Part shown: one piece after another, positions 1-64,000 of the stretch
How the letters are laid out: each line of letters begins with the position of its first letter
Position numbering within the stretch: position 1 is the stretch's first letter
Assembly: GCA_026395995.1 (NCBI GenBank)
Contig: JAPLXQ010000006.1
Location: 18,983 to 82,982, forward strand
Reading direction: 5' to 3'
Source: Candidatus Nomurabacteria bacterium
GTDB lineage: Bacteria; Patescibacteriota; Minisyncoccia; Phycocordibacterales; UBA9973
DNA: 64,000 bases
Notes under the pieces: model-generated
Seen by the model: the letters and a program-made list of their open reading frames with translations, nothing else
The model's database searches: none
Told to the model about the DNA's origin: nothing
Program-made: the position numbers and the translations under genes

Positions 1-789
1 GCTGCAGTGCAGGCGGGAGTACTCCAAGGTGATGTGCGTGATGTTTTGCTCCTCGATGTTATTCCACTTTCACTCGGTATTGAAACACTCGGAGGTGTGG
101 CTACAAAATTAGTTGAAAGAAATACAACTATTCCATCAAGTAAATCACAAACATTTTCTACAGCAGCCGATAATCAGACAAGTGTTGAAATCCATATCGT
201 TCAAGGTGAGAGACCAATGGCTTCAGATAATAAAAGTTTAGGACGATTTATTTTGGACGGAATTCCACCAGCACCACGCGGTATGCCACAAGTTGAAGTT
301 TCTTTCGATGTTGATGCAAACGGAATCTTAAATGTTACAGCAAAAGATAAAGCTTCAGGAAAAACTCAAACAATTAAAATCGAAGCAAGTTCAGGATTGA
401 AAGATGAAGATATAAAGAAGATGCAAGCTGATGCTGAACTCCATGCTGATGAAGATAAACAAAAGAAAGAATTAGCTGAAATAAAAAATTCTTGTGAAAT
501 GACTATTTACTCTGCAGAAAAAGCGCTCAAAGATAATGAAGCAAAAATTCCAGCAGATGTAAAAGATGGAGTGAATGCAAAAATCACAGCACTTCGCGGA
601 TTGAAAGATGGCACAGATTTACCAGCTATTCAAAAAGCTCTCGAAGAACTTTCTACAGAAATGTCCAAGATCGGTGAAGCTATGAGTAAAGCAGGTGCAG
701 AAGCTCCAGCTGGAGGCGCTCCAGAAGAACAAGCCACAGAAGTAAAAGGTGAAGAAGTAAAGCCAGAAGGTGAAGAACCAAAAGCGTAA
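1..789 (+). CDS. dnaK: Molecular chaperone DnaK (Hsp70), C-terminal substrate-binding and lid region; the 5' end lies outside the window
   Basis: Translation of the 7..789 ORF, whose frame is open from base 1, contains canonical Hsp70 substrate-binding-domain segments ([94 protein letters not shown]) and an acidic lid/tail. Confidence 0.92.
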
Positions 790-806
790 TTAAAAAAATA
801 AACAAC

Positions 807-884
807 AAAGAGTTTTTCGAGCTGGTCTGGCGCCGACTGTCCTAAGATAGGAGGCGAGAACCGAGGACCCGAGAAAAACTCTTT
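807..884 (+). other. GC-rich structured element between dnaK and the next gene: an 11-bp perfect inverted repeat (AAAGAGTTTTT / AAAAACTCTTT) enclosing a ~56-nt GC-rich loop with an internal hairpin (TCCTAagaTAGGA), followed by a T-tract. Possible long-stem terminator or small structured RNA
   Basis: Inverted repeat read directly at 807-817 and 874-884. The inner region (gagctggtctggcgccgactgtcctaagataggaggcgagaaccgaggacc) is far more GC-rich than surrounding intergenic DNA. A T-run follows at 881-890. Confidence 0.35.
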
Positions 885-919
885 TTGTTTTATTTTTACA
901 TGTTATAATTAAACCATCT

Positions 920-3019
920 ATGGAACCAACACAATTCCCAGAAAATAAAGATATTACATATTTAGGTGAGACTACTTTTAGAAACAAAAATCAACTTTTT
1001 GGTATTAAAAGAAAAGATCGTCGCCAACATGTCTATGTTCTCGGAAAATCTGGAACAGGTAAATCAGCCTTACTTACAAATATGGTTATGCAAAACATTA
1101 TCAATGGAGATGGTGTTTGTGTTGTCGATCCTCACGGAGAATTGGTTGAAGATATCGTAGCGGCTATTCCTCCACATCGTATGAAAGATGTCGTCTACTT
1201 TAATCCAGCTGATACCGATTATCATATTGGTCTAAATGTACTCGAACTTATTGATCCTCAATACAAGCATCTTGTCGCATCAGGACTGATGGGAATCTTC
1301 ACAAAAATTTGGGCAAATGTTTGGTCTGCTCGTATGGAATACATTTTGAACAATGCAATTTTGGCTTTGCTTGAGACTCCAGGCACGACACTCCTTGGTG
1401 TCACTAGAATGCTCGTAGATAAACCATATAGAAAAACAATTGTTGATAATATCAAAGATCCTATCGTAAAAGGTTTTTGGGTAAATGAATATGACACTTG
1501 GCAAGATAAATTTCGTAATGAAGCTATTACTCCGATTCAAAACAAGGTCGGACAATTTCTTTCTAGCTCTATTGTTCGTAATGTCGTCGGTCAATCAAAA
1601 AGTACAATCAATCTTTTTGAAATAATGAATGAAAGAAAAATTTTCCTTGTAAACGTTTCAAAGGGACGTATCGGTGAAGACAATTCTGCTTTGCTCGGAG
1701 GTATGCTAATTACAAAAATCCAGCTCGCTGCGATGGAGCGTGTTCGTATTCTAGAAGATCAACGTAAAGACTTTTATTTATATGTCGACGAATTCCAAAA
1801 TTTCGTGACAGACTCTTTTGCAAACATTCTTTCTGAAGCTAGAAAATATCGTTTAAATTTGACTGTCGCACACCAATACACTGCTCAGCTCGTATCTGCA
1901 AATGGTTCAGCTGTACGTGATGCTGTTTTCGGTAACGTCGGAACGATGATTGTGTTTCGTGTCGGTGCTGAAGATGCAGACTTTTTGGAAAAAGAATTCG
2001 AACCAGAATTTATGGCACAAGATATTGTGTCTTTACCAAACTATCGAATTTATTTGAAGCTTATGATTGACGGAGTCACATCTCGTCCATTTTCTGCTAA
2101 AACTTTACCACCTATGGTGACAAAGAGAAATTTACAAACAGAACAAGAAGTAATAGATATTTCCAGAAAACTTTATGCTCGACCTAGAGAAATTGTCGAA
2201 GGTGAAATTAGTGAATGGAGTGGAATGTTTTTAAATCTTTCCGCTGCTACAGCACCAAAAGGTGGAAAAGAAATAGAACAATTTCCAGTGAAATGTTCTA
2301 TTTGTGCCAAAGATACTCTTGTACCATTCAAGCCAGAACCAGGACGACCTGTCTATTGTAAAGATTGTATTGCCAAAATGAAAGAAGGTACTTTGAAACC
2401 TTTACCTTTTACAGCACCCAAAATAGTAGAAGAAAAGAAAATTGAAGCTCCTATTCAAAAAACTATAAATGAAGTAAAAATACCTGTAATCACTCCGCCA
2501 ATACCAGCACAAATAGCGTTTAAACCAGCTTATAAAGATCCATTAAGTCCTACACCAGCACCAATTGCACCAAAACCAGCATATCAAGCTACTCAAAACC
2601 AGCCTTTTAAACCAGCTCTACAACAACCAATACAAACTATCCAAAAACCAATACCTCAAAATAATGCCTTGAAAGATGTTTTAGCTAAAGCTATGACTGA
2701 AAAGAAAGTCGAGCAACCAGTACAACCAAAAATATTTATTCCAACAGTTCAACCCACACCAGCACCTGTTTCTTTGGATTCATTAAAGAGTCAGACAAAT
2801 TCTTTACCAAATAATTTTCCAAAAGATAAAGGAGCTAGTAGTGATGATATGAATAAATTTAAAGATTTTATTACTGAAAAAGTATCACAACCACAAACAC
2901 CACCCACCACTCCTCAACAAAAAGAAGAAATAAAAACCTCACCCCAACTCTCTCCTGAAAAGGCGAGGGAGACAGTCAAAGAAGTCCCTGAAGACGTCTT
3001 GCTAAAAATCTTAGAATAA
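920..3019 (+). CDS. P-loop NTPase of the HerA/FtsK/TraD-like (DUF87-type) superfamily with a C-terminal CxxC...CxxC zinc ribbon and a long Pro/Gln-rich low-complexity tail
   Basis: Walker A GKSGTGKS near the N-terminus; Walker B-like hhhhDE ([11 protein letters not shown]). No N-terminal TM helix. C-terminal [32 protein letters not shown] zinc-ribbon motif, then repeats FKPAYKDP / [20 protein letters not shown]. Confidence 0.6.
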
Positions 3020-3033
3020 CTAAAATATACATT

Positions 3034-3681
3034 ATGTCCAAAAATTACTATGAAATACTAGGGGTAAATAAAAGTGCTTCAAAAGACGAGCTGAAAACAG
3101 CTTTTCGTAAATTGGCGCACCAGCACCATCCAGATAAAAATAAAGGAGATGATAAGAAATTCAAAGAAATAAATGAAGCTTATCAAACTCTTTCAGATGA
3201 TACAAAGCGTGCTCAATACGACAGATTCGGTTCTGGGTATCAAAATATGGGAGGTGGTGGCGGACAACAATATCAAGGTGGCTTCGGCGGCGGTTTTGAA
3301 GGTTTCGACTTTTCTGGTTTTCAAGGTGGTGGTGGAGCAGAATTCGACTTGAATGATATTTTCGCAGATTTTTTTGGAGGTGCACGTGGCTACAAACGTA
3401 CACCAAAAGGTAGAGACATGCAGACAGAAATAGAAATATCTATGATAGATGCAATTCTCGGTGCTGAGAGAAAAATAATTATTACCGGCCATAAAGAAAT
3501 AAAAATTTCTATTCCATCAGGAATTCATGATGGTCAAATGTTAAAAATGACAGGTATGGGAGAAGTCATAAAAGATGGAAAATCAGGAGATCTATATATT
3601 AAAGTCTATATAAAAGTACCAACCAAGATATCCAAAAAGGCTCGTGAACTGCTTGAGGAGCTTAAAAAAGAGGGGATTTAA
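3034..3681 (+). CDS. DnaJ-like J-domain co-chaperone, short form: J domain + Gly/Phe-rich linker + a single C-terminal beta-sandwich domain, lacking the CxxCxGxG zinc-finger repeats
   Basis: N-terminal [32 protein letters not shown] with the HPD motif; G/F-rich stretch [29 protein letters not shown]. No cysteine repeats. C-terminal [12 protein letters not shown]...[10 protein letters not shown] resembles DnaJ CTD. Confidence 0.75.
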
Positions 3682-3696
3682 TGCTATAATCAAAAC

Positions 3697-4554
3697 ATGA
3701 AAAAAGGGAGGATATTTTTCTTAATATTTCTATTAGCTTTTTCTTTTAGCGATAGAATTTCATTTGCGCAAAATTCTTCAAATGCAGGATTTATACCTAG
3801 TAATATTTGGTATTCCAAAGATCCTTTTGAGGAAGGAGATAATGTTAAAATTTATACCCTGGTTTTCAATCCTGATTCAAGGCAACTTTCAGGTTCAGTT
3901 TTATTTTTTGACAATGATGTATTACTAGGTAAAAAGACTTTTGTCGCTGGAGCGAGCCAGGTAGCCCAAGTCGGTCTATCTTGGAAAGCTACACTCGGTG
4001 ATCATGTGATTTTTGCTAAAATAGAAAATACTAAATTTTTAACTTCTTCAGGTTCCTCAGTCGATGTTTATTTGGCTGAAAATGAATCTGATAAAAGTAA
4101 ACGTACAGTCAATAAAAAAATACTCAATCAAGTAAACGACAGCATCTCTAATGCTAAAGACACTGCTCAGTCTGTAGCCACATCAGCTGATACACAGGCC
4201 ACTAGTATCGCTAATACAATCAAAGAGAAAACGCCAGATTTTATTGCCAAACCAATTTTGTATGTAGCCAATGGTATAGAATCATTCCGTGAATCGACAG
4301 ATAATAAAATTTCAAATACAAAAGATAAAATAAAAGCTGATATTCAAAAGATAAAAGATAGCGTCAATGGTACTACTGCTAATGCAAAAACTTCTGGTAA
4401 GAATGCATTGAGTAAGCCATTTGAATATGTAAAATTATTCTTTACTGCCATATTGTCTGCTATTTTAGATTTTAAAATATTATTCTATGGGCTTTCTGCT
4501 CTGCTTTTATTTTTTATTTTTAGATTTATTTGGAGGAAAATTTTTGGGAAATAG
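3697..4554 (+). CDS. Hypothetical secreted / membrane-anchored protein (N-terminal signal peptide, C-terminal hydrophobic helix)
   Basis: MKKGRIFFLIFLLAFSFSDRISFAQ signal-like N-terminus; Ser/Thr/Asn/Lys-rich body; C-terminal hydrophobic segment LFFTAILSAILDFKILFYGLSALLLFFIF. Confidence 0.45.
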   Translation: MKKGRIFFLIFLLAFSFSDRISFAQNSSNAGFIPSNIWYSKDPFEEGDNVKIYTLVFNPDSRQLSGSVLFFDNDVLLGKKTFVAGASQVAQVGLSWKATLGDHVIFAKIENTKFLTSSGSSVDVYLAENESDKSKRTVNKKILNQVNDSISNAKDTAQSVATSADTQATSIANTIKEKTPDFIAKPILYVANGIESFRESTDNKISNTKDKIKADIQKIKDSVNGTTANAKTSGKNALSKPFEYVKLFFTAILSAILDFKILFYGLSALLLFFIFRFIWRKIFGK

Positions 4555-4555
4555 T

Positions 4556-4807
4556 ATGAAATTAAGAATTCTTTCATCAATAATACTCTTGTTTTCTATA
4601 CTTTTTCTACCATTTTGGGTGTCTGTAATTTTAGCCTTAATTGGTATGTTTTTATTTTTCTTTTTTTTCGAAGTTGCTATTATAATGTTAATTTCAGATT
4701 TATTTTTTGGTCTGTCCAGTAAAAATATATTTACTACATTCATTATTTTTATTATCCTTTTATTCCTAATTGAATTTTTAAAGAAAAAAATGAAATTTTA
4801 TAAATAA
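4556..4807 (+). CDS. Small polytopic membrane protein (hypothetical); start trimmed to the first ATG after the upstream stop
   Basis: The 4487..4807 ORF overlaps the upstream gene. The internal ATG at 4556 gives MKLRILSSIILLFSILFLPFWVSVILALIGMFLFFFFF..., which is almost entirely hydrophobic. Confidence 0.35.
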   Translation: MKLRILSSIILLFSILFLPFWVSVILALIGMFLFFFFFEVAIIMLISDLFFGLSSKNIFTTFIIFIILLFLIEFLKKKMKFYK

Positions 4808-4810
4808 AAA

Positions 4811-6511
4811 ATGATTAGAAGAATTTTAAAAAACAAAAGAACAAAAAATGCTAACTCATATGTAGACCCAGATGAGATTTTTCTCGATTCTCAAAATATT
4901 GGTAATTTTGATGTTCAACAATTTGAAGGACGTATCGAGCGACCCGTCTCTAAAAAAACAGTATTTTTTCTTGGAACTTTCTTTATTATTTGTGGAATTT
5001 TGTTTTTAAGTCGACTTGGTTTTTTGCAAATTCAAAAAGGTGAAGCCTATTTTCAAAGAAGTGAAAATAATACCTTAGATAAAAAAATCCTATTTGCTGA
5101 TAGAGGTATTATATTTGATCGAAATAAAAAACAATTGGCTTGGAATGTAAAAGATGAGACGGTAGGAGAATTTGCCTCTCGTAAGTATCTAGAAAATGGA
5201 TTTTCTCACATTATCGGATACTTGTCTTATCCAGCCAAAGATAAGGCTGGTAATTATTGGCGAGAAAGTTTTACCGGTAAAGACGGAATAGAAAAACAAT
5301 ATGATGCACGACTCCAAGGTGTGAACGGGGTTAAAATCGTGGAAAACGATGTTCATGGCAAAGTCTATTCTGAAAATGTCGTAAATGCACCAGTCCGAGG
5401 AGCTGATTTAGATTTATCTCTTGATTCACGAATTCAAACAAAATTATTTTCTTCTATCAAAACTTTGTCTGAACAAATTCCTTTCAAAGGTGGAGCGGGG
5501 ATGATTATTGATGTGACTAATGGAGAAATAATTGCGAGTGTTTCTTATCCTGAATATGATTCAGCAATTCTTGCCAGTGGAAAAGATGTCGCTGTTATTA
5601 ATGGATATTTAAATGATAAAAGACAAGTCTTTATGGATAGAACTCTTTCTGGTCTTTATACACCGGGATCTATCGTCAAGCCGATCGTCGCCTTGGGTGC
5701 TTTGCAAGAAAAAGTAATTGATCCATTAACAAAGATTCTTTCCACTGGATCTATTTCAATTCCAAACCCATATGATAAAACAAAAGAGACGGTCTTCAAA
5801 GACTGGCGTGCGCAAGGATGGGTAAATATGCGAGACGCTATTGCCGTATCTTCCGACGTTTATTTTTATGAAATCGGAGGAGGTTTCCAAAGTCAAAAAG
5901 GTCTCGGTATTGCTAATATAGAAAAATATTCAAGAATGTTTGGTATTGGTGAAAAAACTGGAGTAGATATGCCTGATGAAAAAAGCGGAGTCATCCCTAG
6001 TCCAGAATGGAAAGCAATTCATTTTCCGACTGATGCAGCTTGGAGAGTGGGAGATACCTATCACACAGCCATTGGACAGTATGGATACCAAGTCACACCA
6101 ATACAAATGGTTCGAGCGATAGGTGCTGTCGCGAATTATGGAAATCTTGTGACTCCACATTTTTTATTAAATGATAGTCTAAAAAATTCTCAAGTTTCAA
6201 AAATAGATTTGAATCGAGATTATTTTAATGTTGTCCACGAAGGAATGAGGCAAGGAGTACTCGCTGGTACGACTGTCGCCTTGAACGTACCTTATGTACA
6301 AGTCGCTGCAAAGTCTGGTACGGCTCAGCTCGGTGTCGCGAAAAACAAAGTAAACTCTTGGGTGACAGGATTTTTCCCTTATGATCATCCGCATTATGCT
6401 TTTATCGTGATGATGGAAGCTGGACCAAAGACAAATGGAGTGGGAGGTACAGCAGTTATGCGTGAACTCTTGGACTATATGTCCACCGATACCCCTGAGT
6501 ATTTTAAGTAG
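4811..6511 (+). CDS. Penicillin-binding protein 2 / peptidoglycan D,D-transpeptidase (PBP2/FtsI class)
   Basis: N-terminal TM anchor, then transpeptidase motifs: SxxK (GSIVKP), SxN-like (SSDVYFY) and KTG-like (AKSGTAQ). Length 566 aa. Confidence 0.85.
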   Translation: MIRRILKNKRTKNANSYVDPDEIFLDSQNIGNFDVQQFEGRIERPVSKKTVFFLGTFFIICGILFLSRLGFLQIQKGEAYFQRSENNTLDKKILFADRGIIFDRNKKQLAWNVKDETVGEFASRKYLENGFSHIIGYLSYPAKDKAGNYWRESFTGKDGIEKQYDARLQGVNGVKIVENDVHGKVYSENVVNAPVRGADLDLSLDSRIQTKLFSSIKTLSEQIPFKGGAGMIIDVTNGEIIASVSYPEYDSAILASGKDVAVINGYLNDKRQVFMDRTLSGLYTPGSIVKPIVALGALQEKVIDPLTKILSTGSISIPNPYDKTKETVFKDWRAQGWVNMRDAIAVSSDVYFYEIGGGFQSQKGLGIANIEKYSRMFGIGEKTGVDMPDEKSGVIPSPEWKAIHFPTDAAWRVGDTYHTAIGQYGYQVTPIQMVRAIGAVANYGNLVTPHFLLNDSLKNSQVSKIDLNRDYFNVVHEGMRQGVLAGTTVALNVPYVQVAAKSGTAQLGVAKNKVNSWVTGFFPYDHPHYAFIVMMEAGPKTNGVGGTAVMRELLDYMSTDTPEYFK

Positions 6512-6619
6512 AAATAGCTAAAATACTCTTAAATATCAAGGTATTAACTCTATTGACAAATAGGTGTATTTTATGCTATACTTGTAATGTAGTTCATTAA
6601 ATTTAAAAAATTCAGAAAT

Positions 6620-7096
6620 ATGAAAAAGAGATCTTTTTTAAACAAAGTTGGTGTTTTTTTTGGTGGAATTTTTGCAACCAAAGCGAGTTCGTATAGTTTC
6701 GATTATTTACTTTATCCATTAGCTATCCATTATCTTGGACTAGAATGGGGATTTGTAGTCATGCTGTTACTATCTTTTGTTTTAAATTATCTTTTCATCC
6801 TTCTGTATAATTCAACACAGAGAGATATCTTTGGTTTTGAAAAACTAAAAGAATTAAAAGATAAAACAACAAAAGAAAGTAAATCTTTTATCGCCCGATT
6901 AGTGGGTATGGGTTACGTGATGACTTTCATTGCATTGTCATTCTATGATCCATTCTTTGCAGTATTGTGGTTCCGGAAATCTACCAAGTTTGATAAAATG
7001 ACCAAAAGTGATTGGAAAATCTTAACGATTAGTACAATCATCGGAAATCTTATTTGGGCACCGATGGTATTCGGAGCACTTAAAATCTTCGAATAA
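6620..7096 (+). CDS. Hypothetical integral membrane protein
   Basis: Multiple hydrophobic helices (VGVFFGGIFATKA, FVVMLLLSFVLNYLFILLY, VMTFIALSFYDPFFAVLWF, ILTISTIIGNLIWAPMVFGAL). No recognisable catalytic motif. Confidence 0.4.
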   Translation: MKKRSFLNKVGVFFGGIFATKASSYSFDYLLYPLAIHYLGLEWGFVVMLLLSFVLNYLFILLYNSTQRDIFGFEKLKELKDKTTKESKSFIARLVGMGYVMTFIALSFYDPFFAVLWFRKSTKFDKMTKSDWKILTISTIIGNLIWAPMVFGALKIFE

Positions 7097-7107
7097 GTAA
7101 AACTAAA

Positions 7108-7137
7108 TTGCTCAGCTAATTAGCTGAGCAATTTTTA
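7108..7137 (+). terminator. Rho-independent terminator: 12-bp perfect palindrome TTGCTCAGCTAATTAGCTGAGCAA followed by TTTTTATTT
   Basis: Perfect hairpin read directly 12 nt after the stop of the 6620..7096 gene, followed by a T-tract. Confidence 0.8.
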
Positions 7138-7322
7138 TTTAATCAAAAATTAAACTCCACTGTGGATGGAATTGAACTGTTAAATTTATGGATTTTTGGA
7201 GATAGGTATCTACTCCGAATTCCATTAATACAATTACTTCCAAGTGTTCACTGATTTCTGTACAATTTTCGATACCAACATAATAATATCGATTTTGTTT
7301 TTCTTCTTTTTGTAATGATTGC

Positions 7323-7481
7323 TCAAAAAAGAAGTATACATCCCAATCTTTTTTTTAGGAAAAGTCCGGCCATTCCGCAAATTCCATCACAAATCCCTTC
7401 AATTGGTAATTTATGTTCTGTCTTCTGTGCTTCACAATTAATACAAATTAAAGAAAATAAGGTAAAGATCACTTTTTTCAT
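7323..7481 (-). CDS. Small (52 aa) Cys-containing secreted-peptide candidate, absent from the supplied ORF track because it is under 60 aa: MKKVIFTLFSLICINCEAQKTEHKLPIEGICDGICGMAGLFLKKRLGCILLF
   Basis: ATG at 7481 and TGA at 7323 on the minus strand, translated by hand. Signal-peptide-like N-terminus, a GICDGICG motif and an amphipathic C-terminus. It sits in the ORF-free gap upstream of the YcaO locus. Confidence 0.3.
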   Translation of the reverse strand: MKKVIFTLFSLICINCEAQKTEHKLPIEGICDGICGMAGLFLKKRLGCILLF

Positions 7482-7538
7482 AATATTAATTTTTAAAACT
7501 TTGTTTATAGTTTATCATTGTTTATCTAAAAGTCAAGA

Positions 7539-7568
7539 TTGACACTGTTTATTTTTATATAGTATCAT
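7539..7568 (+). promoter_or_regulatory. Candidate sigma70-type promoter (TTGACA - N18 - TATCAT) upstream of the small-peptide ORF at 7629
   Basis: TTGACA at 7539-7544 and an AT-rich -10 region at 7556-7568, about 60 nt upstream of the ATG. Confidence 0.3.
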
Positions 7569-7628
7569 TATTATGAATAAACTCATGTAGTGTGAGAGTT
7601 CATTAAGTTCATTTAATCTCTAAAAAAG

Positions 7629-7730
7629 ATGAAAAAGAAAATCTTTAAATCCGTAAAGTTATCTGCCCCAAAAATTGCAATTCCTAAATCAGGAAATTGT
7701 GGTGGAAACTCATGTAAATGCAAGCACTGA
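7629..7730 (+). CDS. 33-aa peptide MKKKIFKSVKLSAPKIAIPKSGNCGGNSCKCKH: candidate RiPP precursor (Lys-rich leader plus Gly/Ser/Cys-rich C-terminal core). Absent from the ORF track
   Basis: Hand translation from ATG 7629 to TGA 7728-7730. A candidate promoter lies upstream and a perfect terminator hairpin directly downstream. Core composition (G/N/S/C) is typical of azol(in)e-type precursors. It is about 0.9 kb upstream of the RRE-YcaO gene on the same strand. Confidence 0.4.
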   Translation: MKKKIFKSVKLSAPKIAIPKSGNCGGNSCKCKH

Positions 7731-7750
7731 TTGCACATAATGCATTGTAA

Positions 7751-7782
7751 AATACACCTATAAATTTAGGTGTATTTTTTTT
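7751..7782. terminator. Bidirectional rho-independent terminator (ACACCTA taaattt TAGGTGT + T8) shared by the convergent small peptide (+) and HExxH peptidase (-) genes
   Basis: Hairpin and T-tract read directly at 7754-7782; A-rich on the other side. Confidence 0.7.
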
Positions 7783-8632
7783 ATTTTCTAAAAAAACTAA
7801 ATATTTGTTTCGGATTTATTTTAAAAAGTTCCAGAAGGGTATTTCCTGACCTACTTATAACTTCGTCAATGAGCCAATAACCAAGACTATATCCATACCA
7901 ATTTTGTAGATTTTTTGTTCCAAAAAAATACGAAAGATAGAAATCAATATTACTATCATCAATAAAAAGATTTAAATCTTTTTCAGATATTATATTAAGT
8001 TCTTTGATAGCATCTTCTTTGTTTAAAGTAGTAGACCATGGGGCACGATTACCACCTACAATAAATTCTCTAAAATGCTCAGCCAATCCTTCATTTACCA
8101 TTCCATCTAAAATGGAATTCCATGAATATTGCGATGTATATGCAAGATGAGCATATTCGTGAGGTATAGTTTCCCTTAAGGATACTTGCCATTTCTCATT
8201 TGTTGTATCAATGAGTAAATACATAATATTTCCTTCAACTATAAAACCATTTACCCCATCTAAGTCTTCACTTGCTTCTTTGTTATAAAGCGGAAGTATA
8301 TAAACGTTAATATTTTTTGTAACAGAAACTGCATTAAAAGATTTTTTAATAATAACTTCAACTATTTTTGAAATAGTTTCAATATGTTCAAATATGTTTA
8401 TGTAAAAAGATTGTTCTGATTCACCAAAAATTTTACGACCGAGATCGTTTTTTAACTTCTCTTCGTTTGAATACTCACCAAGACTAAAATTCGGAGTATT
8501 TTTTATTTGTGTAAAAATGTCCTCTAAAGAAGAAGTTTTTGATTCTGAAGAATGAGGTTGTATATAAAAAAAATCTACTTTTACAGATTTTGATAAATAT
8601 TGACTTTTTATTTTTTCATTGTTATTGTTCAT
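7781..8632 (-). CDS. Putative Zn-dependent peptidase (HExxH...E gluzincin-like; DUF2268-like), cytoplasmic
   Basis: IPHEYAHLAY (HExxH) followed by NEGLAEHF, which supplies the third zinc-ligand Glu. 283 aa, no signal peptide. Divergently transcribed from the YcaO gene with only a 32-bp gap. Confidence 0.55.
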   Translation of the reverse strand: MNNNNEKIKSQYLSKSVKVDFFYIQPHSSESKTSSLEDIFTQIKNTPNFSLGEYSNEEKLKNDLGRKIFGESEQSFYINIFEHIETISKIVEVIIKKSFNAVSVTKNINVYILPLYNKEASEDLDGVNGFIVEGNIMYLLIDTTNEKWQVSLRETIPHEYAHLAYTSQYSWNSILDGMVNEGLAEHFREFIVGGNRAPWSTTLNKEDAIKELNIISEKDLNLFIDDSNIDFYLSYFFGTKNLQNWYGYSLGYWLIDEVISRSGNTLLELFKINPKQIFSFFRK

Positions 8633-8664
8633 ATAAATAAAGTGAACCTTAAAAAATATAATCC

Positions 8665-10161
8665 ATGAAAAATAATGAATATTTCCCTCGATTTATCGCC
8701 AAATGGATTAAACATCCTCAAGGCATACAAGTATATGCTCTTAAAGAAAGCATAACACTTGAAGAAATGAATGTACAGGCTATTTCTTCAATAGAAAAAA
8801 TATGTTCAGGTAAGAACAATCTTGATGAAGTGATCCGTAAATTGTCACTTAAATGGGACAAGGATGATATAGTGACATTGATTTATCTTTTCATTGAAAA
8901 GCAAATTATTGTTAATAATAAAGAAGTAAATCCTTTAGTTAAGGGTTGTAAGTTAAAAAAAATAGAGACCCTTTTACCAAACCAAGAAACAGTTGATATT
9001 TTAAATCTACCATATCAAGTTATTTACGGGAGAGCTGGTTCTGATATTTGGTCTTCAGGGAAAGATATAGATATTAATATTGCTACAAATAAAATGATTT
9101 CTGAAATTGCTGAATGGAATGCATGGAATTTTCCAAAAAAAGAATGTACTCTTTTTGGGTCATTTGAAAGTCTTGCTAGTAAAAACATACTAGTACCACC
9201 TAGTGATATTATTAATTATGCTGATTTTCAATATAGTGATATTTTATTTCCTTATAAAATATTCAATCCACTATCAAATTATAATTGGATTTGTGCAAAA
9301 AATTTTATAAATAACGAGAAGGTTTTTATATTCTCTGAACATATTCTTTTTACGCAAAATCCAATATATGTTGCTAATACATCGTCTGGTTGTTCAGCTC
9401 ATGTTAATAAAAATAAAGCTATTCATCATGCTGTGCATGAATTAATCGAAAGAGACGCTTTTATGATTTACTGGTTAAATAAGTTAGATCGACCTAGAAT
9501 TAATTTAAATTCATTACCAGAAAGTATTATATTTCGAGTAAAAAATATTCAAAATCTTGGATACCGTCTTACTATTAATGACATCAGTATGGGGATTGCT
9601 CCAGTTATTATGGTTGCTTTGCAAGATATAGATGGTTGTTATGTAACTTCTGGATTAGCTTCATTGTATGACTTCGAGGCCATGTTTAGCTCTGCATTAT
9701 CAGAAGTCGAGGTTAGTCTACTTCATATTTTGAATAGTAAAAAGATTGTACAAAAAAAATTGAAACCAGAAACAGTGAAATCTCTTGTTCAACATGAAGA
9801 GTTACATCAGCAAATAATGTATCAAAAAGAAACTTCATTCATATTTGAATCAAGTAAAGAAATTTCTTTTAAAAACTTTATGATAGCTTATAAGGATGAA
9901 AAAAATATCATCAAAACGATATTAGACAAAGGTTTTGATTTGTATGTTGTTGATGCAACAGATTGGGAGATTGATGTTTTACTACCAGAACATCGTCATA
10001 TTGTTCGAGCTATTATTCCAGGTCTTGTACCGTTATCTTTTGGTTATCACAAAGAACCATTAGGTATGTCTAGGATTTATGAAGTGCCTGTTCAGTTAGG
10101 TTTTCGTAGTAATACTATCTCGTATCAAGAGCTGAATAGATTTCCTCATCCGTTTAATTAA
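8665..10161 (+). CDS. RRE (PqqD-like) - YcaO fusion protein; predicted ATP-dependent peptide cyclodehydratase/backbone-modifying enzyme of a RiPP-type pathway
   Basis: N-terminal ~100 aa fits the PqqD/RRE pattern (ITLEEMNVQAISSIEKICSGKNNLDEVIRKLSLKWDKDDIVTLIYLFIEKQIIV). YcaO motifs follow: YGRAGSDIWSSGKDIDINIATNKMISEIAEWNAW and SSGCSAHVNKNKAIHHAVHELIERDAF (the ExxER ATP/Mg site). The C-terminus ends ...RFPHPFN, a PxP-type Pro-rich tail like that of azoline-forming YcaOs. Confidence 0.75.
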   Translation: MKNNEYFPRFIAKWIKHPQGIQVYALKESITLEEMNVQAISSIEKICSGKNNLDEVIRKLSLKWDKDDIVTLIYLFIEKQIIVNNKEVNPLVKGCKLKKIETLLPNQETVDILNLPYQVIYGRAGSDIWSSGKDIDINIATNKMISEIAEWNAWNFPKKECTLFGSFESLASKNILVPPSDIINYADFQYSDILFPYKIFNPLSNYNWICAKNFINNEKVFIFSEHILFTQNPIYVANTSSGCSAHVNKNKAIHHAVHELIERDAFMIYWLNKLDRPRINLNSLPESIIFRVKNIQNLGYRLTINDISMGIAPVIMVALQDIDGCYVTSGLASLYDFEAMFSSALSEVEVSLLHILNSKKIVQKKLKPETVKSLVQHEELHQQIMYQKETSFIFESSKEISFKNFMIAYKDEKNIIKTILDKGFDLYVVDATDWEIDVLLPEHRHIVRAIIPGLVPLSFGYHKEPLGMSRIYEVPVQLGFRSNTISYQELNRFPHPFN

Positions 10162-10169
10162 AACAACTT

Positions 10170-10201
10170 ACACCCAGCCAAATATCATCTGGGTGTTTTT
10201 A
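10170..10201 (+). terminator. Rho-independent terminator after the YcaO gene (ACACCCAG ccaaatatcat CTGGGTGT + TTTTTA)
   Basis: 8-bp perfect stem plus T-run, read directly 9 nt after the stop codon. Confidence 0.65.
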
Positions 10202-10202
10202 T

Positions 10203-11072
10203 TTGCTGATTTTTACAGGGGATTATGATATTATTAATACTATGTCAGAAGAAAATCAGAAAATTTCAATCGGGGATTATGATACTATAATGAATGATAG
10301 AAATATCTTTAATCAGATAGTGTATACACCGCTTTCTGAAGCGCTTAGGCTTCTCGAAGAAAGACAAAAAGATCCAGTATTAATGGCAAAAATTGAAGAA
10401 TTACTTAATGGTGATATTCCAGAAGTTTTGAAACCTATTGGTAAATATGCAGTTCAATTTAGACAAATTGCAACACCCAACAATGAATGTAAGTATTTTC
10501 TAAAGATTTCTAATAATTTCGGCTTAACTCCAACACTCATGGAATACCATAGTGATAAATTTTCTTCTAATAATTTTTTTAAACGTTCCCTAGGTCAATT
10601 ACACATACAAGGACCTATAAATAAAAAAAATGAATACCAGATTGAAAAAATTACCATTATGGATTTTAATAAACATAATGGTAAAAAATTAAATGAAGTT
10701 GTTACCCATTGGAACGAATCAATCATTGATTTCCATAGAAAATTATTTAATATATGTGACTTAAATACTAAAGAATGTAATTTTTATGACACTTCGGAAT
10801 GGATTAATAATCACGGATCTAGTCCAGAGGAATATTATAAACAATTCCTTATTTTATTTGTTTGTCATGGAATTTTATTTGAAAATTTTCTTTTAAACAA
10901 AGAAGAAAGTTCTTTTATTAAAAATGTAATTTTACCAGCATTAGAAGATGTTATAAATTTAACAGGAGTAAAACCACTAATTGTACCCGGTTCTCCTATT
11001 GATATTGAAGATGAAAATTTCTGGGTTCTATATCATCCAAATATTAAGACTATAATTCAAAATGAAAAATAA
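10203..11072 (+). CDS. Hypothetical protein (289 aa) with no recognisable motif; first gene of a tightly packed 4-gene unit with the SET protein, a Cys-rich protein and a histidine kinase. The true start may be the internal MSEENQK
   Basis: ORF only. Overlaps the next gene by 11 nt. Asn/Lys/Ile-rich. No assignable domain by eye. Confidence 0.35.
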   Translation: MLIFTGDYDIINTMSEENQKISIGDYDTIMNDRNIFNQIVYTPLSEALRLLEERQKDPVLMAKIEELLNGDIPEVLKPIGKYAVQFRQIATPNNECKYFLKISNNFGLTPTLMEYHSDKFSSNNFFKRSLGQLHIQGPINKKNEYQIEKITIMDFNKHNGKKLNEVVTHWNESIIDFHRKLFNICDLNTKECNFYDTSEWINNHGSSPEEYYKQFLILFVCHGILFENFLLNKEESSFIKNVILPALEDVINLTGVKPLIVPGSPIDIEDENFWVLYHPNIKTIIQNEK

Positions 11073-11616
11073 AACACCAAAGTTAAAAAAGAAAAGTACA
11101 GGTAAATATGGTAATGGTTTTTACGCTGATGAAGACATAAAAAAGGGGACTATAATCCATATGTTTACAGGGAAAAGAATGGATGTAAAAGAATTAGTTC
11201 AAAAAGTTAATTCTAACAAAGAAAATATTGATGACCCATTTCAAATAGGCAAAAGAACATATATTGACTTAGACGAAGTATCTAGAACATTTAATCATAG
11301 TTGTGACCCTAATTGTGGGATAAGAAAAGTTGGTGAAATGTTTTCCTTAAGAGATATTAAAAAAGGAGAAGAAATTACTTATGATTATTCATTAACTATA
11401 GCACCTACAGAATGGAAAATGAAATGTTTGTGTAAAAGTAAAAATTGTCGTAAAATATTAGGAGATATAAATTCTGTATCAAAAAAACAATTAGATTCTT
11501 ACAAGAAATTTGGAGCTTTGCAAAACTACATGAAGAAACTATTAAAAGAAATAGAAAGTGGTAATTACAAAGTACCAAAATATGAAATTGAAGCTTTAAA
11601 CAGTCTTAAAATATAG
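11062..11616 (+). CDS. SET-domain protein lysine methyltransferase (with post-SET Cys cluster)
   Basis: GNGFYADEDIKKGTII (SET N-region), RTFNHSCDPNCGIR (the canonical NHSCxPN motif), EEITYDYS (ELxF/YDY motif) and post-SET CLCKSKNCRKILG. Confidence 0.8.
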   Translation: MKNKTPKLKKKSTGKYGNGFYADEDIKKGTIIHMFTGKRMDVKELVQKVNSNKENIDDPFQIGKRTYIDLDEVSRTFNHSCDPNCGIRKVGEMFSLRDIKKGEEITYDYSLTIAPTEWKMKCLCKSKNCRKILGDINSVSKKQLDSYKKFGALQNYMKKLLKEIESGNYKVPKYEIEALNSLKI

Positions 11617-11667
11617 TAAGTTATTTTTTATAAATATTAAATATGTTAAAATAATAATAAGTTAAAA

Positions 11668-12024
11668 ATGAAAAAAAATACCAAAGCCATTATTGTAATA
11701 ATCCCGATTTTATTTTTAGTAATATTTAGTTATAGGTATTATCAATATATAATTCAAAAAAACTATATATTAGAAGTTAATACTATTTGTAATTCTGAAA
11801 TAGAAAACTGTTTTGATTCTTCAGATTTAAGTTTTGGTCAAAATCCTTATAAAAAAGTAAGAGTTTTAGATAAATATGCTCCTAAATGTCTCGAAGAACA
11901 TAATTGTGATAGCTTTTATTGTCCTGTTAGCCTAGGTAAAGATAAATGTGAAATTACTTACTGTTCAGATGAAACAAAAGTCGATGGGGAAGGTTGCACA
12001 AATAAAATAATAACTAATCAATAA
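11668..12024 (+). CDS. Small Cys-rich secreted or membrane-anchored protein (10 Cys in the ~85-aa extracytoplasmic part)
   Basis: N-terminal hydrophobic anchor AIIVIIPILFLVIFSY. Then CNSEIENCFDSSD...KCLEEHNCDSFYCPVSLGKDKCEITYCSDETKVDGEGC, consistent with a disulfide-rich fold. Confidence 0.45.
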   Translation: MKKNTKAIIVIIPILFLVIFSYRYYQYIIQKNYILEVNTICNSEIENCFDSSDLSFGQNPYKKVRVLDKYAPKCLEEHNCDSFYCPVSLGKDKCEITYCSDETKVDGEGCTNKIITNQ

Positions 12025-12026
12025 AA

Positions 12027-13757
12027 ATGCTATCTCATTTCATAAATATTCAATATTGTTATACATATCTTATTGACCAGACACCTGTAAGTCTTTTGTT
12101 ATACTCACATATACCTACAGCTATACTTGCTTTATTTTTTGGTATTTTTATTTTTCTAAAAAATAGAAGCCAGCAAGGTTTTGCTCTGTTAATGATTTGT
12201 ATATCTTTTGCTCTTTGGTGTCTTTTTGATCTGAGTTCTTGGTTTTCTTTTATTGGATCTGGGAATACCATGCTTGCATGGTCACTATTAGATTTAATTT
12301 CATTAATTATGTTCTTCTTTTCTTATTACTTTCTATATACTTTTATTACAGAAAAGGATTTTCCTATTTGGCAATGGTTTGTTGGATTTATTTTAATACT
12401 ACCTACGGCCGTTTGGACATTGTTAGGTAAAAATTTACCTAACTATGATTCAAATAACTGTCAAGCAATAGAAAATACTAAAATTACTGGTTACCTATTT
12501 TATATTTTAGGTCTATTTATAATAATTTCTTCTGTATTTTCTATATATCAGTATATGAAAAATAAAGAAAATTTTGAAAAAAGAAAAAAGATTTTACTAG
12601 TTGGGAGCGGTATAATATTATTTTTAATTTTCTTTTTTTCAGCATTATTAGCTGTTAATTTATTAGCAAATAGTGATTCATCTGGATATGTCTATAACTA
12701 TGAAATTTATGGTTTGTTTGGAATGCCGATATTGCTTATATTCTTAGGTTATCTTGTTATAAAATTCAAGGCATTTAATGTAAAACTTATTTCAGCTCAA
12801 GCATTAATATTTGCCTTGATAACTTTGATAGGTTCTCAGTTTTTGTTTATTACAAGTACAGTAAACTTTATATTAAATGGGGTCACATTTATCGGAGTAG
12901 TAATTTTTGGAATTTTCCTTATTGAATCTGTTAAAAAAGAAGTAAGACAAAAAGAATATTTAGAAAAACTAACAATAGAATTAAACGATTCAAAAATGCG
13001 ACTTGAGGATACAAATATCAAGCTTGAAAGTGCAAATGACAAACTTCAATCTCTCGATAAATTAAAGACAGAGTTCCTTTCACTCGCTTCACACCAGCTT
13101 CGTAGTCCTTTGACAGCTATTACAGGCTATACATCGATGCTACTCGATGGATCATTTGGAAAAATGGATGACAAGCAGAAGGAAGCTATTGACCGTGTGT
13201 ATCAATCTAGTCGTCATCTCTCTACTACAGTGGAAGATTTGTTGAACGTGACAAAGATCGAGCAAGGTGGAATGCAATACGTGATGGCAGATTTTGATTT
13301 TGAAAAAGCTGCTCAAGATTTAGCCAAAGATTTATCCGTCACTGCTGAGAAAAAAGGTTTGAAGCTCACTTTCAAGACAGATAAAAAATCTCCATATACA
13401 GTAAAAGGTGATATGGAAAAAATCCGTCAGGTTATTTTGAATTTTATAGATAACTCTATTAAATATACGAAAAAGGGAAGTATTCATGTACTTATATCAA
13501 AAGATGAAGATAAGAAAAAAATTCGTCTTTCTATTACCGATACAGGTATGGGTATGACTCCAGAGATAAAAGCAAAATTATTCCAAAAATTCTCTCGTGC
13601 TGAAGGAGCAAAAATGAATGCTGGAGGTTCTGGTCTCGGTCTCTATCTAGCAAAGAAAATCATTGAAGAAGGGCATCATGGTGCTGTAGGTGTCGATTCT
13701 GATGGTACAGACCTAGGTTCCACCTTCTGGATGGAATTGGATGAGGCTACAAACTAA
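12027..13757 (+). CDS. Sensor histidine kinase with N-terminal multi-pass (7TM-type) membrane domain, HisKA and HATPase_c; no cognate response regulator in the window
   Basis: About 7 hydrophobic helices in the first 300 aa; a coiled-coil linker; the H-box FLSLASHQLRSPLTAITGY; the N-box NFIDNSIKYT; G-boxes DTGMGM and GGSGLGLYLAKKI. Confidence 0.85.
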   Translation: MLSHFINIQYCYTYLIDQTPVSLLLYSHIPTAILALFFGIFIFLKNRSQQGFALLMICISFALWCLFDLSSWFSFIGSGNTMLAWSLLDLISLIMFFFSYYFLYTFITEKDFPIWQWFVGFILILPTAVWTLLGKNLPNYDSNNCQAIENTKITGYLFYILGLFIIISSVFSIYQYMKNKENFEKRKKILLVGSGIILFLIFFFSALLAVNLLANSDSSGYVYNYEIYGLFGMPILLIFLGYLVIKFKAFNVKLISAQALIFALITLIGSQFLFITSTVNFILNGVTFIGVVIFGIFLIESVKKEVRQKEYLEKLTIELNDSKMRLEDTNIKLESANDKLQSLDKLKTEFLSLASHQLRSPLTAITGYTSMLLDGSFGKMDDKQKEAIDRVYQSSRHLSTTVEDLLNVTKIEQGGMQYVMADFDFEKAAQDLAKDLSVTAEKKGLKLTFKTDKKSPYTVKGDMEKIRQVILNFIDNSIKYTKKGSIHVLISKDEDKKKIRLSITDTGMGMTPEIKAKLFQKFSRAEGAKMNAGGSGLGLYLAKKIIEEGHHGAVGVDSDGTDLGSTFWMELDEATN

Positions 13758-15151
13758 ATTTTAAAAATTTTATAACCTTCAGGAATGTCTTTTATTTCAT
13801 AACCAAGTGAATTTATTTTTTCGCGGAGGTCGTCTGACTTTTGGAAATCTTTATTTTTGCGAGCTTGTTCGCGTTCTTCGGCGAAAGCTGTCACTTCATC
13901 TGATATATTATCTTCTTTTAATTTATCTAAACCGAGACCTAGTACTTTATCAAAATCTAACAAGGTAGTTTTTTTATCAGCATTTGAGACTTTTTCATCT
14001 TTCAATATATCCCATATTAAAGTCAAAGCTTTTGGAGTATCTAAATCATCTGCGATATATTCTTTAAACTTGTTTTGATAGTCAGAATTTGCTACTCCAA
14101 GGTCACTTCCAAGGTCTATATAAGCCCTAAAAAGCCGTTTTAAGGCTGTTTGAGCACCTTCGAGGGCCTCATAGTTGAAATTCATTTTAGTTCGATAATT
14201 ACCCATTAAAAGCCAAAAACGATAGGCGAGTGGATTGATGTCTTTTTCTTCTAAAAGTTTTAAACGTAAAAAATTATCACCTGATTTTGCCATCTTTTCT
14301 CCAGCCATATCGAGGTGTTCATGATGAAGCCAATATTTTACAAAAGGACTTTTACCTGTAGCACATTCAGATTGAGCAATTTCATTTGTATGATGCACTG
14401 GTATATGGTCGATACCTCCAGTATGAATGTCGAATTGTTCACCTAAAAATTTTATTCCCATAGCAGAACATTCTATATGCCAACCAGGAAAACCCTGGCC
14501 CCAAGGTGAAGGATATCCGATTTTCGGATCAAATTTCCACAAAGCAAAATCTGCAGTATTATGTTTTTCAGAATTTAGGCCTATTCTAGATTCCTCGTCT
14601 TCATTTTTTTGAATTCCATTTCTTAATACTCCATATTCAGGGAATTTTTCTGTATCAAAATAGATTCCATCAGTGATCTTATAAGTAAAACCATTTTTCT
14701 CTAATCTTTGAATAAGTTCGACATCTTCATTAATATAATCTGAAGCAAAAGCGAGAACGCTCGGTGTGAGAATATTTAATTTTTGTAAATCTTCTTTAAA
14801 TCTGTCTGTGTAGAACTCAGCAAGCAAACGCATGTTTTGTAAATTTAATTCTTTACCTTCACGAAGCAAACCTTTTGTCATTTTATCATCACCAGAATCC
14901 GCATCACTAGCAAGGTGGCCAATATCTGTAATATTTATGACTTGTTTTACGTTGTAGTCAAAATATTTTAGAGCTCGGCGAAGAGTGTCGGCAAAGACAT
15001 ACGAGCGTAGATTACCTATGTGAGCGTAATTATAAACTGTAGGCCCGCAAGTATACATACGAACTTCTTTTGGGTCTATTGGTGAAAAATCTTCCTTTGC
15101 TCTCGTAAGAGTATTATATAATTTGATATTCATTTTATTATTTAAAACCAT
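13754..15151 (-). CDS. cysS: Cysteinyl-tRNA synthetase
   Basis: MYTCGPTVYNYAHIGNLRSY (HIGH-type motif), KMAKSGDN (KMSKS motif), and a Cys-binding region. 465 aa. Confidence 0.9.
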   Translation of the reverse strand: MVLNNKMNIKLYNTLTRAKEDFSPIDPKEVRMYTCGPTVYNYAHIGNLRSYVFADTLRRALKYFDYNVKQVINITDIGHLASDADSGDDKMTKGLLREGKELNLQNMRLLAEFYTDRFKEDLQKLNILTPSVLAFASDYINEDVELIQRLEKNGFTYKITDGIYFDTEKFPEYGVLRNGIQKNEDEESRIGLNSEKHNTADFALWKFDPKIGYPSPWGQGFPGWHIECSAMGIKFLGEQFDIHTGGIDHIPVHHTNEIAQSECATGKSPFVKYWLHHEHLDMAGEKMAKSGDNFLRLKLLEEKDINPLAYRFWLLMGNYRTKMNFNYEALEGAQTALKRLFRAYIDLGSDLGVANSDYQNKFKEYIADDLDTPKALTLIWDILKDEKVSNADKKTTLLDFDKVLGLGLDKLKEDNISDEVTAFAEEREQARKNKDFQKSDDLREKINSLGYEIKDIPEGYKIFKI

Positions 15152-16062
15152 TTTTTAGCCTTGAAGAAGACAAATACTGCAATACTAGTTACCAACATTG
15201 ACCCTAATATTATATAAAATTGACCCATTCCATGAATAAGCACAAAGTCTGTATTCATCATAAAGATACTAGATATAACACTAACAGGTGAAATAAGGAA
15301 AGTAATAATTGTCAGTATCTTCATTGTATCGTTGGTTTTATTTGCTAGCAATGAATCGTTTGTCTCACGTAAGTCGACAATCGTTTCTTTGTAAGAATCC
15401 ATAGCACTTTTTATTTTATTATATTCACCTGTAATAGCTTCTAATTGAAAAATAAATTCTGGTTCAAAAAATTTCTTACCAGCGGATTCAAAAGATTTCA
15501 AAGCTTCATAATGATAACGCATTGCTTGTTTGAAATTTAATAATTTTCTATTTGCTTCAGAGATTATTCTGACAGTATCTTTCTCACGACCTCCAAAAAT
15601 ATCTTGCTCTATCTTTTTTAGTTCAGGATGAAGAGCTTCTAAATCTTTAGCGACATTTCTATATAGTTCTCGGATGATATGGTAGAACAAATAACCAGCA
15701 TGATCTTCTTTTGCATCTTTACCTTCTTTATTCAATAAAGCACGAACTTCAAATTTCTTGAAAAATTCATGAAGGGGATTTACTAATTCATAATGAATAG
15801 TAATAAGGAATTTTTGACCGACGACGAAATCTATCTCTTGCTCTGTTTTACCATCCTTTTTCATATGATCAATAGGGAAGTGCAAAACTAAGTAAATCAA
15901 ATTATTATAGAGTTCCACTTTTGAACGCACTGTCTCTGTGATAAACTCTTCAGCGACCATTGGTGCTATTGAGTATTCATCTACCAAACTAGCTACTTCT
16001 TCGACTGTTGGGGATTGAAGATCAATCCAAGTAATGCCATTAAATGTGTATTTTGAAATCAT
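15142..16062 (-). CDS. CorA-family divalent cation (Mg2+/Co2+) transporter-like protein with a variant MMN loop motif
   Basis: Cytoplasmic N-domain plus two C-terminal TM helices with ...SIFMMNTDF... between them, in place of the canonical GMN. Roughly 300 aa, the typical size. Confidence 0.5.
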   Translation of the reverse strand: MISKYTFNGITWIDLQSPTVEEVASLVDEYSIAPMVAEEFITETVRSKVELYNNLIYLVLHFPIDHMKKDGKTEQEIDFVVGQKFLITIHYELVNPLHEFFKKFEVRALLNKEGKDAKEDHAGYLFYHIIRELYRNVAKDLEALHPELKKIEQDIFGGREKDTVRIISEANRKLLNFKQAMRYHYEALKSFESAGKKFFEPEFIFQLEAITGEYNKIKSAMDSYKETIVDLRETNDSLLANKTNDTMKILTIITFLISPVSVISSIFMMNTDFVLIHGMGQFYIILGSMLVTSIAVFVFFKAKKWF

Positions 16063-16099
16063 ACATCTATTATAATATTTTAAAGAAAATTTAGAAAGA

Positions 16100-16140
16100 C
16101 CCCCACCTCACTCTAACCCTCTCCTTATAAAGGAGAGGGA
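16100..16140. repeat. Degenerate intergenic copy of the GC-rich palindromic repeat family (CACCTCACTCTAA CCCTCTCC TTATAAAG GAGAGGG)
   Basis: Same architecture as the intragenic copies at 42072, 52348 and 54709 (lead sequence, 8-bp stem, 8-nt loop, complementary stem), with S to W substitutions. Confidence 0.45.
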
Positions 16141-16187
16141 AATATAAAGACTTGCATTTTAAAGCGTTTTCGTATAATATAGAACTT

Positions 16188-16505
16188 ATGGAATTCGCAG
16201 TTATAAAAACAGGTGGAAAACAATACAAAGTCGCTGTAGGCGATGTTGTTTCTATCGAGAAAATAAAGGGTGAATACGCAAAAGGAGATAAGGTCTCTTT
16301 TGATACTGTTATGCTCGTAGATAACGGAAAAGATACTGCTATCGGTATGCCTTTCATTTCTGGTGCCAAAGTAAATGCTGAAATTGTTGAAATCGGCCGT
16401 GCCCGCAAGGTTATGGTTATCAAATACAAACAAAAGTCTCGTTACCTCAAGAGAAACGGACACCGCCAACCATTCTTTAAAGTAAAAATCTTATCAATAG
16501 CATAA
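16188..16505 (+). CDS. rplU: 50S ribosomal protein L21
   Basis: MEFAVIKTGGKQYKVAVGDVVSIEKI...KVMVIKYKQKSRYLKRNGHRQPFFKVKI is a canonical bL21. The start was moved to the internal ATG at 16188, since the N-terminal extension of the 16152 ORF overlaps the upstream repeat. Confidence 0.9.
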   Translation: MEFAVIKTGGKQYKVAVGDVVSIEKIKGEYAKGDKVSFDTVMLVDNGKDTAIGMPFISGAKVNAEIVEIGRARKVMVIKYKQKSRYLKRNGHRQPFFKVKILSIA

Positions 16506-16534
16506 AAAATCCTTCAGCAATGAGGGATTTTTTG
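16506..16534 (+). terminator. Rho-independent terminator after rplU
   Basis: AATCCTTCAGCAATGAGGGATT hairpin followed by TTTTTG. Confidence 0.55.
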
Positions 16535-16605
16535 TTTGCCTGAATTTACTTGACTTTTTTAATTGTTAATATATAATAAAGAAAAACTTGTAAAAATTCA
16601 AAAGA

Positions 16606-16890
16606 ATGAAGACTAAAAAATCAAATGGACGTAAGTCCAAAATGGAAAAATACATAGATAAATTAAAAAAGATTATGATTAAGGAAATTCAAATGCTTCC
16701 TGATAATGTATTCAAGGAAGAACTTGATTTCGCTAATGCCTTAAATGATGAAATAAGAATGGAAGAATTTGCAAAAACACATGCAAAAGAAATAACATGG
16801 GTAATGGGTCAAATAGATGTGGAAAAAGTAATTAAAGAAGCTAGAAATCAACTTGCGTTAGAAACAAAAAAGAACAAAACTAAGAAATAA
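16606..16890 (+). CDS. Hypothetical Lys/Glu-rich small protein (not L27)
   Basis: ORF with a plausible promoter upstream (TTGACT-N16-TATAAT at 16550-16577) and a terminator downstream. No recognisable motif. Confidence 0.4.
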   Translation: MKTKKSNGRKSKMEKYIDKLKKIMIKEIQMLPDNVFKEELDFANALNDEIRMEEFAKTHAKEITWVMGQIDVEKVIKEARNQLALETKKNKTKK

Positions 16891-16892
16891 AA

Positions 16893-16920
16893 TAAAAATC
16901 CCGAATATTCGGGATTTTTT
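16893..16920. terminator. Bidirectional terminator AAATCCCGAATATTCGGGATTT flanked by A- and T-runs, between convergent genes
   Basis: Perfect 9-bp stem read directly. Confidence 0.75.
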
Positions 16921-17539
16921 AATGTCTATTTTGTAAAGCGTTCTTTATGGTTTCATTATCAGAATACTCGAGTTCAGTACCAGTAGATAAACCACGACCA
17001 AGGGAAGAGATTTTAATATTCAAAGATTCAGCCAATTCTCGAAGTTGGCTTTTTATATACATATCAGTATGATCACCTTGAGGTGAGAGGGAAAAGGCGA
17101 GGATTATTTCCTTCAAATTATTTTTATTGTTATTTATTTTATCTTTCAATTCATTGAGGCGAATTCGAGCTGGAGTACTTTTTTCTACTATTGGAACAAG
17201 TCCGCCTAGAACAAAATATTTTCCACTATAATTTTTACTCTTTTTAACACTTTCTAAATCGGAATCTTTTTCAATAATCATTAATATGCTCTGGTCAGTC
17301 TTTGGGTTAGAACAAATATCACAAATTTTTTTCTCATCTACGCTATAGCGTAGATTAAAGAATCGGAAACATTCAGCACATTGAGAAATTTCTTTCTTTA
17401 AATCTAAAATTAATTTTGCTAAATTTTCAGAATAATTTGGATTACGTGCCATTAGAAAATACACAAAACGTTTTGCTTGTCTTTCTCCGATACCGGGGAA
17501 TTCTTTAAAGTATTCTGTTAGTTTTTCAATTGCATCCAT
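16919..17539 (-). CDS. recR: Recombination protein RecR
   Basis: N-terminal LTEYFKEFPGIGERQAKRFVYFLM (HhH), the C4 zinc finger CAECFRFFN...CDICSNP, and a Toprim-like region. Confidence 0.88.
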   Translation of the reverse strand: MDAIEKLTEYFKEFPGIGERQAKRFVYFLMARNPNYSENLAKLILDLKKEISQCAECFRFFNLRYSVDEKKICDICSNPKTDQSILMIIEKDSDLESVKKSKNYSGKYFVLGGLVPIVEKSTPARIRLNELKDKINNNKNNLKEIILAFSLSPQGDHTDMYIKSQLRELAESLNIKISSLGRGLSTGTELEYSDNETIKNALQNRH

Positions 17540-17541
17540 AT

Positions 17542-18933
17542 TTAAAATTCATCTAAAGCATCAGCTTTTTTATTTGAAGAAAATTCACTTAAATTATTTT
17601 TATCAATAGACAAAAAAGATGTAGTCTTATCATCAAAATAAAGGTCCACTTTACCTGTAGGTCCATTACGATGTTTTTCAATCAAGATTTCGGCGATATT
17701 TGTACGCTCAGATTCATCTTTACCTTTATCTTCACGGTGAATAAACATTACGACGTCAGCATCTTGTTCAATAGATCCAGAGTCACGAAGGTCAGAAAGG
17801 CGAGGCTTACCTCCACGAGATTCCACAGCACGAGAAAGCTGTGAAAGTGCAATTACAGGCACATCGAGCTCTTTGGCTAAGCCTTTCAATGAACGAGAGA
17901 TTTCAGTCACTTGGTTCACCATAGAATCATAACTCTTTGATGTAGTCATAAGCTGCAAGTAGTCGACGACAATAAGATCAAGACCTTTTTCAGCTTTCAA
18001 ACGTCGTGAAGCAGCTTTCATTTTTGCTATCGAGTTACCAGCTTGATCATCGATAAAGATTTTTGCTTTTGAAAGTTTATCTAGAGAGTCACGAAGTTGA
18101 GAAAATTCTTTATCAGAAGATAAATTTCCTGTACGCAAATTCCAAGCATTCACTTTTGATTCAGCTGAGAGCATTCTATCAATCAATTGTTGAGTAGACA
18201 TTTCCAGAGAAAAAATACCGACAGATTTACCGTGCTGGGTTGCAGCCAAGCGGGCAATATCGAGGGCGAGAGTCGTCTTACCTACAGATGGACGAGCAGC
18301 GAGAATTATCAAGTCTGATTTTTGGAAACCAGAAAGCATTGTATCCAAATCTCGAAAACCAGTCGGAATTCCACGTATTTCACCTTTATTTTCATGAAGT
18401 CTGGATAGTCGATCAAAGGCTTCAGGTAAAGCGTCTTTCATGCTCACAAATTTTTGATTCTTTGGTGAAGAAACGACAGCAAACATTTTCTTTTCTGCCA
18501 TATCGAGAATTTCCTCCATGTGATCATCACCTTCATCAAAAGCGAGTTCTGAAACATAATCTGCGGCGTCGATGAGTGAACGTAGAATAAATTTCTTTTG
18601 CACAATGTCAGCGTAGTGGCGGACATTTGTCGAAGAAGGAACAATATTTACTATTTCAGCGAGATATTGATTTCCACCGACAGCTTCGAGGAGTTTTCTT
18701 TCAGAAAGTTTTGTCGAAAGTGAAAGCATATCGATAGGTTCATTGGCTCTAGCCAAATCCATCATTGTATCAAAAAGTATTTTATTTTTTTCTACGTAAA
18801 AAGAATCTCCAGTAATGACATCTTCGATATCATTAATAGCATCTTTACGTAAAAGTATAGATCCAAGAACAGCTTTTTCTGAATCAATGCTTTGTGGTGG
18901 AATGCGAATTTCATTTTTCTTAAATTTTGACAT
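17542..18933 (-). CDS. dnaB: Replicative DNA helicase DnaB
   Basis: N-terminal DnaB domain (PPQSIDSEKAVLGSILL), Walker A ARPSVGKTTLALDIA, IVVDYLQLM, and the RecA-like C-terminal domain. Confidence 0.9.
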   Translation of the reverse strand: MSKFKKNEIRIPPQSIDSEKAVLGSILLRKDAINDIEDVITGDSFYVEKNKILFDTMMDLARANEPIDMLSLSTKLSERKLLEAVGGNQYLAEIVNIVPSSTNVRHYADIVQKKFILRSLIDAADYVSELAFDEGDDHMEEILDMAEKKMFAVVSSPKNQKFVSMKDALPEAFDRLSRLHENKGEIRGIPTGFRDLDTMLSGFQKSDLIILAARPSVGKTTLALDIARLAATQHGKSVGIFSLEMSTQQLIDRMLSAESKVNAWNLRTGNLSSDKEFSQLRDSLDKLSKAKIFIDDQAGNSIAKMKAASRRLKAEKGLDLIVVDYLQLMTTSKSYDSMVNQVTEISRSLKGLAKELDVPVIALSQLSRAVESRGGKPRLSDLRDSGSIEQDADVVMFIHREDKGKDESERTNIAEILIEKHRNGPTGKVDLYFDDKTTSFLSIDKNNLSEFSSNKKADALDEF

Positions 18934-19051
18934 AGGTGCATTTTAGCACAATCAATAGATAGGTGAATAGAGACAAATAGCATAACTATGTTATTAAAAT
19001 GGGGAAAAGGTTTATACTGAAAAATATTAGAATTTATGATAATATATAGGA

Positions 19052-20071
19052 ATGGAAAATAAACCAGAAACAAAAGAAATAATAGTTTTGACAGGTGATA
19101 GACCAACAGGAAAACTCCACTTGGGGCATTTTGTCGGTTCTATTCAAAATAGACTTAAACTTCAAAATGAAGCTAAAAAATCTTTTTATATGGTTGCTGA
19201 TATGCAAGCTCTCACTGATAACGCTGAAAATCCAGAAAAAATTCGTATCAATACACTCGAAGTCGCACTCGACAACCTCGCTTGTGGACTCGATCCAGCT
19301 AAGACAACAATGTTCATACAATCCCAAATTCCTGAAATTGCAGAATTAGCACTCCTTTTTATGAATCTAGTAACACTCGCTCGTTTAAAAAGAAACCCAA
19401 CAGTAAAATCTGAAATGCAACAAAAAGGTTTCGGTGAAGATGTTCCAGCAGGATTTCTAGTTTACCCAGTTTCTCAAGCAGCAGATATTTTATTTGCAAA
19501 AGCAAACTTGATTCCAGTCGGTGAAGATCAAAAGCCAATGATCGAACAAACAAATGAAATAGTAGATTCATTCAATCGCATTTATGGAGATACTTTTAAT
19601 AGAGTCTCACATTTAGTCGGAGAAACTCCACGTCTGGTCGGCACTGATGGTAATTCAAAAATGTCTAAATCATTAAACAATGGAATTTATCTTTCTGATT
19701 CAGATGAAACAATAGAAAAGAAAGTCATGGAAATGTATACAGACCCAAACCATATTCATGTACAAGACCCAGGCAATGTCGAAGGTAACGTTGTTTTTAT
19801 GTATCTCGATATTTTTGATACAAATAAAGAAGAAGTTGCAGATCTAAAAGAACAATATAAAAAGGGTGGACTCGGTGACGTTATTCTAAAAAAACGTCTA
19901 GCAAAAGTTTTGTCTGAAATAATAGCTCCTATTCGTGAGAAAAGAGAAAAATTAGCTGAGAATCCAAAAATGGTTATGGATATTCTAGAAGAAGGTACAA
20001 AAAAAGCTCGTGAAGAAGCAATTCAAACATTAAATGAAGTTCGCCGTGCAATGAAAATAGATTTTTTTTAA
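19052..20071 (+). CDS. trpS: Tryptophanyl-tRNA synthetase
   Basis: TGDRPTGKLHLGHFVGS (HIGH-region) and KMSKSLNN (KMSKS). Class I aaRS of 339 aa, the typical size. Confidence 0.88.
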   Translation: MENKPETKEIIVLTGDRPTGKLHLGHFVGSIQNRLKLQNEAKKSFYMVADMQALTDNAENPEKIRINTLEVALDNLACGLDPAKTTMFIQSQIPEIAELALLFMNLVTLARLKRNPTVKSEMQQKGFGEDVPAGFLVYPVSQAADILFAKANLIPVGEDQKPMIEQTNEIVDSFNRIYGDTFNRVSHLVGETPRLVGTDGNSKMSKSLNNGIYLSDSDETIEKKVMEMYTDPNHIHVQDPGNVEGNVVFMYLDIFDTNKEEVADLKEQYKKGGLGDVILKKRLAKVLSEIIAPIREKREKLAENPKMVMDILEEGTKKAREEAIQTLNEVRRAMKIDFF

Positions 20072-20091
20072 AAGTTAACTAAAAAATAAAA

Positions 20092-21906
20092 ATGAATAAA
20101 GAAAAAAACAAAAAAAGCTTTATAGCTCAGATATTAGTTTTGTTTAAACCATTCTGGAGATATATTTCTATTATTGTTTTTATATTAATAATAATTCAAT
20201 TAATTGGTACTCTTGCCCCATATTTACTTGGTAAAAGTATTGACGCTATTACAAAAGGAAATGTTCATTTAACATTTTTGCTTTTATTTATTTCATTAAT
20301 AATATCTATTTTTCAAAGTATTGGTTTGTGGTGGTTGAAAGAATATGTAGAAATTAAAAAATTAGATACTCATATACAAAAATCTTTTTCGATTTATTCT
20401 CTAACTAAAATGTTGCAATTTTCTATTGGTCAACATATTAATGAACATTCAGGAGTAAAACAAACTATTGTAAATAAAGGACAAAATTCAGTAAGTAATT
20501 TAATTGAAATAGTCTTTTATAATTTAATTCCAAATTTACTTCAAGTTTTAGTAACATTAATAATATTATTTATTTTTGACTGGAGGATAGCCATTATTGC
20601 TTTTGTTTTTGTTACTATTTATATAATAGTTTCATATAGAAGAAATATAATTGTTTTTCCAATTGTAGATGAAATAAGAAAAAAACATCAGGCTCAAGGA
20701 AAGACAGAATCAGAATTATATAGAAATTCAACATTGGTTATTTCTGAAGCTCAAGAAAAAGAAACTATCAAAAATTTCACTAAATTTTGGAATAATCTTA
20801 CAGATTTTGAAAATCAAACTTGGATTAATTATTTAAAAAAATTCTATCCACAAAAATTATTTATCTTGTTTGGTCAATATGCCTGTTTAGCTCTTGGTTT
20901 ATACCTTATATTAATAGGTGAACATTCTATTGGTATGATAGTAACACTTTTTTCATGGTTAAATTCTGTTTTTGGAAATTTAATCAACATAATGAGCACT
21001 CAAAGAAGAATTTTATTTTTAATTGTTGAAATACGAAAATATTTTGATTTATTAGATATCGTTCCTGATATTGATCCAAATCCAAAAGGAGTAATAATAG
21101 AAAAATTAAAAGGACAAATAGAATTTAGAAATGTAAATTTTGCTTATCCATATCGTAAATCGGAAAAAGAAGAGGAAGAAGAAAAAGATACGAGTGAAAA
21201 TAAAGAAGACCATACTGTTTCAAATATTAATTTCATAATTCCAGCTGGAGCCAAGGTCGGCTTTGTAGGTATGTCTGGTTCAGGAAAGACCACTATCGTA
21301 AACCTTATACGTAGATATTATGAAGCCACTGATGGAGAAATTTTAATAGATGGAGTTCCATTAAAAGAAATAAATCTAAAATGGCTTCGTTCACATATAG
21401 GTAACGTCGAACAAAAAATAGATTTATTTGATAGAAGTATAAAGGATAATATTTTATTTGGATTACCAGAAGGACAGAAAAATGTTGAAGATAAAAAATT
21501 ACAAAAAGCAGTAAAAGATGCTTCTTTGACAGAATTTATTGAAAAATTAAAAGATCATGGACTCGAGACAATGATCGGTGAAGGAGGAATAAAAGTTTCT
21601 GGTGGTGAAAGACAGCGTATAGGCATCGCTCGTGCACTCATCAAAGATCCTAAAATACTTATTTTTGATGAAGCTACAAGTGCCCTCGATTCACACAATG
21701 AAAAATTAATTCATGATGCGATAAACAAAGGTTCAAAAGGTAGAACAACTATTATTATTGCTCACAGACTTTCAACCATCGCTGATGCTGACAAAATATT
21801 CGTCGTAGCAGATGGAAAAATAGTAGGAGAGGGAACTCATGAAAAACTTTCAAAATCTTGCAAAGAATATAAGAATCTCTTAAAATATCAGCTTTTCGGA
21901 GTATAA
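20092..21906 (+). CDS. ABC transporter, fused permease + ATPase (exporter type, MsbA-like), with an acidic low-complexity insert in the NBD
   Basis: Six N-terminal TM helices; Walker A GMSGSGKTT; signature LSGGERQRIGIARAL; Walker B ILIFDEATSALD. Insert YRKSEKEEEEEKDTSENKEDH between NFAYPY and the Walker A region. Confidence 0.85.
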   Translation: MNKEKNKKSFIAQILVLFKPFWRYISIIVFILIIIQLIGTLAPYLLGKSIDAITKGNVHLTFLLLFISLIISIFQSIGLWWLKEYVEIKKLDTHIQKSFSIYSLTKMLQFSIGQHINEHSGVKQTIVNKGQNSVSNLIEIVFYNLIPNLLQVLVTLIILFIFDWRIAIIAFVFVTIYIIVSYRRNIIVFPIVDEIRKKHQAQGKTESELYRNSTLVISEAQEKETIKNFTKFWNNLTDFENQTWINYLKKFYPQKLFILFGQYACLALGLYLILIGEHSIGMIVTLFSWLNSVFGNLINIMSTQRRILFLIVEIRKYFDLLDIVPDIDPNPKGVIIEKLKGQIEFRNVNFAYPYRKSEKEEEEEKDTSENKEDHTVSNINFIIPAGAKVGFVGMSGSGKTTIVNLIRRYYEATDGEILIDGVPLKEINLKWLRSHIGNVEQKIDLFDRSIKDNILFGLPEGQKNVEDKKLQKAVKDASLTEFIEKLKDHGLETMIGEGGIKVSGGERQRIGIARALIKDPKILIFDEATSALDSHNEKLIHDAINKGSKGRTTIIIAHRLSTIADADKIFVVADGKIVGEGTHEKLSKSCKEYKNLLKYQLFGV

Positions 21907-21916
21907 AATATCTTAA

Positions 21917-21953
21917 AACAACTATCTAGGACTGTCCTAGATAGTTGTTTGCT
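21917..21953 (+). terminator. Rho-independent terminator: 16-bp perfect stem AACAACTATCTAGGAC / GTCCTAGATAGTTGTT
   Basis: Read directly after the ABC transporter stop; followed by TGCTATTT. Confidence 0.75.
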
Positions 21954-22009
21954 ATTTCTATAATATATGATATAGTTTATTTGAAATAAATAGTATAAAA
22001 AATATAAAT

Positions 22010-22255
22010 ATGTTTGCAACAATCGAACAGGCTTTAGATGTCTACAAACAAGAGGTTAAAGATTATTTAACATGGTTTGAGACACTCAATTTACCCAAAG
22101 AGGGAACAATAGAATTAAAATTAGGAATTTTAGACCCTATTGACTATGACAAGTTCATGGCTTGGCAGGAAAAAATGGCTAGTATGGTCAAAGTTTTAGG
22201 CCTAACTGAAAAAGAAGAAGCAGAAATTGATTCTGAGTTGGGTGTAATAGCCTAA
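22010..22255 (+). CDS. Hypothetical small protein (81 aa)
   Basis: ORF only. Confidence 0.3.
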   Translation: MFATIEQALDVYKQEVKDYLTWFETLNLPKEGTIELKLGILDPIDYDKFMAWQEKMASMVKVLGLTEKEEAEIDSELGVIA

Positions 22256-22319
22256 CTCAAAAGTTCCGAAGTTAAAAGACTCGGAGCTTTTTTATTTTTA
22301 TACTTAAAATTTACATAAA

Positions 22320-22348
22320 TTGACATACAACTAAAATTATGTTAAATT
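22320..22348 (+). promoter_or_regulatory. Candidate sigma70 promoter TTGACA-N17-TAAATT upstream of the GNAT gene
   Basis: Consensus -35 hexamer at 22320-22325, -10 at 22343-22348, 25 nt before the ATG. Confidence 0.4.
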
Positions 22349-22373
22349 AAAGAAAAATTGTAAATTATAAAAT

Positions 22374-22973
22374 ATGAATAAAAAATCATTATTTGAAGTA
22401 AAAGTTGATGAAAATATCACTTTACGTATCAGAAACATTGAAGACTCAGCAATACTGTTTAATCTGATAAATAAAAATAGGAAACATCTTTCAGAATTTT
22501 TGAATTGGGTTCCAAAAACAAAAGAAGTATCTGATACGGAAAATTTCATTCTTAGAAAAATCGAAGAGTTTGAAAAAGGCACTAGTTGTGACTTTGGAAT
22601 TTATTATGACAATATACTTATTGGCTCTGCTGGATTTCATAGTATCTGTAAAACAAACAAACATGCTTCTATTGGATATCTAATTTCAAAAGAGTATGAA
22701 GGGAAAGGTATTGTTACAAAAGTAGTAACAAAATTGCTTGAAATTGGTTTAGAAAAGTATAAGTTGCATCGCGTAGAAATACGGATGATTGTTGAAAATA
22801 AAAAAAGCCAAGCTATTCCAAAAAAACTTGGTTTTAAACACGAAGGCACTCTGCGTGACATTATTTTTGTAAATAATAAATTTCATAGTATGGAAATTTG
22901 GAGCACATTGCTTTGTCCTATAAAAAAGGGACTTAACAATAAAAAAGAAGATAACAAATGTAACGGAAAATAA
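22374..22973 (+). CDS. GNAT-family N-acetyltransferase (RimJ/RimL-like)
   Basis: ITLRIRNIEDSAILFNLINKNRKHLSEFLNWV..., IGYLISKEYEGKGIVTKVV (acetyl-CoA binding Q/RxxGxG/A-like), LHRVEIRMIVENKKSQAIPKKLGFKHEGTLRD. Confidence 0.75.
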   Translation: MNKKSLFEVKVDENITLRIRNIEDSAILFNLINKNRKHLSEFLNWVPKTKEVSDTENFILRKIEEFEKGTSCDFGIYYDNILIGSAGFHSICKTNKHASIGYLISKEYEGKGIVTKVVTKLLEIGLEKYKLHRVEIRMIVENKKSQAIPKKLGFKHEGTLRDIIFVNNKFHSMEIWSTLLCPIKKGLNNKKEDNKCNGK

Positions 22974-22976
22974 CTA

Positions 22977-23005
22977 AAAGTCTCTCGGAAACGAGGGACT
23001 TTTTA
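22977..23005 (+). terminator. Rho-independent terminator (AAAAGTCTCTCG gaaa CGAGGGACTTTTT)
   Basis: Hairpin plus T-run read directly after the GNAT gene stop. Confidence 0.6.
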
Positions 23006-23034
23006 ATTTCTAATTTTTATGATAAAGTTTAAAC

Positions 23035-24420
23035 ATGCAAAATAGAACATATATTAAAGATTTAAATACAAAAGTAGGGGAGGAAGTTATCATTGCTGGA
23101 TGGGTAGACATTCGTCGAGACCAAGGTAAAATGGTCTTTTTTGACATGCGTGATATGACTGGAAAAATCCAATGCGTTACTTTACCAAACAGTGAAGCAA
23201 TAATACTAGCAAAAGAAATCCGCCCTGAATGGGTTTTGAAAATTAATGCCAAAGTAAATGCTCGCCCTGAAAAGAATATAAAAATTGGAGTTGTAAATGG
23301 TGATGTAGAACTTGAAGTATTAACTATTGAAGTTTTAAACGAAGCAAAAACTCCACCATTCCAAGTAAATGAAAATACGAGTGGAATCAATGAAGATTTA
23401 AGAATGAAATACAAATATTTAGATTTGCGCACAGAAAGAATGCAAAAAAATATTCGTATGCGTGACAAGATCGTGACATTTTTCCGCCAATATATGCACG
23501 ACAATGGTTTCCTCGATGTTGAAACACCAATAATGACAAAAGGTACACCTGAAGGTTCACGTGAATACCTCGTGCCATCTCGCCTTGAACCAGGAAATTT
23601 TTATGTACTTCCACAATCACCTCAACAATTCAAACAGCTTTGTATGGTGGGAGGCGTAGAAAAATATTTCCAAATTGCAAAATGTATGCGTGATGAAGAT
23701 ACTCGTGGTGATCGTCAACCAGAATTCACTCAGCTCGACTATGAAATGTCTTTCATAACTCAAGAAGAAATTATTGCTTACACAGAAGAAATGTTTATTA
23801 AAATGGTGCAAACTGTTTACCCTGAAAAGAAAATTCAGCAAATTCCATTCCCACGTCTTACTTATGCTGAATCAATGGAAAAATATGGAAATGACAAACC
23901 AGACTTGAGAGAAAATAAAGAAGATCCAAACTTACTCGCATTTTGCTGGGTAGTTGATTTTCCAATGTTTGAAAAAGATTCTGAAGGTGGAGTACAAGCA
24001 GTGCACCACCCATTTACTTCACCGAAGGCTGAAGACGCGCACCTACTCGAGACTGATCCGCTTTCTGCTCGTGCAAATGCATATGACATAGTATTAAACG
24101 GTTATGAACTCGGTGGAGGAAGTATCCGTATTCACCAAAGAGAATTACAAAATAAAATTTTCGAATTACTTGGCCTTTCAAAAGAACTCATCGAAGCTCG
24201 TTTCGGTCACATGCTCGAAGCTTTTGAATACGGTGCTCCACCACACGGAGGCTGTGCACAAGGTATCGATCGTATTGTTATGTTACTTCAAAATGAACCA
24301 AATATTCGTGAAGTTATTGCTTTCCCAAAGACTGGTGAAGGTAAAGACTTAATGATGGGCGCTCCTTCTCTCGCATCTGATAAACAACTCAAAGAACTCG
24401 GTATACAGTTAAAAAAATAA
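23035..24420 (+). CDS. aspS: Aspartyl-tRNA synthetase, bacterial type but lacking the GAD insertion domain (probably non-discriminating, given gatB in the same window)
   Basis: N-terminal OB anticodon-binding domain; motif 2 [24 protein letters not shown]; DKPDLR followed almost directly by WVVDFPMFE with no ~100-aa GAD domain; motif 3 GGGSIRIH...GIDRIVMLL. Confidence 0.85.
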
Positions 24421-24422
24421 AA

Positions 24423-24454
24423 AATAGGTATCAGAATTAAATCTGATACCTATT
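24423..24454. terminator. Bidirectional terminator: 13-bp perfect stem AATAGGTATCAGA / TCTGATACCTATT
   Basis: Read directly between the convergent aspS and 24478..24885 genes. Confidence 0.75.
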
Positions 24455-24477
24455 AAGTTCACATGCATTAAAATTTT

Positions 24478-24885
24478 TTAAAATGTATGTGCTGTAAAGT
24501 TAAACTTATTGCTTAAACATATCTGAATGGAACCATCCGGATATTCCAAAATCATATTAAACTCTGCAATATAAGAGTGACCTGGAGTAGTCATTATGCA
24601 GTAGACCACTCTATTTGTAGTATCTGCTACATTAGAGTGATGTAAAATCTCCTGAGAAATTAACGGTTCATTAATTGTAGAGTCAAATACATTTGAATTA
24701 ATTTTCATAGAATTAAATCCTGGTGTAATTTTATCCCAGGAAATTTCAGCCATTGTTACATTCATTCCAACTGCATTTGGAATACTTTTTAATGTATCTG
24801 CTACAATTTCTTGTGCATTAATTTTTACTACAGAGATCACTAAGTTCATAATGATCATTCCTACGATAATTGTTACTTTTTTCAT
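24478..24885 (-). CDS. Hypothetical secreted protein (start trimmed to MKKVTIIVGMIIMNLVISVVKINAQ signal peptide)
   Basis: Signal peptide with an AQ-E cleavage-like site; no other motif. Confidence 0.4.
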   Translation of the reverse strand: MKKVTIIVGMIIMNLVISVVKINAQEIVADTLKSIPNAVGMNVTMAEISWDKITPGFNSMKINSNVFDSTINEPLISQEILHHSNVADTTNRVVYCIMTTPGHSYIAEFNMILEYPDGSIQICLSNKFNFTAHTF

Positions 24886-25044
24886 TTTTATATATAGATT
24901 TAATTGATTTCCGCAAATCCCTAAAGGATCTCTGGTAATCAATCAAATCTCTTTTTTAAATAACCTTTAACTACATCAAGTATAGCATATATATAATAAA
25001 AAGTCAAGTATAGAAATACCCCTTAAAAATGCTATTATATAAGG

Positions 25045-25815
25045 ATGGAAGAGGAAATCTCAGAAAATTCTTATATCGTAAAAACTACAGGCTTTGAAGG
25101 TCCTTTTAGTTTGCTTTTAAACTTGATTGAATCAAGAAAACTTTTCGTGAACGAAATATCTTTATCTCAAGTTACCGAAGATTATATTAGCTATATAAAT
25201 AAATTAGACAATCTCAGTCATGTTGAAATTTCAAACTTTGTCGTCGTGGCGGCGACTTTGATATTAATCAAATCAAAATCATTATTACCAAATATGAATC
25301 TCACTTCTGAAGAAGAAGGTGAGATAGTGAATTTAGAAGATAGACTTCGCTTGTACGAAGTTTTTTCTAAATTAGCAATCAATGTAAAAGAACAATTTGG
25401 GAAAAATATTATTTTTTCTCCACTTGAAAGAAAAATGGAAAAAGAAATATTTGTACCTGATATACATATAGATACACAAACAATGCATGCCTTAGTATCA
25501 GAAGTTTTAGAAAAAATTCCTAAAAAAATAGAACTTCAGGAAGTAGAAGTCAAAAAAGTCATTAGTATCGAAGAAATGATAGATGATCTCACCCAAAGAA
25601 TTCAAAATTCTATGCAATTAAATTTCAAAGAATTCACCGGTCACAATGGAGAGAAAAGAGCTTTCACCAAAGAAGAAAGGGTAGTTGTAATTGTGGGATT
25701 TCTTGCTATGCTTGAGATGGTCAGACAAGGTATTGTAAATGTAATTCAAAATGATAATTTTCAAGATATAATAATTGAAAAAGAAACATTAATAATTAAC
25801 GAAGAAATTATATAA
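25045..25815 (+). CDS. scpA: Segregation and condensation protein A
   Basis: N-terminal FEGPFSLLLNLIESRKLFVNEISLSQVTEDYISYI matches the ScpA kleisin signature. Confidence 0.8.
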   Translation: MEEEISENSYIVKTTGFEGPFSLLLNLIESRKLFVNEISLSQVTEDYISYINKLDNLSHVEISNFVVVAATLILIKSKSLLPNMNLTSEEEGEIVNLEDRLRLYEVFSKLAINVKEQFGKNIIFSPLERKMEKEIFVPDIHIDTQTMHALVSEVLEKIPKKIELQEVEVKKVISIEEMIDDLTQRIQNSMQLNFKEFTGHNGEKRAFTKEERVVVIVGFLAMLEMVRQGIVNVIQNDNFQDIIIEKETLIINEEII

Positions 25816-25816
25816 T

Positions 25817-26365
25817 ATGGAATTAGAAACAAAAATTGAATCAATACTTTTTTTTAAAGGTGAGCCAGTATCTATCAATACATTGGCTAGTATTTTAAAA
25901 GTTTCAAAAGAAGAAATAAAAGAAGCTATTATAAACTTATCTACAAGTCTCGAAAATCGAGGAATAGTTTTATTGGTCAAAGAAGATGAAGTAAATCTTG
26001 GCACAAACCCGACAATGTCTGAAATGATTGAAAATTTACAAAAAGAAGAACTCAATAAAGACCTTTCAAAATCAAGCTTGGAGACACTTTCTATTATTTT
26101 ATACAAAAATGGTATTAGTCGTTCTGAAATTGATTATATTCGTGGGGTTAATTCCAGCTTTATTCTTCGAGCGCTTTCTATACGTGGATTAATAGAAAAA
26201 TTAACTGATCCAAAAGATAATCGAAAATATATTTATAAACCGACCTTTGATGTATTATCCTTTATGGGCATAAAATCAGTCGAAGAATTACCAAATTATT
26301 CTGAAATAAATCCAAAAATAGAGACCGAAATTAAAAAATTAGAAGAAGAAAATTATGATAACTAA
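25817..26365 (+). CDS. scpB: Segregation and condensation protein B
   Basis: IESILFFKGEPVSINTLASIL... winged-helix ScpB pattern, immediately downstream of scpA. Confidence 0.8.
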   Translation: MELETKIESILFFKGEPVSINTLASILKVSKEEIKEAIINLSTSLENRGIVLLVKEDEVNLGTNPTMSEMIENLQKEELNKDLSKSSLETLSIILYKNGISRSEIDYIRGVNSSFILRALSIRGLIEKLTDPKDNRKYIYKPTFDVLSFMGIKSVEELPNYSEINPKIETEIKKLEEENYDN

Positions 26366-27413
26366 CTTAGTAAAAATTTTTTTACCGACAACAATAGCTT
26401 TTATAGTGGGTATTTTATTTACACCACTGGCGACACATTATTTTTATAAATATAAAATGTGGAAGAAAAAAGTTCGAAATACTGAAGATGATATTTCTTT
26501 AGCTTTTAAAGCTATCCATGAAAAGAAAGAGCAGACAGAAGTATCTACACCATGTGTCGGAGGTATTATTATCTGGGTTTCTGTTTTATTTACTATATTG
26601 TTATTTTTTATTTTGGCTCTTATTTTCCCGAATGATATATTTACAAAATTAAACTTCTTGAGTCGCTCTCAGACATTTATTCCATTAACTTTATTTATCC
26701 TCGGATCAATACTAGGGCTGATAGACGATATTTTAGAAATTAATGGTAAATCAAATATCACCCGAGATTCAAACTGGTATACCAAATTAAAAATTTCTAT
26801 TATTGTGGCTTTTGGGTTGATTGCTGGATATTGGTTTTTCTTTAAATTGGGAATGTCTTCTATTCATATTCCTTTTGACGGTTCATGGCAACTCGGCATC
26901 TTTATAATTCCTTTTGTTGTCTTAGTCATGCTTGGAACTTTTTCTGGTGGAGTCATCGATGGTATCGACGGCCTTTCAGGTGGAGTACTGGCTGCAATTT
27001 TTGGTTCTTATACCTTTATTGCTTTTACTCATAATCAAATAGATTTAGCTACTTTTTCTGGAGTTATCACTGGTGCTATTTTAGCCTTTTTATGGTTCAA
27101 CATTCCACCTGCGAGGTTTTATATGGGGGAGACGGGGATGATGCCGCTCACTATTACATTGGCCACTATAGCCTTTCTGACTGATACAGTTTTAATTTTA
27201 CCTATTATTGCTTTTGCCTTAGTCGCCACTTCTTTATCTTCTAGCATACAAATGTTTTCAAAAAAATATTTTGGTAAAAAAGTTTTTTTAGTTGCACCAT
27301 TACATCATCATTTTGAAGCCTTAGGTTGGCCGACTTATAAAATCACAATGCGATACTGGGTACTCAGTATTATGTTTGCAATTATTGGAATAATTTTAGC
27401 TACCATAAGTTAA
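26355..27413 (+). CDS. mraY: Phospho-N-acetylmuramoyl-pentapeptide transferase MraY
   Basis: VIDGIDGLSGGV (DGxDGLxxG motif), NIPPARFYMGETG and APLHHHFEALGW (the MraY HHH motif); 10 TM helices. Confidence 0.85.
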   Translation: MITNLVKIFLPTTIAFIVGILFTPLATHYFYKYKMWKKKVRNTEDDISLAFKAIHEKKEQTEVSTPCVGGIIIWVSVLFTILLFFILALIFPNDIFTKLNFLSRSQTFIPLTLFILGSILGLIDDILEINGKSNITRDSNWYTKLKISIIVAFGLIAGYWFFFKLGMSSIHIPFDGSWQLGIFIIPFVVLVMLGTFSGGVIDGIDGLSGGVLAAIFGSYTFIAFTHNQIDLATFSGVITGAILAFLWFNIPPARFYMGETGMMPLTITLATIAFLTDTVLILPIIAFALVATSLSSSIQMFSKKYFGKKVFLVAPLHHHFEALGWPTYKITMRYWVLSIMFAIIGIILATIS

Positions 27414-27418
27414 TATAA

Positions 27419-28543
27419 ATGAATCCCGTTAGAAATATGAAAAAACAAAAAATAGATAGATTTTTTCTTGGAATAATAATCGCTTTAATTCTTGTCGGTA
27501 TAGCGATGTTTATTTCAGCTTCTTTGGGTCTATTAATGAGAAATCAGCATACTTTTTATTCTGTTTTAATTAGTCAGCTAGTATTTGGTCTTGGCCTCGG
27601 TGGCCTCGGTATATTTTTTTGCTTAAAAGTTCCAATTAAATTCTGGAGAAAAAATGCTTTTTATATTTTCCTTGGATCAATTATTTTAACAGCTATGGTT
27701 TTTGTCCCTCATTTAGGTTTTGTTCACGGTGGAGCAAGAAGATGGATATCTATACTCGGTTTTTCTTTTCAACCAAGTGAAATTTTAAAATTTTCTTTTG
27801 TTATTTATTTTTCAGCATGGCTTTCATGGGCCAAAAATAAGGTGCAAGATTTTAAATTTGGAATTTTACCATTAGGTGTAATGCTGGCTATTATTGCTGG
27901 TATTTTGTTAAAACAACCAGACACAAAAAGCTTTATTTTAATTACTATTACAGGTATCACAATGCTTTTTATCTCTGGAGTTCCTTGGAAATATATTATA
28001 GGAATAGGCCTAGCTTCCGTTTTACTCTTAGGAGGGCTCGTTATTTTTACTCCGTACTTGAGGGCCAGAGTGAATACTTTCATTCATCCTTCTCAAGATT
28101 CACAAGGATCTTCTTATCAACTTCAACAAAGCTTGATAGCCATAGGCTCAGGTGGAGTCTTTGGTAGAGGTTATGGTCAAAGTATTCAAAAATTTAGTTA
28201 TTTACCTGAACCACAAGGGGATTCTATTTTTGCTGTTGTTGGAGAAGAGCTTGGTTTTGTCGGCAGTGTCAGTATTATATTTCTATATGTACTTTTTGCT
28301 TTTCGAGGACTACGTATCGCCAATCGTAGCCCAGATCTTTTTGGTAGACTTTTGGTCTCGGGAATTGTTATACTTATCACAGCACAGTCATTCATGAACA
28401 TAGCTTCTATTATAGGTGTTTTTCCACTCACAGGTGTGCCATTAGTTTTCATGAGTCAAGGTGGAACTTCTTTTATGATAGATTTGATAGCTATAGGTAT
28501 AGTACTTCAAGTTTCCAAATTACAACGTGAGAATAATAATTAA
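27419..28543 (+). CDS. ftsW: SEDS-family peptidoglycan glycosyltransferase FtsW (RodA/FtsW family)
   Basis: FQPSEILKFSFVIYFSAWLS and PEPQGDSIFAVVGEELGFVGS, characteristic SEDS motifs. Positioned between mraY and murG. Confidence 0.8.
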   Translation: MNPVRNMKKQKIDRFFLGIIIALILVGIAMFISASLGLLMRNQHTFYSVLISQLVFGLGLGGLGIFFCLKVPIKFWRKNAFYIFLGSIILTAMVFVPHLGFVHGGARRWISILGFSFQPSEILKFSFVIYFSAWLSWAKNKVQDFKFGILPLGVMLAIIAGILLKQPDTKSFILITITGITMLFISGVPWKYIIGIGLASVLLLGGLVIFTPYLRARVNTFIHPSQDSQGSSYQLQQSLIAIGSGGVFGRGYGQSIQKFSYLPEPQGDSIFAVVGEELGFVGSVSIIFLYVLFAFRGLRIANRSPDLFGRLLVSGIVILITAQSFMNIASIIGVFPLTGVPLVFMSQGGTSFMIDLIAIGIVLQVSKLQRENNN

Positions 28544-28554
28544 TTAATAAAAAT

Positions 28555-29685
28555 ATGAAAATAGTTTTTACAGGTGGAGGTACTGGTGGACACTTTTATC
28601 CAATCATTGCTATTGCTCAAAGTGTTAACAAAATAATAGACAAAGAAAAAATATTACAAGCAAAATTGTATTATGTTTCTGATAGTCCTTACGACAAAGA
28701 GGCACTTTTTGAAAATGGATTAATTTATGAAGAAGTAAAGACTGGAAAAATGAGGACTTATTTTTCTATGAAAAATTTTTCTGATATGTTTAAAACATTT
28801 TTAGGAATTTTTTCTGCTCTTTATAAAATATATTCTATTTATCCAGATGTAGTTTTTGGTAAAGGTGGCTACGCTTCTTTTCCTACACTCGTCGCAGCGA
28901 GAATTTTAAGAATTCCTGTGATTATTCATGAGTCAGATTCTGCTCCAGGACGAGTAAATCTCTGGGCGGGAAAATTTGCAGAAAAAGTAGCAATATCTTT
29001 TCAAGAAGCAGGTCTTTATTTTCCAAAAGAAAAAACAGCTTGGACAGGTCAACCAATTCGCCAAGAAATACAACAGACAACCTCTAGAGATGAAGCTCTT
29101 CAGTATTGGAAACTTGAATCAAATATACCTGTACTTGTTATATTGGGTGGTTCACAAGGAGCAGAACTCATTAATAATGTCATTTTGGATGCATTACCTA
29201 GACTCGTAGAAAATTTTCAAGTTATCCATCAGACAGGGGTACGAAATTTCAAAATGGTAGATGATCGATCAGAAGTTATTCTAGCAAATAATCCAAATAA
29301 ATCTCGATATCAAAAAGTAGCTTTCTTAAATAATTTACAAATGAAAACATCTGCTGGTGTAGCTTCTATTATAGTCACACGTGCTGGTTCAGGATTATTT
29401 GAAATAGCGACTTGGGGCATTCCATCGATCTTGATTCCAATTACAAACACAAATATGGATCACCAAAAGAAAAATGCTTTCAATTATGCTCGTGCTGGAG
29501 CCTGTAGTGTAATAGAAGAGATGAATATGACTGCAAATATTCTAATGGCTGAAATAGAAAGAATTACTAGCGATAAAATTACATGGGCGAGAATGGCAGA
29601 AAGTGCTCGGACTTTCAACAAGACAGATGCTGCTGGTAAAATAGCTCAAGCTATTGTTGATATTGCTTTGAAACATGAAAAATAA
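28555..29685 (+). CDS. murG: UDP-N-acetylglucosamine--N-acetylmuramyl-(pentapeptide) pyrophosphoryl-undecaprenol N-acetylglucosamine transferase MurG
   Basis: MKIVFTGGGTGGHFYPIIAIAQ (the G-loop), the GT28 fold and the C-terminal GGSQGA motif. Confidence 0.88.
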   Translation: MKIVFTGGGTGGHFYPIIAIAQSVNKIIDKEKILQAKLYYVSDSPYDKEALFENGLIYEEVKTGKMRTYFSMKNFSDMFKTFLGIFSALYKIYSIYPDVVFGKGGYASFPTLVAARILRIPVIIHESDSAPGRVNLWAGKFAEKVAISFQEAGLYFPKEKTAWTGQPIRQEIQQTTSRDEALQYWKLESNIPVLVILGGSQGAELINNVILDALPRLVENFQVIHQTGVRNFKMVDDRSEVILANNPNKSRYQKVAFLNNLQMKTSAGVASIIVTRAGSGLFEIATWGIPSILIPITNTNMDHQKKNAFNYARAGACSVIEEMNMTANILMAEIERITSDKITWARMAESARTFNKTDAAGKIAQAIVDIALKHEK

Positions 29686-29724
29686 AAACTTTTAAAATAT
29701 AACAAAAAATGTTATATTATCTAA

Positions 29725-31062
29725 ATGTCAGAACAAAAAGTTATAACTAGATTTGCGCCGAGTCCTACTGGTAAATTCCATGTTGGAGGTATTCGATCTG
29801 CTCTTTATAATTATCTTTATGCGAGAAAACATAATGGTAAATTTATTTTACGTTGCGAAGATACTGATCCAGCTAGATCTAAAAAAGAATACGAGGATTA
29901 TTTTATAAATGTCTTCAAATGGCTTGGTTTAGAATATGATGAATTTTTTCGTCAGTCAGAACGCACAGAAATTTACAAAAAATATTTACATAAACTCTTA
30001 GAAGAAGATAAAATTTATATTTCAAAAGAAGAAATAAAAGAAGAGGGTCAAAGAAGCGAAGTTATTCGTTTTAGAAATCCAAATAAGATTGTCACTTTTC
30101 ACGATGAAGTTTTAGGAGATCTATCTTTCAATACCACAGAGCTTGGTGACTTTATTATTGCTCGTGATATTGAAAGCCCTCTTTATCACTTCACTGTTGT
30201 TGTAGATGATTTCGAAATGAATATCACCCATATTATTAGAGGGCAAGAGCATGTCTCAAATACACCAAGACAAATCCTTATTCAAGAAGCCATTGGTGCT
30301 CCACGACCTATTTACGCCCATGGTTCCGTTATTTTAAACGAAGAAAGAGCTAAGCTTTCAAAACGTGACCCATTAGTTCGTCCATCACTTGAATACAAAG
30401 ATGAAGGCTATTTACCAGAAGGACTACTGAACTTTATGGCTTTTTTAGGCTGGAACCCAGGAGGAGAAAAGGAAATCTATACATTAAAAGAATTAATTAA
30501 TGCTTTTTCTTTAGAAAGAATGCAGAAACCAGGTGCAATATTTAATCCTGAAAAATTAGAATGGTTCAACAAAGAACATCTAAAATTATTACCAAAAGAA
30601 AAACAATTAGAATATATTTTTGAATTTATTCCAGAAAACATAAAAAGTCTTCCAAATTATTCAAAAGAAAAAATTGAAAATATGTTAAATATTTTAATTG
30701 AAAGAATTACTCATTTTGGGCAAATTAAAGAGAATTTTGAAACAGGGGAGTATAATTTCGTCTTTTCACAACCAGAATATGATAAAACAAAATTATTATA
30801 TAAAACCTCTACAGTAGAACAAAAAAACGAAAATATAAATAAGACCATATCAGCTTTGCAAGAAATATTAGAAAGTAATTTCACAAAAGAAAATGTGAAA
30901 GAATCCTTAATGAAGATAGCAGATTCATTACCTAGTCGTGGAGAATTATTGCACCCAGTTCGTTTTTCTCTTTCAGGAATGGATAAATCACCAGATCCTT
31001 TTATTATTGCTGAAATTTTAGGAAAAAATGAAACAATATCTAGATTACAAAAAGCTTTATAA
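29725..31062 (+). CDS. gltX: Glutamyl-tRNA synthetase (catalytic-core form, 445 aa)
   Basis: ITRFAPSPTGKFHVGGIRSALYNYLYA (HIGH-type) and AKLSKRDP (KMSKS). Confidence 0.88.
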   Translation: MSEQKVITRFAPSPTGKFHVGGIRSALYNYLYARKHNGKFILRCEDTDPARSKKEYEDYFINVFKWLGLEYDEFFRQSERTEIYKKYLHKLLEEDKIYISKEEIKEEGQRSEVIRFRNPNKIVTFHDEVLGDLSFNTTELGDFIIARDIESPLYHFTVVVDDFEMNITHIIRGQEHVSNTPRQILIQEAIGAPRPIYAHGSVILNEERAKLSKRDPLVRPSLEYKDEGYLPEGLLNFMAFLGWNPGGEKEIYTLKELINAFSLERMQKPGAIFNPEKLEWFNKEHLKLLPKEKQLEYIFEFIPENIKSLPNYSKEKIENMLNILIERITHFGQIKENFETGEYNFVFSQPEYDKTKLLYKTSTVEQKNENINKTISALQEILESNFTKENVKESLMKIADSLPSRGELLHPVRFSLSGMDKSPDPFIIAEILGKNETISRLQKAL

Positions 31063-32329
31063 TTTAATATTCAGCTTTGTCATTTTAGGTTTTTTTCTAT
31101 TCAATTATCCTCCTTCAATACATGCTCAAACAGTAGAAAGTCTACAAAACCAAATAAATCAAAGGAATAATGACATTGCTAATTTGGAAAAAGAAATTGC
31201 TTCTTACAATTCTCAATTAAATGACCTTGGTCAACAAAAGAGTTCTTTAAATACATCTTTAAAGCAATTAGACTTAACTAGAAAAGAACTAACAGCTAAT
31301 ATTTCTCTGACTAGTAAAAAAATTGAAAATACAAATAACAAAATAAGTAACTTAAGTTCACAAATAAATGACAAACAAAGCTCTATTTCAAATGACGTAG
31401 CATCAATAATGCTTGAATTAAAAAAAGTAAATGAATTTGAACTGAATTCAAATTTAGAAATAATTTTATCAGAGACTGATTTTACAAAAATTTGGAATGA
31501 TATCGATAATATAAGTTCAGTTCAACAAAAGATTAGAGCAAAGATATCTGAATTAAAAAAAATAAAAGGAGATTTAGAAGATACAAAAAAAGTCACAACT
31601 AATGCACGCAATGAATTAGTCGCCTTAAAAGCAAAACTTGCTGACCAGAAAAAAATAGTTGACCAAAACACAAAAGAAAAAAATAAATTATTATCTGAAA
31701 CCAAAAACAATGAAGCAAATTATCAAAAACTTTTGAAAGATAGGTTAGCTAAAAAAGATGCTTTTGAAGCTGAGATACGTAACTATGAATCACAATTAAA
31801 GTTTATTTTAGATCCAAATAAACTTCCAGGACAAGGAGTTCTTTCTTGGCCACTAGATTATATTTATGTAACACAACTTTTTGGTAAAACTGAAGCAGGG
31901 AAGCGATTGTATGCAAATGGTACTCATAATGGTACAGATTTTCGTGCACCAGTCGGTACACCAGTCAAAGCTATGGCTGATGGTATAATCGCTGGTACTA
32001 ATGATACTGATTTGCAATGCCGAGGAGTTTCTTTTGGGAAATTAATACTCATAAAATATGATAATGGTTTAGCTAGTACTTATGGTCACCTTTCTTTGAT
32101 AAAAGTTAATGTTGGTCAAAGAGTCGCTCGAGGTGAAATAGTCGGCTACAGTGGCAATACAGGCTATTCTACAGGTCCACATTTGCATTTATCAGTCTAC
32201 GCTAAAGATGCTGTAAATATGAAAACTTTACCTAGTAAATCTTGCCCTGGAAAATCTTTAACTCAACCAATCTCAGCCATCAATGCTTATTTAGATCCAA
32301 TGTATTATCTACCTCCTTATAAGAAATAA
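31028..32329 (+). CDS. Secreted coiled-coil M23 metallopeptidase (EnvC/NlpD-like peptidoglycan DD-endopeptidase)
   Basis: Signal peptide; ~250 aa heptad-rich region (NLEKEIASYNSQLNDL...); C-terminal M23 motifs HNGTDFRAPVGTPVKAMADGII and GPHLHLSVY. Overlaps the gltX 3' end by 35 nt. Confidence 0.85.
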   Translation: MKQYLDYKKLYNLIFSFVILGFFLFNYPPSIHAQTVESLQNQINQRNNDIANLEKEIASYNSQLNDLGQQKSSLNTSLKQLDLTRKELTANISLTSKKIENTNNKISNLSSQINDKQSSISNDVASIMLELKKVNEFELNSNLEIILSETDFTKIWNDIDNISSVQQKIRAKISELKKIKGDLEDTKKVTTNARNELVALKAKLADQKKIVDQNTKEKNKLLSETKNNEANYQKLLKDRLAKKDAFEAEIRNYESQLKFILDPNKLPGQGVLSWPLDYIYVTQLFGKTEAGKRLYANGTHNGTDFRAPVGTPVKAMADGIIAGTNDTDLQCRGVSFGKLILIKYDNGLASTYGHLSLIKVNVGQRVARGEIVGYSGNTGYSTGPHLHLSVYAKDAVNMKTLPSKSCPGKSLTQPISAINAYLDPMYYLPPYKK

Positions 32330-32368
32330 TTTGCCTTGTTTTTAATAAATATGGTAAAATAAAGATAT

Positions 32369-32503
32369 ATGAAAAATAAACAAGGTGGTTTCCTTCAATT
32401 AATAATATTTATCGTGGTCATAGTATTTTTGATGCATTACTTTGGTCTTACTCTCACAGGAATTTTCAACTGGTTTGCTACTATGTTTCATAGTATTATC
32501 TAA
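32369..32503 (+). CDS. 44-aa single-TM peptide MKNKQGGFLQLIIFIVVIVFLMHYFGLTLTGIFNWFATMFHSII, first member of a 3-copy small-peptide family; absent from the ORF track
   Basis: Hand translation. The N-terminus MK[NKR]K-Q-x-GG plus hydrophobic helix is shared with the 32516 and 33482 ORFs. Confidence 0.35.
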   Translation: MKNKQGGFLQLIIFIVVIVFLMHYFGLTLTGIFNWFATMFHSII

Positions 32504-32515
32504 ATATATAATTTA

Positions 32516-32818
32516 ATGAAAAAAAAATATCAAAATGGTGCAGTCAGTATACTCGGTGCAATCATATTAGCTATTTTTATTTTTGTTATTTTAAGAGAAT
32601 ATTTTAATATAGACCTACAGGCAATCTTTATAAATGATCAAGTCATAAATACTTATCATCAAATTCAAACATCTCTATTAAGTTTTTGGCAGCACTATCT
32701 ACAAAACCCAGTTTCATATTTTTGGCATGCATTTTTAGATAACATGCAACGTATCCATGATGGTCAACCCACAGTATTTACCACTGCAGGACAAAATCTA
32801 ACAATACCATTACACTAA
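32516..32818 (+). CDS. Small membrane protein, paralogue 2 (100 aa) with conserved C-terminal motif YFWHAFLDNMQRIHDGQP
   Basis: MKKKYQNGAVSILGAIILAIFIFVIL N-terminus. The C-terminal motif is nearly identical to that of the 33482 ORF (YFWHSFVSNMQRMHNGQP). Confidence 0.5.
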   Translation: MKKKYQNGAVSILGAIILAIFIFVILREYFNIDLQAIFINDQVINTYHQIQTSLLSFWQHYLQNPVSYFWHAFLDNMQRIHDGQPTVFTTAGQNLTIPLH

Positions 32819-32820
32819 AA

Positions 32821-33438
32821 ATGATTTTTACAAAGAAAGAGTTAATTCTATTTAAAAAATTAAATACACCAGAAAAAATACAAGATTTTTTGAATTCGAT
32901 TCCTTTTAATTTTGAAAAAAATGGTATTGATACTATCAAATCACCACTTGAAACCTTACATAAATGGAATGCTCATTGTTTTGAAGGAGCATTACTTGGT
33001 GCTTATATATTGTCTTTGCATGGTCATAAACCATTACTTTTGTATCTTCAGTCTACAAAAGATACAAAAAACTATGACAGTGATCATGTTATAGCTCCAT
33101 TCAAAGAAAATGGCTATTGGGGTGCTTTATCAAAAACAAATCATGGAATTTTACGATATCGTGAACCAATTTATAAAAACATTCGTGAACTTGTAATGTC
33201 CTATTTCCATGAATATTTTTTAGATGACGGTACAAAAACTCTCCGTAAATATTCAGATGTTTTAGATTTAAATAAATTAAAAATAAATTGGCAAAATAGT
33301 GAAGATGATTTATGGATAATCGATAGGGAATTGGATAAAATAAAACATTACAATATCCTACCTAAAAAATTTAAAAAACTACGTAAGGCTGACAAAATAG
33401 AAATAGCTACTGGTAAACTAATCGAATGGGTTAAATAA
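32821..33438 (+). CDS. Transglutaminase-like / papain-fold cysteine peptidase-family protein (putative)
   Basis: SPLETLHKWNAHCFEGALLGAYILSLHGHKPLLLY fits the G-x-C-x-x-F/A ... catalytic-Cys region of transglutaminase-like proteases. Downstream DHVIAPFKENGYW supplies the His, followed by Asp-rich segments. Confidence 0.45.
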   Translation: MIFTKKELILFKKLNTPEKIQDFLNSIPFNFEKNGIDTIKSPLETLHKWNAHCFEGALLGAYILSLHGHKPLLLYLQSTKDTKNYDSDHVIAPFKENGYWGALSKTNHGILRYREPIYKNIRELVMSYFHEYFLDDGTKTLRKYSDVLDLNKLKINWQNSEDDLWIIDRELDKIKHYNILPKKFKKLRKADKIEIATGKLIEWVK

Positions 33439-33481
33439 AAAATATTTGATAAATACTAAAATATATTCTATTATAGACAAC

Positions 33482-33682
33482 ATGAAAAGGAAACAGACAA
33501 ATGGTGGCTACATAAGCCAAATAGTATCTATAATCGTATTAATTTTAATTATTATATTTCTTTCAAGAAATTCTACAGTTAAATATTTTTGGCACTCATT
33601 CGTTAGCAATATGCAACGCATGCATAATGGCCAACCAAATGACTGGCAACTCGCTGCACCAATCATTCCATTTAATCGTTAG
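33482..33682 (+). CDS. Small membrane protein, paralogue 3 (start trimmed to MKRKQTNGGYISQIV...), same family as the 32516 ORF
   Basis: N-terminal charged head + TM helix and the C-terminal YFWHSFVSNMQRMHNGQP motif shared with 32516..32818. Confidence 0.5.
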   Translation: MKRKQTNGGYISQIVSIIVLILIIIFLSRNSTVKYFWHSFVSNMQRMHNGQPNDWQLAAPIIPFNR

Positions 33683-33690
33683 CACTAAAA

Positions 33691-33769
33691 CAGCTTATTT
33701 AGCGATATCTTGATGTTGCTAAATAAGCTGAATCTTTTGGGTATGGTTCTAAGTAACCATACCCAAAAG
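33691..33769. terminator. Twin perfect hairpins between convergent genes: CAGCTTATTTAGC/GCTAAATAAGCTG (13 bp) and CTTTTGGGTATGGTT/AACCATACCCAAAAG (15 bp)
   Basis: Both inverted repeats are perfect and were read directly. They lie between the 33482 (+) and 33796 (-) genes, one serving each direction. Confidence 0.6.
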
Positions 33770-33795
33770 ATATATTGTGCGACGTAGTCCTATTA

Positions 33796-34218
33796 TTAAT
33801 GACAGCTACTAGAAAGCTCATAACCAGCACTTTGAGCCTCTTCCCCTGTGCTAAAATATATTTTATTTGATTCCTTAATAGTCTTACCAGCAGAACAACC
33901 GACTGGATAATACTTCTTCCCTTTACTAGATGCAAAAAAGTTTCCAGATTTATTAGAATTATTTATATCTGTATTTGAAGTGCTTTTCTGAGCTATATTT
34001 AGCTCATTTTTGCTATTTTGAGCACTTTCTAGACCATTTAGAGCATTTGCCTGATTTGAGCTATTTTCGACCTTAAATTGACCATTTTGACCTTGTATTG
34101 ATAGTCTACCTAGCATAAATGAGCCTAAGCCAACTAAAATGACAATTAAAATAATTAGGATGTCTTTTCCCTTTTCACTTAATATTTTCTCCTCAATAAA
34201 ATACTTGATTTTTTCCAT
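33796..34218 (-). CDS. Membrane-anchored protein with a low-complexity linker and a small C-terminal Cys-containing domain (KYYPVGCSAGKTIKESNKIYFSTGEEAQSAGYELSSSC)
   Basis: N-terminal TM (ILIILIVILVGLGSFMLG); Asn/Ser/Gln-rich linker; C-terminal motif Y-x-x-x-G-C ... I-x-x-x-N ... F-x-S-x-x-x-A-x-x-x-G-Y ... C. Confidence 0.4.
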   Translation of the reverse strand: MEKIKYFIEEKILSEKGKDILIILIVILVGLGSFMLGRLSIQGQNGQFKVENSSNQANALNGLESAQNSKNELNIAQKSTSNTDINNSNKSGNFFASSKGKKYYPVGCSAGKTIKESNKIYFSTGEEAQSAGYELSSSCH

Positions 34219-34286
34219 AGGATGGTTTATACTCTACATATCTTAATTATATAAGGTTTTTAATAAAAATAAAGTAATATAAATAT

Positions 34287-34559
34287 ATGGCACATAGAAA
34301 AGCCGGCGGAACAGCCTCCAACTTAAAAGACTCAAATCCACAGTACTTAGGTACGAAGCTTTATGATGGTGAAAAAGCTCAAGCTGGTTCTATTATCATC
34401 CGTCAGAGAGGTACAGTAATCTTAGCTGGTACAAATGTCTCTACAGGAAAAGATCATACCCTATTCGCACTCAAAGATGGTACAGTAAAATTCAGTACAC
34501 GACGCAAAACTTCTTTCAACGGAAAAACTGCAGTCAAGAAAGTAGTGAACGTAATCTAA
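34287..34559 (+). CDS. rpmA: 50S ribosomal protein L27
   Basis: [61 protein letters not shown] is a canonical bL27. Confidence 0.9.
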
Positions 34560-34573
34560 ATAAAACACAAATA

Positions 34574-34607
34574 AAAAAGTCCCGATTAATTTCGGGACTT
34601 TTTGTTT
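34574..34607. terminator. Bidirectional terminator AAAAAGTCCCGA ttaatt TCGGGACTTTTT
   Basis: Perfect stem with A-run on one side and T-run on the other, between rpmA (+) and rplI (-). Confidence 0.75.
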
Positions 34608-35050
34608 TATGCTTTTGTAATTACTACTTTAAAACTAGACTTGTGATGTTTTATTTCTACAGGAATTTCAAACTCCCCTATCTCCTTTATTGGTTTTTCG
34701 AGAATTATAAAATCTTCTAAAATTTCTGCTTTATGATTTGTCTTTAAAGCTTCAATAATTTCTTTTTTATGAATTGAAGAAAATAGATGTCCTTTTTCAT
34801 TGGCTTTACCAGAAATATTTACAACCTTGTCTTTCAATTCAGCCAAACTCTTTAATATCAATTCTTCTTGAACTTTATTGTCCAATAATACAGCATTTTT
34901 CTTTGCTTCCAGTTGAGCCAAGGCTTGAGGTGTAGCTGGGGCAGCCAATTTTTTTGGAAATAGAAAATTACTAGCATAGCCATCATTTACATCTTTGACA
35001 TCGTTTCTGCGACCGACTCTTGGTACATCTTTTAAAAAAATTACTTTCAT
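34607..35050 (-). CDS. rplI: 50S ribosomal protein L9
   Basis: MKVIFLKDVPRVGRRNDVKDVNDGYASNFLFPKKLA is a canonical bL9 N-domain. Confidence 0.88.
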   Translation of the reverse strand: MKVIFLKDVPRVGRRNDVKDVNDGYASNFLFPKKLAAPATPQALAQLEAKKNAVLLDNKVQEELILKSLAELKDKVVNISGKANEKGHLFSSIHKKEIIEALKTNHKAEILEDFIILEKPIKEIGEFEIPVEIKHHKSSFKVVITKA

Positions 35051-35057
35051 ATATTTA

Positions 35058-36299
35058 TTATTCTTTATTTGCTACCTGTATAGGTGTCCAATTATTTAAT
35101 AAATCAACCGCTTTGTTCATTTGTGGATCTTTTTTTTCTAAAATATCTTTACTGGTCATCGGGACAATAAAATCTGGGGTAAGACCTTTGAGTGATATTG
35201 AAGTTCCTTTTGGTGTCAGCCATTTAGCTATCGTAACCTTTAAAATTGTATCGGGTGTAATATCTACTACTTCTTGCACAGAACCTTTTCCATAACTCTG
35301 CTCCCCTACCAATTTTGCTCTATTGTTATCTTGCATTGCACCTGCAAAAATTTCAGAAGCAGAAGCAGAGCCACTATCGATCAAGACCACAAATCTCAAT
35401 TTATCATTAAAAGCATTGAAACCTTTACTCATGTAAATATTTGGTTCTTTACTTCCACCATAGTCTTCAGTTACAACTTTTTCACTAGATGGCAAAAAGA
35501 AACTCGCCATATCTATCGCAGAATCCAAGTATCCGCCAGGATTACCTCGTAAATCAAAAACCAATTTATAACTTCCTGAATCAGCGAATTTTTTCAAAGC
35601 ATCACGGAAAAGATTAGAAGAATTTGCCGAAAAACTATATAAGGTAATAACAAATATTCCATCTTTACGGAGATTTGTCTCTATCGTCGGAGTATTGATA
35701 ATATCACGTATTATTTTTATTTCTCTTGGTTCTTTTTCACCATCACGAAAGATTGTGACACTGACAGTAGTACCTTTTTCTCCACGAATCAACTTGATAG
35801 CTTGTTCGATAGTGAGGTCAGTAGTTATTTTTTTATCTATTTTTAAGATCTTATCACCAGCTTTGATTCCCGCTTTGTAAGCTGGAGTGTCTTTGAGTGG
35901 TGCAATAACAGTCAATATTTTATTTTTTATTCCTACTTCCATTCCAACACCAGAAAATGTTCCAGCGATATCATCTTCAAATATCTTTGCCTCAGTTGGA
36001 TTAAAAAAAGTACTATACGGATCACCTAGTGAATCAGTCAATCCTTTTATCGCACCATAGACCTTATCTTGATCAGAAACTTTATTTGCATCAGGATATT
36101 TTTCATTAATAGTATTCCAGACTTTCCAAAAAGGTGCAAAATCTGCTTTTGTATTTACTTGGATATTTTTATTATTTACATCTACCTTATCTACTTCTGG
36201 TAAATTTCTATGACCAATAAAAATACCAAAGAAAAAAACTCCAAAAATAATCAGGATTGTGTATGGATTCTGTTTTTGATTAAAAAATTTTTTTATCAT
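35058..36299 (-). CDS. ctpA: Carboxyl-terminal processing protease (S41 family, CtpA/Prc-like) with PDZ domain
   Basis: N-terminal TM/signal; PDZ (GVGMEVG..., KAGDKILKIDKK); S41 motifs DLRGNPGGYLDSA and LIDSGSASASEIFAGAMQD (catalytic Ser/Lys). Confidence 0.85.
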   Translation of the reverse strand: MIKKFFNQKQNPYTILIIFGVFFFGIFIGHRNLPEVDKVDVNNKNIQVNTKADFAPFWKVWNTINEKYPDANKVSDQDKVYGAIKGLTDSLGDPYSTFFNPTEAKIFEDDIAGTFSGVGMEVGIKNKILTVIAPLKDTPAYKAGIKAGDKILKIDKKITTDLTIEQAIKLIRGEKGTTVSVTIFRDGEKEPREIKIIRDIINTPTIETNLRKDGIFVITLYSFSANSSNLFRDALKKFADSGSYKLVFDLRGNPGGYLDSAIDMASFFLPSSEKVVTEDYGGSKEPNIYMSKGFNAFNDKLRFVVLIDSGSASASEIFAGAMQDNNRAKLVGEQSYGKGSVQEVVDITPDTILKVTIAKWLTPKGTSISLKGLTPDFIVPMTSKDILEKKDPQMNKAVDLLNNWTPIQVANKE

Positions 36300-36302
36300 T
36301 TA

Positions 36303-36542
36303 TTAAATTCTTGGCTTAGAATTATTTTGAGTAAAATCTTCATCTTCAGAAGAAGTATCAAAATTGGCTGATTTTACGTTTTCTACATCAATCTTTTCCT
36401 TTTTATAAATAAGATAGGCAAAATACATAATACCAAGACCTGTCAAAGTAAAAAGAGTCTGCTTCCAACTATATGGAAAACCTAAATATGGCAATATCGC
36501 CACCCAAATACCAATAATTAAAAATATTCGTGCTTTTTTCAT
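36303..36542 (-). CDS. Small two-TM membrane protein (hypothetical), start trimmed to MKKARIF
   Basis: Two hydrophobic helices plus an acidic tail. Confidence 0.35.
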   Translation of the reverse strand: MKKARIFLIIGIWVAILPYLGFPYSWKQTLFTLTGLGIMYFAYLIYKKEKIDVENVKSANFDTSSEDEDFTQNNSKPRI

Positions 36543-36580
36543 TCCCCTATTATACCTTAAAAGTACTAAAGTATGCAATA

Positions 36581-36610
36581 AAAAATCCCCTCAAATTTGA
36601 GGGGATTTTT
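36581..36610. terminator. Bidirectional terminator AAAAATCCCCTCAAATTTGAGGGGATTTTT
   Basis: Perfect 10-bp stem flanked by A5 and T5, read directly. Confidence 0.75.
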
Positions 36611-36629
36611 CAATAAGAAATAAAAATAA

Positions 36630-38207
36630 TTAGTTCTTGTTGAAATCTGTTGTAAACTTTTCGGTCATTGATTTTCTCAATTTTTGTTGAGTTTCAGTAT
36701 CAATTTTTGAACCAGCAAGCACTGACTCGATAGCATCCATATGATTTGAAAAATCTTTGATTACATCGTTATCTGAAGTATTTTTCTTATCAAAAAGGAT
36801 TTTTCGATTTTGAGCTGCAGTTTCTCTTTGAGCAATACTTGTTTGCATCAAGTCATTCATCATCAATTGGAAATTATTAGTTTTTGTCTGCAAATCAATC
36901 TTTTGATTTTGCTGATTTTCAACTGAATATTTTTCTTTTTGAAGAGCAATAGCTTCTTCATAAGTATCTTTTCCAGACATTAGTTTCATTAAAACCACCA
37001 ATGACTCTAATATAAAGAAGAAAATAAATAATGACCAAAACAAAATTGGTGTCTTCTTCGCAATCGCCCACATTGCTGTGTATCGATCAGAATAACCATC
37101 CGCCTTTTCTGTCATAATTGCTTCTTTACGCTCTTCAAAAAACTTTTTTGCAGTAGAGATCTTTTCTAATAATTCAGGTTCTCGCTTTTGTTGTTTTTCA
37201 ACAGCAGAAACTAAGGCCAGGTATTCAGCACAAGTGTTTTTTGACTGATCAAATTGAGCAATCATCTCTTTTAATGCAACTGAATCTGCTCGAAGCGCTT
37301 CTTTTTTTGCTTTTGCAGCAGCGCCATCACCCGGAATATGAGTTCCAACTCTGCCTTCTATTTCTCCAACTAAAGCATCTCTGCGTGAAGTAATTAATGC
37401 ACGTTGTTCGTTAATCAAATCTTGTTGTGTTTTTAACCAAGAACCATATGCAGTATTAGCAATTTGAACTTCGTTTGTTCGTTGATCACGTTCATTATTT
37501 ATTATTGTAACGTAATTGGCAATACTATCATTAACTTGTGCTACTTTTAATTTTTTCTTCAGAGCAATCTCCTGATGAATTTCAGTATTAAAGATCCAAA
37601 TATTTATAAAAGTAGTATTAACAAATGCTATTGCCATAATCATAACTAAACGTGAAACAGCAACCCAAACTCTTTTCTTTCCAGCTTCGTGGTCCATAAA
37701 GACAACAATACCGCGATCAAGGGCCCAGATAATTAAATACCATAATACTGCTACTATGATACCTGTACTTACTGACAAAAAAATATCACTCCACATTCTG
37801 TACGCAAGTGCTGAAGAAAAAGTAATTGTAATAAACATCAAGATTCCAAACACACTTTTTTTGAATCTTACAGAATTGGGCTGATCTCTCAAAATCGAAA
37901 GGTCAGCACCACCGAACCATTGGAAAAATTCTCCAAAATTACGGAAAGGTATTACATTTCTGATGCTTCTAACTGTTTCAAAAATAACAGCAACAACAAG
38001 TGAAAAGAATGCCCAAGGCATTGCAAATGCATTACCGAATACTTCTCCTGTTTTTATAAGAGCTTGTTTCGGTGATTTAGTTGATATCCATTCTGTAATA
38101 AATACACCAATGACGACAAGTAGAACAGCTGACAAAATAATAATAACTGCCAAGCTCAGGTATGACATACCCTGTTTAAAAAAAATAGATAAAAATGTTT
38201 TTTTCAT
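36630..38207 (-). CDS. Large membrane protein with an internal coiled-coil region (hypothetical; DUF4407-like architecture)
   Basis: Four or more TM helices in the N-terminal half; a long heptad-rich segment (about 250-420); one more TM; Gln/Asn-rich tail. Confidence 0.4.
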   Translation of the reverse strand: MKKTFLSIFFKQGMSYLSLAVIIILSAVLLVVIGVFITEWISTKSPKQALIKTGEVFGNAFAMPWAFFSLVVAVIFETVRSIRNVIPFRNFGEFFQWFGGADLSILRDQPNSVRFKKSVFGILMFITITFSSALAYRMWSDIFLSVSTGIIVAVLWYLIIWALDRGIVVFMDHEAGKKRVWVAVSRLVMIMAIAFVNTTFINIWIFNTEIHQEIALKKKLKVAQVNDSIANYVTIINNERDQRTNEVQIANTAYGSWLKTQQDLINEQRALITSRRDALVGEIEGRVGTHIPGDGAAAKAKKEALRADSVALKEMIAQFDQSKNTCAEYLALVSAVEKQQKREPELLEKISTAKKFFEERKEAIMTEKADGYSDRYTAMWAIAKKTPILFWSLFIFFFILESLVVLMKLMSGKDTYEEAIALQKEKYSVENQQNQKIDLQTKTNNFQLMMNDLMQTSIAQRETAAQNRKILFDKKNTSDNDVIKDFSNHMDAIESVLAGSKIDTETQQKLRKSMTEKFTTDFNKN

Positions 38208-38337
38208 TTATATAAAATATTAAATTTTAGGGTAACGGCAGCCCTTACGCCGGCAGAACTTAACTTGTTTTTAAATTTTCAAGAAACAGCTTACATCTAA
38301 TAGATTATCATATATATGATATAAAGTCAAGCTATTT

Positions 38338-39012
38338 TTAAGCTATTATTACAACAAATTCCCCTTTTTGTTTTACTGTATTTTTTGTGTAATATTCTAG
38401 TAATTCTGCTGGAGTTCCTGTTTTAAATTCTTCATATATTTTAGTGATTTCGCGAGCCACGCAGACTTTTTTATTTGGTGTAAATTTTACAAGTGCTTCT
38501 AATGTTTTTAAAATGCGATGTGAAGATTCATAAAAAGCCATAGTTCTCTCAGACTCTGCTATTTCTTTAAAGAGTGTTTCCCTGCCCTTTTTATGTGGTA
38601 AAAATCCCAAGAATGTGAATTCGTGTATTGGAAGTCCACAAGCAGAAAGTGCAGTGATAATTGCTGAAACTCCAGGAATTGGAATAACATTTACATTATC
38701 ACCAAACTTTTCTTTTATTTGAGATACAAGCAAAGCACCCGGATCTGAAATCCCTGGTGTACCTGCATCTGAAACGAGTGCAATATTTTTTCCTTCTTCT
38801 AATAATTCAAAAATTTTATCTGTCTTACCAATCTTGCTCTGTGCATGATAGCTCATCGTAGCTTTTTTTATTTCATACTTATTTAGAATCTTTTGTGTCA
38901 TACGAGTATCTTCACACAATATCAAATCAACTTCGCCGAGAATGCGAATAGCACGAAGCGTAATATCTTCCATATTTCCTATCGGTGTAGCTATTACATA
39001 AAAATTACTCAT
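38338..39012 (-). CDS. rsmI: 16S rRNA (cytidine1402-2'-O)-methyltransferase RsmI (tetrapyrrole-methylase fold)
   Basis: MSNFYVIATPIGNMEDITLRAIRILGEVDLILCEDTRMTQKIL matches the RsmI N-terminal signature. 224 aa. Confidence 0.8.
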   Translation of the reverse strand: MSNFYVIATPIGNMEDITLRAIRILGEVDLILCEDTRMTQKILNKYEIKKATMSYHAQSKIGKTDKIFELLEEGKNIALVSDAGTPGISDPGALLVSQIKEKFGDNVNVIPIPGVSAIITALSACGLPIHEFTFLGFLPHKKGRETLFKEIAESERTMAFYESSHRILKTLEALVKFTPNKKVCVAREITKIYEEFKTGTPAELLEYYTKNTVKQKGEFVVIIA

Positions 39013-39116
39013 TTGTTGATTATAGCAAAAAAGCTTTTTTTATATTATTGACTTTTACATCTAATATGTTAATATATATATTGAATATAAAATCTTTCAA
39101 ATTTAAAGAAACACAC

Positions 39117-39566
39117 ATGAAAAAAAGACTCTTAAGTATCGCTATCGTGGCGACAGTAATTTTGTTGTTTTTAGGAAAAATAACTTCTGCGCAAACAGAT
39201 TCAATGCATTGTGGAAATTATAATCCGCAAAATATGGAAGTAACTCTTCCGTATTACAATGATACAGTTATAGTATACGTCCTCTATGATAAACGAGGAA
39301 AGTTTACATATACTGATCAAGATTTTAAGGACGGGAAATATGTGACTTATCAAAAAATTGCAAATAAAAATTTTAAGAAATTAAAATCGCATGATGATGT
39401 CGTAATTCCGGTAAGTTTTGAAAATCTTGAAATCTTCCAGGAAGTATTTTATAAATACAAAAAAGAAGATTTAAGATTTAAAAACGTAAAAATCGATTGT
39501 AGCATTATATTCGGAAGTCCTGGTCAATGGATAACCACAATCTCTATTTACTTAGAAAAAAATTAA
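39117..39566 (+). CDS. Hypothetical secreted protein (start trimmed to MKKRLLSIAIVATVILLFLGKITSAQ)
   Basis: Signal peptide; no other motif. Confidence 0.4.
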   Translation: MKKRLLSIAIVATVILLFLGKITSAQTDSMHCGNYNPQNMEVTLPYYNDTVIVYVLYDKRGKFTYTDQDFKDGKYVTYQKIANKNFKKLKSHDDVVIPVSFENLEIFQEVFYKYKKEDLRFKNVKIDCSIIFGSPGQWITTISIYLEKN

Positions 39567-39568
39567 CA

Positions 39569-39600
39569 AAAAAGTCCCGAACGAATCGGGACTTTTTTTA
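39569..39600. terminator. Bidirectional terminator AAAAAGTCCCGA acgaa TCGGGACTTTTTTT
   Basis: Perfect 8-bp stem flanked by A- and T-runs, between the 39117 (+) gene and atpC (-). Confidence 0.75.
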
Positions 39601-40059
39601 TTTTCTGTACTTTCTAGTCTTCCATTTATCTGCGATTTTGACTCGAGTGAGGGAGCGGTCGAGCTCGGTCGCGAAGTGTTCGAAGTCTACGACTTCTTTG
39701 TTCTCGGCGAGTTTTTGAAGTTCTAATGATCGAGCTTTTGCTTTCTCGATGGCTTCATCTGTAATTTCAGAAATATGTTCTGCAAAGTCGGCAAGGATAG
39801 CGACTTCGGTTATAGAAGTTTGTGAAGGACCTTCCTTCACAGATTTAACCTCGAGAAATCCGCCTACAACCGCATATGGAATATGCTCGCCATTTGCTAG
39901 GGCTACGATATCGCCAGATTTGAGGCCTGCGATTATCGGCACGTGCTCGGGCAAGACTGTGATCTCCCCTTCCAGTGTGGGCACTGTCACGCTCTCAACA
40001 AGCTCTTCGAGTACGAGCTTTTCTGGGGTGACTATTTTTAGTTTTAATTGTTTTGACAT
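39598..40059 (-). CDS. atpC: F-type ATP synthase epsilon subunit
   Basis: LKLKIVTPEKLVLEELVESVTVPTLEGEITVLPEHVPIIAGLKSGDIV is the canonical epsilon N-domain. It is the last gene of the atp operon. Confidence 0.85.
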   Translation of the reverse strand: MSKQLKLKIVTPEKLVLEELVESVTVPTLEGEITVLPEHVPIIAGLKSGDIVALANGEHIPYAVVGGFLEVKSVKEGPSQTSITEVAILADFAEHISEITDEAIEKAKARSLELQKLAENKEVVDFEHFATELDRSLTRVKIADKWKTRKYRK

Positions 40060-40062
40060 AAT

Positions 40063-40293
40063 TTATTTTAAAAGAAAACCTTTAATATCTTTTTCTTGAG
40101 TTAAAGTAAGATAATATGCAAATGCACAACTTGCTACATTTCTATTATAACCATGTTCGTTGCCATCTTTTACGCAATGCACTACTTTAAAAGTAAGGAA
40201 TAAAATAACTAAAACAATAATTAAAGCAAAGGACAAAAGTAACTTAATCCATAATTTAACTTTTTTTATTTTTTTAATTTCTTGATTTTCCAT
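40063..40293 (-). CDS. Small single-TM protein MENQEIKKIKKVKLW..., inserted between atpD and atpC; paralogue of 42793..43125
   Basis: Shares an identical nine-residue N-terminus (MENQEIKKI) and about 26 identical nucleotides at its 5' end with the ORF at 42793..43125. Confidence 0.45.
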   Translation of the reverse strand: MENQEIKKIKKVKLWIKLLLSFALIIVLVILFLTFKVVHCVKDGNEHGYNRNVASCAFAYYLTLTQEKDIKGFLLK

Positions 40294-40304
40294 AATTTAA
40301 TTAT

Positions 40305-40356
40305 AACGCCCCCTTCCCGCCCGCCATCGCTACGCTCAGGCGTTAGCGGGCGGGCA
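40305..40356. repeat. GC-rich nested hairpin (CCGCCCGC ... GCGGGCGG with inner GCTACGC tcag GCGTTAGC) in the atpD-downstream intergenic region
   Basis: Read directly; a strongly GC-rich island in AT-rich spacer DNA. Confidence 0.4.
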
Positions 40357-40372
40357 TATAAAACTAATAATA

Positions 40373-42783
<2,411 letters not shown>

Positions 42784-42792
42784 AAAAATTAA

Positions 42793-43125
42793 TTACATAA
42801 GTGGTTCAAATGCTATCCAGTGCGGGAAAAAATATCTAAAAATAAAATATAACAAGGGCATCAAAATTACCAAAGTATTAAGAATTTTATATTTTAATAT
42901 AGAACCCCCAATTTCCTTTTTAAAGTAGGATATTTTTTTAAAATCTGCTACACACTTAATTAAAGAGAAATAAGATAATACTAGACCGACAATTACATAC
43001 AATATAACGTTAGCGGAATCGAAGAAATATAAACTTATAACATAATAAATTATCCACGCACAAAGTAAAAATATGAAACTAGCAATCTTATCTTTATATA
43101 TTTTTTTAATTTCTTGATTTTCCAT
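42793..43125 (-). CDS. Small multi-TM membrane protein MENQEIKKIYKDK..., inserted between atpA and atpG; paralogue of 40063..40293
   Basis: Same 5' end (ttatggaaaatcaagaaattaaaaaaat) and N-terminus as the 40063 ORF; three hydrophobic helices. Confidence 0.45.
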   Translation of the reverse strand: MENQEIKKIYKDKIASFIFLLCAWIIYYVISLYFFDSANVILYVIVGLVLSYFSLIKCVADFKKISYFKKEIGGSILKYKILNTLVILMPLLYFIFRYFFPHWIAFEPLM

Positions 43126-43129
43126 AATT

Positions 43130-44641
43130 TTAACTCAAAAATCCTGCTTTGTAATCCCCGATTGCTTGTTTTAATTCTGCTTCGCCGGCATCAGTCCACA
43201 TCTTTGTCTCGCGAATGTCTTTGAGGAATGTCTTTGCATTATTTTCTGCATAGGCGACGAGGCCCGCTTCGAATTCTTTGATCTTTTCGACTGGCACTTC
43301 ATCGATCATGCCTTTCACGAGCGCATAGAGCGTAATGATCTGATGTTCGACGACGACCGGAGAATATTGCGGCTGCTTGAGCATTTCCACTGCTCTCTTT
43401 CCTCTTTCGAGTTGGCGCTTGGTAGCGTCATCGAGGTCGGAACCGAATTGTGAAAAGGCTTCGAGTTCACGGAATTGCGCGAGGTCGAGTTTCAAAGTTC
43501 CAGCGACTTTTTTCATACCTTTGATTTGTGCAGATCCTCCCACACGAGAGACCGAGAATCCGACGTTTACCGCAGGCCGCACGCCTTTGTAGAAGAGATC
43601 AGTTTCGAGGAAGATTTGTCCATCGGTGATGGAGATCACGTTTGTCGGAATGTACGCAGAAATATCTCCAGCTTGAGTTTCGATTATAGGAAGAGCAGTG
43701 ATAGATCCACCTCCGTAATCTTTATTTTTTCGACAAGCACGTTCGAGTAAACGTGAGTGCAAGTAGAAAACGTCTCCAGGGTACGCTTCACGGCCTGGTG
43801 GACGGCGGAGCAAGAGTGAGATTTCACGGTAAGCGACAGCGTGCTTTGAAAGATCATCATAAATAATCAAAACATCTTTTCCTGCATCCATAAAGTGCTC
43901 AGCGATAGCGACACCAGTATAAGGAGCGATGTATGACATAGCTGCAGGTTCTGATGAACCAGCTGAGACGATGATGGTGTAATCCATCGCACCACCTTCG
44001 GCGAGACGAGTTTCTATTTTTCGGAGCTTGGAATCTTTTTGACCGATCGAGACGTAGACACAGATCATGTTTTGACCTTTTTGGTTTAGGATCGCATCGA
44101 TAGCGATAGCGGTCTTACCGGTCTGGCGGTCACCGATGATGAGCTCGCGTTGTCCACGGCCGATAGGAATGAGCGCATCGATAGCCTTGATACCTGTCTG
44201 CACTGGTTGGTCGACTGATTGGCGACTCATGACTCCGGAAGCCACACGCTCCACAGGGTTTGTCTTGTCTGTCTTGATAGCACCTTTGCCGTCGATAGGC
44301 ATACCGAGCGCATTGAGTACGCGGCCGATTTGGAGATCTGAAACAGGAACTTCGAGAATTTTACCAGTAGCTTTCACTTCATCCCCTTCGCGAATCTTAG
44401 AGAAATCACCGAGAACGATAACACCCACAGAATCATCTTCGAGGTTAAGAGCCACACCTTCCACACCGTTTGCAAAAGTGACAATTTCTGAAGCTTTGAT
44501 ATCGGAAAGGCCTGAGACTTTCGCGATACCGTCGAAAACTTCCACTACGTGGCCGATCTTTTCTGACTTCACTTCCGCCTTGAAATTCTCGATTTCTTTT
44601 CGGAGATTTTCTACTATTTGATTGTGATTTTTTGTTGTCAT
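43130..44641 (-). CDS. atpA: F-type ATP synthase alpha subunit
   Basis: Walker A GDRQTGKT and a canonical F1-alpha sequence throughout ([14 protein letters not shown]..., [19 protein letters not shown]). Confidence 0.95.
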
Positions 44642-44654
44642 TTTATTTTAAAAA

Positions 44655-45071
44655 TTATTTTGAAATTAAGTGTGCTGATAATTGGTTCAATTTATTTCTG
44701 TAAGTCGTATCTAGTATCTCATCTCCGATCACTATTTTCATTCCGCCCAGTAATTCTTTGTCTTCTATATATTCACTCACTATCTCTTTTGCACTATATT
44801 CAGTAAATTTATTTTTTATATCTTCTTCAATTCTCTTTCTCTCACTCTCTTCAATCTTTTTCGCAGACAAAACTTTTATTCTCACCACACCGTCTTCTTT
44901 ATCTATTATTTTTCCGACAGCATCCAGTATTTCGTCCGATCTATTTAACAATTTCTTTTTATTTAAAAAATTCAGTGTTTCTTTGACAGCAACATCCAAG
45001 TCACCACCAGACTTTCCTTTCGTATGTCCGGCTATCGCTTGAGCTATGTTTTGTACTGAAATTTTTGCCAT
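44655..45071 (-). CDS. atpH: F-type ATP synthase delta (OSCP) subunit, short form
   Basis: C-terminal GGMKIVIGDEILDTTYRNKLNQLS matches the delta signature. Positioned between atpF and atpA. Confidence 0.75.
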   Translation of the reverse strand: MAKISVQNIAQAIAGHTKGKSGGDLDVAVKETLNFLNKKKLLNRSDEILDAVGKIIDKEDGVVRIKVLSAKKIEESERKRIEEDIKNKFTEYSAKEIVSEYIEDKELLGGMKIVIGDEILDTTYRNKLNQLSAHLISK

Positions 45072-45076
45072 AATTA

Positions 45077-45526
45077 TTATTTATTTTTTTCTGCAAGAAT
45101 CTTTTCTGTTGCTGCCATTGCAAGACCTGCTACTTCATTCTTTAACTCAGTCATCATTTTTTCTTTCTCTGCATCTAAAGTCTTTTTACCTTGTGCGAGC
45201 ATTCCTGCAACTTCTGCCTTTGCACTTTCAAGCATTTCTGTCTTTTTCTTCTCTACTTCTTTTTTAGCTTTATCAAAGATTTCATTTGCTTCATTGCGAG
45301 CCTTGCGCATAGCGACTTCGGATTCCTTTGCAGTATTTTCAAGCATTTCTTTATTTGCTTTTGCATCATCGAGACCTTGTTTTATTTCTTCTTCACGATC
45401 ACCCATCAATTTCTTGAGTGGCTTTGCAGCAATAAAATAAAGCGCAATGAAAACGAGAGCAAAGTTGAACAGCTGTGCAATCATTATTTTGAAATCTATG
45501 TGAAATGTTGATATTAATGAATCCAT
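45077..45526 (-). CDS. atpF: F-type ATP synthase b subunit
   Basis: Single N-terminal TM (IAQLFNFALVFIALYFIAAKPL) followed by a long charged coiled coil. Confidence 0.8.
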   Translation of the reverse strand: MDSLISTFHIDFKIMIAQLFNFALVFIALYFIAAKPLKKLMGDREEEIKQGLDDAKANKEMLENTAKESEVAMRKARNEANEIFDKAKKEVEKKKTEMLESAKAEVAGMLAQGKKTLDAEKEKMMTELKNEVAGLAMAATEKILAEKNK

Positions 45527-45651
45527 AATTTTTTATTTTTATTTGTTAGATTTTCTGCTATCGCAGAATTTATAACATTTCTTTTAATTTTTGCTTTTTA
45601 ATATTGAGCAAAACACAACGCTCACTTTCGTAAGCATTGAGGTTCCAATCA

Positions 45652-45903
<252 letters not shown>

Positions 45904-45940
45904 TTAATTAAAACTAATAATTTTTCGACTTATTTTTAAG

Positions 45941-45982
45941 GCCGACGTTTTCAGTCGGCTCCCCGACCTAATGCGTCGGGGG
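45941..45982. other. Tandem GC-rich hairpins in the atpB-atpE intergenic spacer (GCCGAC gttttca GTCGGC; CCCCGAC ctaatgc GTCGGGG)
   Basis: Read directly. A GC-rich island within AT-rich DNA; probably an mRNA structure within the atp operon. Confidence 0.4.
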
Positions 45983-45987
45983 AATTT

Positions 45988-46878
45988 TTACCCATGCACT
46001 AACTTCTCTTTGCTATGCCCATGCTCTTCCTCATGTTCTCCATGATCTTGAGCAGCTATTGTGAAATAAACTGCGGCAAGAAGACTAAATATGAGTGCCT
46101 GTATCAAACCTACGAACACTTCCAAAAATAGAAATGGTGCAGGTACAATATAAGCGAAGATAGCAGACATAGAAACAAGAAGAACTTCTCCAGCAAAAAC
46201 ATTTCCGAATAATCGGAATGAAAGAGAAGCAACTTTTGCCATTTCTCCGATGAGTTCAAGTATTCCTACGAAGAAAGTAATCGGAGCGACGATAAGTACT
46301 GTCGGATCTTTACGTACCTTGGTAAATATAGAACCGAGCGCTTTTAGATTAACATATTTATTGAAAAATTTCCATGAACCAATAGCTATTATTCCAAAAA
46401 TATTTGAAGCAATGACGACCATAAGAGCGAACGCCAAAGTAGTATTTATATCTGCTGTTCCTGAACGGAAAAGAGGCACAAAAGATGTGATTCCCCCTTC
46501 AGTAGCATTAAAACCAAGAGATCCTAGCCCTGGTACAAGACCAAGCCAGTTTGAAACTAATATAAAAAGGAAAAGTGAAAAAACTAACGGAAAGATTTTA
46601 TTTGAAATTTTTCTGTCGTTGGTAACTTGGTCACAAAGTGAAAGTGCGCCTTCCATTATTATTTCAAAAAGATTTTGTAATTTACCTGGGACTTTTTTCA
46701 TTTTCTTTTTTAAAACCAAGAAAAATGACACGATTATTAAAACAGTCAGCCATGATGTGAGTAAAGAATTTGTAACCTGAAAACTACCAATAGAAAAAAT
46801 AGGTTCTGCATAAATAGTCACATCGTGACTGATAGGTTGAATGACAATATTATTTTGTATTTGATTTGTATTTTCCAT
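45988..46878 (-). CDS. atpB: F-type ATP synthase a subunit
   Basis: Five-TM protein ending ...LSFRLFGNVFAGEVLLVSMSAIFAY with the conserved Arg helix. First structural gene of the operon. Confidence 0.88.
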   Translation of the reverse strand: MENTNQIQNNIVIQPISHDVTIYAEPIFSIGSFQVTNSLLTSWLTVLIIVSFFLVLKKKMKKVPGKLQNLFEIIMEGALSLCDQVTNDRKISNKIFPLVFSLFLFILVSNWLGLVPGLGSLGFNATEGGITSFVPLFRSGTADINTTLAFALMVVIASNIFGIIAIGSWKFFNKYVNLKALGSIFTKVRKDPTVLIVAPITFFVGILELIGEMAKVASLSFRLFGNVFAGEVLLVSMSAIFAYIVPAPFLFLEVFVGLIQALIFSLLAAVYFTIAAQDHGEHEEEHGHSKEKLVHG

Positions 46879-46879
46879 A

Positions 46880-47118
46880 TTATTTATTTAAAGTTTTTTG
46901 ATATTCTTTTATTTCTTTATAAATTCCAGAACAAGTAATACCAAAACCGAGAGCAAGTAATCCTAAATATACAAAACTACTTTCTTGTATTTTGAATAAA
47001 AATTTATTAGAGAGAACTACTATAAGTACAGGCAATATAATCCAAGATGTCGTTTTAATATAAAAAACCATCACTGGTTTCCATATGGACATATTTGACT
47101 GTACTTTCTTTTCTTCCA
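46880..47118 (-). CDS. Small two-TM membrane protein immediately upstream of atpB (AtpI/AtpZ-like position). The start was trimmed to MEEKKVQ, because the longer ORF overlaps a tRNA gene
   Basis: Position and topology. The annotated 118-aa ORF extends through the tRNA-Ile at 47118..47192, so it is shortened here. Confidence 0.4.
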
Positions 47119-47192
47119 TGGTGAGTGTGGATGGAATCGGACCATCGACCTCTGTCTTATCAGGACAGCGTTCTACCACTGAACTACACACT
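47118..47192 (-). tRNA. tRNA-Ile (anticodon GAT)
   Basis: Hand-folded cloverleaf on the minus strand: GAGTGTG TA GTTC AGTGGTA GAAC G CTGTC CTGATAA GACAG AGGTC GATGG TCCGATT CCATC CACACTC A CCA. It has a perfect 7-bp acceptor stem, a 4-bp D-stem and 5-bp anticodon and T stems. The anticodon is GAT with U33/A37, and CCA is encoded. The T-loop reads TCCGATT (C at position 55). Confidence 0.8.
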
Positions 47193-47288
47193 CGTATTAA
47201 CCCATAAAATATAACAAAAAAAAGAAAAAAACACAAATAAAAAACACTCTATTGCTAGAATGTTTTTTATTTTGAGAAATCTAAGAGA

Positions 47289-47627
47289 TTAGTATTCTCG
47301 GCGACCACCACCGCGGTTTGCACCACCGTAGCCACCACCATTTCCTCCGAAAGAACCACCAGTTCTTGGTGGACGAGCTTCCATAGGACGAGCTTCGTTC
47401 ACAGTAAGATTTCGACCTCCGAAATCTTTACCGTTGAACATTTCTACAGCTGCTTGTGCTTCTGCATCAGATGACATTTCAACGAAACCGAAACCTTTTG
47501 AGCGACCAGACATTTTGTCTATGATAATACTTGCTGATGTTACTGAACCAGCACCTGCGAAATGAGCTGATAATTCTTCGTTAGTAGTACTGTAAGGTAA
47601 ACCACCAACATATAGCTTTGTTGCCAT
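47289..47627 (-). CDS. RRM-type RNA-binding protein with Gly/Arg-rich C-terminal tail
   Basis: LYVGGLPYSTTNEELSAHFAGAGSV (RNP2), KGFGFVEM (RNP1), then GGSFGGNGGGYGGANRGGGRR. Confidence 0.85.
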   Translation of the reverse strand: MATKLYVGGLPYSTTNEELSAHFAGAGSVTSASIIIDKMSGRSKGFGFVEMSSDAEAQAAVEMFNGKDFGGRNLTVNEARPMEARPPRTGGSFGGNGGGYGGANRGGGRREY

Positions 47628-47794
47628 ATTATTATTTCTCCTGTTTTTTAAAAATCAGGCAAAAACTATTTATAAAACGTAGATACCCTGACCGCTGTTT
47701 GTTTCGTTGATGCAAACAAATCACTACTCACAATTTACACAAAAAAGCTTTGAGAACTACATTTAAAGTATAGCACAATAAAAAGTAAATAGCA

Positions 47795-47828
47795 AAAAAG
47801 CCGTCCCTGATAATATAGAGACGGCTTA
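47795..47828 (-). terminator. Rho-independent terminator downstream of prfA (AAGCCGTC ... GACGGCTT + U-tract on the minus strand)
   Basis: 8-bp stem at 47799-47806 / 47821-47828, with the A-run at 47795-47800 on the plus strand. Confidence 0.55.
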
Positions 47829-47921
47829 ACTAGATTTTTACTTCTAATTTCCTCCAGGTTTACGGAGGCACTATTTGATTAAATCAAATATACACTAAAT
47901 ATTTTATATTTGCAACAGGTT

Positions 47922-48896
47922 TTAATCTTCATCTTCTGAATCCCCTGTTTCACCAGAAGCAATTGCGTCTACTATTTCTTGAATATCGCCTTCCATAATT
48001 TTTGGTAGATTGTGCCAAGATTTTTTGATACGGTGGTCAGTTACACGATCTTGAGGAAAATTATAAGTACGGATTTTTTCTGATCGATCACCAGAACCGA
48101 TTTGATTTTTTCTATCACCTGAATATTTTTTAGCTTCTTCCTCTTCTTTCATTTGTTGAAGTTTCGCAGTCAAAATAGCCATCGCTTGCTCACGATTACC
48201 TAGCTGAGTCCTCTCTGAAGTACAGCGCACATCTATACCTGTAGGTTTATGAATAAGTCGCACCGCAGTCTCAACCTTGTTCACATTTTGTCCTCCAGCA
48301 CCACCAGAACGAGAATATTCCATATCAAGATCAGCAGGATTTATTTCAAATAAAACTTTTTTACGAATTGGCAAAATAGCTACCGAGGCAGTAGAAGTAT
48401 GCACACGTCCATTTTTTTCTGTGCTAGGAATTCTTTGTACACGATGCACTCCTGTCTCATAACGAAGCATATCGTAAACTCCTTTTCCTTTTATTTCAAA
48501 AGAAGCTTCTTTATATCCACCGACATCACTTTTGGATTCATAGTTTGTCTTCCAGTTAAAATTTTTAGTCTGGCAAAATATTTCATACATATGTGCAAGG
48601 CGCCATGCAAAAAGTGAAGCTTCATCTCCCCCTGCTCCAGCACGAACTTCGAGTACTATTTCATTCACAAATTCTTCCTCTACTTTTTCTTTATCTAAAA
48701 TATCTTGAATTTGTTTTTCTGTAACTTCTCTTTGTTCTTGAATAGATTTCAATTCAGCTGTCGCCATCTCATGTAAAGACTCATCACTGTCGAGCATTTC
48801 TCGTACCTCGGTTTCTTCTCTATTTAGTCGCTCCAAAATACCAGCAAAATAATTTGTAGTATGACTCTTTTTTAATTCTTCAATATCGAAACTCAT
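47922..48896 (-). CDS. prfA: Peptide chain release factor 1
   Basis: GGQ motif ([11 protein letters not shown]). RVQRIPSTE carries a PxT-type tripeptide motif (RF1) rather than SPF (RF2). There is no internal frameshift site. Confidence 0.8.
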
Positions 48897-48912
48897 ATAT
48901 TTATTATATCAA

Positions 48913-49023
48913 AAAAGTCGCATGTATGTTTTTTATGGACATTTCAAGAGCGACTGGCTCTTGAACCTGAGAAATTTTTTAGTAAAAAAATTTCGTGCCA
49001 TAAAATGCATACATGCGACTTTT
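48913..49023. other. Highly structured ~110-nt element between rpmE and prfA: a 24-bp interrupted outer stem (AAAAGTCGCATGTATG..TTTTATGG / CCATAAAA..CATACATGCGACTTTT) enclosing two internal hairpins (AAGAGC gactg GCTCTT; AAATTTTTT agt AAAAAAATTT)
   Basis: All repeats read directly. On the minus-strand transcript the structure is followed by UUUUUUGAUAUAAUAA, giving a terminator-like U-tract plus a TATAAT box. Confidence 0.5.
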
Positions 49024-49028
49024 CTAAT

Positions 49029-49250
49029 TTATTTTTTAGCTTTTGCTGCAGATGCAACACCACGCTTCTTGAAGCGATCAATACGTCCTGTAGTATCTAG
49101 GATTTTATCATTACCTGTATAGAAAGGATGGCATTGAGAACAGATTTCGTTTTCAATTACAAGCATTGTAGAACCAATTTCAAAAACAGCCCCACAAGCA
49201 CAAGTGGCTTTTATCTTATCATCATATTTTGGGTGTATACCTTTTTTCAT
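49029..49250 (-). CDS. rpmE: 50S ribosomal protein L31 (Zn-binding type)
   Basis: MKKGIHPKYDDKIKATCACGAVFEIGSTM...CSQCHPFYTG, showing the CxxC...CxxH zinc ribbon of bL31. Confidence 0.88.
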   Translation of the reverse strand: MKKGIHPKYDDKIKATCACGAVFEIGSTMLVIENEICSQCHPFYTGNDKILDTTGRIDRFKKRGVASAAKAKK

Positions 49251-49289
49251 ATCTTTAATTTAGCACGTAAATATAATTTATGCAAATTT

Positions 49290-50669
49290 CTAATAACCCT
49301 GCAATGGGTCGATTTTATTAATCTGAATATCAGCCACCAATTTCATAACACTCTTACCATAAGAACAAGACGATCCACCTGAGCCATAATACTTACAGGC
49401 TGCCTTAATTTGTGAAGAATAGCTACTGCCTGAAGCACCAAGATCCGATAAAAATATTGCTGAAGCCATAAACGCATCACGAGGTGCCCAAGGATTAGGA
49501 GTAGAAACTCCTAAATAAGTGGCAAGACGATTTTCTATAAGCTTCCAGGTACTAGCGATGAATTGAGCTGGACCCAAAGCTCCACCATAACCCTTCACTC
49601 CGGCAATAGGACATGATACAGCCGTCTTTAATGGATCAAGTCCAAGACGACTAGTGATATCTAGGAATGGTTGTAGATCTCGGCTTGGCTTCATTAAGTT
49701 TGTCCAAGTCTTACCTTTTGTACTGACACCATATCCAGCATTTGGACCAGTAATATCAGTCAAAAAACATTGCCCGACATTAGATCCCAAATTACTTTCT
49801 TGAGTCAGAATTGCCAACAAAAATGCAGGAGCAACACCAGTTTTATTTTTTGCTTCATTTGCATACTGCAAAGCTGTACCGAATTCGATTTTAGTAGAAA
49901 TACCAGCAAGGCTAAATAATGCACTACGAATTTTATTGGCTTTAGCTTTTTTATCATCAGCTATAGCTTTATAATCACTTTCTTTTTGCTTACTCACAGC
50001 TAAAAGCTGTTTTTTTTCTGCTTCTGATTGTGCTACTTTTTTTTGTGTATTTTCTAATTCAGATTTTGCATCCAACTCAGCATTACGTTTCGTTTCTAAA
50101 TCTTTTTTCTGATTTTCAGTCTCAGCTTTTATTCCATTAATTTTTTCCACTGAAGATTTTACAGATTCTTTAATAGAAGTATAAGATTCTAAATCACTAT
50201 AAAAAGTGGAAATATTTTCATCTGAAAGTATTAAATGGGCTAAATTTTTATCATCAAAATCATTTGTATTTCTTAACAATTGAGCTATCGAGGAATGCTC
50301 TCTGTCTATTTTTTCAGAAAGACTTTCAATCTTACTCACTTTATCGTTAATTGAAACCTTCAAACTAGCTACAGCCACACTTCGTGATTTTATTTTTGTT
50401 TTTAAGGCAGAGATTTGTGAAGTCAAATAATCGACATCACCCTTGATAGTACCTGTCTTTTTTTGTTGAGCTATTTGGCGATTTAAGGCATTGTTATATT
50501 CTATCTCTAGAGCGTCTAGTTCTTTTTGGCAAAAATCTTTATCGAACTGAGTCACAATATTAGAAGAAGAAGAACAATCAATAGCCAATGCTTTGTTAAT
50601 TTGAAGCATTGGGTAAAAATTAAATACAAATATTACAATAAAAAAAGCCATGATTGTCTTTTTCATCAT
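49290..50669 (-). CDS. Secreted coiled-coil protein with C-terminal lytic transglycosylase (SLT-like) domain
   Basis: Signal peptide; ~230-aa heptad-rich region; the C-terminal domain has AFLLAILTQESNLGSNVGQCFL (the catalytic-Glu ES motif) and GPAQFIASTW. Confidence 0.65.
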   Translation of the reverse strand: MMKKTIMAFFIVIFVFNFYPMLQINKALAIDCSSSSNIVTQFDKDFCQKELDALEIEYNNALNRQIAQQKKTGTIKGDVDYLTSQISALKTKIKSRSVAVASLKVSINDKVSKIESLSEKIDREHSSIAQLLRNTNDFDDKNLAHLILSDENISTFYSDLESYTSIKESVKSSVEKINGIKAETENQKKDLETKRNAELDAKSELENTQKKVAQSEAEKKQLLAVSKQKESDYKAIADDKKAKANKIRSALFSLAGISTKIEFGTALQYANEAKNKTGVAPAFLLAILTQESNLGSNVGQCFLTDITGPNAGYGVSTKGKTWTNLMKPSRDLQPFLDITSRLGLDPLKTAVSCPIAGVKGYGGALGPAQFIASTWKLIENRLATYLGVSTPNPWAPRDAFMASAIFLSDLGASGSSYSSQIKAACKYYGSGGSSCSYGKSVMKLVADIQINKIDPLQGY

Positions 50670-50701
50670 GGCTTAATTATATCATAAAAATGATTAGAGT
50701 A

Positions 50702-51334
50702 TTATTCAGCTGGAATAACTTCTTCTTCTTTCTTACCTTTCTTTTCTACTTCAATCGCTGATAGATCTACTGGAGCGACTTCTACTTCCTCTTTTTGTAC
50801 AGCAATACTTGCTACTACTTCTTCTAATGCAGTTATTATAGTAACGTTTGCTGGAATAGAAATATCTGAAACTAATACGACGTCATCGACAGTAATTAAT
50901 TTTGAAATGTCAATTTCAAGATTATGTGGAAGATCTTTTGGAAGAGCTTCGACTTCGACTTCGTGAAGAACTTTGACGAGTGATCCTAGACCACCTTTTA
51001 CAGCAGCTGATACACCAGTAAATTCTACAGGAACGTGAACCTTGATTTTCTTATTCATATCAACGACTAAGAAGTCGACATGTATTGGCTCATCAGTAAC
51101 AGGGTGAACTTGAACTTCATGGATAAGAGTATCTACAGCACCAGATTCTGCTTCAATCTTTACAGTAGAAGATTCTCCAGCTTTGTGCCAAACTTTTTTA
51201 AATTCAACAGATGAAATAGTAATAGGAGTTGTTTCTTTGCCCATACCGTAAAAAACAGCTGGGATTTCTCCGCCTTTTCTTAAAGCAGACAAATCTGCCT
51301 TTGGATCTCTTGTTTTAGCTTTTATTGTGAACAT
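50702..51334 (-). CDS. rplY: 50S ribosomal protein L25 / general stress protein Ctc
   Basis: MFTIKAKTRDPKADLSALRKGGEIPAVFYG... plus the C-terminal beta-barrel extension typical of Ctc-form bL25. Confidence 0.85.
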   Translation of the reverse strand: MFTIKAKTRDPKADLSALRKGGEIPAVFYGMGKETTPITISSVEFKKVWHKAGESSTVKIEAESGAVDTLIHEVQVHPVTDEPIHVDFLVVDMNKKIKVHVPVEFTGVSAAVKGGLGSLVKVLHEVEVEALPKDLPHNLEIDISKLITVDDVVLVSDISIPANVTIITALEEVVASIAVQKEEVEVAPVDLSAIEVEKKGKKEEEVIPAE

Positions 51335-51383
51335 GAACTCTATTATATATAAATTCGGTTAAATTGCAAGTGAATAAAGCAAA

Positions 51384-53141
51384 TTATACTCCGTGGTGTG
51401 GTTTTGGGTGTTCTATAGCTAAATGACTAGCTATATATTCCTTTGTACCACCTATCTTTTTACCAGGATTTAAAATATTATTCGGGTCAAAAATAGTCTT
51501 TGTTTGTTTGAATAAATTGTAAATTCTTTCACCATACATCTTCTCTAGGTACGGAGTTCGTACTATTCCGTCATTGTGTTCAGCTGTTATAGACCCATGA
51601 TAACGAATAACTAAATCATAAACTTTATCTGAAAGTTCTAAAATAATTTTAGCTGTATCGGGACGAGTAAAATCCATCAGTGGAATTATATGAAAATTTC
51701 CATCACCTGCGTGTCCTGCTATCGTATATGTAATATCATAATTTCCTAAAATTTTATTTAACTCTGGAATAAATTTTGGTAAAAATTCTGGACGAACAAT
51801 AATGTCATCGATAAATGGTGCTGTTCTTTTGTTCGCGACGTGTTTACGAAGTAAATTGAAACTTTCGCGACGAATATCCCAATATTTTCCTGCTTCTGCA
51901 TCTGATTTCGTAATATGAACTTTTAAATTAAAATGTTTTATCGCTTCTTTTAATTTTATACATTGAGCATTTGCTTGCTCTTCATTATCGCCAGCAAATT
52001 CTACAAGCAAAATCATTTTCGGGAATCCACCTGTAATCATCATTCCGAGTTCCGGCAAGAATGACCACATAAATTTAATCATTCCTATTAATCCTTTTGT
52101 CTTTAAAAAGTCTGGGAAAAACTTTACTGCGAGTTTCATCGTCTTGTCATCATAAGTTTCCAATGTCTCTGGATTCAGAGGTAAAATCTCATCTACAAGT
52201 CTACCTAGTGGTTCCAAGTCTGTCATAAAAATAGCTACAAGTTTTGAATACTTTGGATTTTTAACAAGTTTAAAAGTGACTTCTGTCGCTATACCTAAAG
52301 TTCCTTGAGAACCAACGAGCAACTTATTTAGATTAAAAATTTTATCAGCACCCCCTCCCAACCTCCCCCTTGGCAAAGGGGGAGGAGAACTCAATACATT
52401 CCAAAGATAATATCCAGCAGAATTTTTGTGAACTTTTGGTTTCGCCTCCGCTATTTCTTCTTCATTATTTTTTACTAATTCAAAAATCTTTTTACTATAT
52501 TCGTCTTGATTAGAAATTTGATTCGCTGGAATTGATTTTATAATTCTCTCTACTCCGTCAGTAAAAACAACTTTTGATTCTACTACATAATCTTCTGTTT
52601 TTCCGTATTTTAAAGTTCTCTCTCCTGCAGAATTATTTCCAAACATTCCACCCATAGCATTTAAACTCTTTGATGCAGTATAGCAAGGTAAAATAAGCCC
52701 TTTTTCTAAAGTTATTTTTTCAAAATCTCTGTAAAACATTCCCGGCTGAACAGTAATGGTCGGCTGGGAAAAGGCAAGACCTTTAGGGAGTCCAAGGTCT
52801 TGCCTTGAGGAAGCCGAATCATTAAATTCAATTAATTTATTCATATATTTAGTAAAATCTAAAATTATAGATTCACCGATAGCTCCGCCAGACATATCTG
52901 TCCCAGCACAACGGCACGTAATAGAAAGAAGATCACCTTTCTCATGCAATCCTTTGTTTTTTACGATGTCATTATTTTTATTTATAAATTTAACTAAATT
53001 CTGAACATCAATATTATCTTTAGGAAAGATTACAAACTTTGGACGAATTTCAAAAATACTCGCATCATGAGAATATTTTTTAAGTGTTTCATCACTATCA
53101 TCCACTTCCCCTTTTATTATTTTTTGTAGTTCTTCTTTCAT
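51384..53141 (-). CDS. FAD-linked oxidoreductase (PCMH-type FAD-binding domain + FAD-oxidase C-terminal domain; GlcD/D-lactate dehydrogenase-like), carrying an in-frame GC-rich repeat insertion
   Basis: FAD-binding segments (ITCRCAGTDMSGGAIGESIILDF; LLVGSQGTLGIATEVTFKL); the C-terminal HGSITAEHNDG. The insert [16 protein letters not shown] is encoded by the repeat at 52348-52388. Confidence 0.7.
   Translation of the reverse strand: MKEELQKIIKGEVDDSDETLKKYSHDASIFEIRPKFVIFPKDNIDVQNLVKFINKNNDIVKNKGLHEKGDLLSITCRCAGTDMSGGAIGESIILDFTKYMNKLIEFNDSASSRQDLGLPKGLAFSQPTITVQPGMFYRDFEKITLEKGLILPCYTASKSLNAMGGMFGNNSAGERTLKYGKTEDYVVESKVVFTDGVERIIKSIPANQISNQDEYSKKIFELVKNNEEEIAEAKPKVHKNSAGYYLWNVLSSPPPLPRGRLGGGADKIFNLNKLLVGSQGTLGIATEVTFKLVKNPKYSKLVAIFMTDLEPLGRLVDEILPLNPETLETYDDKTMKLAVKFFPDFLKTKGLIGMIKFMWSFLPELGMMITGGFPKMILLVEFAGDNEEQANAQCIKLKEAIKHFNLKVHITKSDAEAGKYWDIRRESFNLLRKHVANKRTAPFIDDIIVRPEFLPKFIPELNKILGNYDITYTIAGHAGDGNFHIIPLMDFTRPDTAKIILELSDKVYDLVIRYHGSITAEHNDGIVRTPYLEKMYGERIYNLFKQTKTIFDPNNILNPGKKIGGTKEYIASHLAIEHPKPHHGV
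52348..52388. repeat. Single reverse-orientation copy of the GC-rich palindromic repeat (GCACCCCCTCCCAA CCTCCCCC TTGGCAAA GGGGGAGG), in frame inside the FAD-oxidase gene
   Basis: Near-exact reverse complement of the atpG copy at 42072-42111, differing only in the loop. It translates to SPPPLPRGRLGGG. Confidence 0.7.
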
Positions 53142-53142
53142 A

Positions 53143-53487
53143 TTAAAATATTACCATGGAAACAAGTCCTAAAATTCCAAAAATAAATCCAATAGCAGTT
53201 CCCCTGCTTGGAAGTTCATGAAAAATTAAATAATTAATTATTGGTTCCATAAACAGTATAGAAGTAATTGATATCACAGAAACAATCCAAATATCTTTAA
53301 ATCCTTTAAATGCGAACATATAACCTGCTACTAAAAGTCCACCAGCTATAGTCATTAATATAAACATCTTGATAAAGATCGACCAAAATAAATTATTTTG
53401 ATATGAATGTGCTGCAATTACTTCAGTATAAATAGCTAAACTTTCTCCAAGAAATAATAATGCAACACTAATAATTTTTATCAACAT
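53143..53487 (-). CDS. Small four-TM membrane protein, SMR/DMT-superfamily-like (Glu in TM1)
   Basis: 114 aa with four hydrophobic helices and a conserved-position Glu (LLFLGESLAIY) in helix 1, as in SMR transporters. Confidence 0.4.
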   Translation of the reverse strand: MLIKIISVALLFLGESLAIYTEVIAAHSYQNNLFWSIFIKMFILMTIAGGLLVAGYMFAFKGFKDIWIVSVISITSILFMEPIINYLIFHELPSRGTAIGFIFGILGLVSMVIF

Positions 53488-53489
53488 TT

Positions 53490-54359
53490 TTATTGCATTC
53501 CATTAAATAATTTTAATCTTGATTCTACTACGACTTCGATGGCATCGACTGCTGGTTGTAATATTTTTGCAGGAGTTATTTCTATAGGATTTGCAGCAAT
53601 TGTTTTCTCTACTGCTTCTTTAAAGGCGAGACGAATCTCACTATTAATGTGTACTATTGAAATTCCAGCTTTGATAGCATTAGTAAAATCTTCATCACGA
53701 AGACCTGAACCTCCATGAAGAACAAGTGGTATACCTGTAATATTTTTTATTTCACCCACGAGTACTGCATCGATATGTGGCTTACCTGTTTTTATAAGTC
53801 CATGAATACTGCCAACAGATGGAGCAAATAAATCAATCCCAGTAGCATCTACGAAATTCTTCGCATCTTCGGGCTTGGTTAGGACTCCTGCACCTTCTGG
53901 AATACTGTCGCGAATCACAGAACCAGAGCCGATAAAGCCGAGCTCTGCCTCTATCAAGACATCTCTTCCTGTATTTTTTGTAACTTCACGTGCGTAGTCT
54001 ACACATTGTTTTGTAATTGCTACATTTTCTTCGAAAGGAAGTTTTGTATTATCGATGATAGCCATATCGAAACCGACATCGATACACTTCTTTACTGATT
54101 CGAAAGATGCATGATGATCTGCATTTAAAAATATTGGATAATTATCACGAGTGCGAATTTCACTGACCAATGCATATACTTCTTCGAGTCCTGCGAATTT
54201 TTCTTCTCCTTCTGAAACTCCGATAATAACTGGTAAATTTAATTTTTTTGCCGCATTATAAATACCATGTAACGCTTCTAAATTTGAAATATTAAAATGC
54301 CCAATAGCAACACCCCTTTCCTGCGCTTCTTTTATATATTCACGTAATGTTTTATTCAT
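53490..54359 (-). CDS. fba: Class II fructose-/tagatose-bisphosphate aldolase
   Basis: IGVSEGEEKFAGLE, NADHHASFESVKKCIDVGFD (zinc-ligand His) and LVLHGGSGL, all class II aldolase hallmarks. Confidence 0.85.
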   Translation of the reverse strand: MNKTLREYIKEAQERGVAIGHFNISNLEALHGIYNAAKKLNLPVIIGVSEGEEKFAGLEEVYALVSEIRTRDNYPIFLNADHHASFESVKKCIDVGFDMAIIDNTKLPFEENVAITKQCVDYAREVTKNTGRDVLIEAELGFIGSGSVIRDSIPEGAGVLTKPEDAKNFVDATGIDLFAPSVGSIHGLIKTGKPHIDAVLVGEIKNITGIPLVLHGGSGLRDEDFTNAIKAGISIVHINSEIRLAFKEAVEKTIAANPIEITPAKILQPAVDAIEVVVESRLKLFNGMQ

Positions 54360-54363
54360 TACT

Positions 54364-55842
54364 CTATTTTAGCAAATCCATGAGCAATTGTTTAGCTACT
54401 TGGGGATTCGCGGAGCCTTTGGTTTCTTTCATCATTTGACCGACGAGTGACATGAGCGCGACTTCTTTACCGCCTTTATAATCAGCAACGACTTTTTCAT
54501 TTCCTGAGATTATTTTCTGAGCAATTTCAGTGAGTGCACCTGTATCGTTTTTCTGAAGCAAATCTTTTTCTGTAGCAATTTTAAGTGGGCTAGCATCTTC
54601 GGAAACGATCATCGCCAAAATATCTTTTCCGGCACGAGAAGAAATTTTATTTTCAAAAATTAATGTGACGAGTTCGGCAAAGTTAAAAGCACTTGGCTTT
54701 TTGAATTTTCCCTCCCCTTCGCCAAGGGGAGGGTTAGGGAGGGGTGCATTTTTCCTTAGACCAATAAAATCTGTAGTTATATAATTAGAAGCAACTTTTG
54801 CTAAATCTTTATTGTCACTAAGCTCTACAATAATTTCTTCAAACCATTTTCCGAGTTCTAAATCATTAATATAGACTTCTATATCTTCATCTTTAATACC
54901 ATACGCTGTTTTATATCTATCTCTCTTTTGTGCTGGAGTTTCTGGTAGATCTTTCTTCATAGCTTCTAAATCAAAAGCTTCGTGAAGTTTCATTTTTGGT
55001 AAATCAGGATCAGGAAAATAACGATAGTCCTGACTACTTTCTTTCTTTCTCTGAGAAATTGTCTTTTGTTTATTTTCATCCCAACCACGAGTTTCTTTTA
55101 CTATTTCACTTTCGCGTCCACTTTCAAAAAGTTCAGTCATTCTTTCTACTTCATATTTAATAGCTTTTTCTGCACTACGGAAAGAGTTTAAATTTTTTAC
55201 TTCTACATATGCAGGCCATTTGTTATCTTTATCTGGTGAAATAGAAACGTTTGCTTCTACGCGCATTTCTCCCTTTTCCATATTTGCCTCTGAAACTCCG
55301 AGATACCAAAGTAAGAGTTGATATTCTTTTGCGAAATTACTTGCGCACTTTGCCGCATCTTCTGGATTATCAAAAGTATGTGCTTCAGTAACGAGTTCCA
55401 TAAGTGGTACACCAGCACGATTGAAATCAATAAGTGTATAATCCCCTTTGTCGTGTTTACTAGTCCCTGTATCTTCTTCCAAGTGAATACGAGTGAGGTC
55501 CATCCCTGCGAGCTTACCACCAGAAACTATTGGATATTTGTATTGTGAAATCTGATATCCTTTTGGAATATCTGGATAAAAATAATTCTTTCTATCGAAT
55601 TCTGAAAAATCTGCTATTTCTGAACCAAGTGCGAGCCCAACTTTAATAACACTTTCAATAGCCTTTTTATTGGGTACAGGCAAAGTCGCCGGATGCGCCA
55701 TACATACAGGACAAATGTTTACGTTTGGCTTTTCCTCATCAGGATCGTTTTTACAACCACAAAACATCTTTGTAGTTGTCTTCAACTCCGCATGTATTTC
55801 CAAACCTATTGTTGTGTAATATTTCTTTTCCATAAAGTTCAA
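54364..55842 (-). CDS. gatB: Asp-tRNA(Asn)/Glu-tRNA(Gln) amidotransferase subunit B, carrying an in-frame GC-rich repeat insertion near the C-terminal domain
   Basis: MEKKYYTTIGLEIHAELKTTTKMFCGCKND is the canonical GatB N-terminus. The insert APLPNPPLGEGEGKF is encoded by the repeat at 54709-54747. C-terminal YqeY-like domain. Confidence 0.88.
   Translation of the reverse strand: MNFMEKKYYTTIGLEIHAELKTTTKMFCGCKNDPDEEKPNVNICPVCMAHPATLPVPNKKAIESVIKVGLALGSEIADFSEFDRKNYFYPDIPKGYQISQYKYPIVSGGKLAGMDLTRIHLEEDTGTSKHDKGDYTLIDFNRAGVPLMELVTEAHTFDNPEDAAKCASNFAKEYQLLLWYLGVSEANMEKGEMRVEANVSISPDKDNKWPAYVEVKNLNSFRSAEKAIKYEVERMTELFESGRESEIVKETRGWDENKQKTISQRKKESSQDYRYFPDPDLPKMKLHEAFDLEAMKKDLPETPAQKRDRYKTAYGIKDEDIEVYINDLELGKWFEEIIVELSDNKDLAKVASNYITTDFIGLRKNAPLPNPPLGEGEGKFKKPSAFNFAELVTLIFENKISSRAGKDILAMIVSEDASPLKIATEKDLLQKNDTGALTEIAQKIISGNEKVVADYKGGKEVALMSLVGQMMKETKGSANPQVAKQLLMDLLK
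54709..54747. repeat. Single forward-orientation copy of the GC-rich palindromic repeat (CCCTCCCC TTCGCCAA GGGGAGGG TTAGGGAGGGGTGC), in frame inside gatB
   Basis: Same architecture and tail as the atpG copy; translates to PLPNPPLGEGEG. Confidence 0.7.
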
Positions 55843-55941
55843 TTATTATAGCAAAATAACTCTATAATTTATAGAGTTGACAAAAATTAATTTTAAGAGT
55901 AATGTAATACAAAAATACATTCACAATTAAAAACTATAAAG

Positions 55942-56550
55942 ATGTCAAAATTAAACTTATTACTAGTTAAAGAAGAAAAAAGAATAACTCTATTAAGAGA
56001 AAAATTTGCAGAAAGAACAAAAGTTGTTATTGAACATAATCTTCTCGCAACAGAACATAACAAATTAGTAGAAGAATTAAAAAAATCAAAAGAAAAATTA
56101 CAAATACCAAACCTGAGAATACTGGTAATAGACAAAGAACTGCAAGAGAATGTTGAACCTATTGTTTTGAATACAATGTCAGTATTAGTAAACTTGCTTT
56201 CAGAAAAAATACTGATTTCATTCCTTTCTTCAAAAACATATTATAATGAGGAAGAAAAAAAGGGGGCTTGTCCTACAGAATACTTGGAACGACAATCATT
56301 ATTATTTTGTTTGTTGTTCGAAGGCCTTCATGTTAATTTTGGTAAAAAACCTTCCTTTCGTGAAAGTTCTGTAACAGTATTAACTAATGAATTTGAATCT
56401 CGAGCCAAGGCCAATTCAATGACATTAGAAAATTTTCTAGCAAAAACAAAAAAAATCATTAATAAAAAATGGTCTGATTTTGCTGAAATTGAAATTCTTG
56501 CAAGTAGTGATAATGTAGCATATAAGATAATATTCACTCCTAAAAAATAA
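55942..56550 (+). CDS. Hypothetical protein (202 aa)
   Basis: ORF with a downstream terminator; no motif recognised. Confidence 0.35.
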   Translation: MSKLNLLLVKEEKRITLLREKFAERTKVVIEHNLLATEHNKLVEELKKSKEKLQIPNLRILVIDKELQENVEPIVLNTMSVLVNLLSEKILISFLSSKTYYNEEEKKGACPTEYLERQSLLFCLLFEGLHVNFGKKPSFRESSVTVLTNEFESRAKANSMTLENFLAKTKKIINKKWSDFAEIEILASSDNVAYKIIFTPKK

Positions 56551-56562
56551 AAGAAATAAACC

Positions 56563-56588
56563 AAAAATCCCCACATGGGGATTTTTTT
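56563..56588. terminator. Bidirectional terminator AAAAATCCCCA cat GGGGATTTTTTT
   Basis: Perfect 7-bp stem flanked by A5 and T7. Confidence 0.7.
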
Positions 56589-56892
56589 ATTCTTTAATCG
56601 TAGCTTCGACGTGGAGAGTTTCGGTAGATTGACTATTTGGGGCGGAGGCGTTGCCTCCGTATCTTTTCACTTTTGTATAAATCCAAGATCCGGCATTACC
56701 TACAGTATGCGCCGTATCAGTCATTGTCTTTACCTTAGAAAATACAACAAAAAGTAAGAATAAGGTAACAACGTAAGGTATAATAGCTAACCAAAAAATA
56801 ACTTTAAAAAATAAGTATGGACCACCGAGGACATGAGTGTATCCCAATACCCAGAGTGCCATCATTATTAAAAAAGTTCGTGAAAGTTTCAT
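56587..56892 (-). CDS. Small membrane protein (hypothetical)
   Basis: Three hydrophobic helices plus a hydrophilic C-terminal tail. The tail-coding DNA contains a GGAGGCgttGCCTCC hairpin. Confidence 0.35.
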   Translation of the reverse strand: MKLSRTFLIMMALWVLGYTHVLGGPYLFFKVIFWLAIIPYVVTLFLLFVVFSKVKTMTDTAHTVGNAGSWIYTKVKRYGGNASAPNSQSTETLHVEATIKE

Positions 56893-56896
56893 ATAT

Positions 56897-57892
56897 TTAT
56901 TTAACTTTTAAAACCTTAGTCAAATCATCCATAAATTCTTTTATTGAAGCATCATCGAACAATGAAAGTGTAAAAACTTTTTTACCTAGCTTCTCGAATT
57001 CTTTTTTTGTTTTTGCTATTATTTTTTTATCCTCCAAAACATCAGTCTTGGTTAAAATAATTATTTCTTCTTTTGCTGAAAGACCTTCTTCTCCAAGCTC
57101 AGCCTTTTTATCATAGGCTTCGAGTTCTTTGCGAATTTCTTTATAAGTTTTCATTAAATTTTCGTTTTCAAAAGATACAAGGTGTGCAATCATTTTAGTA
57201 CGCTTTATATGCTTTAAAAATTTTACCCCAAGGCCTTTACCTTCACTAGCCCCTTCGATGATTCCTGGAATATCAGCAATTATGTAACCATAGAAATCTC
57301 CGAGGTGTGGGTCGAGGGTTGTGAATTGATATGAGCCCACTTTTGACTGAGCATTCGTCACAGCATTAAGAAGTGAAGACTTCCCTGCATTAGGAAGACC
57401 TACTAGCCCGATATCAGCAAAGATTTCGAGTTCTATTTGAAAGTCCCCGACTTCACCTTCTTGACCGGGACGCCAATCTCTAGGAGTAGTATTGATAGAA
57501 CTTTTAAAATGTTCATTACCATATCCGCCACGTCCACCATGACAAATCATAAATTTTTCTCCTTCTTCGAGAAGAGTAAATTTTTCTCCGGTTGCAATAT
57601 TTGTAACTACAGAACCAATAGGAAGTTCTAGCATAAAATCCTCACCATTTTTACCAGTAAGACTTTTACTTCCACCATCTTCACCTTTTTCTGCATAAAA
57701 ATCTTTTTTAGCTTTGTATTTTGCTAGAAGTCCTATATCACGCGCACCGACAATATAAAAATCTCCACCACGTCCACCGTCGCCTCCTGCAGGCCCACCC
57801 TTAGCAATAAATTTTTCTTGGCGCCATCGTACGACACCGTTTCCACCGTTTCCTGCTTCTGCGTGTATTTTTAATTCATCGATTAATGCCAT
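56897..57892 (-). CDS. obg: GTPase Obg/CgtA
   Basis: Obg-fold Gly-rich N-domain (GNGGNGVVRWRQEKFIAKGGPAGGDGGRGGDFY); G-domain GLVGLPNAGKSSLLNAVT, DIPGIIEGAS. Confidence 0.88.
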   Translation of the reverse strand: MALIDELKIHAEAGNGGNGVVRWRQEKFIAKGGPAGGDGGRGGDFYIVGARDIGLLAKYKAKKDFYAEKGEDGGSKSLTGKNGEDFMLELPIGSVVTNIATGEKFTLLEEGEKFMICHGGRGGYGNEHFKSSINTTPRDWRPGQEGEVGDFQIELEIFADIGLVGLPNAGKSSLLNAVTNAQSKVGSYQFTTLDPHLGDFYGYIIADIPGIIEGASEGKGLGVKFLKHIKRTKMIAHLVSFENENLMKTYKEIRKELEAYDKKAELGEEGLSAKEEIIILTKTDVLEDKKIIAKTKKEFEKLGKKVFTLSLFDDASIKEFMDDLTKVLKVK

Positions 57893-57905
57893 ATAATATT
57901 TTCGT

Positions 57906-58976
57906 TTAATTTAATAAAGGTGGATTTTTAGACATCCAATCCAACAACCAATCTATCGCTTTTTGTATATTTTCAAAATCTCCCATTTTCATAACACCAC
58001 CAGATGCCAAATCATGACCACTTCCGAGGTTTGTTCTTTCAAAAAGTAATCGAACATTTGTAATTCCAGGGAGTGAACGAGCTGATAAATGGATATTACC
58101 ACTTTCTCTAGTACTTACCACAAAACCCCAACCATAGCCTGATATATTTCTCAAATACTGAGCCATATATATGTGTGAACCAGCAGAGCGTTCTTCATCG
58201 GTAAATTTATTATCTGTAAAAAATTTTTCGTCAACAAAAGAATATTGAAATGGTGGCCAGCCTGGAATAGTCTTATAGTTAGTATTCTTTATAAATTCTT
58301 TAATAATCTCAAAAGCATTAGCTGAAATAGAATTATATTTAGATTTAAAACTATCAATAGATATCTCGCCTATTTCCACTAAACGTTTTACTATTAAATA
58401 TATTTCACTCTGATGTGGTTTTATATAAGTCAGATTTCCAGTATCTCCTAAAATACCTAAAAGAAAAATTTCTGAAAGTTCTTTTGTTAAATTAAAATCA
58501 TTTTCAAAAATAGTATATATGAGTTGTGCTGTAGAAGTCATACTACTATCTATAATAGACAAGAAAAATTCATCTGGAGTTCCAGCATGATGATCGAGAG
58601 TAATAGTTTTTGGAACTAACTTTAAAAGTTCTGGAAATTTTGAAAATCTATGATACTGACTACCATCTAAAGTAATTAAAAGGTCAGTATCTTTTAGGTT
58701 CTCTGACATATCATTCACAAAATTTATTTTTTCAAAATTTTTAAATATATTATATCTCTCTATTTTTGGTCCAGTATAAAATATTTGTATATTTTTATCA
58801 GTATTTTTTTGAGATAAAATTTCATATATAGAAAGAACAGACGCTATAGAATCATCATCTGGGCCTATATGTGAAGTAATAACAATATTTTTAGCATTGT
58901 TAAAAAATTCAAAAAAATCTTTATTATATTGTTCTTTTTTATTCATTTCCATTGAAAAATTCTTCAAAAATCTCAT
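57906..58976 (-). CDS. DHH/DHHA1-family phosphoesterase (NrnA-like oligoribonuclease / pAp phosphatase)
   Basis: ITSHIGPDDDSIASV (DHH motif I/II region), LDHHAGTPDEF (the DHH motif) and a C-terminal DHHA1-like GGGH-type region (GSGHDLASGG). Confidence 0.7.
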   Translation of the reverse strand: MRFLKNFSMEMNKKEQYNKDFFEFFNNAKNIVITSHIGPDDDSIASVLSIYEILSQKNTDKNIQIFYTGPKIERYNIFKNFEKINFVNDMSENLKDTDLLITLDGSQYHRFSKFPELLKLVPKTITLDHHAGTPDEFFLSIIDSSMTSTAQLIYTIFENDFNLTKELSEIFLLGILGDTGNLTYIKPHQSEIYLIVKRLVEIGEISIDSFKSKYNSISANAFEIIKEFIKNTNYKTIPGWPPFQYSFVDEKFFTDNKFTDEERSAGSHIYMAQYLRNISGYGWGFVVSTRESGNIHLSARSLPGITNVRLLFERTNLGSGHDLASGGVMKMGDFENIQKAIDWLLDWMSKNPPLLN

Positions 58977-59544
58977 ATAACCAAGCTATTAAACGATCAA
59001 AGGCGATAAAGGATATTACTAATATCAAAACAGTGAGCAAAAATCTCCATATTTCATGACTAATATTCAAAGCCGTATATCCAAAGAAATATCCAATTGC
59101 CAAAAATCCTGGCCCCCAAATAAGTGTAGTAATAAATTCGGCTTTTAAATATATTTTTAATGGGATTCTTTTAAAACCAGAAAAAATAATAACGATATGG
59201 TTTACACCTAAAATAAATTTTGAAAGAAATATTGACCAAAATGGTCTTTCGTTGAACCTAGGCATGACATCCAAAACCCTATGCTCTAAATATTTTATAA
59301 ACTTTGTATTCTCCCATTTTTTATTTATAAGGAAACCAATATAGTATCCTAAAAATGTTTTACCCAAGAGTCCAAATAAAATTATTACAGAAATAATATA
59401 AATATTTAATACTCCTATAAATAACAATATTCCAGAAGAGATAACAAAAAATTCTCCTTCAAGAAGGATCCCGAAAAAAATAATAGCATAAGCTAAAAAT
59501 TCATGACCGATTATAAAATGTTGTAAAAAATTTACTGTATGCAT
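58939..59544 (-). CDS. DedA/TVP38-family-like membrane protein
   Basis: Five to six hydrophobic helices, with EGEFFVISSGILLFIGV and FLSKFILGVNHIVIIFSGFKRIP resembling DedA re-entrant motifs. Confidence 0.45.
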   Translation of the reverse strand: MHTVNFLQHFIIGHEFLAYAIIFFGILLEGEFFVISSGILLFIGVLNIYIISVIILFGLLGKTFLGYYIGFLINKKWENTKFIKYLEHRVLDVMPRFNERPFWSIFLSKFILGVNHIVIIFSGFKRIPLKIYLKAEFITTLIWGPGFLAIGYFFGYTALNISHEIWRFLLTVLILVISFIAFDRLIAWLYEIFEEFFNGNE

Positions 59545-59557
59545 TCAAATCTTTAAA

Positions 59558-60007
59558 TTAAAATAATGAGTCCACCACTTCTTTGACCATCATACCGTCA
59601 GCTTTACCTTTTAATTCTTTCATAATAGCAGACATCAATATTCCCTTTTTTGAAACATCGATAATTCCGAGCTCTTCTTTTTTTGTCTTAACAATATTTT
59701 CAACTTCACTTTTTTCCATCAAGGCTGGTAAAAAAGTCTCTAGAATTACAAGCTGGGCTGATTCTTCGGCGACCAGGTCTTCCCTGCCTCCTTTTTTAAA
59801 TTGTTCAATAGAATCTTTTCTTTGCTTGGCTAATTTTGTGATTACACCGATAGCCTCTTCGTCAGTTAAAATTTCTTGAGGCTTTTTGCCTTTTGCTACT
59901 AATTCATTCATAAAAGCCGCGGACATTCCACGAAAAGTCTCCAATTTGACACTATCACGAGCAATCATAGCCTCTTTTATATTATTTTTGATTTGTTCTT
60001 GTAACAT
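59558..60007 (-). CDS. GatB/YqeY-domain protein
   Basis: LQEQIKNNIKEAMIARDSVKLETFRGMSAAFMNELVAKGK ... KQRKDSIEQFKKGGREDLVAEE matches the YqeY family over its full ~150 aa. Confidence 0.75.
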   Translation of the reverse strand: MLQEQIKNNIKEAMIARDSVKLETFRGMSAAFMNELVAKGKKPQEILTDEEAIGVITKLAKQRKDSIEQFKKGGREDLVAEESAQLVILETFLPALMEKSEVENIVKTKKEELGIIDVSKKGILMSAIMKELKGKADGMMVKEVVDSLF

Positions 60008-60043
60008 ATACTTATTCTAGCAAAAATATGATAAAATAGCACT

Positions 60044-60760
60044 ATGCAAAACATTATATTTTTTGATACAGAGACTACAGGAAATACAGAGAAAGATTTC
60101 CTTTGTCAGATAGCTTATATGAGTAATGGTGAATCTTTTTCTGAAATGTATAAACCAGAAAAAAGAATTCCACCCGAAGCTTCAGCTGTACACCATATTT
60201 CAAATAAAATGCTCGAAGGAAAACCAAGTTTCAAAGAAAGTACTGATTATAAAAAAATAAAGAAAATATTTGAAGACACCAGCACTATCGCTGTAGCCCA
60301 TAATGCACCATTTGATATTTCTATCTTAAAAAATGAAGATATTACTATCGCGAACTTTATCTGTACTCTCCGTGTTGCTCGTGCACTCGATCCTGAAGGA
60401 AAAATAGAAAAATATAATCTTCAATATTTACGCTATTTACTAGAAATAGAAATTACCGCCCAAGCGCATGACGCACTCGGCGATGTGATGGTACTTGAAA
60501 AACTTTTTGAAAGATTATTGAAAAAAGTAATGGATACTGATAATGTCGACGAAAGTACTGCAATACAAAAAATGATAGAAATATCTTCACACCCTAGTAT
60601 TTTTAGAAAAATAAATTTTGGTAAATACGCTGGGCAAAATTTAGAAGAAATAGCTCAAAAAGATAAGGGCTATCTCGAATGGCTCTACAATCAAAAACTT
60701 CAGAGTGACACTCTCGAAGAAGACTGGATTTATACACTTAAACATTATTTAGGAAAATAA
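60044..60760 (+). CDS. DEDDh 3'-5' exonuclease (DnaQ-like) with a C-terminal extension
   Basis: Exo I IIFFDTETTG, Exo II AHNAPFDISIL, Exo III HDALGDVMVL. Confidence 0.75.
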   Translation: MQNIIFFDTETTGNTEKDFLCQIAYMSNGESFSEMYKPEKRIPPEASAVHHISNKMLEGKPSFKESTDYKKIKKIFEDTSTIAVAHNAPFDISILKNEDITIANFICTLRVARALDPEGKIEKYNLQYLRYLLEIEITAQAHDALGDVMVLEKLFERLLKKVMDTDNVDESTAIQKMIEISSHPSIFRKINFGKYAGQNLEEIAQKDKGYLEWLYNQKLQSDTLEEDWIYTLKHYLGK

Positions 60761-60761
60761 T

Positions 60762-61814
60762 ATGCAAAATATACTTTGGATTCTAATAGGAATATTTGGT
60801 GGAGGTTTTATTGTCTATCTATTTTTAAATAAAAAGAAAGATAACGGAACCAATCAAGATGTCGGTCTTCAGCTCGTCCTCACTCAAATCAACGAACTTT
60901 CTCGTACTGTCGATATGAAAATCGGTGACACACACAAGCAGATGAATGATTCATTGAAATTTCATTCTAGTGAATCAAATAAAATAATTCGTGACGTCAC
61001 AGAACGCCTCACTCGTCTTGATGAGACAAACAAACAAGTCATTTCTTTCGCCGACCAGCTCCAAAGTCTTGAAAATATTTTAAAAAACCCAAAGCAACGT
61101 GGAATCCTCGGTGAATATTATTTGGAAACAGTTTTAAAAAATGTTCTTCCACCAGGAAGCTATCAAATGCAATACCCTTTTCCTGATGGTACTATCGTCG
61201 ACGCTGTAGTATTCGTGAAAGATAAAATAATTCCTATCGACTCAAAATTCTCTCTTGAGAATTACAACAGAATGGTAGAAGAACGCGATTCTACTGAGAA
61301 AAAAAGACTAGAAACAATTTTCGTAAATGATTTGAAAAATCGTATTACTGAAACTGCAAAATACGTACAACCACAGCAAGGTACGACTGATTTCGCTTTT
61401 ATGTTTATCCCGCACGAAGCTATTTATTATGACCTTATTACAAACAAAATAGGTGGATTAAAAGATGAAGAAAATGAAAACTTAATTCAACGTGCTGCTG
61501 GAAAGTATAAGGTCATCATTACATCCCCTACTTCTTTCCTTGCTTACCTACAAACTGTTTTACAAGGACTCAAGGCATTGCAAATAGAAGAATCTGCCAA
61601 AGAAATTATTAAAAAAGTGGAAGACCTCGGTAAGCATTTAAAATCTTATGATGAATATCACAACAAGCTCGGCAATGCTCTAGGTACTGTCGTAAATCAT
61701 TATAATGCTTCCAATAAGGAACTCAAGAAAATAGATAAAGACGTCCTCCGTATTTCTGGCACTTCTCCTGAGCTCGAATTACTCGAAATAGCCAAGCCAA
61801 ATCTAGAAGATTAA
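60762..61814 (+). CDS. rmuC: DNA recombination protein RmuC
   Basis: N-terminal TM, coiled-coil region, then a C-terminal nuclease-like domain (FAFMFIPHEAIYYDL, VIITSPTSFLAYLQTV) matching RmuC. Confidence 0.75.
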   Translation: MQNILWILIGIFGGGFIVYLFLNKKKDNGTNQDVGLQLVLTQINELSRTVDMKIGDTHKQMNDSLKFHSSESNKIIRDVTERLTRLDETNKQVISFADQLQSLENILKNPKQRGILGEYYLETVLKNVLPPGSYQMQYPFPDGTIVDAVVFVKDKIIPIDSKFSLENYNRMVEERDSTEKKRLETIFVNDLKNRITETAKYVQPQQGTTDFAFMFIPHEAIYYDLITNKIGGLKDEENENLIQRAAGKYKVIITSPTSFLAYLQTVLQGLKALQIEESAKEIIKKVEDLGKHLKSYDEYHNKLGNALGTVVNHYNASNKELKKIDKDVLRISGTSPELELLEIAKPNLED

Positions 61815-61841
61815 AATTAAATAAGATATGCACTTTTACTA

Positions 61842-61870
61842 TTGACATAAAACCTGTATCTTATATAATA
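61842..61870 (+). promoter_or_regulatory. Candidate sigma70 promoter TTGACA-N16-TATAAT upstream of the 61911 ORF
   Basis: Consensus hexamers read directly, about 40 nt before the ATG. Confidence 0.45.
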
Positions 61871-61910
61871 TAGGTTCTAGTAAATTGACAAACAATAAAA
61901 AACAGTAAAC

Positions 61911-62237
61911 ATGGCAAGTAAAAGCAGCAAAGCTGTTGGCAATAAACCAGCAGAAGAAACAAAAGTTACGGAAGTAAAAAATGTCCTTGAGGCAGCAGCA
62001 ATCAGACTGGATTCTGATAAATCCTTGGATTCTACTCCAATTGATGATAACCGTATTTTGGTTAGAATTGATAGAAAGTATATTTCAGGTAAAAACGAAA
62101 TCGGCAGGCACGCTGGTCACGCTGTGGTTAAAAAAACACCACTGACAAGTTTGCCCCCACAAAACATTGATCTGAATAAGATCCTGGCCAGTACACCAGA
62201 AAAAAGATACTCCGGAGCACCAGCAAGAAAATGGTAG
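61911..62237 (+). CDS. Hypothetical protein (108 aa), visibly GC-richer than the rest of the window
   Basis: ORF flanked by a consensus promoter and a perfect terminator; no motif recognised. Confidence 0.4.
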   Translation: MASKSSKAVGNKPAEETKVTEVKNVLEAAAIRLDSDKSLDSTPIDDNRILVRIDRKYISGKNEIGRHAGHAVVKKTPLTSLPPQNIDLNKILASTPEKRYSGAPARKW

Positions 62238-62240
62238 TTC

Positions 62241-62272
62241 CTAGCAGTCCCAAATCATCGGGACTGCTTTTT
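62241..62272 (+). terminator. Rho-independent terminator AGCAGTCCC aaatcatc GGGACTGCT + T7
   Basis: Perfect 9-bp stem and T-tract, read directly. Confidence 0.75.
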
Positions 62273-62377
62273 TTATTTAAAAATTCTGTGAGCTACAATA
62301 ATTTGTTCGTCGCCACTCACAAATTTTCCAGCCCCGGACTCAGCTATTTTTCTACTGAAAAATTATGCTTCCGTCTT

Positions 62378-62432
62378 CACAAAAGCGAAACAGACTAGAG
62401 TAGTCTAGTCTGTTTGAATTCGCGCTTTTGTG
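62378..62432. repeat. 21-bp nested perfect palindrome (CACAAAAGCG-AAACAGACTAG agtagt CTAGTCTGTTT-gaattc-CGCTTTTGTG) in a 290-bp non-coding spacer
   Basis: Outer 10-bp and inner 11-bp arms both perfect, read directly. No adjoining T-tract. Confidence 0.5.
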
Positions 62433-62528
62433 ACCCTAAGTAGTGCAAATTGGAACCTGATTGTATATCAAATAAAGAGTTTTCACTATTTGCGTGAAAA
62501 AATTGCCTTATAGTGATAGAATACATTT

Positions 62529-63221
62529 ATGCAACAATTAATAATGTTATTACCACCAGTAGATGATTTATTGTCTATGCAACCTGAGGAAATTGCACCT
62601 TTAGTATTACAATACGCTGAAACTCAACCACATTTAAATCGCTACAACTTCAGTATTCCTACAGCTGAAATCGAATCTTATGGACAAAGGAAGTCAAAAG
62701 AGGTTTATATGGTATTAATGGAAGCGTGGATGTGGTTAGAGGTAGAAGGATTTTTAGCTCCTCAGCCAGGAACTACTGATGGTTGGAGTTTTGTTACTCG
62801 TAAGGGAAAGAAAATTTTACAACAAAAAGATTTTAGTGCTTATCAAAAAGGCTCATTACTTCCATCAAGTGGACTTGACCCAGTTTTAGTTGAAAAAGTA
62901 AAACCTACTTTTATTAGAGGTGACTACGAAACAGCAGTATTCCAAGCCTTCCGTGAAGTTGAAGTTCGTGTAAGACTGAAAGCTGGATTGGCCGAAACTG
63001 ACATTGGTATTGAATTAATGAGTAAGGCCTTTAAAGCAAATACAGGGTTACTAACAGATAAAGTTGCTCCTGTACCTGAACAATTAGCAAAACATAATCT
63101 TTTTTCTGGAGCTATTGGTTTTCTTAAAAATCCTACCAGTCACAGAGTTGTATCTTACAACGATCCTAACGAAGTGGCAGACCTGATTCGATTTGCAAAT
63201 CAGTTGCTTAGACTTATCTAA
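62529..63221 (+). CDS. Hypothetical protein whose C-terminal half resembles the Ymh/TIGR02391 family (HEPN-related, defense-island associated)
   Basis: C-terminal GDYETAVFQAFREVEVRVRLKAG ... AFKANTGLL ... LFSGAIGFLKNPTSHR, which I recall as the Ymh pattern (...F-R/K-N-P-x-x-H). Recollection only, no search run. Confidence 0.4.
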   Translation: MQQLIMLLPPVDDLLSMQPEEIAPLVLQYAETQPHLNRYNFSIPTAEIESYGQRKSKEVYMVLMEAWMWLEVEGFLAPQPGTTDGWSFVTRKGKKILQQKDFSAYQKGSLLPSSGLDPVLVEKVKPTFIRGDYETAVFQAFREVEVRVRLKAGLAETDIGIELMSKAFKANTGLLTDKVAPVPEQLAKHNLFSGAIGFLKNPTSHRVVSYNDPNEVADLIRFANQLLRLI

Positions 63222-63273
63222 TCAAAAGTTCCAATTAACTATCCTCTGTGACCCTTATTAGAACTTCAAGAAG

Positions 63274-63978
63274 TTAAGGGAATTTAATATCTAAGAAAGA
63301 AATTAGTTGTATTGCTGAATCTATTCCTTCTGAGACTATTTGTAGTTCAATTGAAGATTCTTTTAGACCTTCGTGTATTATTTCATTGCGAATCTTCCTG
63401 AGTTTATCTATTTTTTCAATATAGCTTTTTTGTTTAGCATATTCTTTTTTTGAAATTGAAAGTGGAATTAGTAAATTAAGTGAAATAGACATTCCTATAT
63501 CTTTTTTAATATCTTTTATTTTATTTTGACTTACACCTTGTGCTATAAGTATTTTCTGAATTTTTTTGCCTAAAATAAACTCTATTATGATTGCTGATTC
63601 AATTGTGGCAATCCTTTTTTCATTCCATGCTGTTTTTTGTTTTAATCTTAATAATTCCTCAACTTCTTTGCTAGGTAAGATATTTTTATCTATAAATTTC
63701 TGTAAACCTTTCCATTTCTTAGGAGACACCAATTTATCCTCTTTAAATAAAGGATTTATTTCATTTGATCTAGGAATTTCAAAAGAAAAAATTTTCAGTG
63801 TACTCTTTTTAAGAGACCACTCTACTTTTTTAGATGAAAAGAAACTATTGTCAAAAAGCTCATGGAAATTTGAATTCATTTCAAAAATATTTTGTAAGTT
63901 GAGATTCATTCTTGCATATATAACAGCACGTCTCATGCTTTCGATATATATTTCATATATATATTTCGCTGTACGCAT
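63274..63978 (-). CDS. HEPN-motif protein (C-terminal R-x4-H: LRKIRNEIIHEG), putative RNase/abortive-infection-type protein
   Basis: RNEIIH fits the HEPN Rx4-6H catalytic motif at the C-terminal end. 234 aa, AT-rich. The upstream region runs off the window. Confidence 0.45.
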   Translation of the reverse strand: MRTAKYIYEIYIESMRRAVIYARMNLNLQNIFEMNSNFHELFDNSFFSSKKVEWSLKKSTLKIFSFEIPRSNEINPLFKEDKLVSPKKWKGLQKFIDKNILPSKEVEELLRLKQKTAWNEKRIATIESAIIIEFILGKKIQKILIAQGVSQNKIKDIKKDIGMSISLNLLIPLSISKKEYAKQKSYIEKIDKLRKIRNEIIHEGLKESSIELQIVSEGIDSAIQLISFLDIKFP

Positions 63979-64000
63979 TGTCTCATCTGAAGATTTTTTG

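Follow-up and report, generated by a model that had tools for sequence, protein, structure and literature searches.

The DNA analysed here, referred to as the window, is a stretch of 64,000 nucleotides from a Candidatus Nomurabacteria genome (Patescibacteria, CPR). An earlier note, made from the letters of this DNA, had described a gene for a SET-domain lysine methyltransferase in an accessory operon, directly downstream of a YcaO gene. The features at and around this gene are as follows.

6620-7096, + strand: TM158, a membrane protein of 158 aa with roughly four transmembrane (TM) segments (phmmer/HMM)
7629-7730: ORF of a Cys/Lys-rich 33-aa peptide, flanked by a strong promoter-like site and a terminator
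8665-10161: YcaO, upstream of protein X
10242-11072 (276 aa, from the ATG used by NCBI) or 10203-11072 (289 aa, from a TTG), + strand: protein X
11062-11616, + strand: SET-domain methyltransferase of 184 aa (ATG-to-stop ORF, Pfam SET, AF2 model, Foldseek), with the SET core at about residues 8-112
11293-11313, + strand: NHSCDPN pseudoknot and SAM-binding motif of the SET protein, residues 78-84 (read in the DNA)
11368-11388, + strand: EEITYDY motif, residues 103-109, the equivalent of ELxF/YDY, with the catalytic Tyr109
11425-11448, + strand: post-SET CxCx4C, residues 122-129 (C122, C124 and C129)
11482-11613, + strand: C-terminal three-helix extension of the SET protein, residues 141-180, family-specific and conserved
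11668-12024, + strand: CRP, 118 aa, with an N-terminal TM anchor and a C-terminal domain of eight Cys residues, presumably extracytoplasmic
12027-13757, + strand: sensor histidine kinase (HK) of 576 aa (Pfam HisKA and HATPase_c, TM scan)

The order given by the earlier note (YcaO, a 289-aa ORF, SET, a Cys-rich protein and a sensor kinase) was confirmed by the ORFs, the Pfam matches and the TM scan. The X and SET ORFs overlap by 11 nt, and the stop codon of CRP lies 2 nt ahead of the kinase start. No terminator-like site was found between the stop codon of YcaO (10161) and that of the kinase, and the sole such site in the scanned span is a weak 5-bp stem within the YcaO ORF (9590-9603); the promoter scan was uninformative in this AT-rich DNA, which gave fewer matches than shuffled sequence. 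The SET gene is co-oriented and tightly packed with the genes for the 289-aa protein, the Cys-rich membrane protein and the kinase, and these partners are evolutionarily conserved with it. The label 'accessory', on the other hand, does not suit the region, which is housekeeping chromosome: DnaJ lies upstream and tRNA-synthetase genes lie downstream, as in two related loci (L105 and L106), and the series CysS-CorA-L21-RecR downstream of the module is shared with a third (L003).

The SET protein matched Pfam SET (PF00856) with an E-value of 1.7e-15 and 57.8 bits, against a cutoff of 22.4, over the entire profile (1-105 of 105), and this is its sole Pfam domain above the curated cutoff. Besides the motifs listed above, G17-N-G19 could be read in the DNA as the GxG motif, F77 extends the pseudoknot motif to FNHSCDPN (residues 77-84), and C81 within it completes the post-SET Zn site as its fourth ligand. 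In an alignment of 46 homologues, with a mean column identity of 64%, the four cysteines of this site (C81, C122, C124 and C129) are invariant together with N78, H79, P83, T106 and Y109, as are an acidic patch in the SET-I insert (E54/D57/D58) and seven residues of the C-terminal extension (G151, Q154, Y156, Y169, P172, Y174 and E175). This extension is present at full length mainly in SET proteins with an adjoining X, with L008 as an exception. In phmmer searches the SET and post-SET regions aligned to NSD2 and SETD2 with E-values of 1e-12 to 1e-11 and with the motifs in register. The AlphaFold2 model (pLDDT 91.2) has the predicted beta-rich SET fold with its pseudoknot, and a Foldseek search with it returned ASH1L, MLL and SETD2 at probability 1.0 and a TM-score of about 0.6. 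The hallmarks that the earlier note had recognised, namely NHSCDPN, the ELxF/YDY equivalent and the post-SET CxCx4C, are all present, the profile, the SAM-binding and catalytic motifs and the post-SET Zn site being found together. The identical protein already has an NCBI entry from a Candidatus Nomurabacteria MAG, where it is annotated as a SET domain-containing protein-lysine N-methyltransferase. Judging from the sequence and the predicted model, this CPR bacterium has a genuine SET-domain methyltransferase that is complete, canonical and apparently active.

Comparison of related loci indicates that the gene belongs to a widespread chromosomal module of Patescibacteria (CPR) composed of TM158, CRP, X, SET and the kinase. 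Scans with module HMMs covered more than 100 loci, to which four were later added (L105-L108). The order X-SET-HK is shared by three distant metagenome loci, and both X and the N-terminal domain of the kinase are homologous across loci. X adjoins SET in 20 loci, and the kinase with the homologous N-terminal domain does so in 20 of the 80 GTDB loci and in all eight distinct metagenome loci examined; a kinase with this polytopic sensor domain beside SET occurs in about 27 loci. This domain, N-terminal with roughly nine TM segments and followed by HisKA and HATPase_c, gave an E-value of 2.8e-134 for the window kinase against the sensor-domain HMM, the window sequence being one of the four from which the HMM was built. 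TM158 was matched by phmmer or HMM in 17 X-containing loci, usually adjoining CRP, X or SET, and CRP homologues occur within the module, in variable positions, in at least 18 loci. The window itself has X upstream of SET, the homologous kinase, and TM158 and CRP in the cluster. No Pfam family reached threshold for the kinase sensor domain, CRP or TM158, the TM158 of L010 giving a weak VTT/DedA-like match below the cutoff (E 2.6e-4). A response regulator was not found in the window with CheY, PhoB and Spo0F as queries, and one adjoins the module in three loci only, as a REC-REC protein without an output domain. An X-SET-TM158 cassette is also present in high-GC MAGs labelled Verrucomicrobia (L006 and L010). 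We found no description of the module in the literature on SET proteins with CPR/Patescibacteria, with histidine kinases or with polyamines.

X is an alpha/beta protein without annotation and a conserved partner of SET; among its residues, the polar N80, E101, D105, N111, K114, H165 and N215 are conserved. The overlapping ORFs suggest that X is translationally coupled to SET, and the two are fused in some genomes: X-SET fusions were found in four cluster representatives, one of which occurs on six contigs in the context CRP-(X-SET)-HK. Multi-TM domains are fused to the N-terminus of X in P0272 and P0362; when compared with TM158, these were not homologous to it.

The close SET family comprises 498 clusters at 90% identity and is found throughout groundwater and lake Patescibacteria MAGs, an orthologue at about 60-70% identity occurring across hundreds of CPR genomes. 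Small SET relatives are present in 368 species genomes, of which many belong to free-living organisms (Methanoregula, Spirochaetia and Acidobacteriota), and relatives with 30-40% identity are frequent both in Methanoregula and in other free-living prokaryotes. The picture of bacterial SET proteins as rare, and for the most part as effectors, is not supported by these numbers. The earlier note had also regarded a broad occurrence of homologues in free-living bacteria, in unrelated contexts, as evidence against its own interpretation, and for the SET superfamily such an occurrence was observed. In the viral-contig scan, large viral contigs carried SET relatives at 29-40% only, and no member of the close family was found. 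Identities to the window proteins across loci are 45-68% for SET, 31-42% for X and 28-53% for the kinase, SET being the best-conserved member of the module and far more constrained than its neighbours.

The neighbouring YcaO had raised the idea that SET methylates Lys of a ribosomal peptide, here the YcaO-matured 33-aa peptide, as in RiPP-type tailoring. A compact YcaO cassette with a Cys/Lys-rich ORF does lie directly upstream, and the slot between TM158 and X holds genes for peptide processing in other loci: an M16 peptidase (L003 and L105), an MvdD/RimK-like ATP-grasp protein with a 43-aa ORF (L004), an ATP-grasp-like ORF without a Pfam match (L011) and, by sequence, an S9-type peptidase (L007). 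In the window, however, the YcaO/DUF2268/33-aa-peptide cassette sits between two conserved module genes, TM158 and X; YcaO is absent from the about 40 related SET loci scanned, and DUF2268 was found at one other locus only (L014), so that the YcaO of the window is a lineage-specific insertion. SET does not show a conserved co-occurrence with YcaO and a precursor, and many modules (L001, L009, L013, L107 and L010) have no peptide-maturation gene at all. Since the inserted cassettes are chemically varied whereas the sequence of SET is nearly constant, SET cannot be tailored to any one of them, and we consider peptide tailoring highly improbable. What survives of the proposed tailoring enzyme is the non-histone amine, with which the polyamine enzymes, ATP-grasp ligases, GNAT fusions and peptidases of other loci are consistent; the link to the YcaO peptide is not borne out. 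The other proposal, that SET is secreted by an episymbiont and methylates host proteins or histones, starts from the origin of the DNA in a CPR bacterium, since CPR bacteria are known to live as episymbionts. A VirD4/TrwB-like coupling ATPase is encoded 8 kb upstream of SET (920-3019). SET effectors do exist in Legionella and Chlamydia (PMC3980110). The secretion-signal check suggested by the note, in contrast, revealed neither a TM segment in the TM scan nor a Sec-type hydrophobic N-terminus, Pfam searches gave no ankyrin or NLS-type accessory domains, and the score against the LegAS4 equivalog (NF043024) was 23.9 bits, with a cutoff of 550 bits. The SET protein has neither the membership nor the architecture of that equivalog, and its occurrence is not restricted to eukaryote-associated pathogens or symbionts. 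Its conserved partners are the cytoplasmic, membrane and signalling proteins of the bacterium itself, X being sometimes fused to it; the cassette in Verrucomicrobia-labelled MAGs and the lack of the coupling ATPase at the other SET loci examined likewise argue against export into a host. Moreover, the known hosts of CPR bacteria are prokaryotes, mostly without histones. With the close family also missing from viral contigs, SET was rejected as a LegAS4-type effector, and we regard any role as a secreted effector as extremely unlikely.

Sister lineages offer other clues, because the slot of X is there occupied by a PurD-like ATP-grasp ligase or by polyamine enzymes (SpeD-like, spermidine synthase, deoxyhypusine synthase (DHS)). 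One locus (L080) encodes a fusion of a SpeD-like protein and SET in a single ORF, with both Pfam domains present. Another (L050) has EamA, SpeD-like, DHS (Pfam DS, 1e-97), SET and HK in this order, and DHS adjoins SET in L056 as well. In L066 a SpeD-SpeE fusion, a further SpeE, a PurD-like ATP-grasp protein and a TM protein precede SET-HK; a SpeD-like gene adjoins TM158 in L014, and a GNAT-X fusion gene is located two genes downstream of a SpeD-SpeE fusion gene. Polyamine genes were found at four or five of about 45 CPR loci, and a PurD-like ATP-grasp gene is beside SET in six, although several of the latter may represent one inherited synteny instead of independent events. The window of 64 kb contains no homologue of SpeD, SpeE or DHS, so that in the Nomurabacteria genome SET is tied to polyamines solely through its family. 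In chemical terms, a lysine side chain is similar to the terminal aminobutyl or aminopropyl amine of a polyamine, and the neighbouring genes hint that SET may act on polyamine-like amines rather than histones. Clusters of SpeD and DHS homologues are known homospermidine pathways and are common in CPR (PMC10407285).

Taken together, SET is predicted to be a catalytically complete, cytoplasmic, SAM-dependent N-methyltransferase that serves its own cell. The reading to which we tentatively incline, without holding it to be probable, is that X and SET act as a pair in the cytoplasm and N-methylate a lysine-like amine of the cell itself, probably of the polyamine type, within a module that makes, exports and senses the product. 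X would bind or make a substrate with a lysine-like primary amine, favoured candidates being a polyamine-type or lysine-derived small molecule or conjugate. The lysine channel of SET would take up the aminoalkyl chain and the amine would be methylated from SAM, the transfer proceeding via Tyr109 and the NHSC pseudoknot with the post-SET Zn cluster closing the site; the small membrane proteins might then deal with the product or pass it out of the cell, and CRP and the kinase might monitor it or the state of the envelope. We infer the X-SET complex, the identity of the substrate and the roles in export and sensing, and those of the kinase and CRP are pure conjecture. This reading is favoured by the intact SET motifs and fold, the lack of a TM segment and of a Sec-type N-terminus, the conservation of the module, the fusions of SET with X and with a SpeD-like protein and of GNAT with X, and the polyamine and ligase genes in the slot of X. 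It is opposed by the sequence and fold of SET, which are closest to histone KMTs (NSD, SETD2, ASH1L and MLL), and by the retention of the post-SET and SET-I elements, which form the peptide groove in those enzymes. To our knowledge, nearly all characterised SET enzymes act on protein lysines. A wider proposition, which we think rather unlikely as a whole, is that the SET proteins of Patescibacteria, and sporadically of other phyla, are not protein methyltransferases and would instead build an N-methylated polyamine or lysine-derived metabolite together with X or with PurD-like, SpeD, SpeE or SpeY proteins, while the small membrane proteins export it and the polytopic kinase senses it with the eight-Cys protein as co-receptor.

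Methylation of an endogenous protein lysine is nearly as likely as the small-amine reading. X-SET would then target a conserved protein (e.g., EF-P, a ribosomal or a nucleoid protein) or a part of its own module, such as the juxtamembrane region of the kinase or X, thereby tuning signalling or physiology, and the adjoining polyamine and ligase genes would have a theme in common with it or would serve to modify the same protein lysine, as in deoxyhypusine-type chemistry. The resemblance of the SET and post-SET sequence and the fold to protein KMTs agrees with this, as does the high conservation of SET relative to its neighbours, which fits a conserved macromolecular substrate; the invariant acidic patch of SET-I, the presence of DHS, a lysine-modifying family, beside SET, the invariant lysines of the kinase (e.g., K303, just past the last TM helix) and the prokaryotic precedent of Go1-SET (PMC3980110) point in the same direction. 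No candidate substrate gene is consistently adjacent at the loci, however; small-molecule enzymes and transporters (SpeD, SpeE, DHS/SpeY, PurD-like ATP-grasp, EamA and the GNAT fusions) dominate the neighbourhood, and the SpeD-like fusion to SET is hard to reconcile with a protein substrate. It is also conceivable, but improbable, that no functional link exists, SET being a stand-alone housekeeping methyltransferase whose neighbours are inherited synteny in gene-dense genomes. Gene order is conserved in the compact genomes of CPR bacteria, the module has housekeeping flanks in three loci including the window, and SET occurs without any module gene in 55 of the 80 GTDB loci, mostly non-CPR. Membership of the module is nevertheless kept while its order is shuffled between lineages (CRP before or after X-SET, TM158 likewise, and SET after the kinase in L106), the module persists at SET identities down to 31-39%, and the fusions of SET with X and with a SpeD-like protein and the overlapping start and stop codons likewise argue against this.

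Textbooks present SET domains as enzymes of chromatin, and what they do in bacteria without histones has long been a puzzle. The module offers a testable native role for a bacterial SET protein, which under two-component control would methylate either polyamine-like amines or an endogenous protein that is conserved, and defines three families without annotation (X, TM158 and CRP) and a new kinase sensor domain in CPR, whose signalling and metabolism are almost uncharted. Should the substrate be a small amine, the SET fold would have a wider chemistry than is known so far; the metabolite reading, if true, would place a second SET enzyme beside BurB as acting on free metabolites, and would add a new small-molecule signalling or envelope-modification circuit in ultra-small bacteria.

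Among known systems, the SET2/Trithorax KMTs are closest: NSD1/2, SETD2, ASH1L and MLL1-4 are the best sequence matches of the window SET (E 1e-12 to 1e-10), with Foldseek probability 1.0 and 26-30% identity over about 140 residues, and GxG, NHSCxPN, ELxF/YDY and the post-SET CxCx4C are held in common. Unlike these enzymes, the window SET has only 184 aa, lacks AWS/pre-SET and reader domains, carries the three-helix C-terminal extension and is partnered by a kinase, membrane proteins and X, and histone substrates are implausible for it. The Legionella LegAS4/RomA and chlamydial NUE proteins are bacterial and share the SET catalytic domain; the window SET differs from them in having no ankyrin repeats or Sec-type signal and in its genomic context. 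Closer in size are the Methanosarcina Go1-SET, which methylates MC1-alpha, and the chlamydial SET acting on histone-like proteins (PMC3980110), both with endogenous targets; the window SET is likewise a single-domain prokaryotic protein in the range of about 150-200 aa and probably acts on molecules of its own cell. The window family differs from both in that no chromatin-protein gene is linked to it and that it is defined by its coupling to X, TM158, CRP and the kinase, for which we found no report in those enzymes.

BurB of Burkholderia thailandensis (PDB 9l4t), a SET-domain methionine S-methyltransferase, demonstrates that a free amino acid can be the substrate of a SET domain and that a lysine substrate does not follow from the SET fold alone (PMC12542666). 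It is likewise a small bacterial SET enzyme (172 aa), resides in a biosynthetic gene cluster and acts on a free small molecule. The window SET matches it with an E-value of 4.8e-7, over the SET core only (residues 60-133) and more weakly than it matches histone KMTs; BurB methylates a sulfur and not an amine, whereas the window SET keeps the lysine-KMT motifs and the post-SET region. As to small-molecule biosynthesis genes around SET, the sister modules carry SpeD, SpeE, DHS, PurD-like ATP-grasp and EamA, and the window module has X only. Finally, the published descriptions of SpeD/SpeY homospermidine clusters (PMC10407285) mention neither a SET methyltransferase nor a sensor kinase linked to them, and the window locus has no polyamine genes; the likeness to these clusters lies in L050, where the AdoMet_dc and DS pair is immediately upstream of SET-HK, and in the SpeD-SpeE fusions that adjoin SET-HK (L066) and GNAT-X.

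The gene under study and its motifs, which were read from the DNA, are as follows.

11062-11616, plus strand: SET-domain methyltransferase gene, ATG start, 184 aa (ORF listing)
Residues 17-19: GxG motif, G17-N-G19
11290-11313: FNHSCDPN, residues 77-84
11368-11388: EEITYDY, residues 103-109
11425-11448: post-SET motif, C122-L-C124-KSKN-C129

The Pfam SET profile (PF00856) was matched over its entire length (E 1.7e-15, 57.8 bits, cutoff 22.4), and in a phmmer search of the PDB residues 3-142 aligned with NSD2, SETD2, ASH1L and MLL across their SET and post-SET regions (E 1e-12 to 1e-9), the motifs being in register. An AlphaFold2 model built from 46 homologues (pLDDT 91.2, pTM 0.85) was grouped by Foldseek with ASH1L, MLL and SETD2 (probability 1.0, about 140 aligned columns, 26-30% identity), and the alignment of the 46 homologues showed family-wide invariance of N78, H79, C81, Y109, C122, C124 and C129. 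Since the motifs are intact, the predicted SET fold is confident and these residues are invariant, the protein is a complete, presumably active enzyme with a post-SET zinc site; all structural statements on this protein and on its partner X rest on predicted models. NCBI already lists this very protein, encoded on an 89.5-kb MAG contig, under the name 'SET domain-containing protein-lysine N-methyltransferase [Candidatus Nomurabacteria bacterium]', so the gene as such is not new: it adds one member to a family already known, and is annotated accordingly.

The earlier note had regarded bacterial SET proteins as rare and mostly as effectors of pathogens or symbionts, a view that the distribution of the family contradicts. 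A word-indexed search (E 1e-3 or better) returned relatives in 498 clusters made at 90% identity, and when each GTDB species was represented by a single genome, relatives turned up in 368 genomes, including many of Methanoregula. Among the best 120 of the 498 clusters, all proteins are 167-285 aa long (118 of them 167-212 aa), and 119 align over at least 90% of the query at 56-74% identity. The nearest relatives (at least 46% identity) are from Paceibacteria-type Patescibacteria (CPR) MAGs, and the close ones also include a few high-GC MAGs labelled Verrucomicrobia (loci of 59-62% G+C), the taxonomic labels of MAGs being the depositors' own. Relatives of 30-40% identity come from many Methanoregula, Spirochaetia, Acidobacteriota, Anaerolineae, Myxococcota and DPANN genomes, and IMG/VR yielded only distant ones (29-40%), mostly on contigs of 40-480 kb. 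SET genes are known in free-living or environmental bacteria and methanogens (PMC3980110); together with the GTDB scan, this places homologues broadly in free-living bacteria at the superfamily level, an occurrence that the note itself had taken to count against its proposal.

The following features surround the SET gene.

6620-7096: TM158, a 158-aa protein with about four TM helices
7539-7568: promoter-like site, TTGACA-18-TATCAT, 11/12 sigma70-like, the region's best in a promoter scan that is uninformative in such AT-rich DNA; 5' of the 33-aa ORF
7629-7730: 33-aa ORF, MKKKIFKSVKLSAPKIAIPKSGNCGGNSCKCKH, in the cassette
7749-7778: terminator hairpin, 3' of the 33-aa ORF
7781-8632, minus strand: DUF2268 zinc protease, in the cassette
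8665-10161: YcaO protein, 498 aa, SagD-type (TIGR03604, 157 bits, under the 219-bit cutoff), upstream of X
10203 (TTG) or 10242 (NCBI's ATG) to 11072: X, overlapping the SET gene by 11 nt
11668-12024: CRP, a Cys-rich protein of 118 aa; eight Cys, a single TM helix at the N-terminus
12027-13757: kinase, 576 aa, HisKA and HATPase domains, about nine predicted TM helices, starting 2 nt after CRP

ORF and Pfam calls bear out the gene layout of the earlier note (YcaO, unknown ORF, SET, Cys-rich protein, kinase). No terminator-like site was found from the YcaO stop to the kinase stop; the sole one of the YcaO-to-kinase span, a weak 5-bp stem (9590-9603), lies within the YcaO ORF. The remainder of the window (33% G+C overall) holds ordinary chromosomal genes for DnaJ, PBP2, CysRS, CorA, ribosomal protein L21, RecR, DnaB, an ABC transporter, an AsnRS/AspRS-type synthetase and F-type ATP synthase subunits. 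Upstream of DnaJ, a 699-aa type IV coupling ATPase of the VirD4/TrwB/TraG kind, which carries a treble-clef zinc finger, is encoded at 920-3019; no such ATPase was seen near SET in the other loci. Local G+C rises to 0.42-0.46 at 40001-44000, against about 0.32, where the genes for the alpha and beta subunits of the F-type ATP synthase lie (40373-41743 and 43130-44641, minus strand), as would fit strongly conserved genes and not foreign DNA.

Three distant homologues of SET on long metagenome contigs lie in the same gene order: each is preceded by an uncharacterised protein of 253-274 aa and followed by a kinase of 540-575 aa, in some cases with a small protein between SET and the kinase. The proteins ahead of SET are homologues of X (34-40% identity, 39 invariant columns), and the kinases have the entire polytopic N-terminal domain in common. 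HMMs were built from few sequences of X, of the N-terminal domain of the kinase and later of two further proteins, and were scanned against the stop-to-stop ORFs of all fetched loci (L numbers), with the following modules.

Type A (window, L001, 3, 4, 7, 9, 11-14, 17, 84, 105-108): TM158, CRP, X, SET, kinase
Type B (L030, 36, 48-50, 54, 58, 59, 66, 70, 81; Moraniibacteria, other Parcubacteria): SET, kinase, often CRP

In type A the same members recur in shuffled order: CRP may precede X or follow SET, TM158 may stand on either side, and in L106 SET comes after the kinase. Identity to the window is 45-68% for SET, 31-42% for X, 28-53% for the kinase and 24-50% for TM158; by these values SET is under unusually strong constraint, and the cassette is not a recent transfer. 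Type B SET proteins are just 31-39% identical to that of the window, yet are directly joined to the homologous kinase; the HMM scan found neither X nor TM158 in these loci. SET stands without module genes in 55 of 80 GTDB loci, essentially non-CPR. Two high-GC loci labelled Verrucomicrobia (L006 and L010, 59-62% G+C) carry X, SET and TM158 as a compact operon from which the kinase is missing, and their SET is 57-64% identical to the protein of the 33%-GC window; either the triad exists outside CPR or these contigs are mis-binned. The downstream genes CysS-CorA-L21-RecR are common to L003 and the window, and DnaJ upstream with tRNA-synthetase genes downstream to L105, L106 and the window, so the module is a stable chromosomal feature rather than the accessory operon previously supposed. 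No response regulator was found in the 64-kb window; one adjoins the kinase in L049 (7197-8078), L050 (8788-9654) and L084 (9293-10120), in each case a protein of two receiver domains (REC-REC) in which no output domain is recognisable. SET is also duplicated, as a tandem SET-SET fusion ORF followed by X in L027 (3917-5134) and as a second gene beside the first in L065 (4947-6033), L036 (4530-5522) and L014 (7234-7953, minus strand).

X is annotated as hypothetical in every source and matched nothing in Pfam or NCBIfam, whether taken singly or as 46 family members; an exhaustive profile search gave a family of 926 clusters at 50% identity. Its AlphaFold model (pLDDT 92.1, pTM 0.89) has a parallel alpha/beta core, and the invariant polar residues N80, E101, D105, N111, K114, H165 and N215 lie mostly just after predicted strands, a placement that would correspond to the ligand-binding spot of Rossmann-like proteins. 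X::SET fusions occur in four cluster representatives with the Pfam SET domain in the C-terminal half, one of which (P0373) is on six contigs in a CRP-X::SET-HK context (L108). Other members are GNAT::X (P0273, P0296) or multi-TM::X fusions with an unrelated N-terminal multi-TM domain of about 200 aa (P0272, P0362), or carry a C-terminal Cys-rich domain (P0356). From the X::SET, GNAT::X and multi-TM::X fusions, X is predicted to be a partner domain of two different amine-modifying transferases, working at the membrane.

We consider it likely that the intact SET protein is cytoplasmic, serves the bacterium and functions with X as part of a conserved membrane-linked sensor-kinase module, being neither a host effector nor a tailoring enzyme of the adjacent YcaO. 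A secreted effector, as the earlier note proposed, is very improbable, since the partners conserved with SET belong to the bacterium's own membrane and signalling machinery. The absence of any functional linkage between SET and its neighbours is a minor reading that we regard as unlikely beside the fusions and the conserved membership.

The suggested tailoring of a peptide by SET is likewise minor and quite unlikely. TM158 and X are separated in the window by about 3.1 kb holding a self-contained cassette (7539-10161), which looks like a candidate RiPP cluster, small and of the thiazole/oxazole type, landed inside the module; no dehydrogenase or separate E1-like partner was seen in it. No other fetched SET locus has a YcaO gene, which marks it as an insertion rather than a partner, and DUF2268 occurs in one other, L014. 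The slot between TM158 and X is empty in many modules. Elsewhere, an M16 peptidase lies in or beside it (L003, L105; near L011 and L048), L007 has an S9-type peptidase (judged from sequence), and L004 (3484-5199) has an ATP-grasp with weak MvdD/RimK-like Pfam matches, after which come an acidic ORF of 43 aa (4512-4643) and a DUF6624 protein; an ORF of L011 (3623-4579, minus strand) is ATP-grasp-like by eye, with no Pfam match at 1e-3. These peptide-related genes represent a tendency, not evidence that SET tailors the peptides.

In type B, small-molecule enzymes occupy the position of X, as in the following two loci.

L050, 2427-5528: EamA transporter, SpeD-like protein (Pfam AdoMet_dc, 2.8e-26) and deoxyhypusine-synthase (DHS) homologue (Pfam DS, 9.8e-98), directly upstream of SET, kinase and REC-REC
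L066, 572-5483: SpeD::spermidine-synthase fusion, second spermidine-synthase-like (aminopropyltransferase) gene, divergent PurD-like ATP-grasp and 257-aa TM protein, directly upstream of SET and kinase

The PurD-like ATP-grasp, which matches solved PurD structures at E 4e-22 only, is beside SET in L048, L049, L066, L070/71 and L081. A single 301-aa ORF between pheS and pheT of a Patescibacteria MAG (L080, 4298-5203) joins an N-terminal SpeD-like domain (AdoMet_dc, 8.1e-13) to a C-terminal SET and post-SET (4.7e-16). A SpeD-like gene is immediately upstream of TM158 in L014 (type A), the GNAT::X fusion P0273 comes two genes after a SpeD::SpeE fusion gene, and in L056 (Leptospirales) a DHS homologue is convergent to SET. 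Four SpeD neighbours and one fusion were seen, against well under one by chance (about 45 CPR loci, windows of about 10 genes), a rough estimate that, as with all neighbourhood counts here, ignores shared ancestry. In putrescine, spermidine and homospermidine, the aminobutyl or aminopropyl chain that bears the terminal amine mimics the lysine side chain, and GNATs are the classical polyamine acetyltransferases. SpeD homologues and the DHS homologue SpeY form an established homospermidine pathway, and genes for SpeD-derived decarboxylases move easily between CPR bacteria (PMC10407285).

Our preferred reading, a tentative one, is that SET may N-methylate a small molecule at a lysine-like amine borne on an aminoalkyl chain; the molecule would be of polyamine type or derived from lysine, and possibly a conjugate. 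X would make or hold the conjugate substrate, SET would methylate its amine, TM158 or EamA-type proteins would handle the methylated product, and the kinase with CRP would sense the product or the envelope. Methylation of a lysine in one of the cell's own proteins is only slightly less likely, a one-in-three kind of possibility: SET is closest to protein KMTs and very strongly conserved, and no polyamine genes were seen within the window's 64 kb.

A literature search found no description of SET orthologues that are systematically coupled to X, TM158, an anchored Cys-rich protein and a polytopic histidine kinase, of X::SET, GNAT::X or SpeD-like::SET fusions, or of the polyamine-enzyme substitution in sister modules. 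The proposed methylation of a small amine is specific and easily testable, and the SET domain of BurB is able to methylate a free amino acid (PMC12542666). The window protein differs from solved SET structures, which have no counterpart of its C-terminal extension (residues 141-180), predicted to form three helices and bearing the invariant residues G151, Q154, Y156, Y169, P172, Y174 and E175.

What the first reader, a model, noticed from the sequence alone, without database searches (positions are those of the whole stretch)
32369..33682. Three-member family of small single-TM peptides flanking a transglutaminase-like cysteine peptidase
Peptides of 44, 100 and ~66 aa share an MK[KNR]K-x-Q-x-GG head plus a TM helix. 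The two longer ones share a strikingly conserved C-terminal motif, YFWH[AS]F[LV][DS]NMQR[IM]H[DN]GQP. Between them sits a 205-aa protein with a transglutaminase-like Cys/His core (NAHCFEGALLG...DHVIAPF). The arrangement resembles a peptidase with a small array of substrate, immunity or bacteriocin-like peptides. The first peptide was missed by the ORF cutoff.
Basis: partly seen in the sequence, partly recalled or inferred. Interest (0 to 1): 0.55.

Follow-up and report, generated by a model that had tools for sequence, protein, structure and literature searches.

The report
Small membrane proteins beside two peptidases
The three small membrane proteins are real and conserved, but across related bacteria they travel with the cell-wall-cutting M23 enzyme encoded just upstream, while the cysteine protease sitting between them is the already characterised CPR-C4 enzyme that moved in recently.

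Summary
Three ORFs (44, 100 and 66 aa) share a basic head, one TM helix and, for two of them, a C-terminal motif. All three are under purifying selection.

The 205-aa protein is a clear member of the published CPR-C4 family. [quoted passage not shown] That part is already known.

The proposed link between peptidase and peptides fails.
- Of 80 other CPR-C4 loci, only the closest relative carries the peptides.
- Of 80 other peptide-family loci, only one carries CPR-C4.

The peptides belong to an unannotated family of about 100-aa proteins in Paceibacteria, with at least 163 clusters at 50% identity. The family lies directly downstream of a coiled-coil, catalytically intact M23 (EnvC-like) peptidoglycan peptidase. 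This sits at the end of an mraY-ftsW-murG-gltX-M23 gene string. M23 is directly upstream in 54 of 56 metagenome loci and 6 of 7 long contigs.

One relative (L088) has all three peptides in tandem with no CPR-C4. CPR-C4 was therefore inserted between the second and third peptide genes in one narrow lineage.

The peptides are predicted N-in/C-out. Their conserved parts would then face the M23 enzyme, not the cytoplasmic CPR-C4.

My inference is that they are membrane-anchored partners of the M23 hydrolase. This is not shown.

The parts
26355..29685 (+). mraY (26355-27413), ftsW/rodA-family (27419-28543) and murG (28555-29685). This is the upstream part of the conserved co-directional cell-envelope gene string.
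   Evidence: Pfam Glycos_transf_4 1e-21, FTSW_RODA_SPOVE 1e-93, Glyco_transf_28 6e-29. The same order ftsW-murG-gltX-M23-peptide is seen in L081, L083, L085 and L086.
29725..31062 (+). gltX (glutamyl-tRNA synthetase). It is a conserved member of the string and overlaps the start of the M23 gene.
   Evidence: ORF. tblastn finds it upstream of the peptide gene in 7 of 7 long contigs and in the metagenome loci where enough sequence is held.
31028..32329 (+). Coiled-coil plus M23 (LytM) peptidoglycan endopeptidase with EnvC-like architecture. It has an N-terminal signal or anchor sequence and intact HxxxD and HxH zinc motifs. It is the conserved upstream neighbour of the peptide family.
   Evidence: Pfam Peptidase_M23 7e-26 at residues 299-394, plus many coiled-coil families over residues ~30-260. 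PDB hits are ShyA and similar for the catalytic domain; 8tzk_E aligns over residues 49-391. HNGTD and HLH are read from the translation. It lies directly upstream of the peptide genes in 54 of 56 metagenome loci and 6 of 7 long contigs.
32369..32503 (+). pep1, 44 aa. Short form: basic head, TM helix, short aromatic tail (the N-terminal module only).
   Evidence: Family HMM E 2.4e-8. 93% aa identity to the L001 orthologue with dS about 0.95, dN/dS 0.05. A pep1-like gene precedes the pep2-like gene in 58 of 71 metagenome loci. Annotated as NT068_01145.
32516..32818 (+). pep2, 100 aa. Full-length member: head, TM (~8-29), long helix (41-81), C-terminal motif YFWHAFLDNMQRIHDGQP.
   Evidence: Profile search finds 163 representative clusters at E<=1e-3 and 164 proteins, none with a Pfam domain. 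AF2 gives pLDDT 83 with helices 12-29, 34-38, 41-81 and 87-93. dN/dS is 0.11.
32821..33438 (+). CPR-C4-family cysteine protease (vasohibin/transglutaminase-like fold). Cys53, His89 and Leu111 have the residue spacing of the published C61-H93-L115 triad, allowing for a 4-aa insertion. No signal peptide. It starts 2 nt after the pep2 stop codon. It is a lineage-specific insertion into the peptide array.
   Evidence: hmmsearch against PDB 7ob6/7pjo 'CPR-C4' gives E 4e-71. The AF2 model (pLDDT 83, pTM 0.84) matches 7ob6_B by Foldseek at E 5e-22, TM 0.88, 48% identity, with VASH1 next at E 6e-8, TM 0.5. C53, H89 and L111 are invariant in 18 homologues. There are 5239 homologues. Biochemistry is in PMC9108980.
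33482..33682 (+). pep3, 66 aa. Short form: head, TM, then directly the C-terminal motif YFWHSFVSNMQRMHNGQP. The middle helix is absent.
   Evidence: BLASTP to pep2 gives E 2e-11. The orthologue in L088 (P0225) lies directly after the pep2-like gene with no CPR-C4 between them. Other short forms are P0228 and P0255. dN/dS is 0.15. Annotated as NT068_01160.
33691..33730 (+). Strong hairpin (18-bp stem, 4-nt loop) followed by a T-rich tail. It is the likely terminator of the M23-pep1-pep2-CPR-C4-pep3 transcription unit, and it lies between convergent genes.
   Evidence: Terminator scan. This is the first + strand terminator-like site after position 31900; none lies between M23 and pep3.
33796..34218 (-). 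Convergent 140-aa membrane-anchored protein with an Ada-type Cys-rich C-terminus. It is a syntenic neighbour and marks the downstream border of the array.
   Evidence: Pfam Ada_Zn_binding 0.003, below the cutoff. tblastn finds orthologues at the same position in L081, L082, L086 and L088, and the ORF list shows one in L001.

Best explanation
SHOWN. The locus is the 3' end of a conserved Paceibacteria (Candidatus Nomurabacteria) cell-envelope gene string: mraY, ftsW, murG, gltX, coiled-coil M23 peptidase.

pep1, pep2 and pep3 are real paralogues under purifying selection. They belong to an unannotated, Paceibacteria-wide family of bitopic membrane proteins whose conserved genomic partner is the upstream M23 gene. 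The family is modular.
- pep2 carries both modules: a TM helix with a juxtamembrane helix, then a long helix ending in W..F..NMxRIxxGxPT.
- pep1 is the N-terminal module alone.
- pep3 is a TM helix fused directly to the C-terminal module.

The 205-aa gene is an ordinary member of the characterised CPR-C4 cysteine-protease family. It was inserted between pep2 and pep3 in one narrow lineage (window, L001, L089).

INFERRED. The peptides sit N-in/C-out, which puts their helical ectodomains on the same side of the membrane as the exported M23 enzyme. They probably associate with each other through the shared TM and juxtamembrane module. They would then form a membrane-anchored docking or regulatory platform for the coiled-coil M23 peptidoglycan endopeptidase. 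That would be a functional analogue of FtsX (with SweC/SweD in Bacillus) for EnvC, PcsB or CwlO.

CPR-C4 acts in the cytoplasm on an unknown substrate, which the published work suggests is acidic, and has no specific relation to the peptides.
For: Family and coding status.
- 163 clusters at 50% identity and 164 proteins, all named Patescibacteria, Paceibacterota or Minisyncoccia where a name exists.
- dN/dS 0.05-0.22 for the closer comparisons.

Synteny with M23.
- GltX-M23-peptide on one strand, with gaps of roughly 15-150 nt, in 6 of 7 long contigs whose M23 is only 41-63% identical to the window's.
- 54 of 56 metagenome loci with at least 700 bp of upstream sequence, about 45 distinct sequences, M23 identity 39-73%.
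- A pep1-like plus pep2-like tandem in 58 of 71 loci.

Independence from CPR-C4.
- 0 of 71 and 0 of 7 peptide loci contain CPR-C4.
- Only L001 among 80 other CPR-C4 loci contains peptides.
- L088 has M23-pep1-pep2-pep3-NUDIX with no CPR-C4.
- The CPR-C4 paper also found no conserved gene context.

Topology and structure.
- K/R bias is 2.9 on the N side against 1.3 on the C side of the TM, with the N side richer in 113 of 147 members.
- The M23 protein starts with a hydrophobic signal-like segment ending IHA-Q, and CPR-C4 has none.
- The pep2 model is a TM helix plus one 40-residue helix at pLDDT above 90 but pTM 0.42. That is an extended element that would need a partner.

Transcription.
- No terminator-like site lies between M23 and pep3, and a strong one follows pep3.

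CPR-C4 identity.
Against: - The partner role rests on synteny, predicted topology and shape only. No interaction was computed or measured.
- L085 has the peptide gene directly after gltX with no M23 within 4 kb. L118 and L155 also lack a full M23 directly upstream. The link is therefore strong but not absolute.
- Conserved order in reduced CPR genomes can persist without any functional coupling.
- The metagenome sample was drawn with one motif pattern and is biased towards one subclade.
- M23 may be anchored by its own N-terminal segment, which would make a tether unnecessary.
- Whether these genomes have FtsEX was not determined.
- In the window lineage CPR-C4 starts 2 nt after pep2 and is probably co-transcribed. 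A newly acquired relationship cannot be excluded.
Confidence: 0.5

Rival explanations
1. CPR-C4 and the peptides form a unit, with the protease processing, maturing or being inhibited by the flanking peptides, which would be substrates, immunity proteins or bacteriocin-like products. A variant is that a small peptide acts as an SVBP-like helper for the vasohibin-like enzyme.
For: - Adjacency in the window, L001 and L089. The CPR-C4 start lies 2 nt after the pep2 stop, and there is no terminator until after pep3.
- The heads share a Gly-Gly before the TM helix.
- CPR-C4 has an unknown natural substrate (PMC9108980).
- Human vasohibins need a small helical partner (same paper).
- CPR-C4 is so widespread in Paceibacteria (5239 homologues) that action in trans is possible even when the genes are not adjacent.
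Against: - Co-occurrence is 1 of 80 in one direction, and 0 of 71 plus 0 of 7 in the other.
- The three-peptide array exists without CPR-C4 in L088.
- The conserved motif is predicted to lie outside the membrane, while CPR-C4 is cytoplasmic.
- The published pocket is positively charged, which implies an acidic substrate. The cytoplasmic heads are Lys/Arg-rich.
- The paper reports a homodimer that lacks the SVBP-contacting helices, with no indication that a partner is needed.
- The heads are 7-9 aa, far shorter than double-glycine leaders. There is no exporter and no hit in Pfam, NCBIfam, PHROGs or PADLOC.
Confidence: 0.06
2. The peptides are structural components of the divisome or elongasome, analogous to FtsL, FtsB or DivIC. 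Those are bitopic proteins of about 100 aa with a helical ectodomain. In this model the peptides act with FtsW, MurG or PBPs and not specifically with the M23 enzyme.
For: - Same size, N-in bitopic architecture and a single long extracytoplasmic helix.
- Location in a string with mraY, ftsW and murG.
- Tandem paralogues could form heterodimers as FtsL and FtsB do (general knowledge of those proteins).
Against: - None of 35 members scanned showed a consistent match to any Pfam family at E<=1, and DivIC, FtsL and FtsB did not appear among the families listed.
- The gene is always placed after M23, not between rsmH and ftsI.
- The ectodomain is rich in Trp/Tyr/Phe and has a conserved Pro in mid-helix, unlike a leucine-zipper coiled coil.
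- The short forms pep1 and pep3 lack the long helix altogether.
Confidence: 0.2
3. The synteny is inertia only. These are generic small membrane proteins of unknown, unrelated role, for example membrane homeostasis, that happen to be inherited next to M23.
For: - L085 keeps the peptide gene without M23.
- gltX, an unrelated housekeeping gene, is also part of the conserved string. So order is conserved here without obvious functional logic.
Against: - Everything downstream of the peptide genes varies: NUDIX, LexA, MazG, PNP-like, CPR-C4.
- The M23-peptide junction persists down to about 40% M23 identity.
Confidence: 0.18
4. A holin-like or lysis-cassette reading, with small TM proteins releasing or activating a murein hydrolase. 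Alternatively, a pilin-like reading, with a class III signal peptide.
For: - Small TM proteins lie next to a peptidoglycan hydrolase.
- There are faint TM-only hits to holin Pfam families (E about 0.08-0.1).
- A Gly immediately precedes the hydrophobic segment, as in prepilins.
Against: - No PHROG hit and no tblastn hit in 50,697 phage records.
- The genes sit in a housekeeping string conserved across a class, with no phage genes nearby.
- M23 has its own export signal.
- No Glu at position +5 in any aligned member, and some members have no head at all (P0141, P0184).
Confidence: 0.04

Closest known systems
CPR-C4 (PDB 7OB6, 7OB7, 7PJO; Cornish et al., J Biol Chem 2022, PMC9108980)
   Same: The 205-aa protein is a family member. 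It matches over its full length at E 4e-71 and 48% identity, with TM 0.88. Cys53, His89 and Leu111 are invariant and spaced like the published C61-H93-L115 triad. It has the same length class, the same CPR restriction and the same lack of conserved gene context.
   Different: There is a 4-residue insertion (residues 81-84) between the catalytic Cys and His, shared only with the closest relative among those aligned. Its position inside a peptide gene array is specific to this lineage.
Human vasohibins VASH1/2 with SVBP (tubulin detyrosinases; transglutaminase-like cysteine proteases)
   Same: Remote fold and catalytic-core similarity: Foldseek E 6e-8 with TM 0.50, profile E 1e-3.
   Different: The Pfam Vasohibin score is 12.8 bits against a cutoff of 24. 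There is no tubulin in bacteria. CPR-C4 is reported as a homodimer that lacks the SVBP-binding helices and has a pocket of opposite charge. The flanking peptides are membrane proteins that do not co-occur with the enzyme, so they are not SVBP analogues.
FtsEX-EnvC, FtsEX-PcsB and FtsEX-CwlO with SweC/SweD (membrane complexes that hold and control coiled-coil cell-wall hydrolases; PMC10214136, PMC6705773)
   Same: The neighbour of the peptide family has EnvC architecture, a long coiled coil plus a LytM/M23 domain. The proposed logic is the same: a membrane-embedded partner that presents a helical ectodomain to an exported coiled-coil hydrolase.
   Different: The peptides are single-pass proteins of 44-110 aa with no ATPase partner and no sequence similarity to FtsX, SweC or SweD. 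The M23 domain keeps its zinc ligands, whereas E. coli EnvC is catalytically dead (the latter from my own knowledge). No interaction has been shown.
FtsL, FtsB and DivIC (small bitopic divisome proteins)
   Same: About 100 aa, N-in/C-out, one long extracytoplasmic helix, paralogous partners, and genes located among cell-wall synthesis genes.
   Different: There is no detectable sequence relationship. The gene position differs, lying after M23 and not before ftsI. The helix is aromatic-rich with a conserved Pro, and half-length forms exist.
Double-glycine-leader bacteriocins with C39 peptidase exporters
   Same: Small peptides next to a papain-superfamily-like cysteine protease, with a Gly-Gly near the N-terminus.
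   Different: The 'leader' is 7-9 residues and is followed by a TM helix. There is no ABC transporter. The protease is not C39. The peptides are housekeeping-linked and conserved across a bacterial class.

Membership tests
CPR-C4 cysteine protease family | Full-length sequence homology to the crystallised CPR-C4 | tested here: met
   hmmsearch of an 18-sequence profile against the PDB: 7ob6_A E 4.1e-71, profile positions 4-203.
CPR-C4 cysteine protease family | Same three-dimensional fold | tested here: met
   AF2 model (pLDDT 83, pTM 0.84) against 7ob6_B: Foldseek E 4.7e-22, TM 0.88, rmsd 1.9 A.
CPR-C4 cysteine protease family | Non-canonical Cys-His-Leu(carbonyl) catalytic triad (C61, H93, L115 in CPR-C4) | tested here: met
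   Cys53, His89 and Leu111 are invariant in 18 homologues. Spacing H to L is 22 residues, as published. Spacing C to H is 32 plus the 4-aa insertion. The residues align in the HMMER output. Triad numbering is from PMC9108980.
CPR-C4 cysteine protease family | Protease activity | not testable with these tools
   Shown for CPR-C4 itself with BODIPY-casein (PMC9108980). Not shown for this orthologue.
Vasohibin (Pfam PF14822) / transglutaminase-like proteases | Score above the Pfam gathering threshold | tested here: not met
   12.8 bits against a cutoff of 24; DUF553 15.5 against 20.5. A few homologues do carry a precomputed PF14822 hit. The relation is at superfamily or fold level only.
Peptidase-plus-cognate-peptide cassette (bacteriocin, immunity or substrate array) | Conserved co-occurrence of the peptidase with the peptides | tested here: not met
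   1 of 80 other CPR-C4 loci has peptides. 0 of 71 and 0 of 7 peptide loci have CPR-C4. L088 has the array without CPR-C4.
Peptidase-plus-cognate-peptide cassette (bacteriocin, immunity or substrate array) | Peptide region and protease in the same cellular compartment | tested here: not met
   The positive-inside rule places the conserved C-terminal parts outside the membrane. CPR-C4 has no signal peptide or TM. This is a prediction, not an experiment.
Double-glycine leader peptides / C39 exporters | Leader of 15-30 aa ending in GG, plus an ABC transporter with a C39 domain nearby | tested here: not met
   The heads are 7-9 aa and run straight into a TM helix. No ABC transporter was found among the neighbouring genes examined.
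Type IV pilin-like proteins (class III signal peptide) | Gly at -1, Glu at +5, N_methyl motif | tested here: not met
   No Glu at +5 in any of 35 aligned members. Two members have no head at all. No N_methyl hit appears among the families listed for the 35 members.
FtsL / FtsB / DivIC | Bitopic N-in protein of about 100 aa with a helical ectodomain | tested here: met
   AF2 helices 12-29 (TM) and 41-81; charge bias. This is architecture only.
FtsL / FtsB / DivIC | Sequence membership (Pfam DivIC, FtsL or FtsB) | tested here: not met
   These families do not appear among the families listed at E<=1 for 35 members, nor in NCBIfam for the window peptides.
EnvC-like coiled-coil LytM factors (for the upstream M23 protein) | N-terminal export signal, long coiled coil, C-terminal LytM/M23 domain | tested here: met
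   Pfam M23 at residues 299-394 and multiple coiled-coil families over residues 30-260. 8tzk_E aligns over residues 49-391.
EnvC-like coiled-coil LytM factors (for the upstream M23 protein) | Partnership with FtsEX | not tested
   No FtsE or FtsX was found among the window ORFs scanned. The rest of the genome is not available here.
Holin / lysis cassette | Phage context or holin family membership | tested here: not met
   No PHROG hit, no phage tblastn hit, and a housekeeping context.

The most novel reading that the evidence does not exclude
pep1, pep2 and sometimes pep3 form a previously undescribed single-pass membrane receptor that docks and controls a catalytically active EnvC-like M23 peptidoglycan hydrolase in Paceibacteria. 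That would be an ATPase-independent alternative to the FtsEX mechanism for regulating cell-wall cleavage in ultra-small, reduced-genome bacteria.
Probability: 0.3. Interest if true: 0.55.

Novelty: new variant of a known kind. Interest (0 to 1): 0.3.

Why it matters
The protease is already known, and this locus says nothing new about its substrate. That negative result is useful, because CPR-C4's substrate is still open and this locus looked like a lead.

The new observation is different. A widespread, unannotated family of small membrane proteins, usually a tandem short-plus-long pair, is almost invariably encoded right after the coiled-coil M23 cell-wall hydrolase in Paceibacteria. How these uncultured bacteria with reduced genomes control cell-wall cleavage during division is essentially unknown. 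This family gives a concrete, testable candidate for the membrane partner of that hydrolase.

It is a modest, family-level lead and not a surprise.

Tried and rejected
- **Strict and loose motif search.** I scanned 80 CPR-C4 loci in six frames. Only the closest relative matched.
- **Any small TM ORFs flanking CPR-C4.** The flanking ORFs in those 80 loci belong to unrelated families (MscL-like, DoxX-like, DsbB-like, a 67-aa family), so there is no common neighbour.
- **The search for related loci on metagenome contigs with alignment A3.** I replaced it with a degenerate DNA pattern for NMERIxxGxPTD[FY]. That pattern is biased to one subclade.
- **Family libraries.** Pfam, NCBIfam, PHROGs and PADLOC gave nothing above noise for the peptides, only TM-driven hits.
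- **DUF8434.** A precomputed 'weak' PF28542 flag on P0228 could not be followed up. The family is not in the local Pfam copy, no match appeared, and no paper mentions it.
- **Foldseek of the pep2 model against the PDB.** There was no meaningful match, as expected for a single long helix.
- **hhalign of the family against the 106-aa ORF upstream of the PBP gene (4487-4807).** They are unrelated. That ORF is polytopic and looks MreD-like by position.
- **Rejected readings.** The SVBP-like helper, double-glycine leader, prepilin and holin readings are rejected for the reasons given under the rival explanations.
- **Literature.** No paper was found describing this peptide family or its link to M23.
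- **Promoter scan.** Promoter-like sites are at chance level (19 found, 16.3 expected), so I draw no conclusion from them.
Full report
**1. What is in the sequence**

The region holds four tightly packed + strand ORFs.
- pep1: 32369-32503, 44 aa
- pep2: 32516-32818, 100 aa
- a 205-aa ORF: 32821-33438
- pep3: ATG 33482 to 33682, 66 aa

The gaps between them are 12, 2 and 43 nt.

The three small proteins start MKNKQGG, MKKKYQNG and MKRKQTNGG, and each head is followed by one hydrophobic helix. pep2 and pep3 share YFWH[AS]F[LV][DS]NMQR[IM]H[DN]GQP, with 13 of 18 residues identical (BLASTP E 2e-11). pep1 aligns with the N-terminal third of pep2. That match is weak by itself (E 0.002) but significant against a family HMM (E 2.4e-8).

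No other ORF in the 64-kb window fits the head-plus-TM pattern.

Comparison with orthologues shows purifying selection on all three.
- pep1 is 93% identical to its L001 orthologue although synonymous sites have diverged to dS of about 0.95 (dN/dS 0.05).
- pep2 gives dN/dS 0.11.
- pep3 against L088 gives 0.15.
- CPR-C4 gives 0.19 in the same comparison with L001.

The ORFs are genes, annotated as hypothetical proteins NT068_01145 to NT068_01160 of a Candidatus Nomurabacteria MAG.

**2. The 205-aa protein is CPR-C4**

Pfam gives only sub-threshold hits to transglutaminase-like DUF553 and to Vasohibin. A profile of 18 homologues finds PDB entries 7OB6, 7OB7 and 7PJO, named 'CPR-C4', at E 4e-71 over the full length. 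Human VASH1 follows at E 1e-3.

The AlphaFold model (pLDDT 83, pTM 0.84) superposes on 7ob6_B with TM 0.88 and 48% identity. Vasohibins come next at TM 0.5, then LapG.

The published work (PMC9108980) reports the following.
- CPR-C4 is a highly conserved CPR protein and a homodimer.
- It has a Cys61-His93-Leu115(carbonyl) triad and degrades labelled casein.
- It has a positively charged pocket, which implies an acidic substrate.
- Its natural substrate is unknown and its gene neighbourhood is not conserved.

In the window protein Cys53, His89 and Leu111 occupy these positions and are invariant in the alignment. The family is very large and slow-evolving: 5239 hits, and the best 120 are 63-78% identical.

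**3. The peptides do not go with CPR-C4**

I fetched 80 further genomic loci carrying a CPR-C4 homologue, with 4 kb of flank where the contig allowed.
- The motif occurs only in the closest relative, L001, whose CPR-C4 is 78% identical.
- The flanks elsewhere hold unrelated genes such as MscL-like, DoxX-like and DsbB-like proteins.
- An HMM built from 149 diverse family members still finds members only in the window and L001.

In L001, pep1 and pep2 precede CPR-C4. pep3 is absent, and a 277-aa gene on the other strand takes its place.

**4. The peptides are a large family in their own right**

A word-indexed search with pep2 alone found only 4 proteins. An exhaustive profile search found 163 representative clusters at 50% identity with E<=1e-3, nearly all about 90-130 aa and matching end to end. 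A second profile search found 164 proteins. None has a Pfam domain, and all are labelled Patescibacteria, Paceibacterota or Minisyncoccia where a name exists.

The consensus has these elements in order:
- a basic head
- a Gly
- a TM helix
- SYFx[IV]DLKxxVESPxxQxN
- WxxYLxxPxxYxWNxIFxxLLWxxFxxNMxRIxxGxPTxF...AP

The family is modular. Many hits cover only the N-terminal two-thirds. A few short proteins (P0225, P0228, P0255) are, like pep3, a TM helix fused directly to the C-terminal motif.

**5. The true conserved neighbour is the M23 peptidase**

Seven family members on long contigs were looked up.
- In all seven the peptide gene follows gltX on the same strand.
- In six it lies immediately after a gene of about 430 aa for a coiled-coil M23 peptidase.
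- ftsW and murG usually lie further upstream.
- L27, L9 and an S41 protease usually lie further downstream.
- tblastn finds no CPR-C4 in any of them.
- The M23 proteins are only 41-63% identical to the window's, so the order is old.

The window has exactly this string: scpA, scpB, mraY, ftsW, murG, gltX, M23 (31028-32329), pep1, pep2, [CPR-C4], pep3, then a convergent Ada-like membrane protein, L27, L9 and S41.

A degenerate DNA pattern for NMERIxxGxPTD[FY] pulled 71 metagenome loci, about 45 of them distinct.
- 54 of the 56 with at least 700 bp of upstream sequence have M23 directly upstream on the same strand.
- None of the 71, 480 kb in total, encodes CPR-C4.
- 58 have a pep1-like short gene just before the pep2-like gene.

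This sample is biased to one subclade.

**6. History of the locus**

- L088 (M23 65% identical to the window's) carries M23, pep1-like, pep2-like, pep3-like and NUDIX, with no CPR-C4.
- L089 (M23 90% identical) carries M23, pep1, pep2 and CPR-C4 up to the contig end.

The three-peptide array therefore predates the arrival of CPR-C4. CPR-C4 was inserted cleanly between pep2 and pep3 in the lineage of the window, L001 and L089. Counting every peptide-family locus examined, CPR-C4 is adjacent in 3 of 82, all in that one lineage.

**7. Anatomy and likely mechanism**

Charge bias indicates N-in/C-out topology. Mean K/R is 2.9 on the N side and 1.3 on the C side of the TM, and the N side is richer in 113 of 147 members.

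The pep2 model has a TM helix (12-29), a short helix (34-38), a 40-residue helix (41-81, pLDDT above 90) and a short C-terminal helix. Its pTM is low (0.42). This describes an extended helical ectodomain with no fold of its own, and it has no PDB analogue.

The M23 protein has these features:
- a signal-like N-terminus
- about 230 residues of coiled coil
- an M23 domain with HxxxD (HNGTD) and HxH (HLH) intact

It therefore has EnvC architecture but is probably active.

No terminator-like site lies between M23 and pep3, and an 18-bp-stem hairpin with a T tail follows pep3 at 33691-33730. The five genes are probably one transcript.

From conserved adjacency, shared compartment and shape, I infer that pep1, pep2 and pep3 are membrane-anchored partners of the M23 hydrolase, acting as a tether or regulator. 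This would be analogous in logic to FtsX (and SweC/SweD) for EnvC, PcsB or CwlO (PMC10214136, PMC6705773). It is inference. No interaction was tested. One long contig (L085) and two metagenome loci lack an adjacent full M23.

**8. Rivals**

These are contradicted by the co-occurrence counts, by compartment and by charge, and the CPR-C4 paper reports no indication that a partner is needed.
- **An FtsL/FtsB/DivIC-like role.** This fits the architecture but not the sequence, the gene position or the aromatic-rich helix. It remains possible.
- **Pure synteny inertia.** This cannot be excluded, since gltX is also part of the string.
- **Holin-like, pilin-like and defence readings.** These find no support.

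**9. Verdict**

The protease is a known family. The proposed protease-peptide system is not supported.

What remains is a modest new lead. An uncharacterised family of small membrane proteins, widespread in Paceibacteria, is genomically tied to the EnvC-like M23 cell-wall hydrolase.

Noticed in passing
window 7781-11072: A YcaO-domain gene (8665-10161) lies next to a DUF2268 Zn-protease-like gene (7781-8632, minus strand) and an ORF with no Pfam hit (10203-11072). This could be an azoline/RiPP-type or other YcaO system in a CPR genome.
   Followed up: no
window 920-3019: A 699-aa ATPase resembling a type IV secretion coupling protein (TrwB, TraG, HerA-like) with a treble-clef zinc finger at residues 453-488.
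   Followed up: no
window 33796-34218 (minus strand): A 140-aa N-terminally anchored protein whose Cys-rich C-terminus weakly matches the Ada zinc-binding domain (E 0.003, below the cutoff). It is conserved at the same position, between the peptide array and L27, in L001, L081, L082, L086 and L088.
   Followed up: partly
window 32821-33438, residues 81-84: The CPR-C4 orthologues of the window and L001 carry a 4-residue insertion (DTKN / NKKD) between the catalytic Cys and His. The other 16 aligned homologues lack it.
   Followed up: no
window 32516-32818, around residues 66-70: pep2 of the window lineage lacks about 9 residues of the family's 'WNxIFxxLLW' segment relative to the consensus. The long helix is therefore shorter here than in most members.
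   Followed up: no
window 29725-31062 and loci L081-L088: gltX is stably embedded between murG and the M23 gene across Paceibacteria, and in the window it overlaps the M23 start by 35 nt. A tRNA synthetase is an odd fixed member of a cell-wall gene string.
   Followed up: partly
window 3697-6511: A 285-aa ORF with no Pfam hit, a polytopic 106-aa ORF (4487-4807) and a class B PBP (4811-6511) sit in the arrangement expected for mreC, mreD and pbp2. The first two are not recognised by Pfam.
   Followed up: partly
window 36303-38207 (minus strand): A 91-aa two-TM protein and a 525-aa DUF4407 protein follow the S41 protease. Other Paceibacteria (L081) have a PBP at the corresponding position.
   Followed up: no
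L085 4001-4333: On one long contig (876 kb) the peptide-family gene follows gltX directly, with no M23 gene within 4 kb. This is an exception to the synteny and worth checking for a relocated M23.
   Followed up: partly

What the first reader, a model, noticed from the sequence alone, without database searches (positions are those of the whole stretch)
52348..52388. Reverse-complement copy of the same palindromic unit inside the FAD-linked oxidase gene
GCACCCCCTCCCAACCTCCCCCTTGGCAAAGGGGGAGG is the near-exact reverse complement of the atpG unit, differing only in loop bases. It is again in frame, encoding SPPPLPRGRLGGG. The match in both sequence and frame argues for a mobile or repetitive element rather than a coincidental GC-rich codon run.
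Basis: seen in the sequence. Interest (0 to 1): 0.6.

Follow-up and report, generated by a model that had tools for sequence, protein, structure and literature searches.

The report
GC-rich hairpin repeat inside genes

Summary
Window 52344-52395 is 94% reverse-complementary over 52 nt to 42064-42115 in atpG. There are four copies in the window, not three: A and B in atpG, C in the FAD-linked oxidase, D in gatB.

Each unit has an AT-rich leader (TGARTTCY), a 10-bp hairpin (CCTCCCCCTT/AAGGGGGAGG) and a second G-run (GGGAGGGGGTGC). All four lie in genes and are read through without a stop.

Orthologue comparison shows they are insertions. About 45 related gatB genes lack unit D. In gatB, and in a related FAD oxidase pair, about 45 nt replace about 12 nt of target, with no target-site duplication.

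The FAD oxidase site is a hot spot. Three relatives at about 90% DNA identity carry three different hairpin inserts there, and many orthologues carry none.

The same hairpin-plus-G-tail motif occurs, mostly between genes and often as inverted pairs, in many bacterial phyla and in phage contigs. Its stem covaries. No Rfam family matches it, and I found no paper describing it.

Best reading: a REP/MITE-like mobile hairpin repeat, tolerated in surface loops as Rickettsia palindromic elements are. How it moves is unknown. I rate it a new variant of a known kind, of moderate to high interest.

The parts
52344..52395 (-). Unit C, the finding. It is forward-oriented on the minus (gene sense) strand. 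On the + strand it reads: trailer ATCAGCA 52344-52350; G-tail complement CCCCCTCCC 52351-52359; AA; hairpin arm CCTCCCCCTT 52362-52371; loop GGCA 52372-52375; arm AAGGGGGAGG 52376-52385; leader complement AGAACTCAAT 52386-52395. Translated as [17 protein letters not shown].
   Evidence: I1; 47.1 bits, E 5e-7
51384..53141 (-). Host gene of unit C: FAD-linked oxidase, 585 aa. The unit lies between the FAD_binding_4 and FAD-oxidase_C domains, at residues about 250-264. It sits in a lineage-variable region that a solved homologue (LctD) does not have.
   Evidence: (100% to an NCBI Candidatus Nomurabacteria protein)
42064..42115 (+). Unit A in atpG, the near-identical copy (49/52). Leader ATTGAGTTCC; arm 42074-42083; loop CGCT; arm 42088-42097; TT; G-tail 42100-42108; trailer TGCTGAT. 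Read on the gene's sense strand in reverse orientation as [16 protein letters not shown].
   Evidence: 46.5 bits
42117..42163 (-). Unit B in atpG, a degenerate copy. With A it forms a tail-to-tail inverted pair, giving an approximately 100-nt palindrome. Read as [15 protein letters not shown].
   Evidence: I15; -65.6 kcal/mol, z -4.5; 18.7 bits, E 0.43
54702..54749 (+). Unit D in gatB, with shorter C/G runs. Leader TGAATTTT; arms 54710-54719 and 54724-54733; TTA; G-tail 54737-54744; TGC. Read as APLPNPPLGEGEGKF. Close relatives have 12 nt (AATCCTGAAATA) where this 45-nt unit sits.
   Evidence: (44.9 bits)
41808..42783 (-). Host gene of units A and B: atpG, the ATP synthase gamma subunit. Here it is split into two overlapping ORFs by a 14-nt deletion relative to a relative (L125). 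The units lie in the variable loop before ...IPYLIEGD.
54364..55842 (-). Host gene of unit D: gatB. The insertion falls in a loop that aligns with ...ELNERNIEITESKL... of Thermotoga GatB (3AL0_B).

Best explanation
Unit C is one copy of a short (about 45-54 nt), GC-rich, hairpin-forming repeat that has spread within this Candidatus Nomurabacteria genome. I read it as REP/MITE-like 'selfish' DNA. Each copy has an AT-rich leader, a 10-bp C-arm/G-arm hairpin and a second G-run.

Shown:
- Copies were inserted into pre-existing genes. Orthologues lack them.
- A and C are nearly identical, including their flanks.
- All coding copies are stop-free in the frame used, and the net length change is a multiple of three.
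- Insertion sites are variable loops.

Inferred:
- New copies land anywhere. Only those that keep the frame and fall in permissive surface loops of essential proteins survive selection.
- Surviving copies are translated into Pro/Gly-rich loop peptides, as with Rickettsia palindromic elements.
- The hairpin on single-stranded DNA is probably what the unknown copying machinery recognises.

The two datable insertions replace about 12 nt of target and leave no duplication. That points away from classical cut-and-paste transposition.
For: - Repeat identity is far above chance.
- Four copies lie in 64 kb, against about 12 sites in 1.1 Mb of related DNA, so the family has expanded in particular lineages.
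- gatB: the window has 45 nt where L121 and L122 have 12 nt. About 45 other distinct orthologues are also short there.
- FAD oxidase: many orthologues have 8 residues between WN and LNK. The window has 22. Relatives at about 90% DNA identity carry three different inserts.
- L148 versus L163 shows the same unit as a +33-nt replacement at that site.
- The same unit occurs in valS (L008) and alaS (L059) of other CPR genomes, and between genes in L148, L177 and L178.
- The leader A.TGA.TTCT is conserved among copies in different genes, so it belongs to the element.
- The forward unit is open in only one of three frames, and that is the frame used.
- In the AlphaFold model the insert is coil, with pLDDT below 50 at residues 257-264. 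It falls in regions unaligned or gapped against solved homologues.
- Outside CPR the motif behaves like REPs. It is mostly intergenic, occurs in either orientation, and forms inverted doublets and clusters.
Against: - No transposase, RAYT or other mobilising gene was found. Only 64 kb plus fragments were examined, and only with a crude motif search.
- There is no target-site duplication. The target is partly replaced, which is atypical for MITEs and REPs.
- The GTAG/CGTC tag of most REPs is absent.
- The near-identical core across phyla and phages, with covarying stem and conserved G-tail, could mean the structure is selected for a function rather than purely selfish.
- Translation of the inserts is inferred from intact frames, not observed.
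- atpG, the host of A and B, carries a frameshift in this assembly.
Confidence: 0.7

Rival explanations
1. The hairpin plus G-tail is a functional nucleic-acid module. It might be a protein-binding site, a hairpin/G-quadruplex or triplex switch, or an mRNA-stability or ribosome-pausing signal. On this view it is conserved across bacteria and phages and is kept in these genes because it does something there.
For:
- Stem covariation is well above shuffles.
- The G-tail is conserved in all nine aligned CPR copies.
- The G-arm plus tail (e.g. GGGGAGGGTTAGGGAGGGG in unit D) is a homopurine mirror repeat with four G-runs.
- Some CPR copies sit just 5' of start codons, where the G-arm resembles a Shine-Dalgarno site (L177/L178 prfA, L148 atpF).
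Against: - Both orientations occur relative to transcription, in CPR genes and in intergenic copies.
- Most orthologues of each host gene lack the unit.
- Copy B is decaying.
- There is no Rfam family.
- Covariation is also expected for DNA hairpins recognised by a mobilising enzyme.
Confidence: 0.18
2. The inserts are made locally by a mutational process, such as template switching at quasi-palindromes or hairpin-primed repair. They are not copies of a mobile element.
For: - The empty FAD oxidase site is itself a small palindrome (CAAAAGAATGTTTTTG).
- Other inserts at that hot spot have perfect 20-30 bp outer stems unique to each orthologue.
- In L128 versus L134 the host flanks have changed on both sides to extend the stem.
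- The target sequence is replaced rather than duplicated.
Against: - The same 45-52 nt sequence, including a non-palindromic leader and G-tail, is found at unlinked sites in atpG, the oxidase, gatB, valS and alaS, and in other genomes. A local process cannot produce that.
- It may still shape the stems after insertion.
Confidence: 0.07
3. The units are not translated. They would be bypassed by the ribosome or removed from the mRNA, like the GC-rich 'byp' elements of a yeast mitochondrion or the gap in T4 gene 60 (comparison from my own knowledge).
For: An AT-rich genome with short GC-rich hairpin inserts in essential genes is the same setting. There are strong hairpins inside ORFs.
Against: - All nine intragenic CPR copies examined are stop-free in the host frame.
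- Where an empty orthologous site is available for comparison (gatB, and the FAD oxidase in the window and in L148), the length change is a multiple of three (+33, +42, +33).
- Neither property would be required if the unit were skipped.
Confidence: 0.03
4. Chance GC-rich codon run, selection for Pro/Gly-rich linker peptides, or an assembly artefact.
For: The sequence is low in complexity. Pro/Gly-rich loops are common linkers.
Against: - Zero matches were found in shuffled sequence.
- DNA identity is 94%, while the two orientations encode unrelated peptides.
- The identical protein is in an NCBI MAG, and the same insert is in four contigs from separate metagenome assemblies (L148, L151, L152, L154).
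Confidence: 0.02

Closest known systems
Rickettsia palindromic elements (RPEs; Ogata et al. 2000, as summarised in PMC10969869)
   Same: Palindromic repeats in a small AT-rich genome of a host-dependent bacterium. They are inserted in frame into unrelated housekeeping genes and are apparently compatible with protein fold and function. They occur in several families. (RPE facts; the facts for this element.)
   Different: - RPEs are about 150 bp and confined to Rickettsia. This unit is 45-54 nt and about 70% GC.
- This unit has a hairpin plus a G-run rather than a long palindrome.
- Its core motif is shared with many phyla and phages.
- Sequence homology to RPEs was not tested.
REP / REPIN / BIME elements (repetitive extragenic palindromes; definition in PMC12306157; GTAG/CGTC tags in PMC3733652)
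   Same: A short GC-rich imperfect hairpin with a shared consensus and many copies. It forms inverted doublets (A/B here; L006, L018, L037, L048, L068) and clusters (L071). In Proteobacteria it is mostly intergenic, close to gene ends.
   Different: - In this genome all four copies are inside genes.
- There is no GTAG or CGTC tag.
- No RAYT was found (a weak test).
- A conserved G-tail follows the hairpin.
[quoted passage not shown]
   Same: Small, non-autonomous, hairpin-forming repeats that can fuse in frame with host ORFs.
   Different: - There is no target-site duplication at the two datable insertions. About 12 nt of target are replaced.
- The unit is asymmetric (leader, hairpin, G-tail) rather than bounded by terminal inverted repeats.
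- It is at or below the usual MITE size.
GC clusters and 'byp' elements of yeast mitochondrial genomes (from my own knowledge, not checked here)
   Same: Short GC-rich palindromic mobile inserts in a very AT-rich genome, some inside protein-coding genes.
   Different: Byps are skipped by the ribosome and need not be in frame. The units here are always open, and where an empty site allows measurement the length change is a multiple of three. The system is eukaryotic and organellar.

Membership tests
Rickettsia palindromic elements (RPE) | Palindromic repeat inserted in frame into unrelated protein-coding genes | tested here: met
   Units lie in atpG, the FAD oxidase and gatB (window), and in valS and alaS (L008, L059). 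All are open in the host frame.
Rickettsia palindromic elements (RPE) | About 150-bp element belonging to one of the described RPE families of Rickettsia (PMC10969869) | tested here: not met
   The unit is 45-54 nt and the organism is Candidatus Nomurabacteria. Sequence comparison with RPE consensus sequences was not possible.
REP (repetitive extragenic palindromes) | Short palindromic stem-loop with a common consensus, present in multiple copies | tested here: met
   10-bp stem, -21 kcal/mol. Four copies in the window, consensus in alignment A2. Stem covariation.
REP (repetitive extragenic palindromes) | Extragenic location (seldom overlapping coding regions; PMC12306157) | tested here: not met
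   4 of 4 window copies, and 9 of 13 CPR copies examined, are inside ORFs. This criterion is met by the motif's copies in Proteobacteria and phages.
REP (repetitive extragenic palindromes) | GTAG or CGTC tetranucleotide at one end (most REPs; PMC3733652) | tested here: not met
   The 5' flanks are GCTCC, TTCC or TGARTTCY, and the 3' end is a G-tail followed by GT or TT. No GTAG or CGTC on either strand.
REP (repetitive extragenic palindromes) | Association with a RAYT (REP-associated tyrosine transposase) gene flanked by REPs | tested here: inconclusive
   A regular-expression search for the HUH...RFW..Y..NP signature in six-frame translations of all loci and the window found nothing. The motif was written from memory, and only fragments of each genome were available.
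MITE | Target-site duplication flanking the insert | tested here: not met
   gatB: 45 nt replace AATCCTGAAATA. FAD oxidase L148 versus L163: about 45 nt replace about 12 nt. No duplicated flank in either.
MITE | Terminal inverted repeats matching those of an autonomous insertion sequence | not tested
   The ends of the unit (TGARTTCY ... GGGGGTGC) are not inverted repeats of each other. No candidate parent insertion sequence was available to compare.
Rfam structured RNA families | Match to a curated covariance model at its gathering score | tested here: not met
   Only tRNAs pass in the window and in eight motif-bearing loci. In E-value mode only a chance sub-threshold miRNA hit overlaps units A/B.

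The most novel reading that the evidence does not exclude
The hairpin plus mirror G-tail is a previously undescribed, pan-bacterial and phage-borne mobile module. It would move by a structure-guided, target-replacing mechanism: about 45-54 nt in, about 12 nt out, no duplication. In CPR bacteria it, together with several other hairpin families, would act as exchangeable cassettes at a few permissive protein loops, continually remodelling housekeeping proteins. It may be supplied by phages or by DNA taken up from host bacteria.
Probability: 0.15. Interest if true: 0.85.

Novelty: new variant of a known kind. Interest (0 to 1): 0.62.

Why it matters
Outside Rickettsia, in-frame colonisation of essential genes by palindromic repeats is treated as a rarity. 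Here it appears in an unrelated lineage, the ultra-small, host-dependent Patescibacteria (CPR). The element is different and much shorter, and it coexists with other hairpin-insert families.

The same protein loops are hit again and again. Close relatives differ by which hairpin they carry.

- For annotation, this explains odd Pro/Gly-rich insertions and length variation in CPR proteins.
- For evolution, it offers a natural system for studying how selfish DNA creates protein loop diversity in minimal genomes.
- For mechanism, it raises two questions. How does a unit without target duplication or a visible transposase spread? And why is its core shared with intergenic repeats of many phyla and phages?

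Tried and rejected
- **Rfam.** Gathering and E-value searches of the window and eight motif-bearing loci found no family for the unit.
- **Literature.** I searched for the literal sequence, for in-frame or palindromic elements and MITEs in CPR/Patescibacteria/Parcubacteria, and for the CCCTCCCC/GGGGAGGG motif with REP terms. Nothing describes this element. One poorly chosen search returned noise.
- **RAYT/IS200-like genes.** A regular-expression search near motif copies found nothing. This is a weak test.
- **Rest of the contig.** Look-ups with two window-edge ORFs failed, probably because the called starts differ.
- **GC-island survey.** A survey of 1.1 Mb of related DNA was too noisy to define families. 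I replaced it with the hot-spot survey and a covariance-model search.
- **Whole-region alignment.** Aligning the window against L121 was noisy wherever genes differ.
- **Intrinsic terminator.** Rejected. No T-run follows the hairpin in either orientation.
- **General Shine-Dalgarno function.** Rejected. Most intergenic copies are not at start codons.
- **CRISPR repeat.** The 9-nt resemblance of the leader plus stem foot (GAGTTCCCC) to the E. coli type I-E repeat, recalled from memory, is most likely chance.
- **False positives.** I discarded the covariance-model hits in L172 and L140 as native coding sequence.

Full report
**1. The observation**

The window is AT-rich: about 32% GC, rising to 42-46% over the atp operon. 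At 52348-52385 the + strand reads GCACCCCCTCCCAACCTCCCCCTTGGCAAAGGGGGAGG.

The repeat finder pairs 52344-52395 with 42064-42115 as 52-nt arms, 94% complementary (I1). The match therefore includes AT-rich flanks (ATTGAGTTC and TGCTGAT) beyond the GC-rich core. A 35-nt pattern with up to 3 mismatches finds only these two sites. None appeared in 100 shuffles.

A motif scan and a covariance-model search find four units:
- A, 42064-42115 (+)
- B, 42117-42163 (-), degenerate
- C, 52344-52395 (-), the finding
- D, 54702-54749 (+)

In forward orientation a unit reads: leader TGARTTCY; arm CCTCCCCCTT; 4-nt loop; arm AAGGGGGAGG; TT; GGGAGGGGG; TGC (alignment A2). The hairpin folds at about -21 kcal/mol. 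The A/B pair folds into a roughly 100-nt palindrome at -65.6 kcal/mol, z = -4.5.

**2. Host genes and reading frames**

All four units lie in minus-strand genes:
- C in a FAD-linked oxidase (51384-53141), read as [15 protein letters not shown].
- D in gatB, read as APLPNPPLGEGEGKF.
- A and B in atpG, read as [15 protein letters not shown] and [15 protein letters not shown].

Relative to the genes, C and B are forward and A and D are reverse. Including leader and trailer, the forward unit is open in only one of three frames. The reverse unit is open in two or three. 'In frame' is therefore what selection must leave behind, not independent evidence.

The organism is Candidatus Nomurabacteria (Patescibacteria/CPR). 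The oxidase is 100% identical to an NCBI MAG protein.

**3. They are insertions**

*gatB.* Two close relatives, L121 and L122 (about 90% DNA identity), read AAAAAT-AATCCTGAAATA-AAAAAG. The window reads AAAAAT-GCACCCCTCCCTAACCCTCCCCTTGGCGAAGGGGAGGGAAAATTC-AAAAAG. That is 45 nt in, 12 nt out, net +33, with no duplicated flank. About 45 further distinct orthologues have the short form.

*FAD oxidase.* Between ...AGYYLWN and LNKLLVGSQGTLG, many orthologues have 8 residues (VIQKNVFD). The window has 22.

Three relatives at about 90% identity carry three different inserts there:
- The window has unit C.
- L122 has a variant of the same family with an extra mini-hairpin, read in another frame (SPYEGEVASTRAGGV).
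- L121 has an unrelated 60-nt palindrome.

In a more distant lineage, L148 carries the same family at this site and its relative L163 does not. Again about 45 nt replace about 12 nt.

*atpG.* The closest orthologue (L125) has a loop 17 residues shorter.

*Location in the proteins.* The sites are variable loops.
- In the oxidase, the region 197-269 is unaligned to the solved LctD.
- An AlphaFold model (mean pLDDT 69.5) shows coil there, with pLDDT below 50 at 257-264.
- In GatB, the unit falls where Thermotoga GatB has a short loop.

**4. The family in CPR genomes**

The same unit, with a similar leader (AGTGAATTCT), sits in valS of another Nomurabacteria MAG (L008, [14 protein letters not shown]). 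It also sits in alaS of a Minisyncoccia MAG (L059, APPPDLPLVKGEGN).

A covariance model built from 66 copies finds about 12 distinct sites in 1.1 Mb of Nomurabacteria-like DNA. Four are in this window, and three or four are in the 10.5-kb contig L148. That pattern fits lineage-specific bursts.

Some CPR copies are intergenic or just upstream of start codons (L148, L177/L178). A and C differ at 3 of 52 positions, all outside the stem and G-tail. B has decayed.

**5. The hot spot and other hairpin families**

About half of 80-odd oxidase orthologues carry something at the site of unit C. These are 30-180 nt inserts folding at -20 to -65 kcal/mol. A second hot spot lies after MNKLI.F.

The commonest other family has three layers:
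- a conserved centre;
- an inner stem, AAGAATTCT/AGAATTCTT;
- perfect outer stems unique to each orthologue.

In L128 versus L134 the host flanks changed on both sides so as to extend the stem. The empty site is itself a small palindrome. This suggests hairpin-templated correction after insertion. I did not pursue it further.

**6. The motif beyond CPR**

These came from Xanthomonadales, many Alphaproteobacteria, Deltaproteobacteria, Chloroflexota, Acidobacteriota, Rahnella, Moritella, Marinomonas, CPR and others.

The stem positions not fixed by the pattern are paired in 126 and 115 of 137 copies. Partner-shuffled controls give 62-64. On alignment A3, 89% of cells are paired, and 69 cells show changes on both sides against 27 in shuffles, with 0 of 500 shuffles reaching the observed value.

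In low-GC Proteobacteria the copies are mostly intergenic, in either orientation. They often occur as tail-to-tail inverted pairs or in clusters (L071).

Eighty-six viral stretches also carry the motif, several per contig and between genes.

There is no GTAG or CGTC tag, no T-run after the hairpin, and no Rfam family. Whether this breadth reflects common descent, horizontal spread or convergence on a low-complexity structure is open.

**7. Interpretation**

The best-supported reading is a REP/MITE-like mobile hairpin repeat. In these gene-dense genomes its copies survive mainly where they keep the frame in permissive loops. That is the situation described for Rickettsia palindromic elements (PMC10969869).

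Steps shown:
- repeat identity;
- insertion polarity;
- loop location;
- open frames;
- lineage-specific abundance.

Steps inferred:
- translation of the inserts;
- selection as the filter;
- hairpin recognition by an unknown enzyme.

Absent target duplication and partial target replacement are unusual. No mobilising gene was seen, but the test was weak.

Rivals, with rough weights:
- a selected structural or regulatory module (about 0.18);
- local template-switch origin (about 0.07, contradicted by identical units at unlinked sites);
- ribosomal bypass (about 0.03, contradicted by open frames and, where measurable, length changes in multiples of three);
- chance or artefact (about 0.02).

**8. 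Novelty**

The searchable literature holds no description of in-frame palindromic repeats in CPR or of this motif. The phenomenon is of a known kind (RPE-like, REP-like). The element, its host lineage, its insertion signature and its cross-phylum core are not described there. I rate it a new variant of a known kind, interest 0.62.

Noticed in passing
window 42295-42386 (atpG): atpG is split into two overlapping ORFs. Relative to the orthologue in L125, the window lacks 14 nt (ATCATTGCATCTTTTACAGACTTGCC versus ATCATCG--TTGCC). This gives a frameshift about 200 nt upstream of units A/B. It is either a pseudogene or an assembly error.
   Followed up: partly
window 52766-52819: A second in-frame hairpin insert in the same FAD oxidase: 54 nt, AAGGCAAGACCTT...AAGGTCTTGCCTT, read as SASSRQDLGLPKGLAFSQ. 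It is absent from the close relative L121. It lies at a second insertion hot spot after MNKLI.F and belongs to a different repeat family.
   Followed up: partly
FAD oxidase hot spot in L128, L132, L141, L144, L156, L162, L169, L176, L180, L183, L194, L196: Long (60-180 nt) in-frame palindromes with a conserved centre and inner stem (AAGAATTCT/AGAATTCTT) but perfect 10-15 bp outer stems unique to each orthologue. In L128 versus L134 the host flanks changed on both sides to extend the stem. This may be hairpin-templated correction or template switching.
   Followed up: partly
window 39600-44650 (atp operon): The atp operon is 42-46% GC against about 32% elsewhere. The AtpG residues flanking its variable loop are nearly identical to L125, while the FAD oxidase of that locus is only 74% identical. 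This suggests exchange or unusual conservation of the operon.
   Followed up: no
window 40063-40293 and 42793-43125: Two AT-rich small ORFs, both starting MENQEIKKI, are interleaved in the atp operon. Their 5' ends share a 43-nt repeat at 93% identity (40256-40298 and 43088-43130).
   Followed up: no
window 48905-49031: A long intergenic hairpin with 34-nt arms, 85% complementary, 59 nt apart. It has an inner hairpin. Only chance-level Rfam hits overlap it.
   Followed up: no
window ~56673-56713: Two short GC-richer segments (25 and 32 nt; one holds the hairpin GGAGGCAACGCCTCC) are present in the window but not in L121 in a whole-region alignment. They may be further small inserts.
   Followed up: no
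L121 6551-8020 (gatB of a close relative): This gatB lacks unit D but has a different small insertion (SKHIGDTSTSLSAGYTLIDF versus SKHDKGDYTLIDF in the window). Close relatives therefore differ by several independent small in-frame inserts.
   Followed up: no
L071 5500-6110 (Enterobacterales bacterium CwR94): An intergenic cluster of 35-nt hairpin units (TTTTGCTCCTCCCCTGTTTACGGGGATGAGCAC) interspersed with full hairpin-plus-G-tail units in both orientations. It forms 145- and 180-nt periods and resembles a BIME.
   Followed up: partly
L206, L210, L230, L237, L274, L282 (IMG/VR viral contigs, 56-62% GC): Three to five copies of the motif per phage contig, with a very uniform context (AAGGGGGGAGGCTT..AGCCC-CTCCCCTTAGATAAGGGGAGG-CGGGGGAGGGG-TTAAG). 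All lie between genes, in either orientation relative to them.
   Followed up: partly
window 34569-34623 and 39549-39603: Similar hairpins (AAAAAAGTCCCGA...TCGGGACTTTTT) flanked by A-runs and T-runs. They look like bidirectional intrinsic terminators.
   Followed up: no
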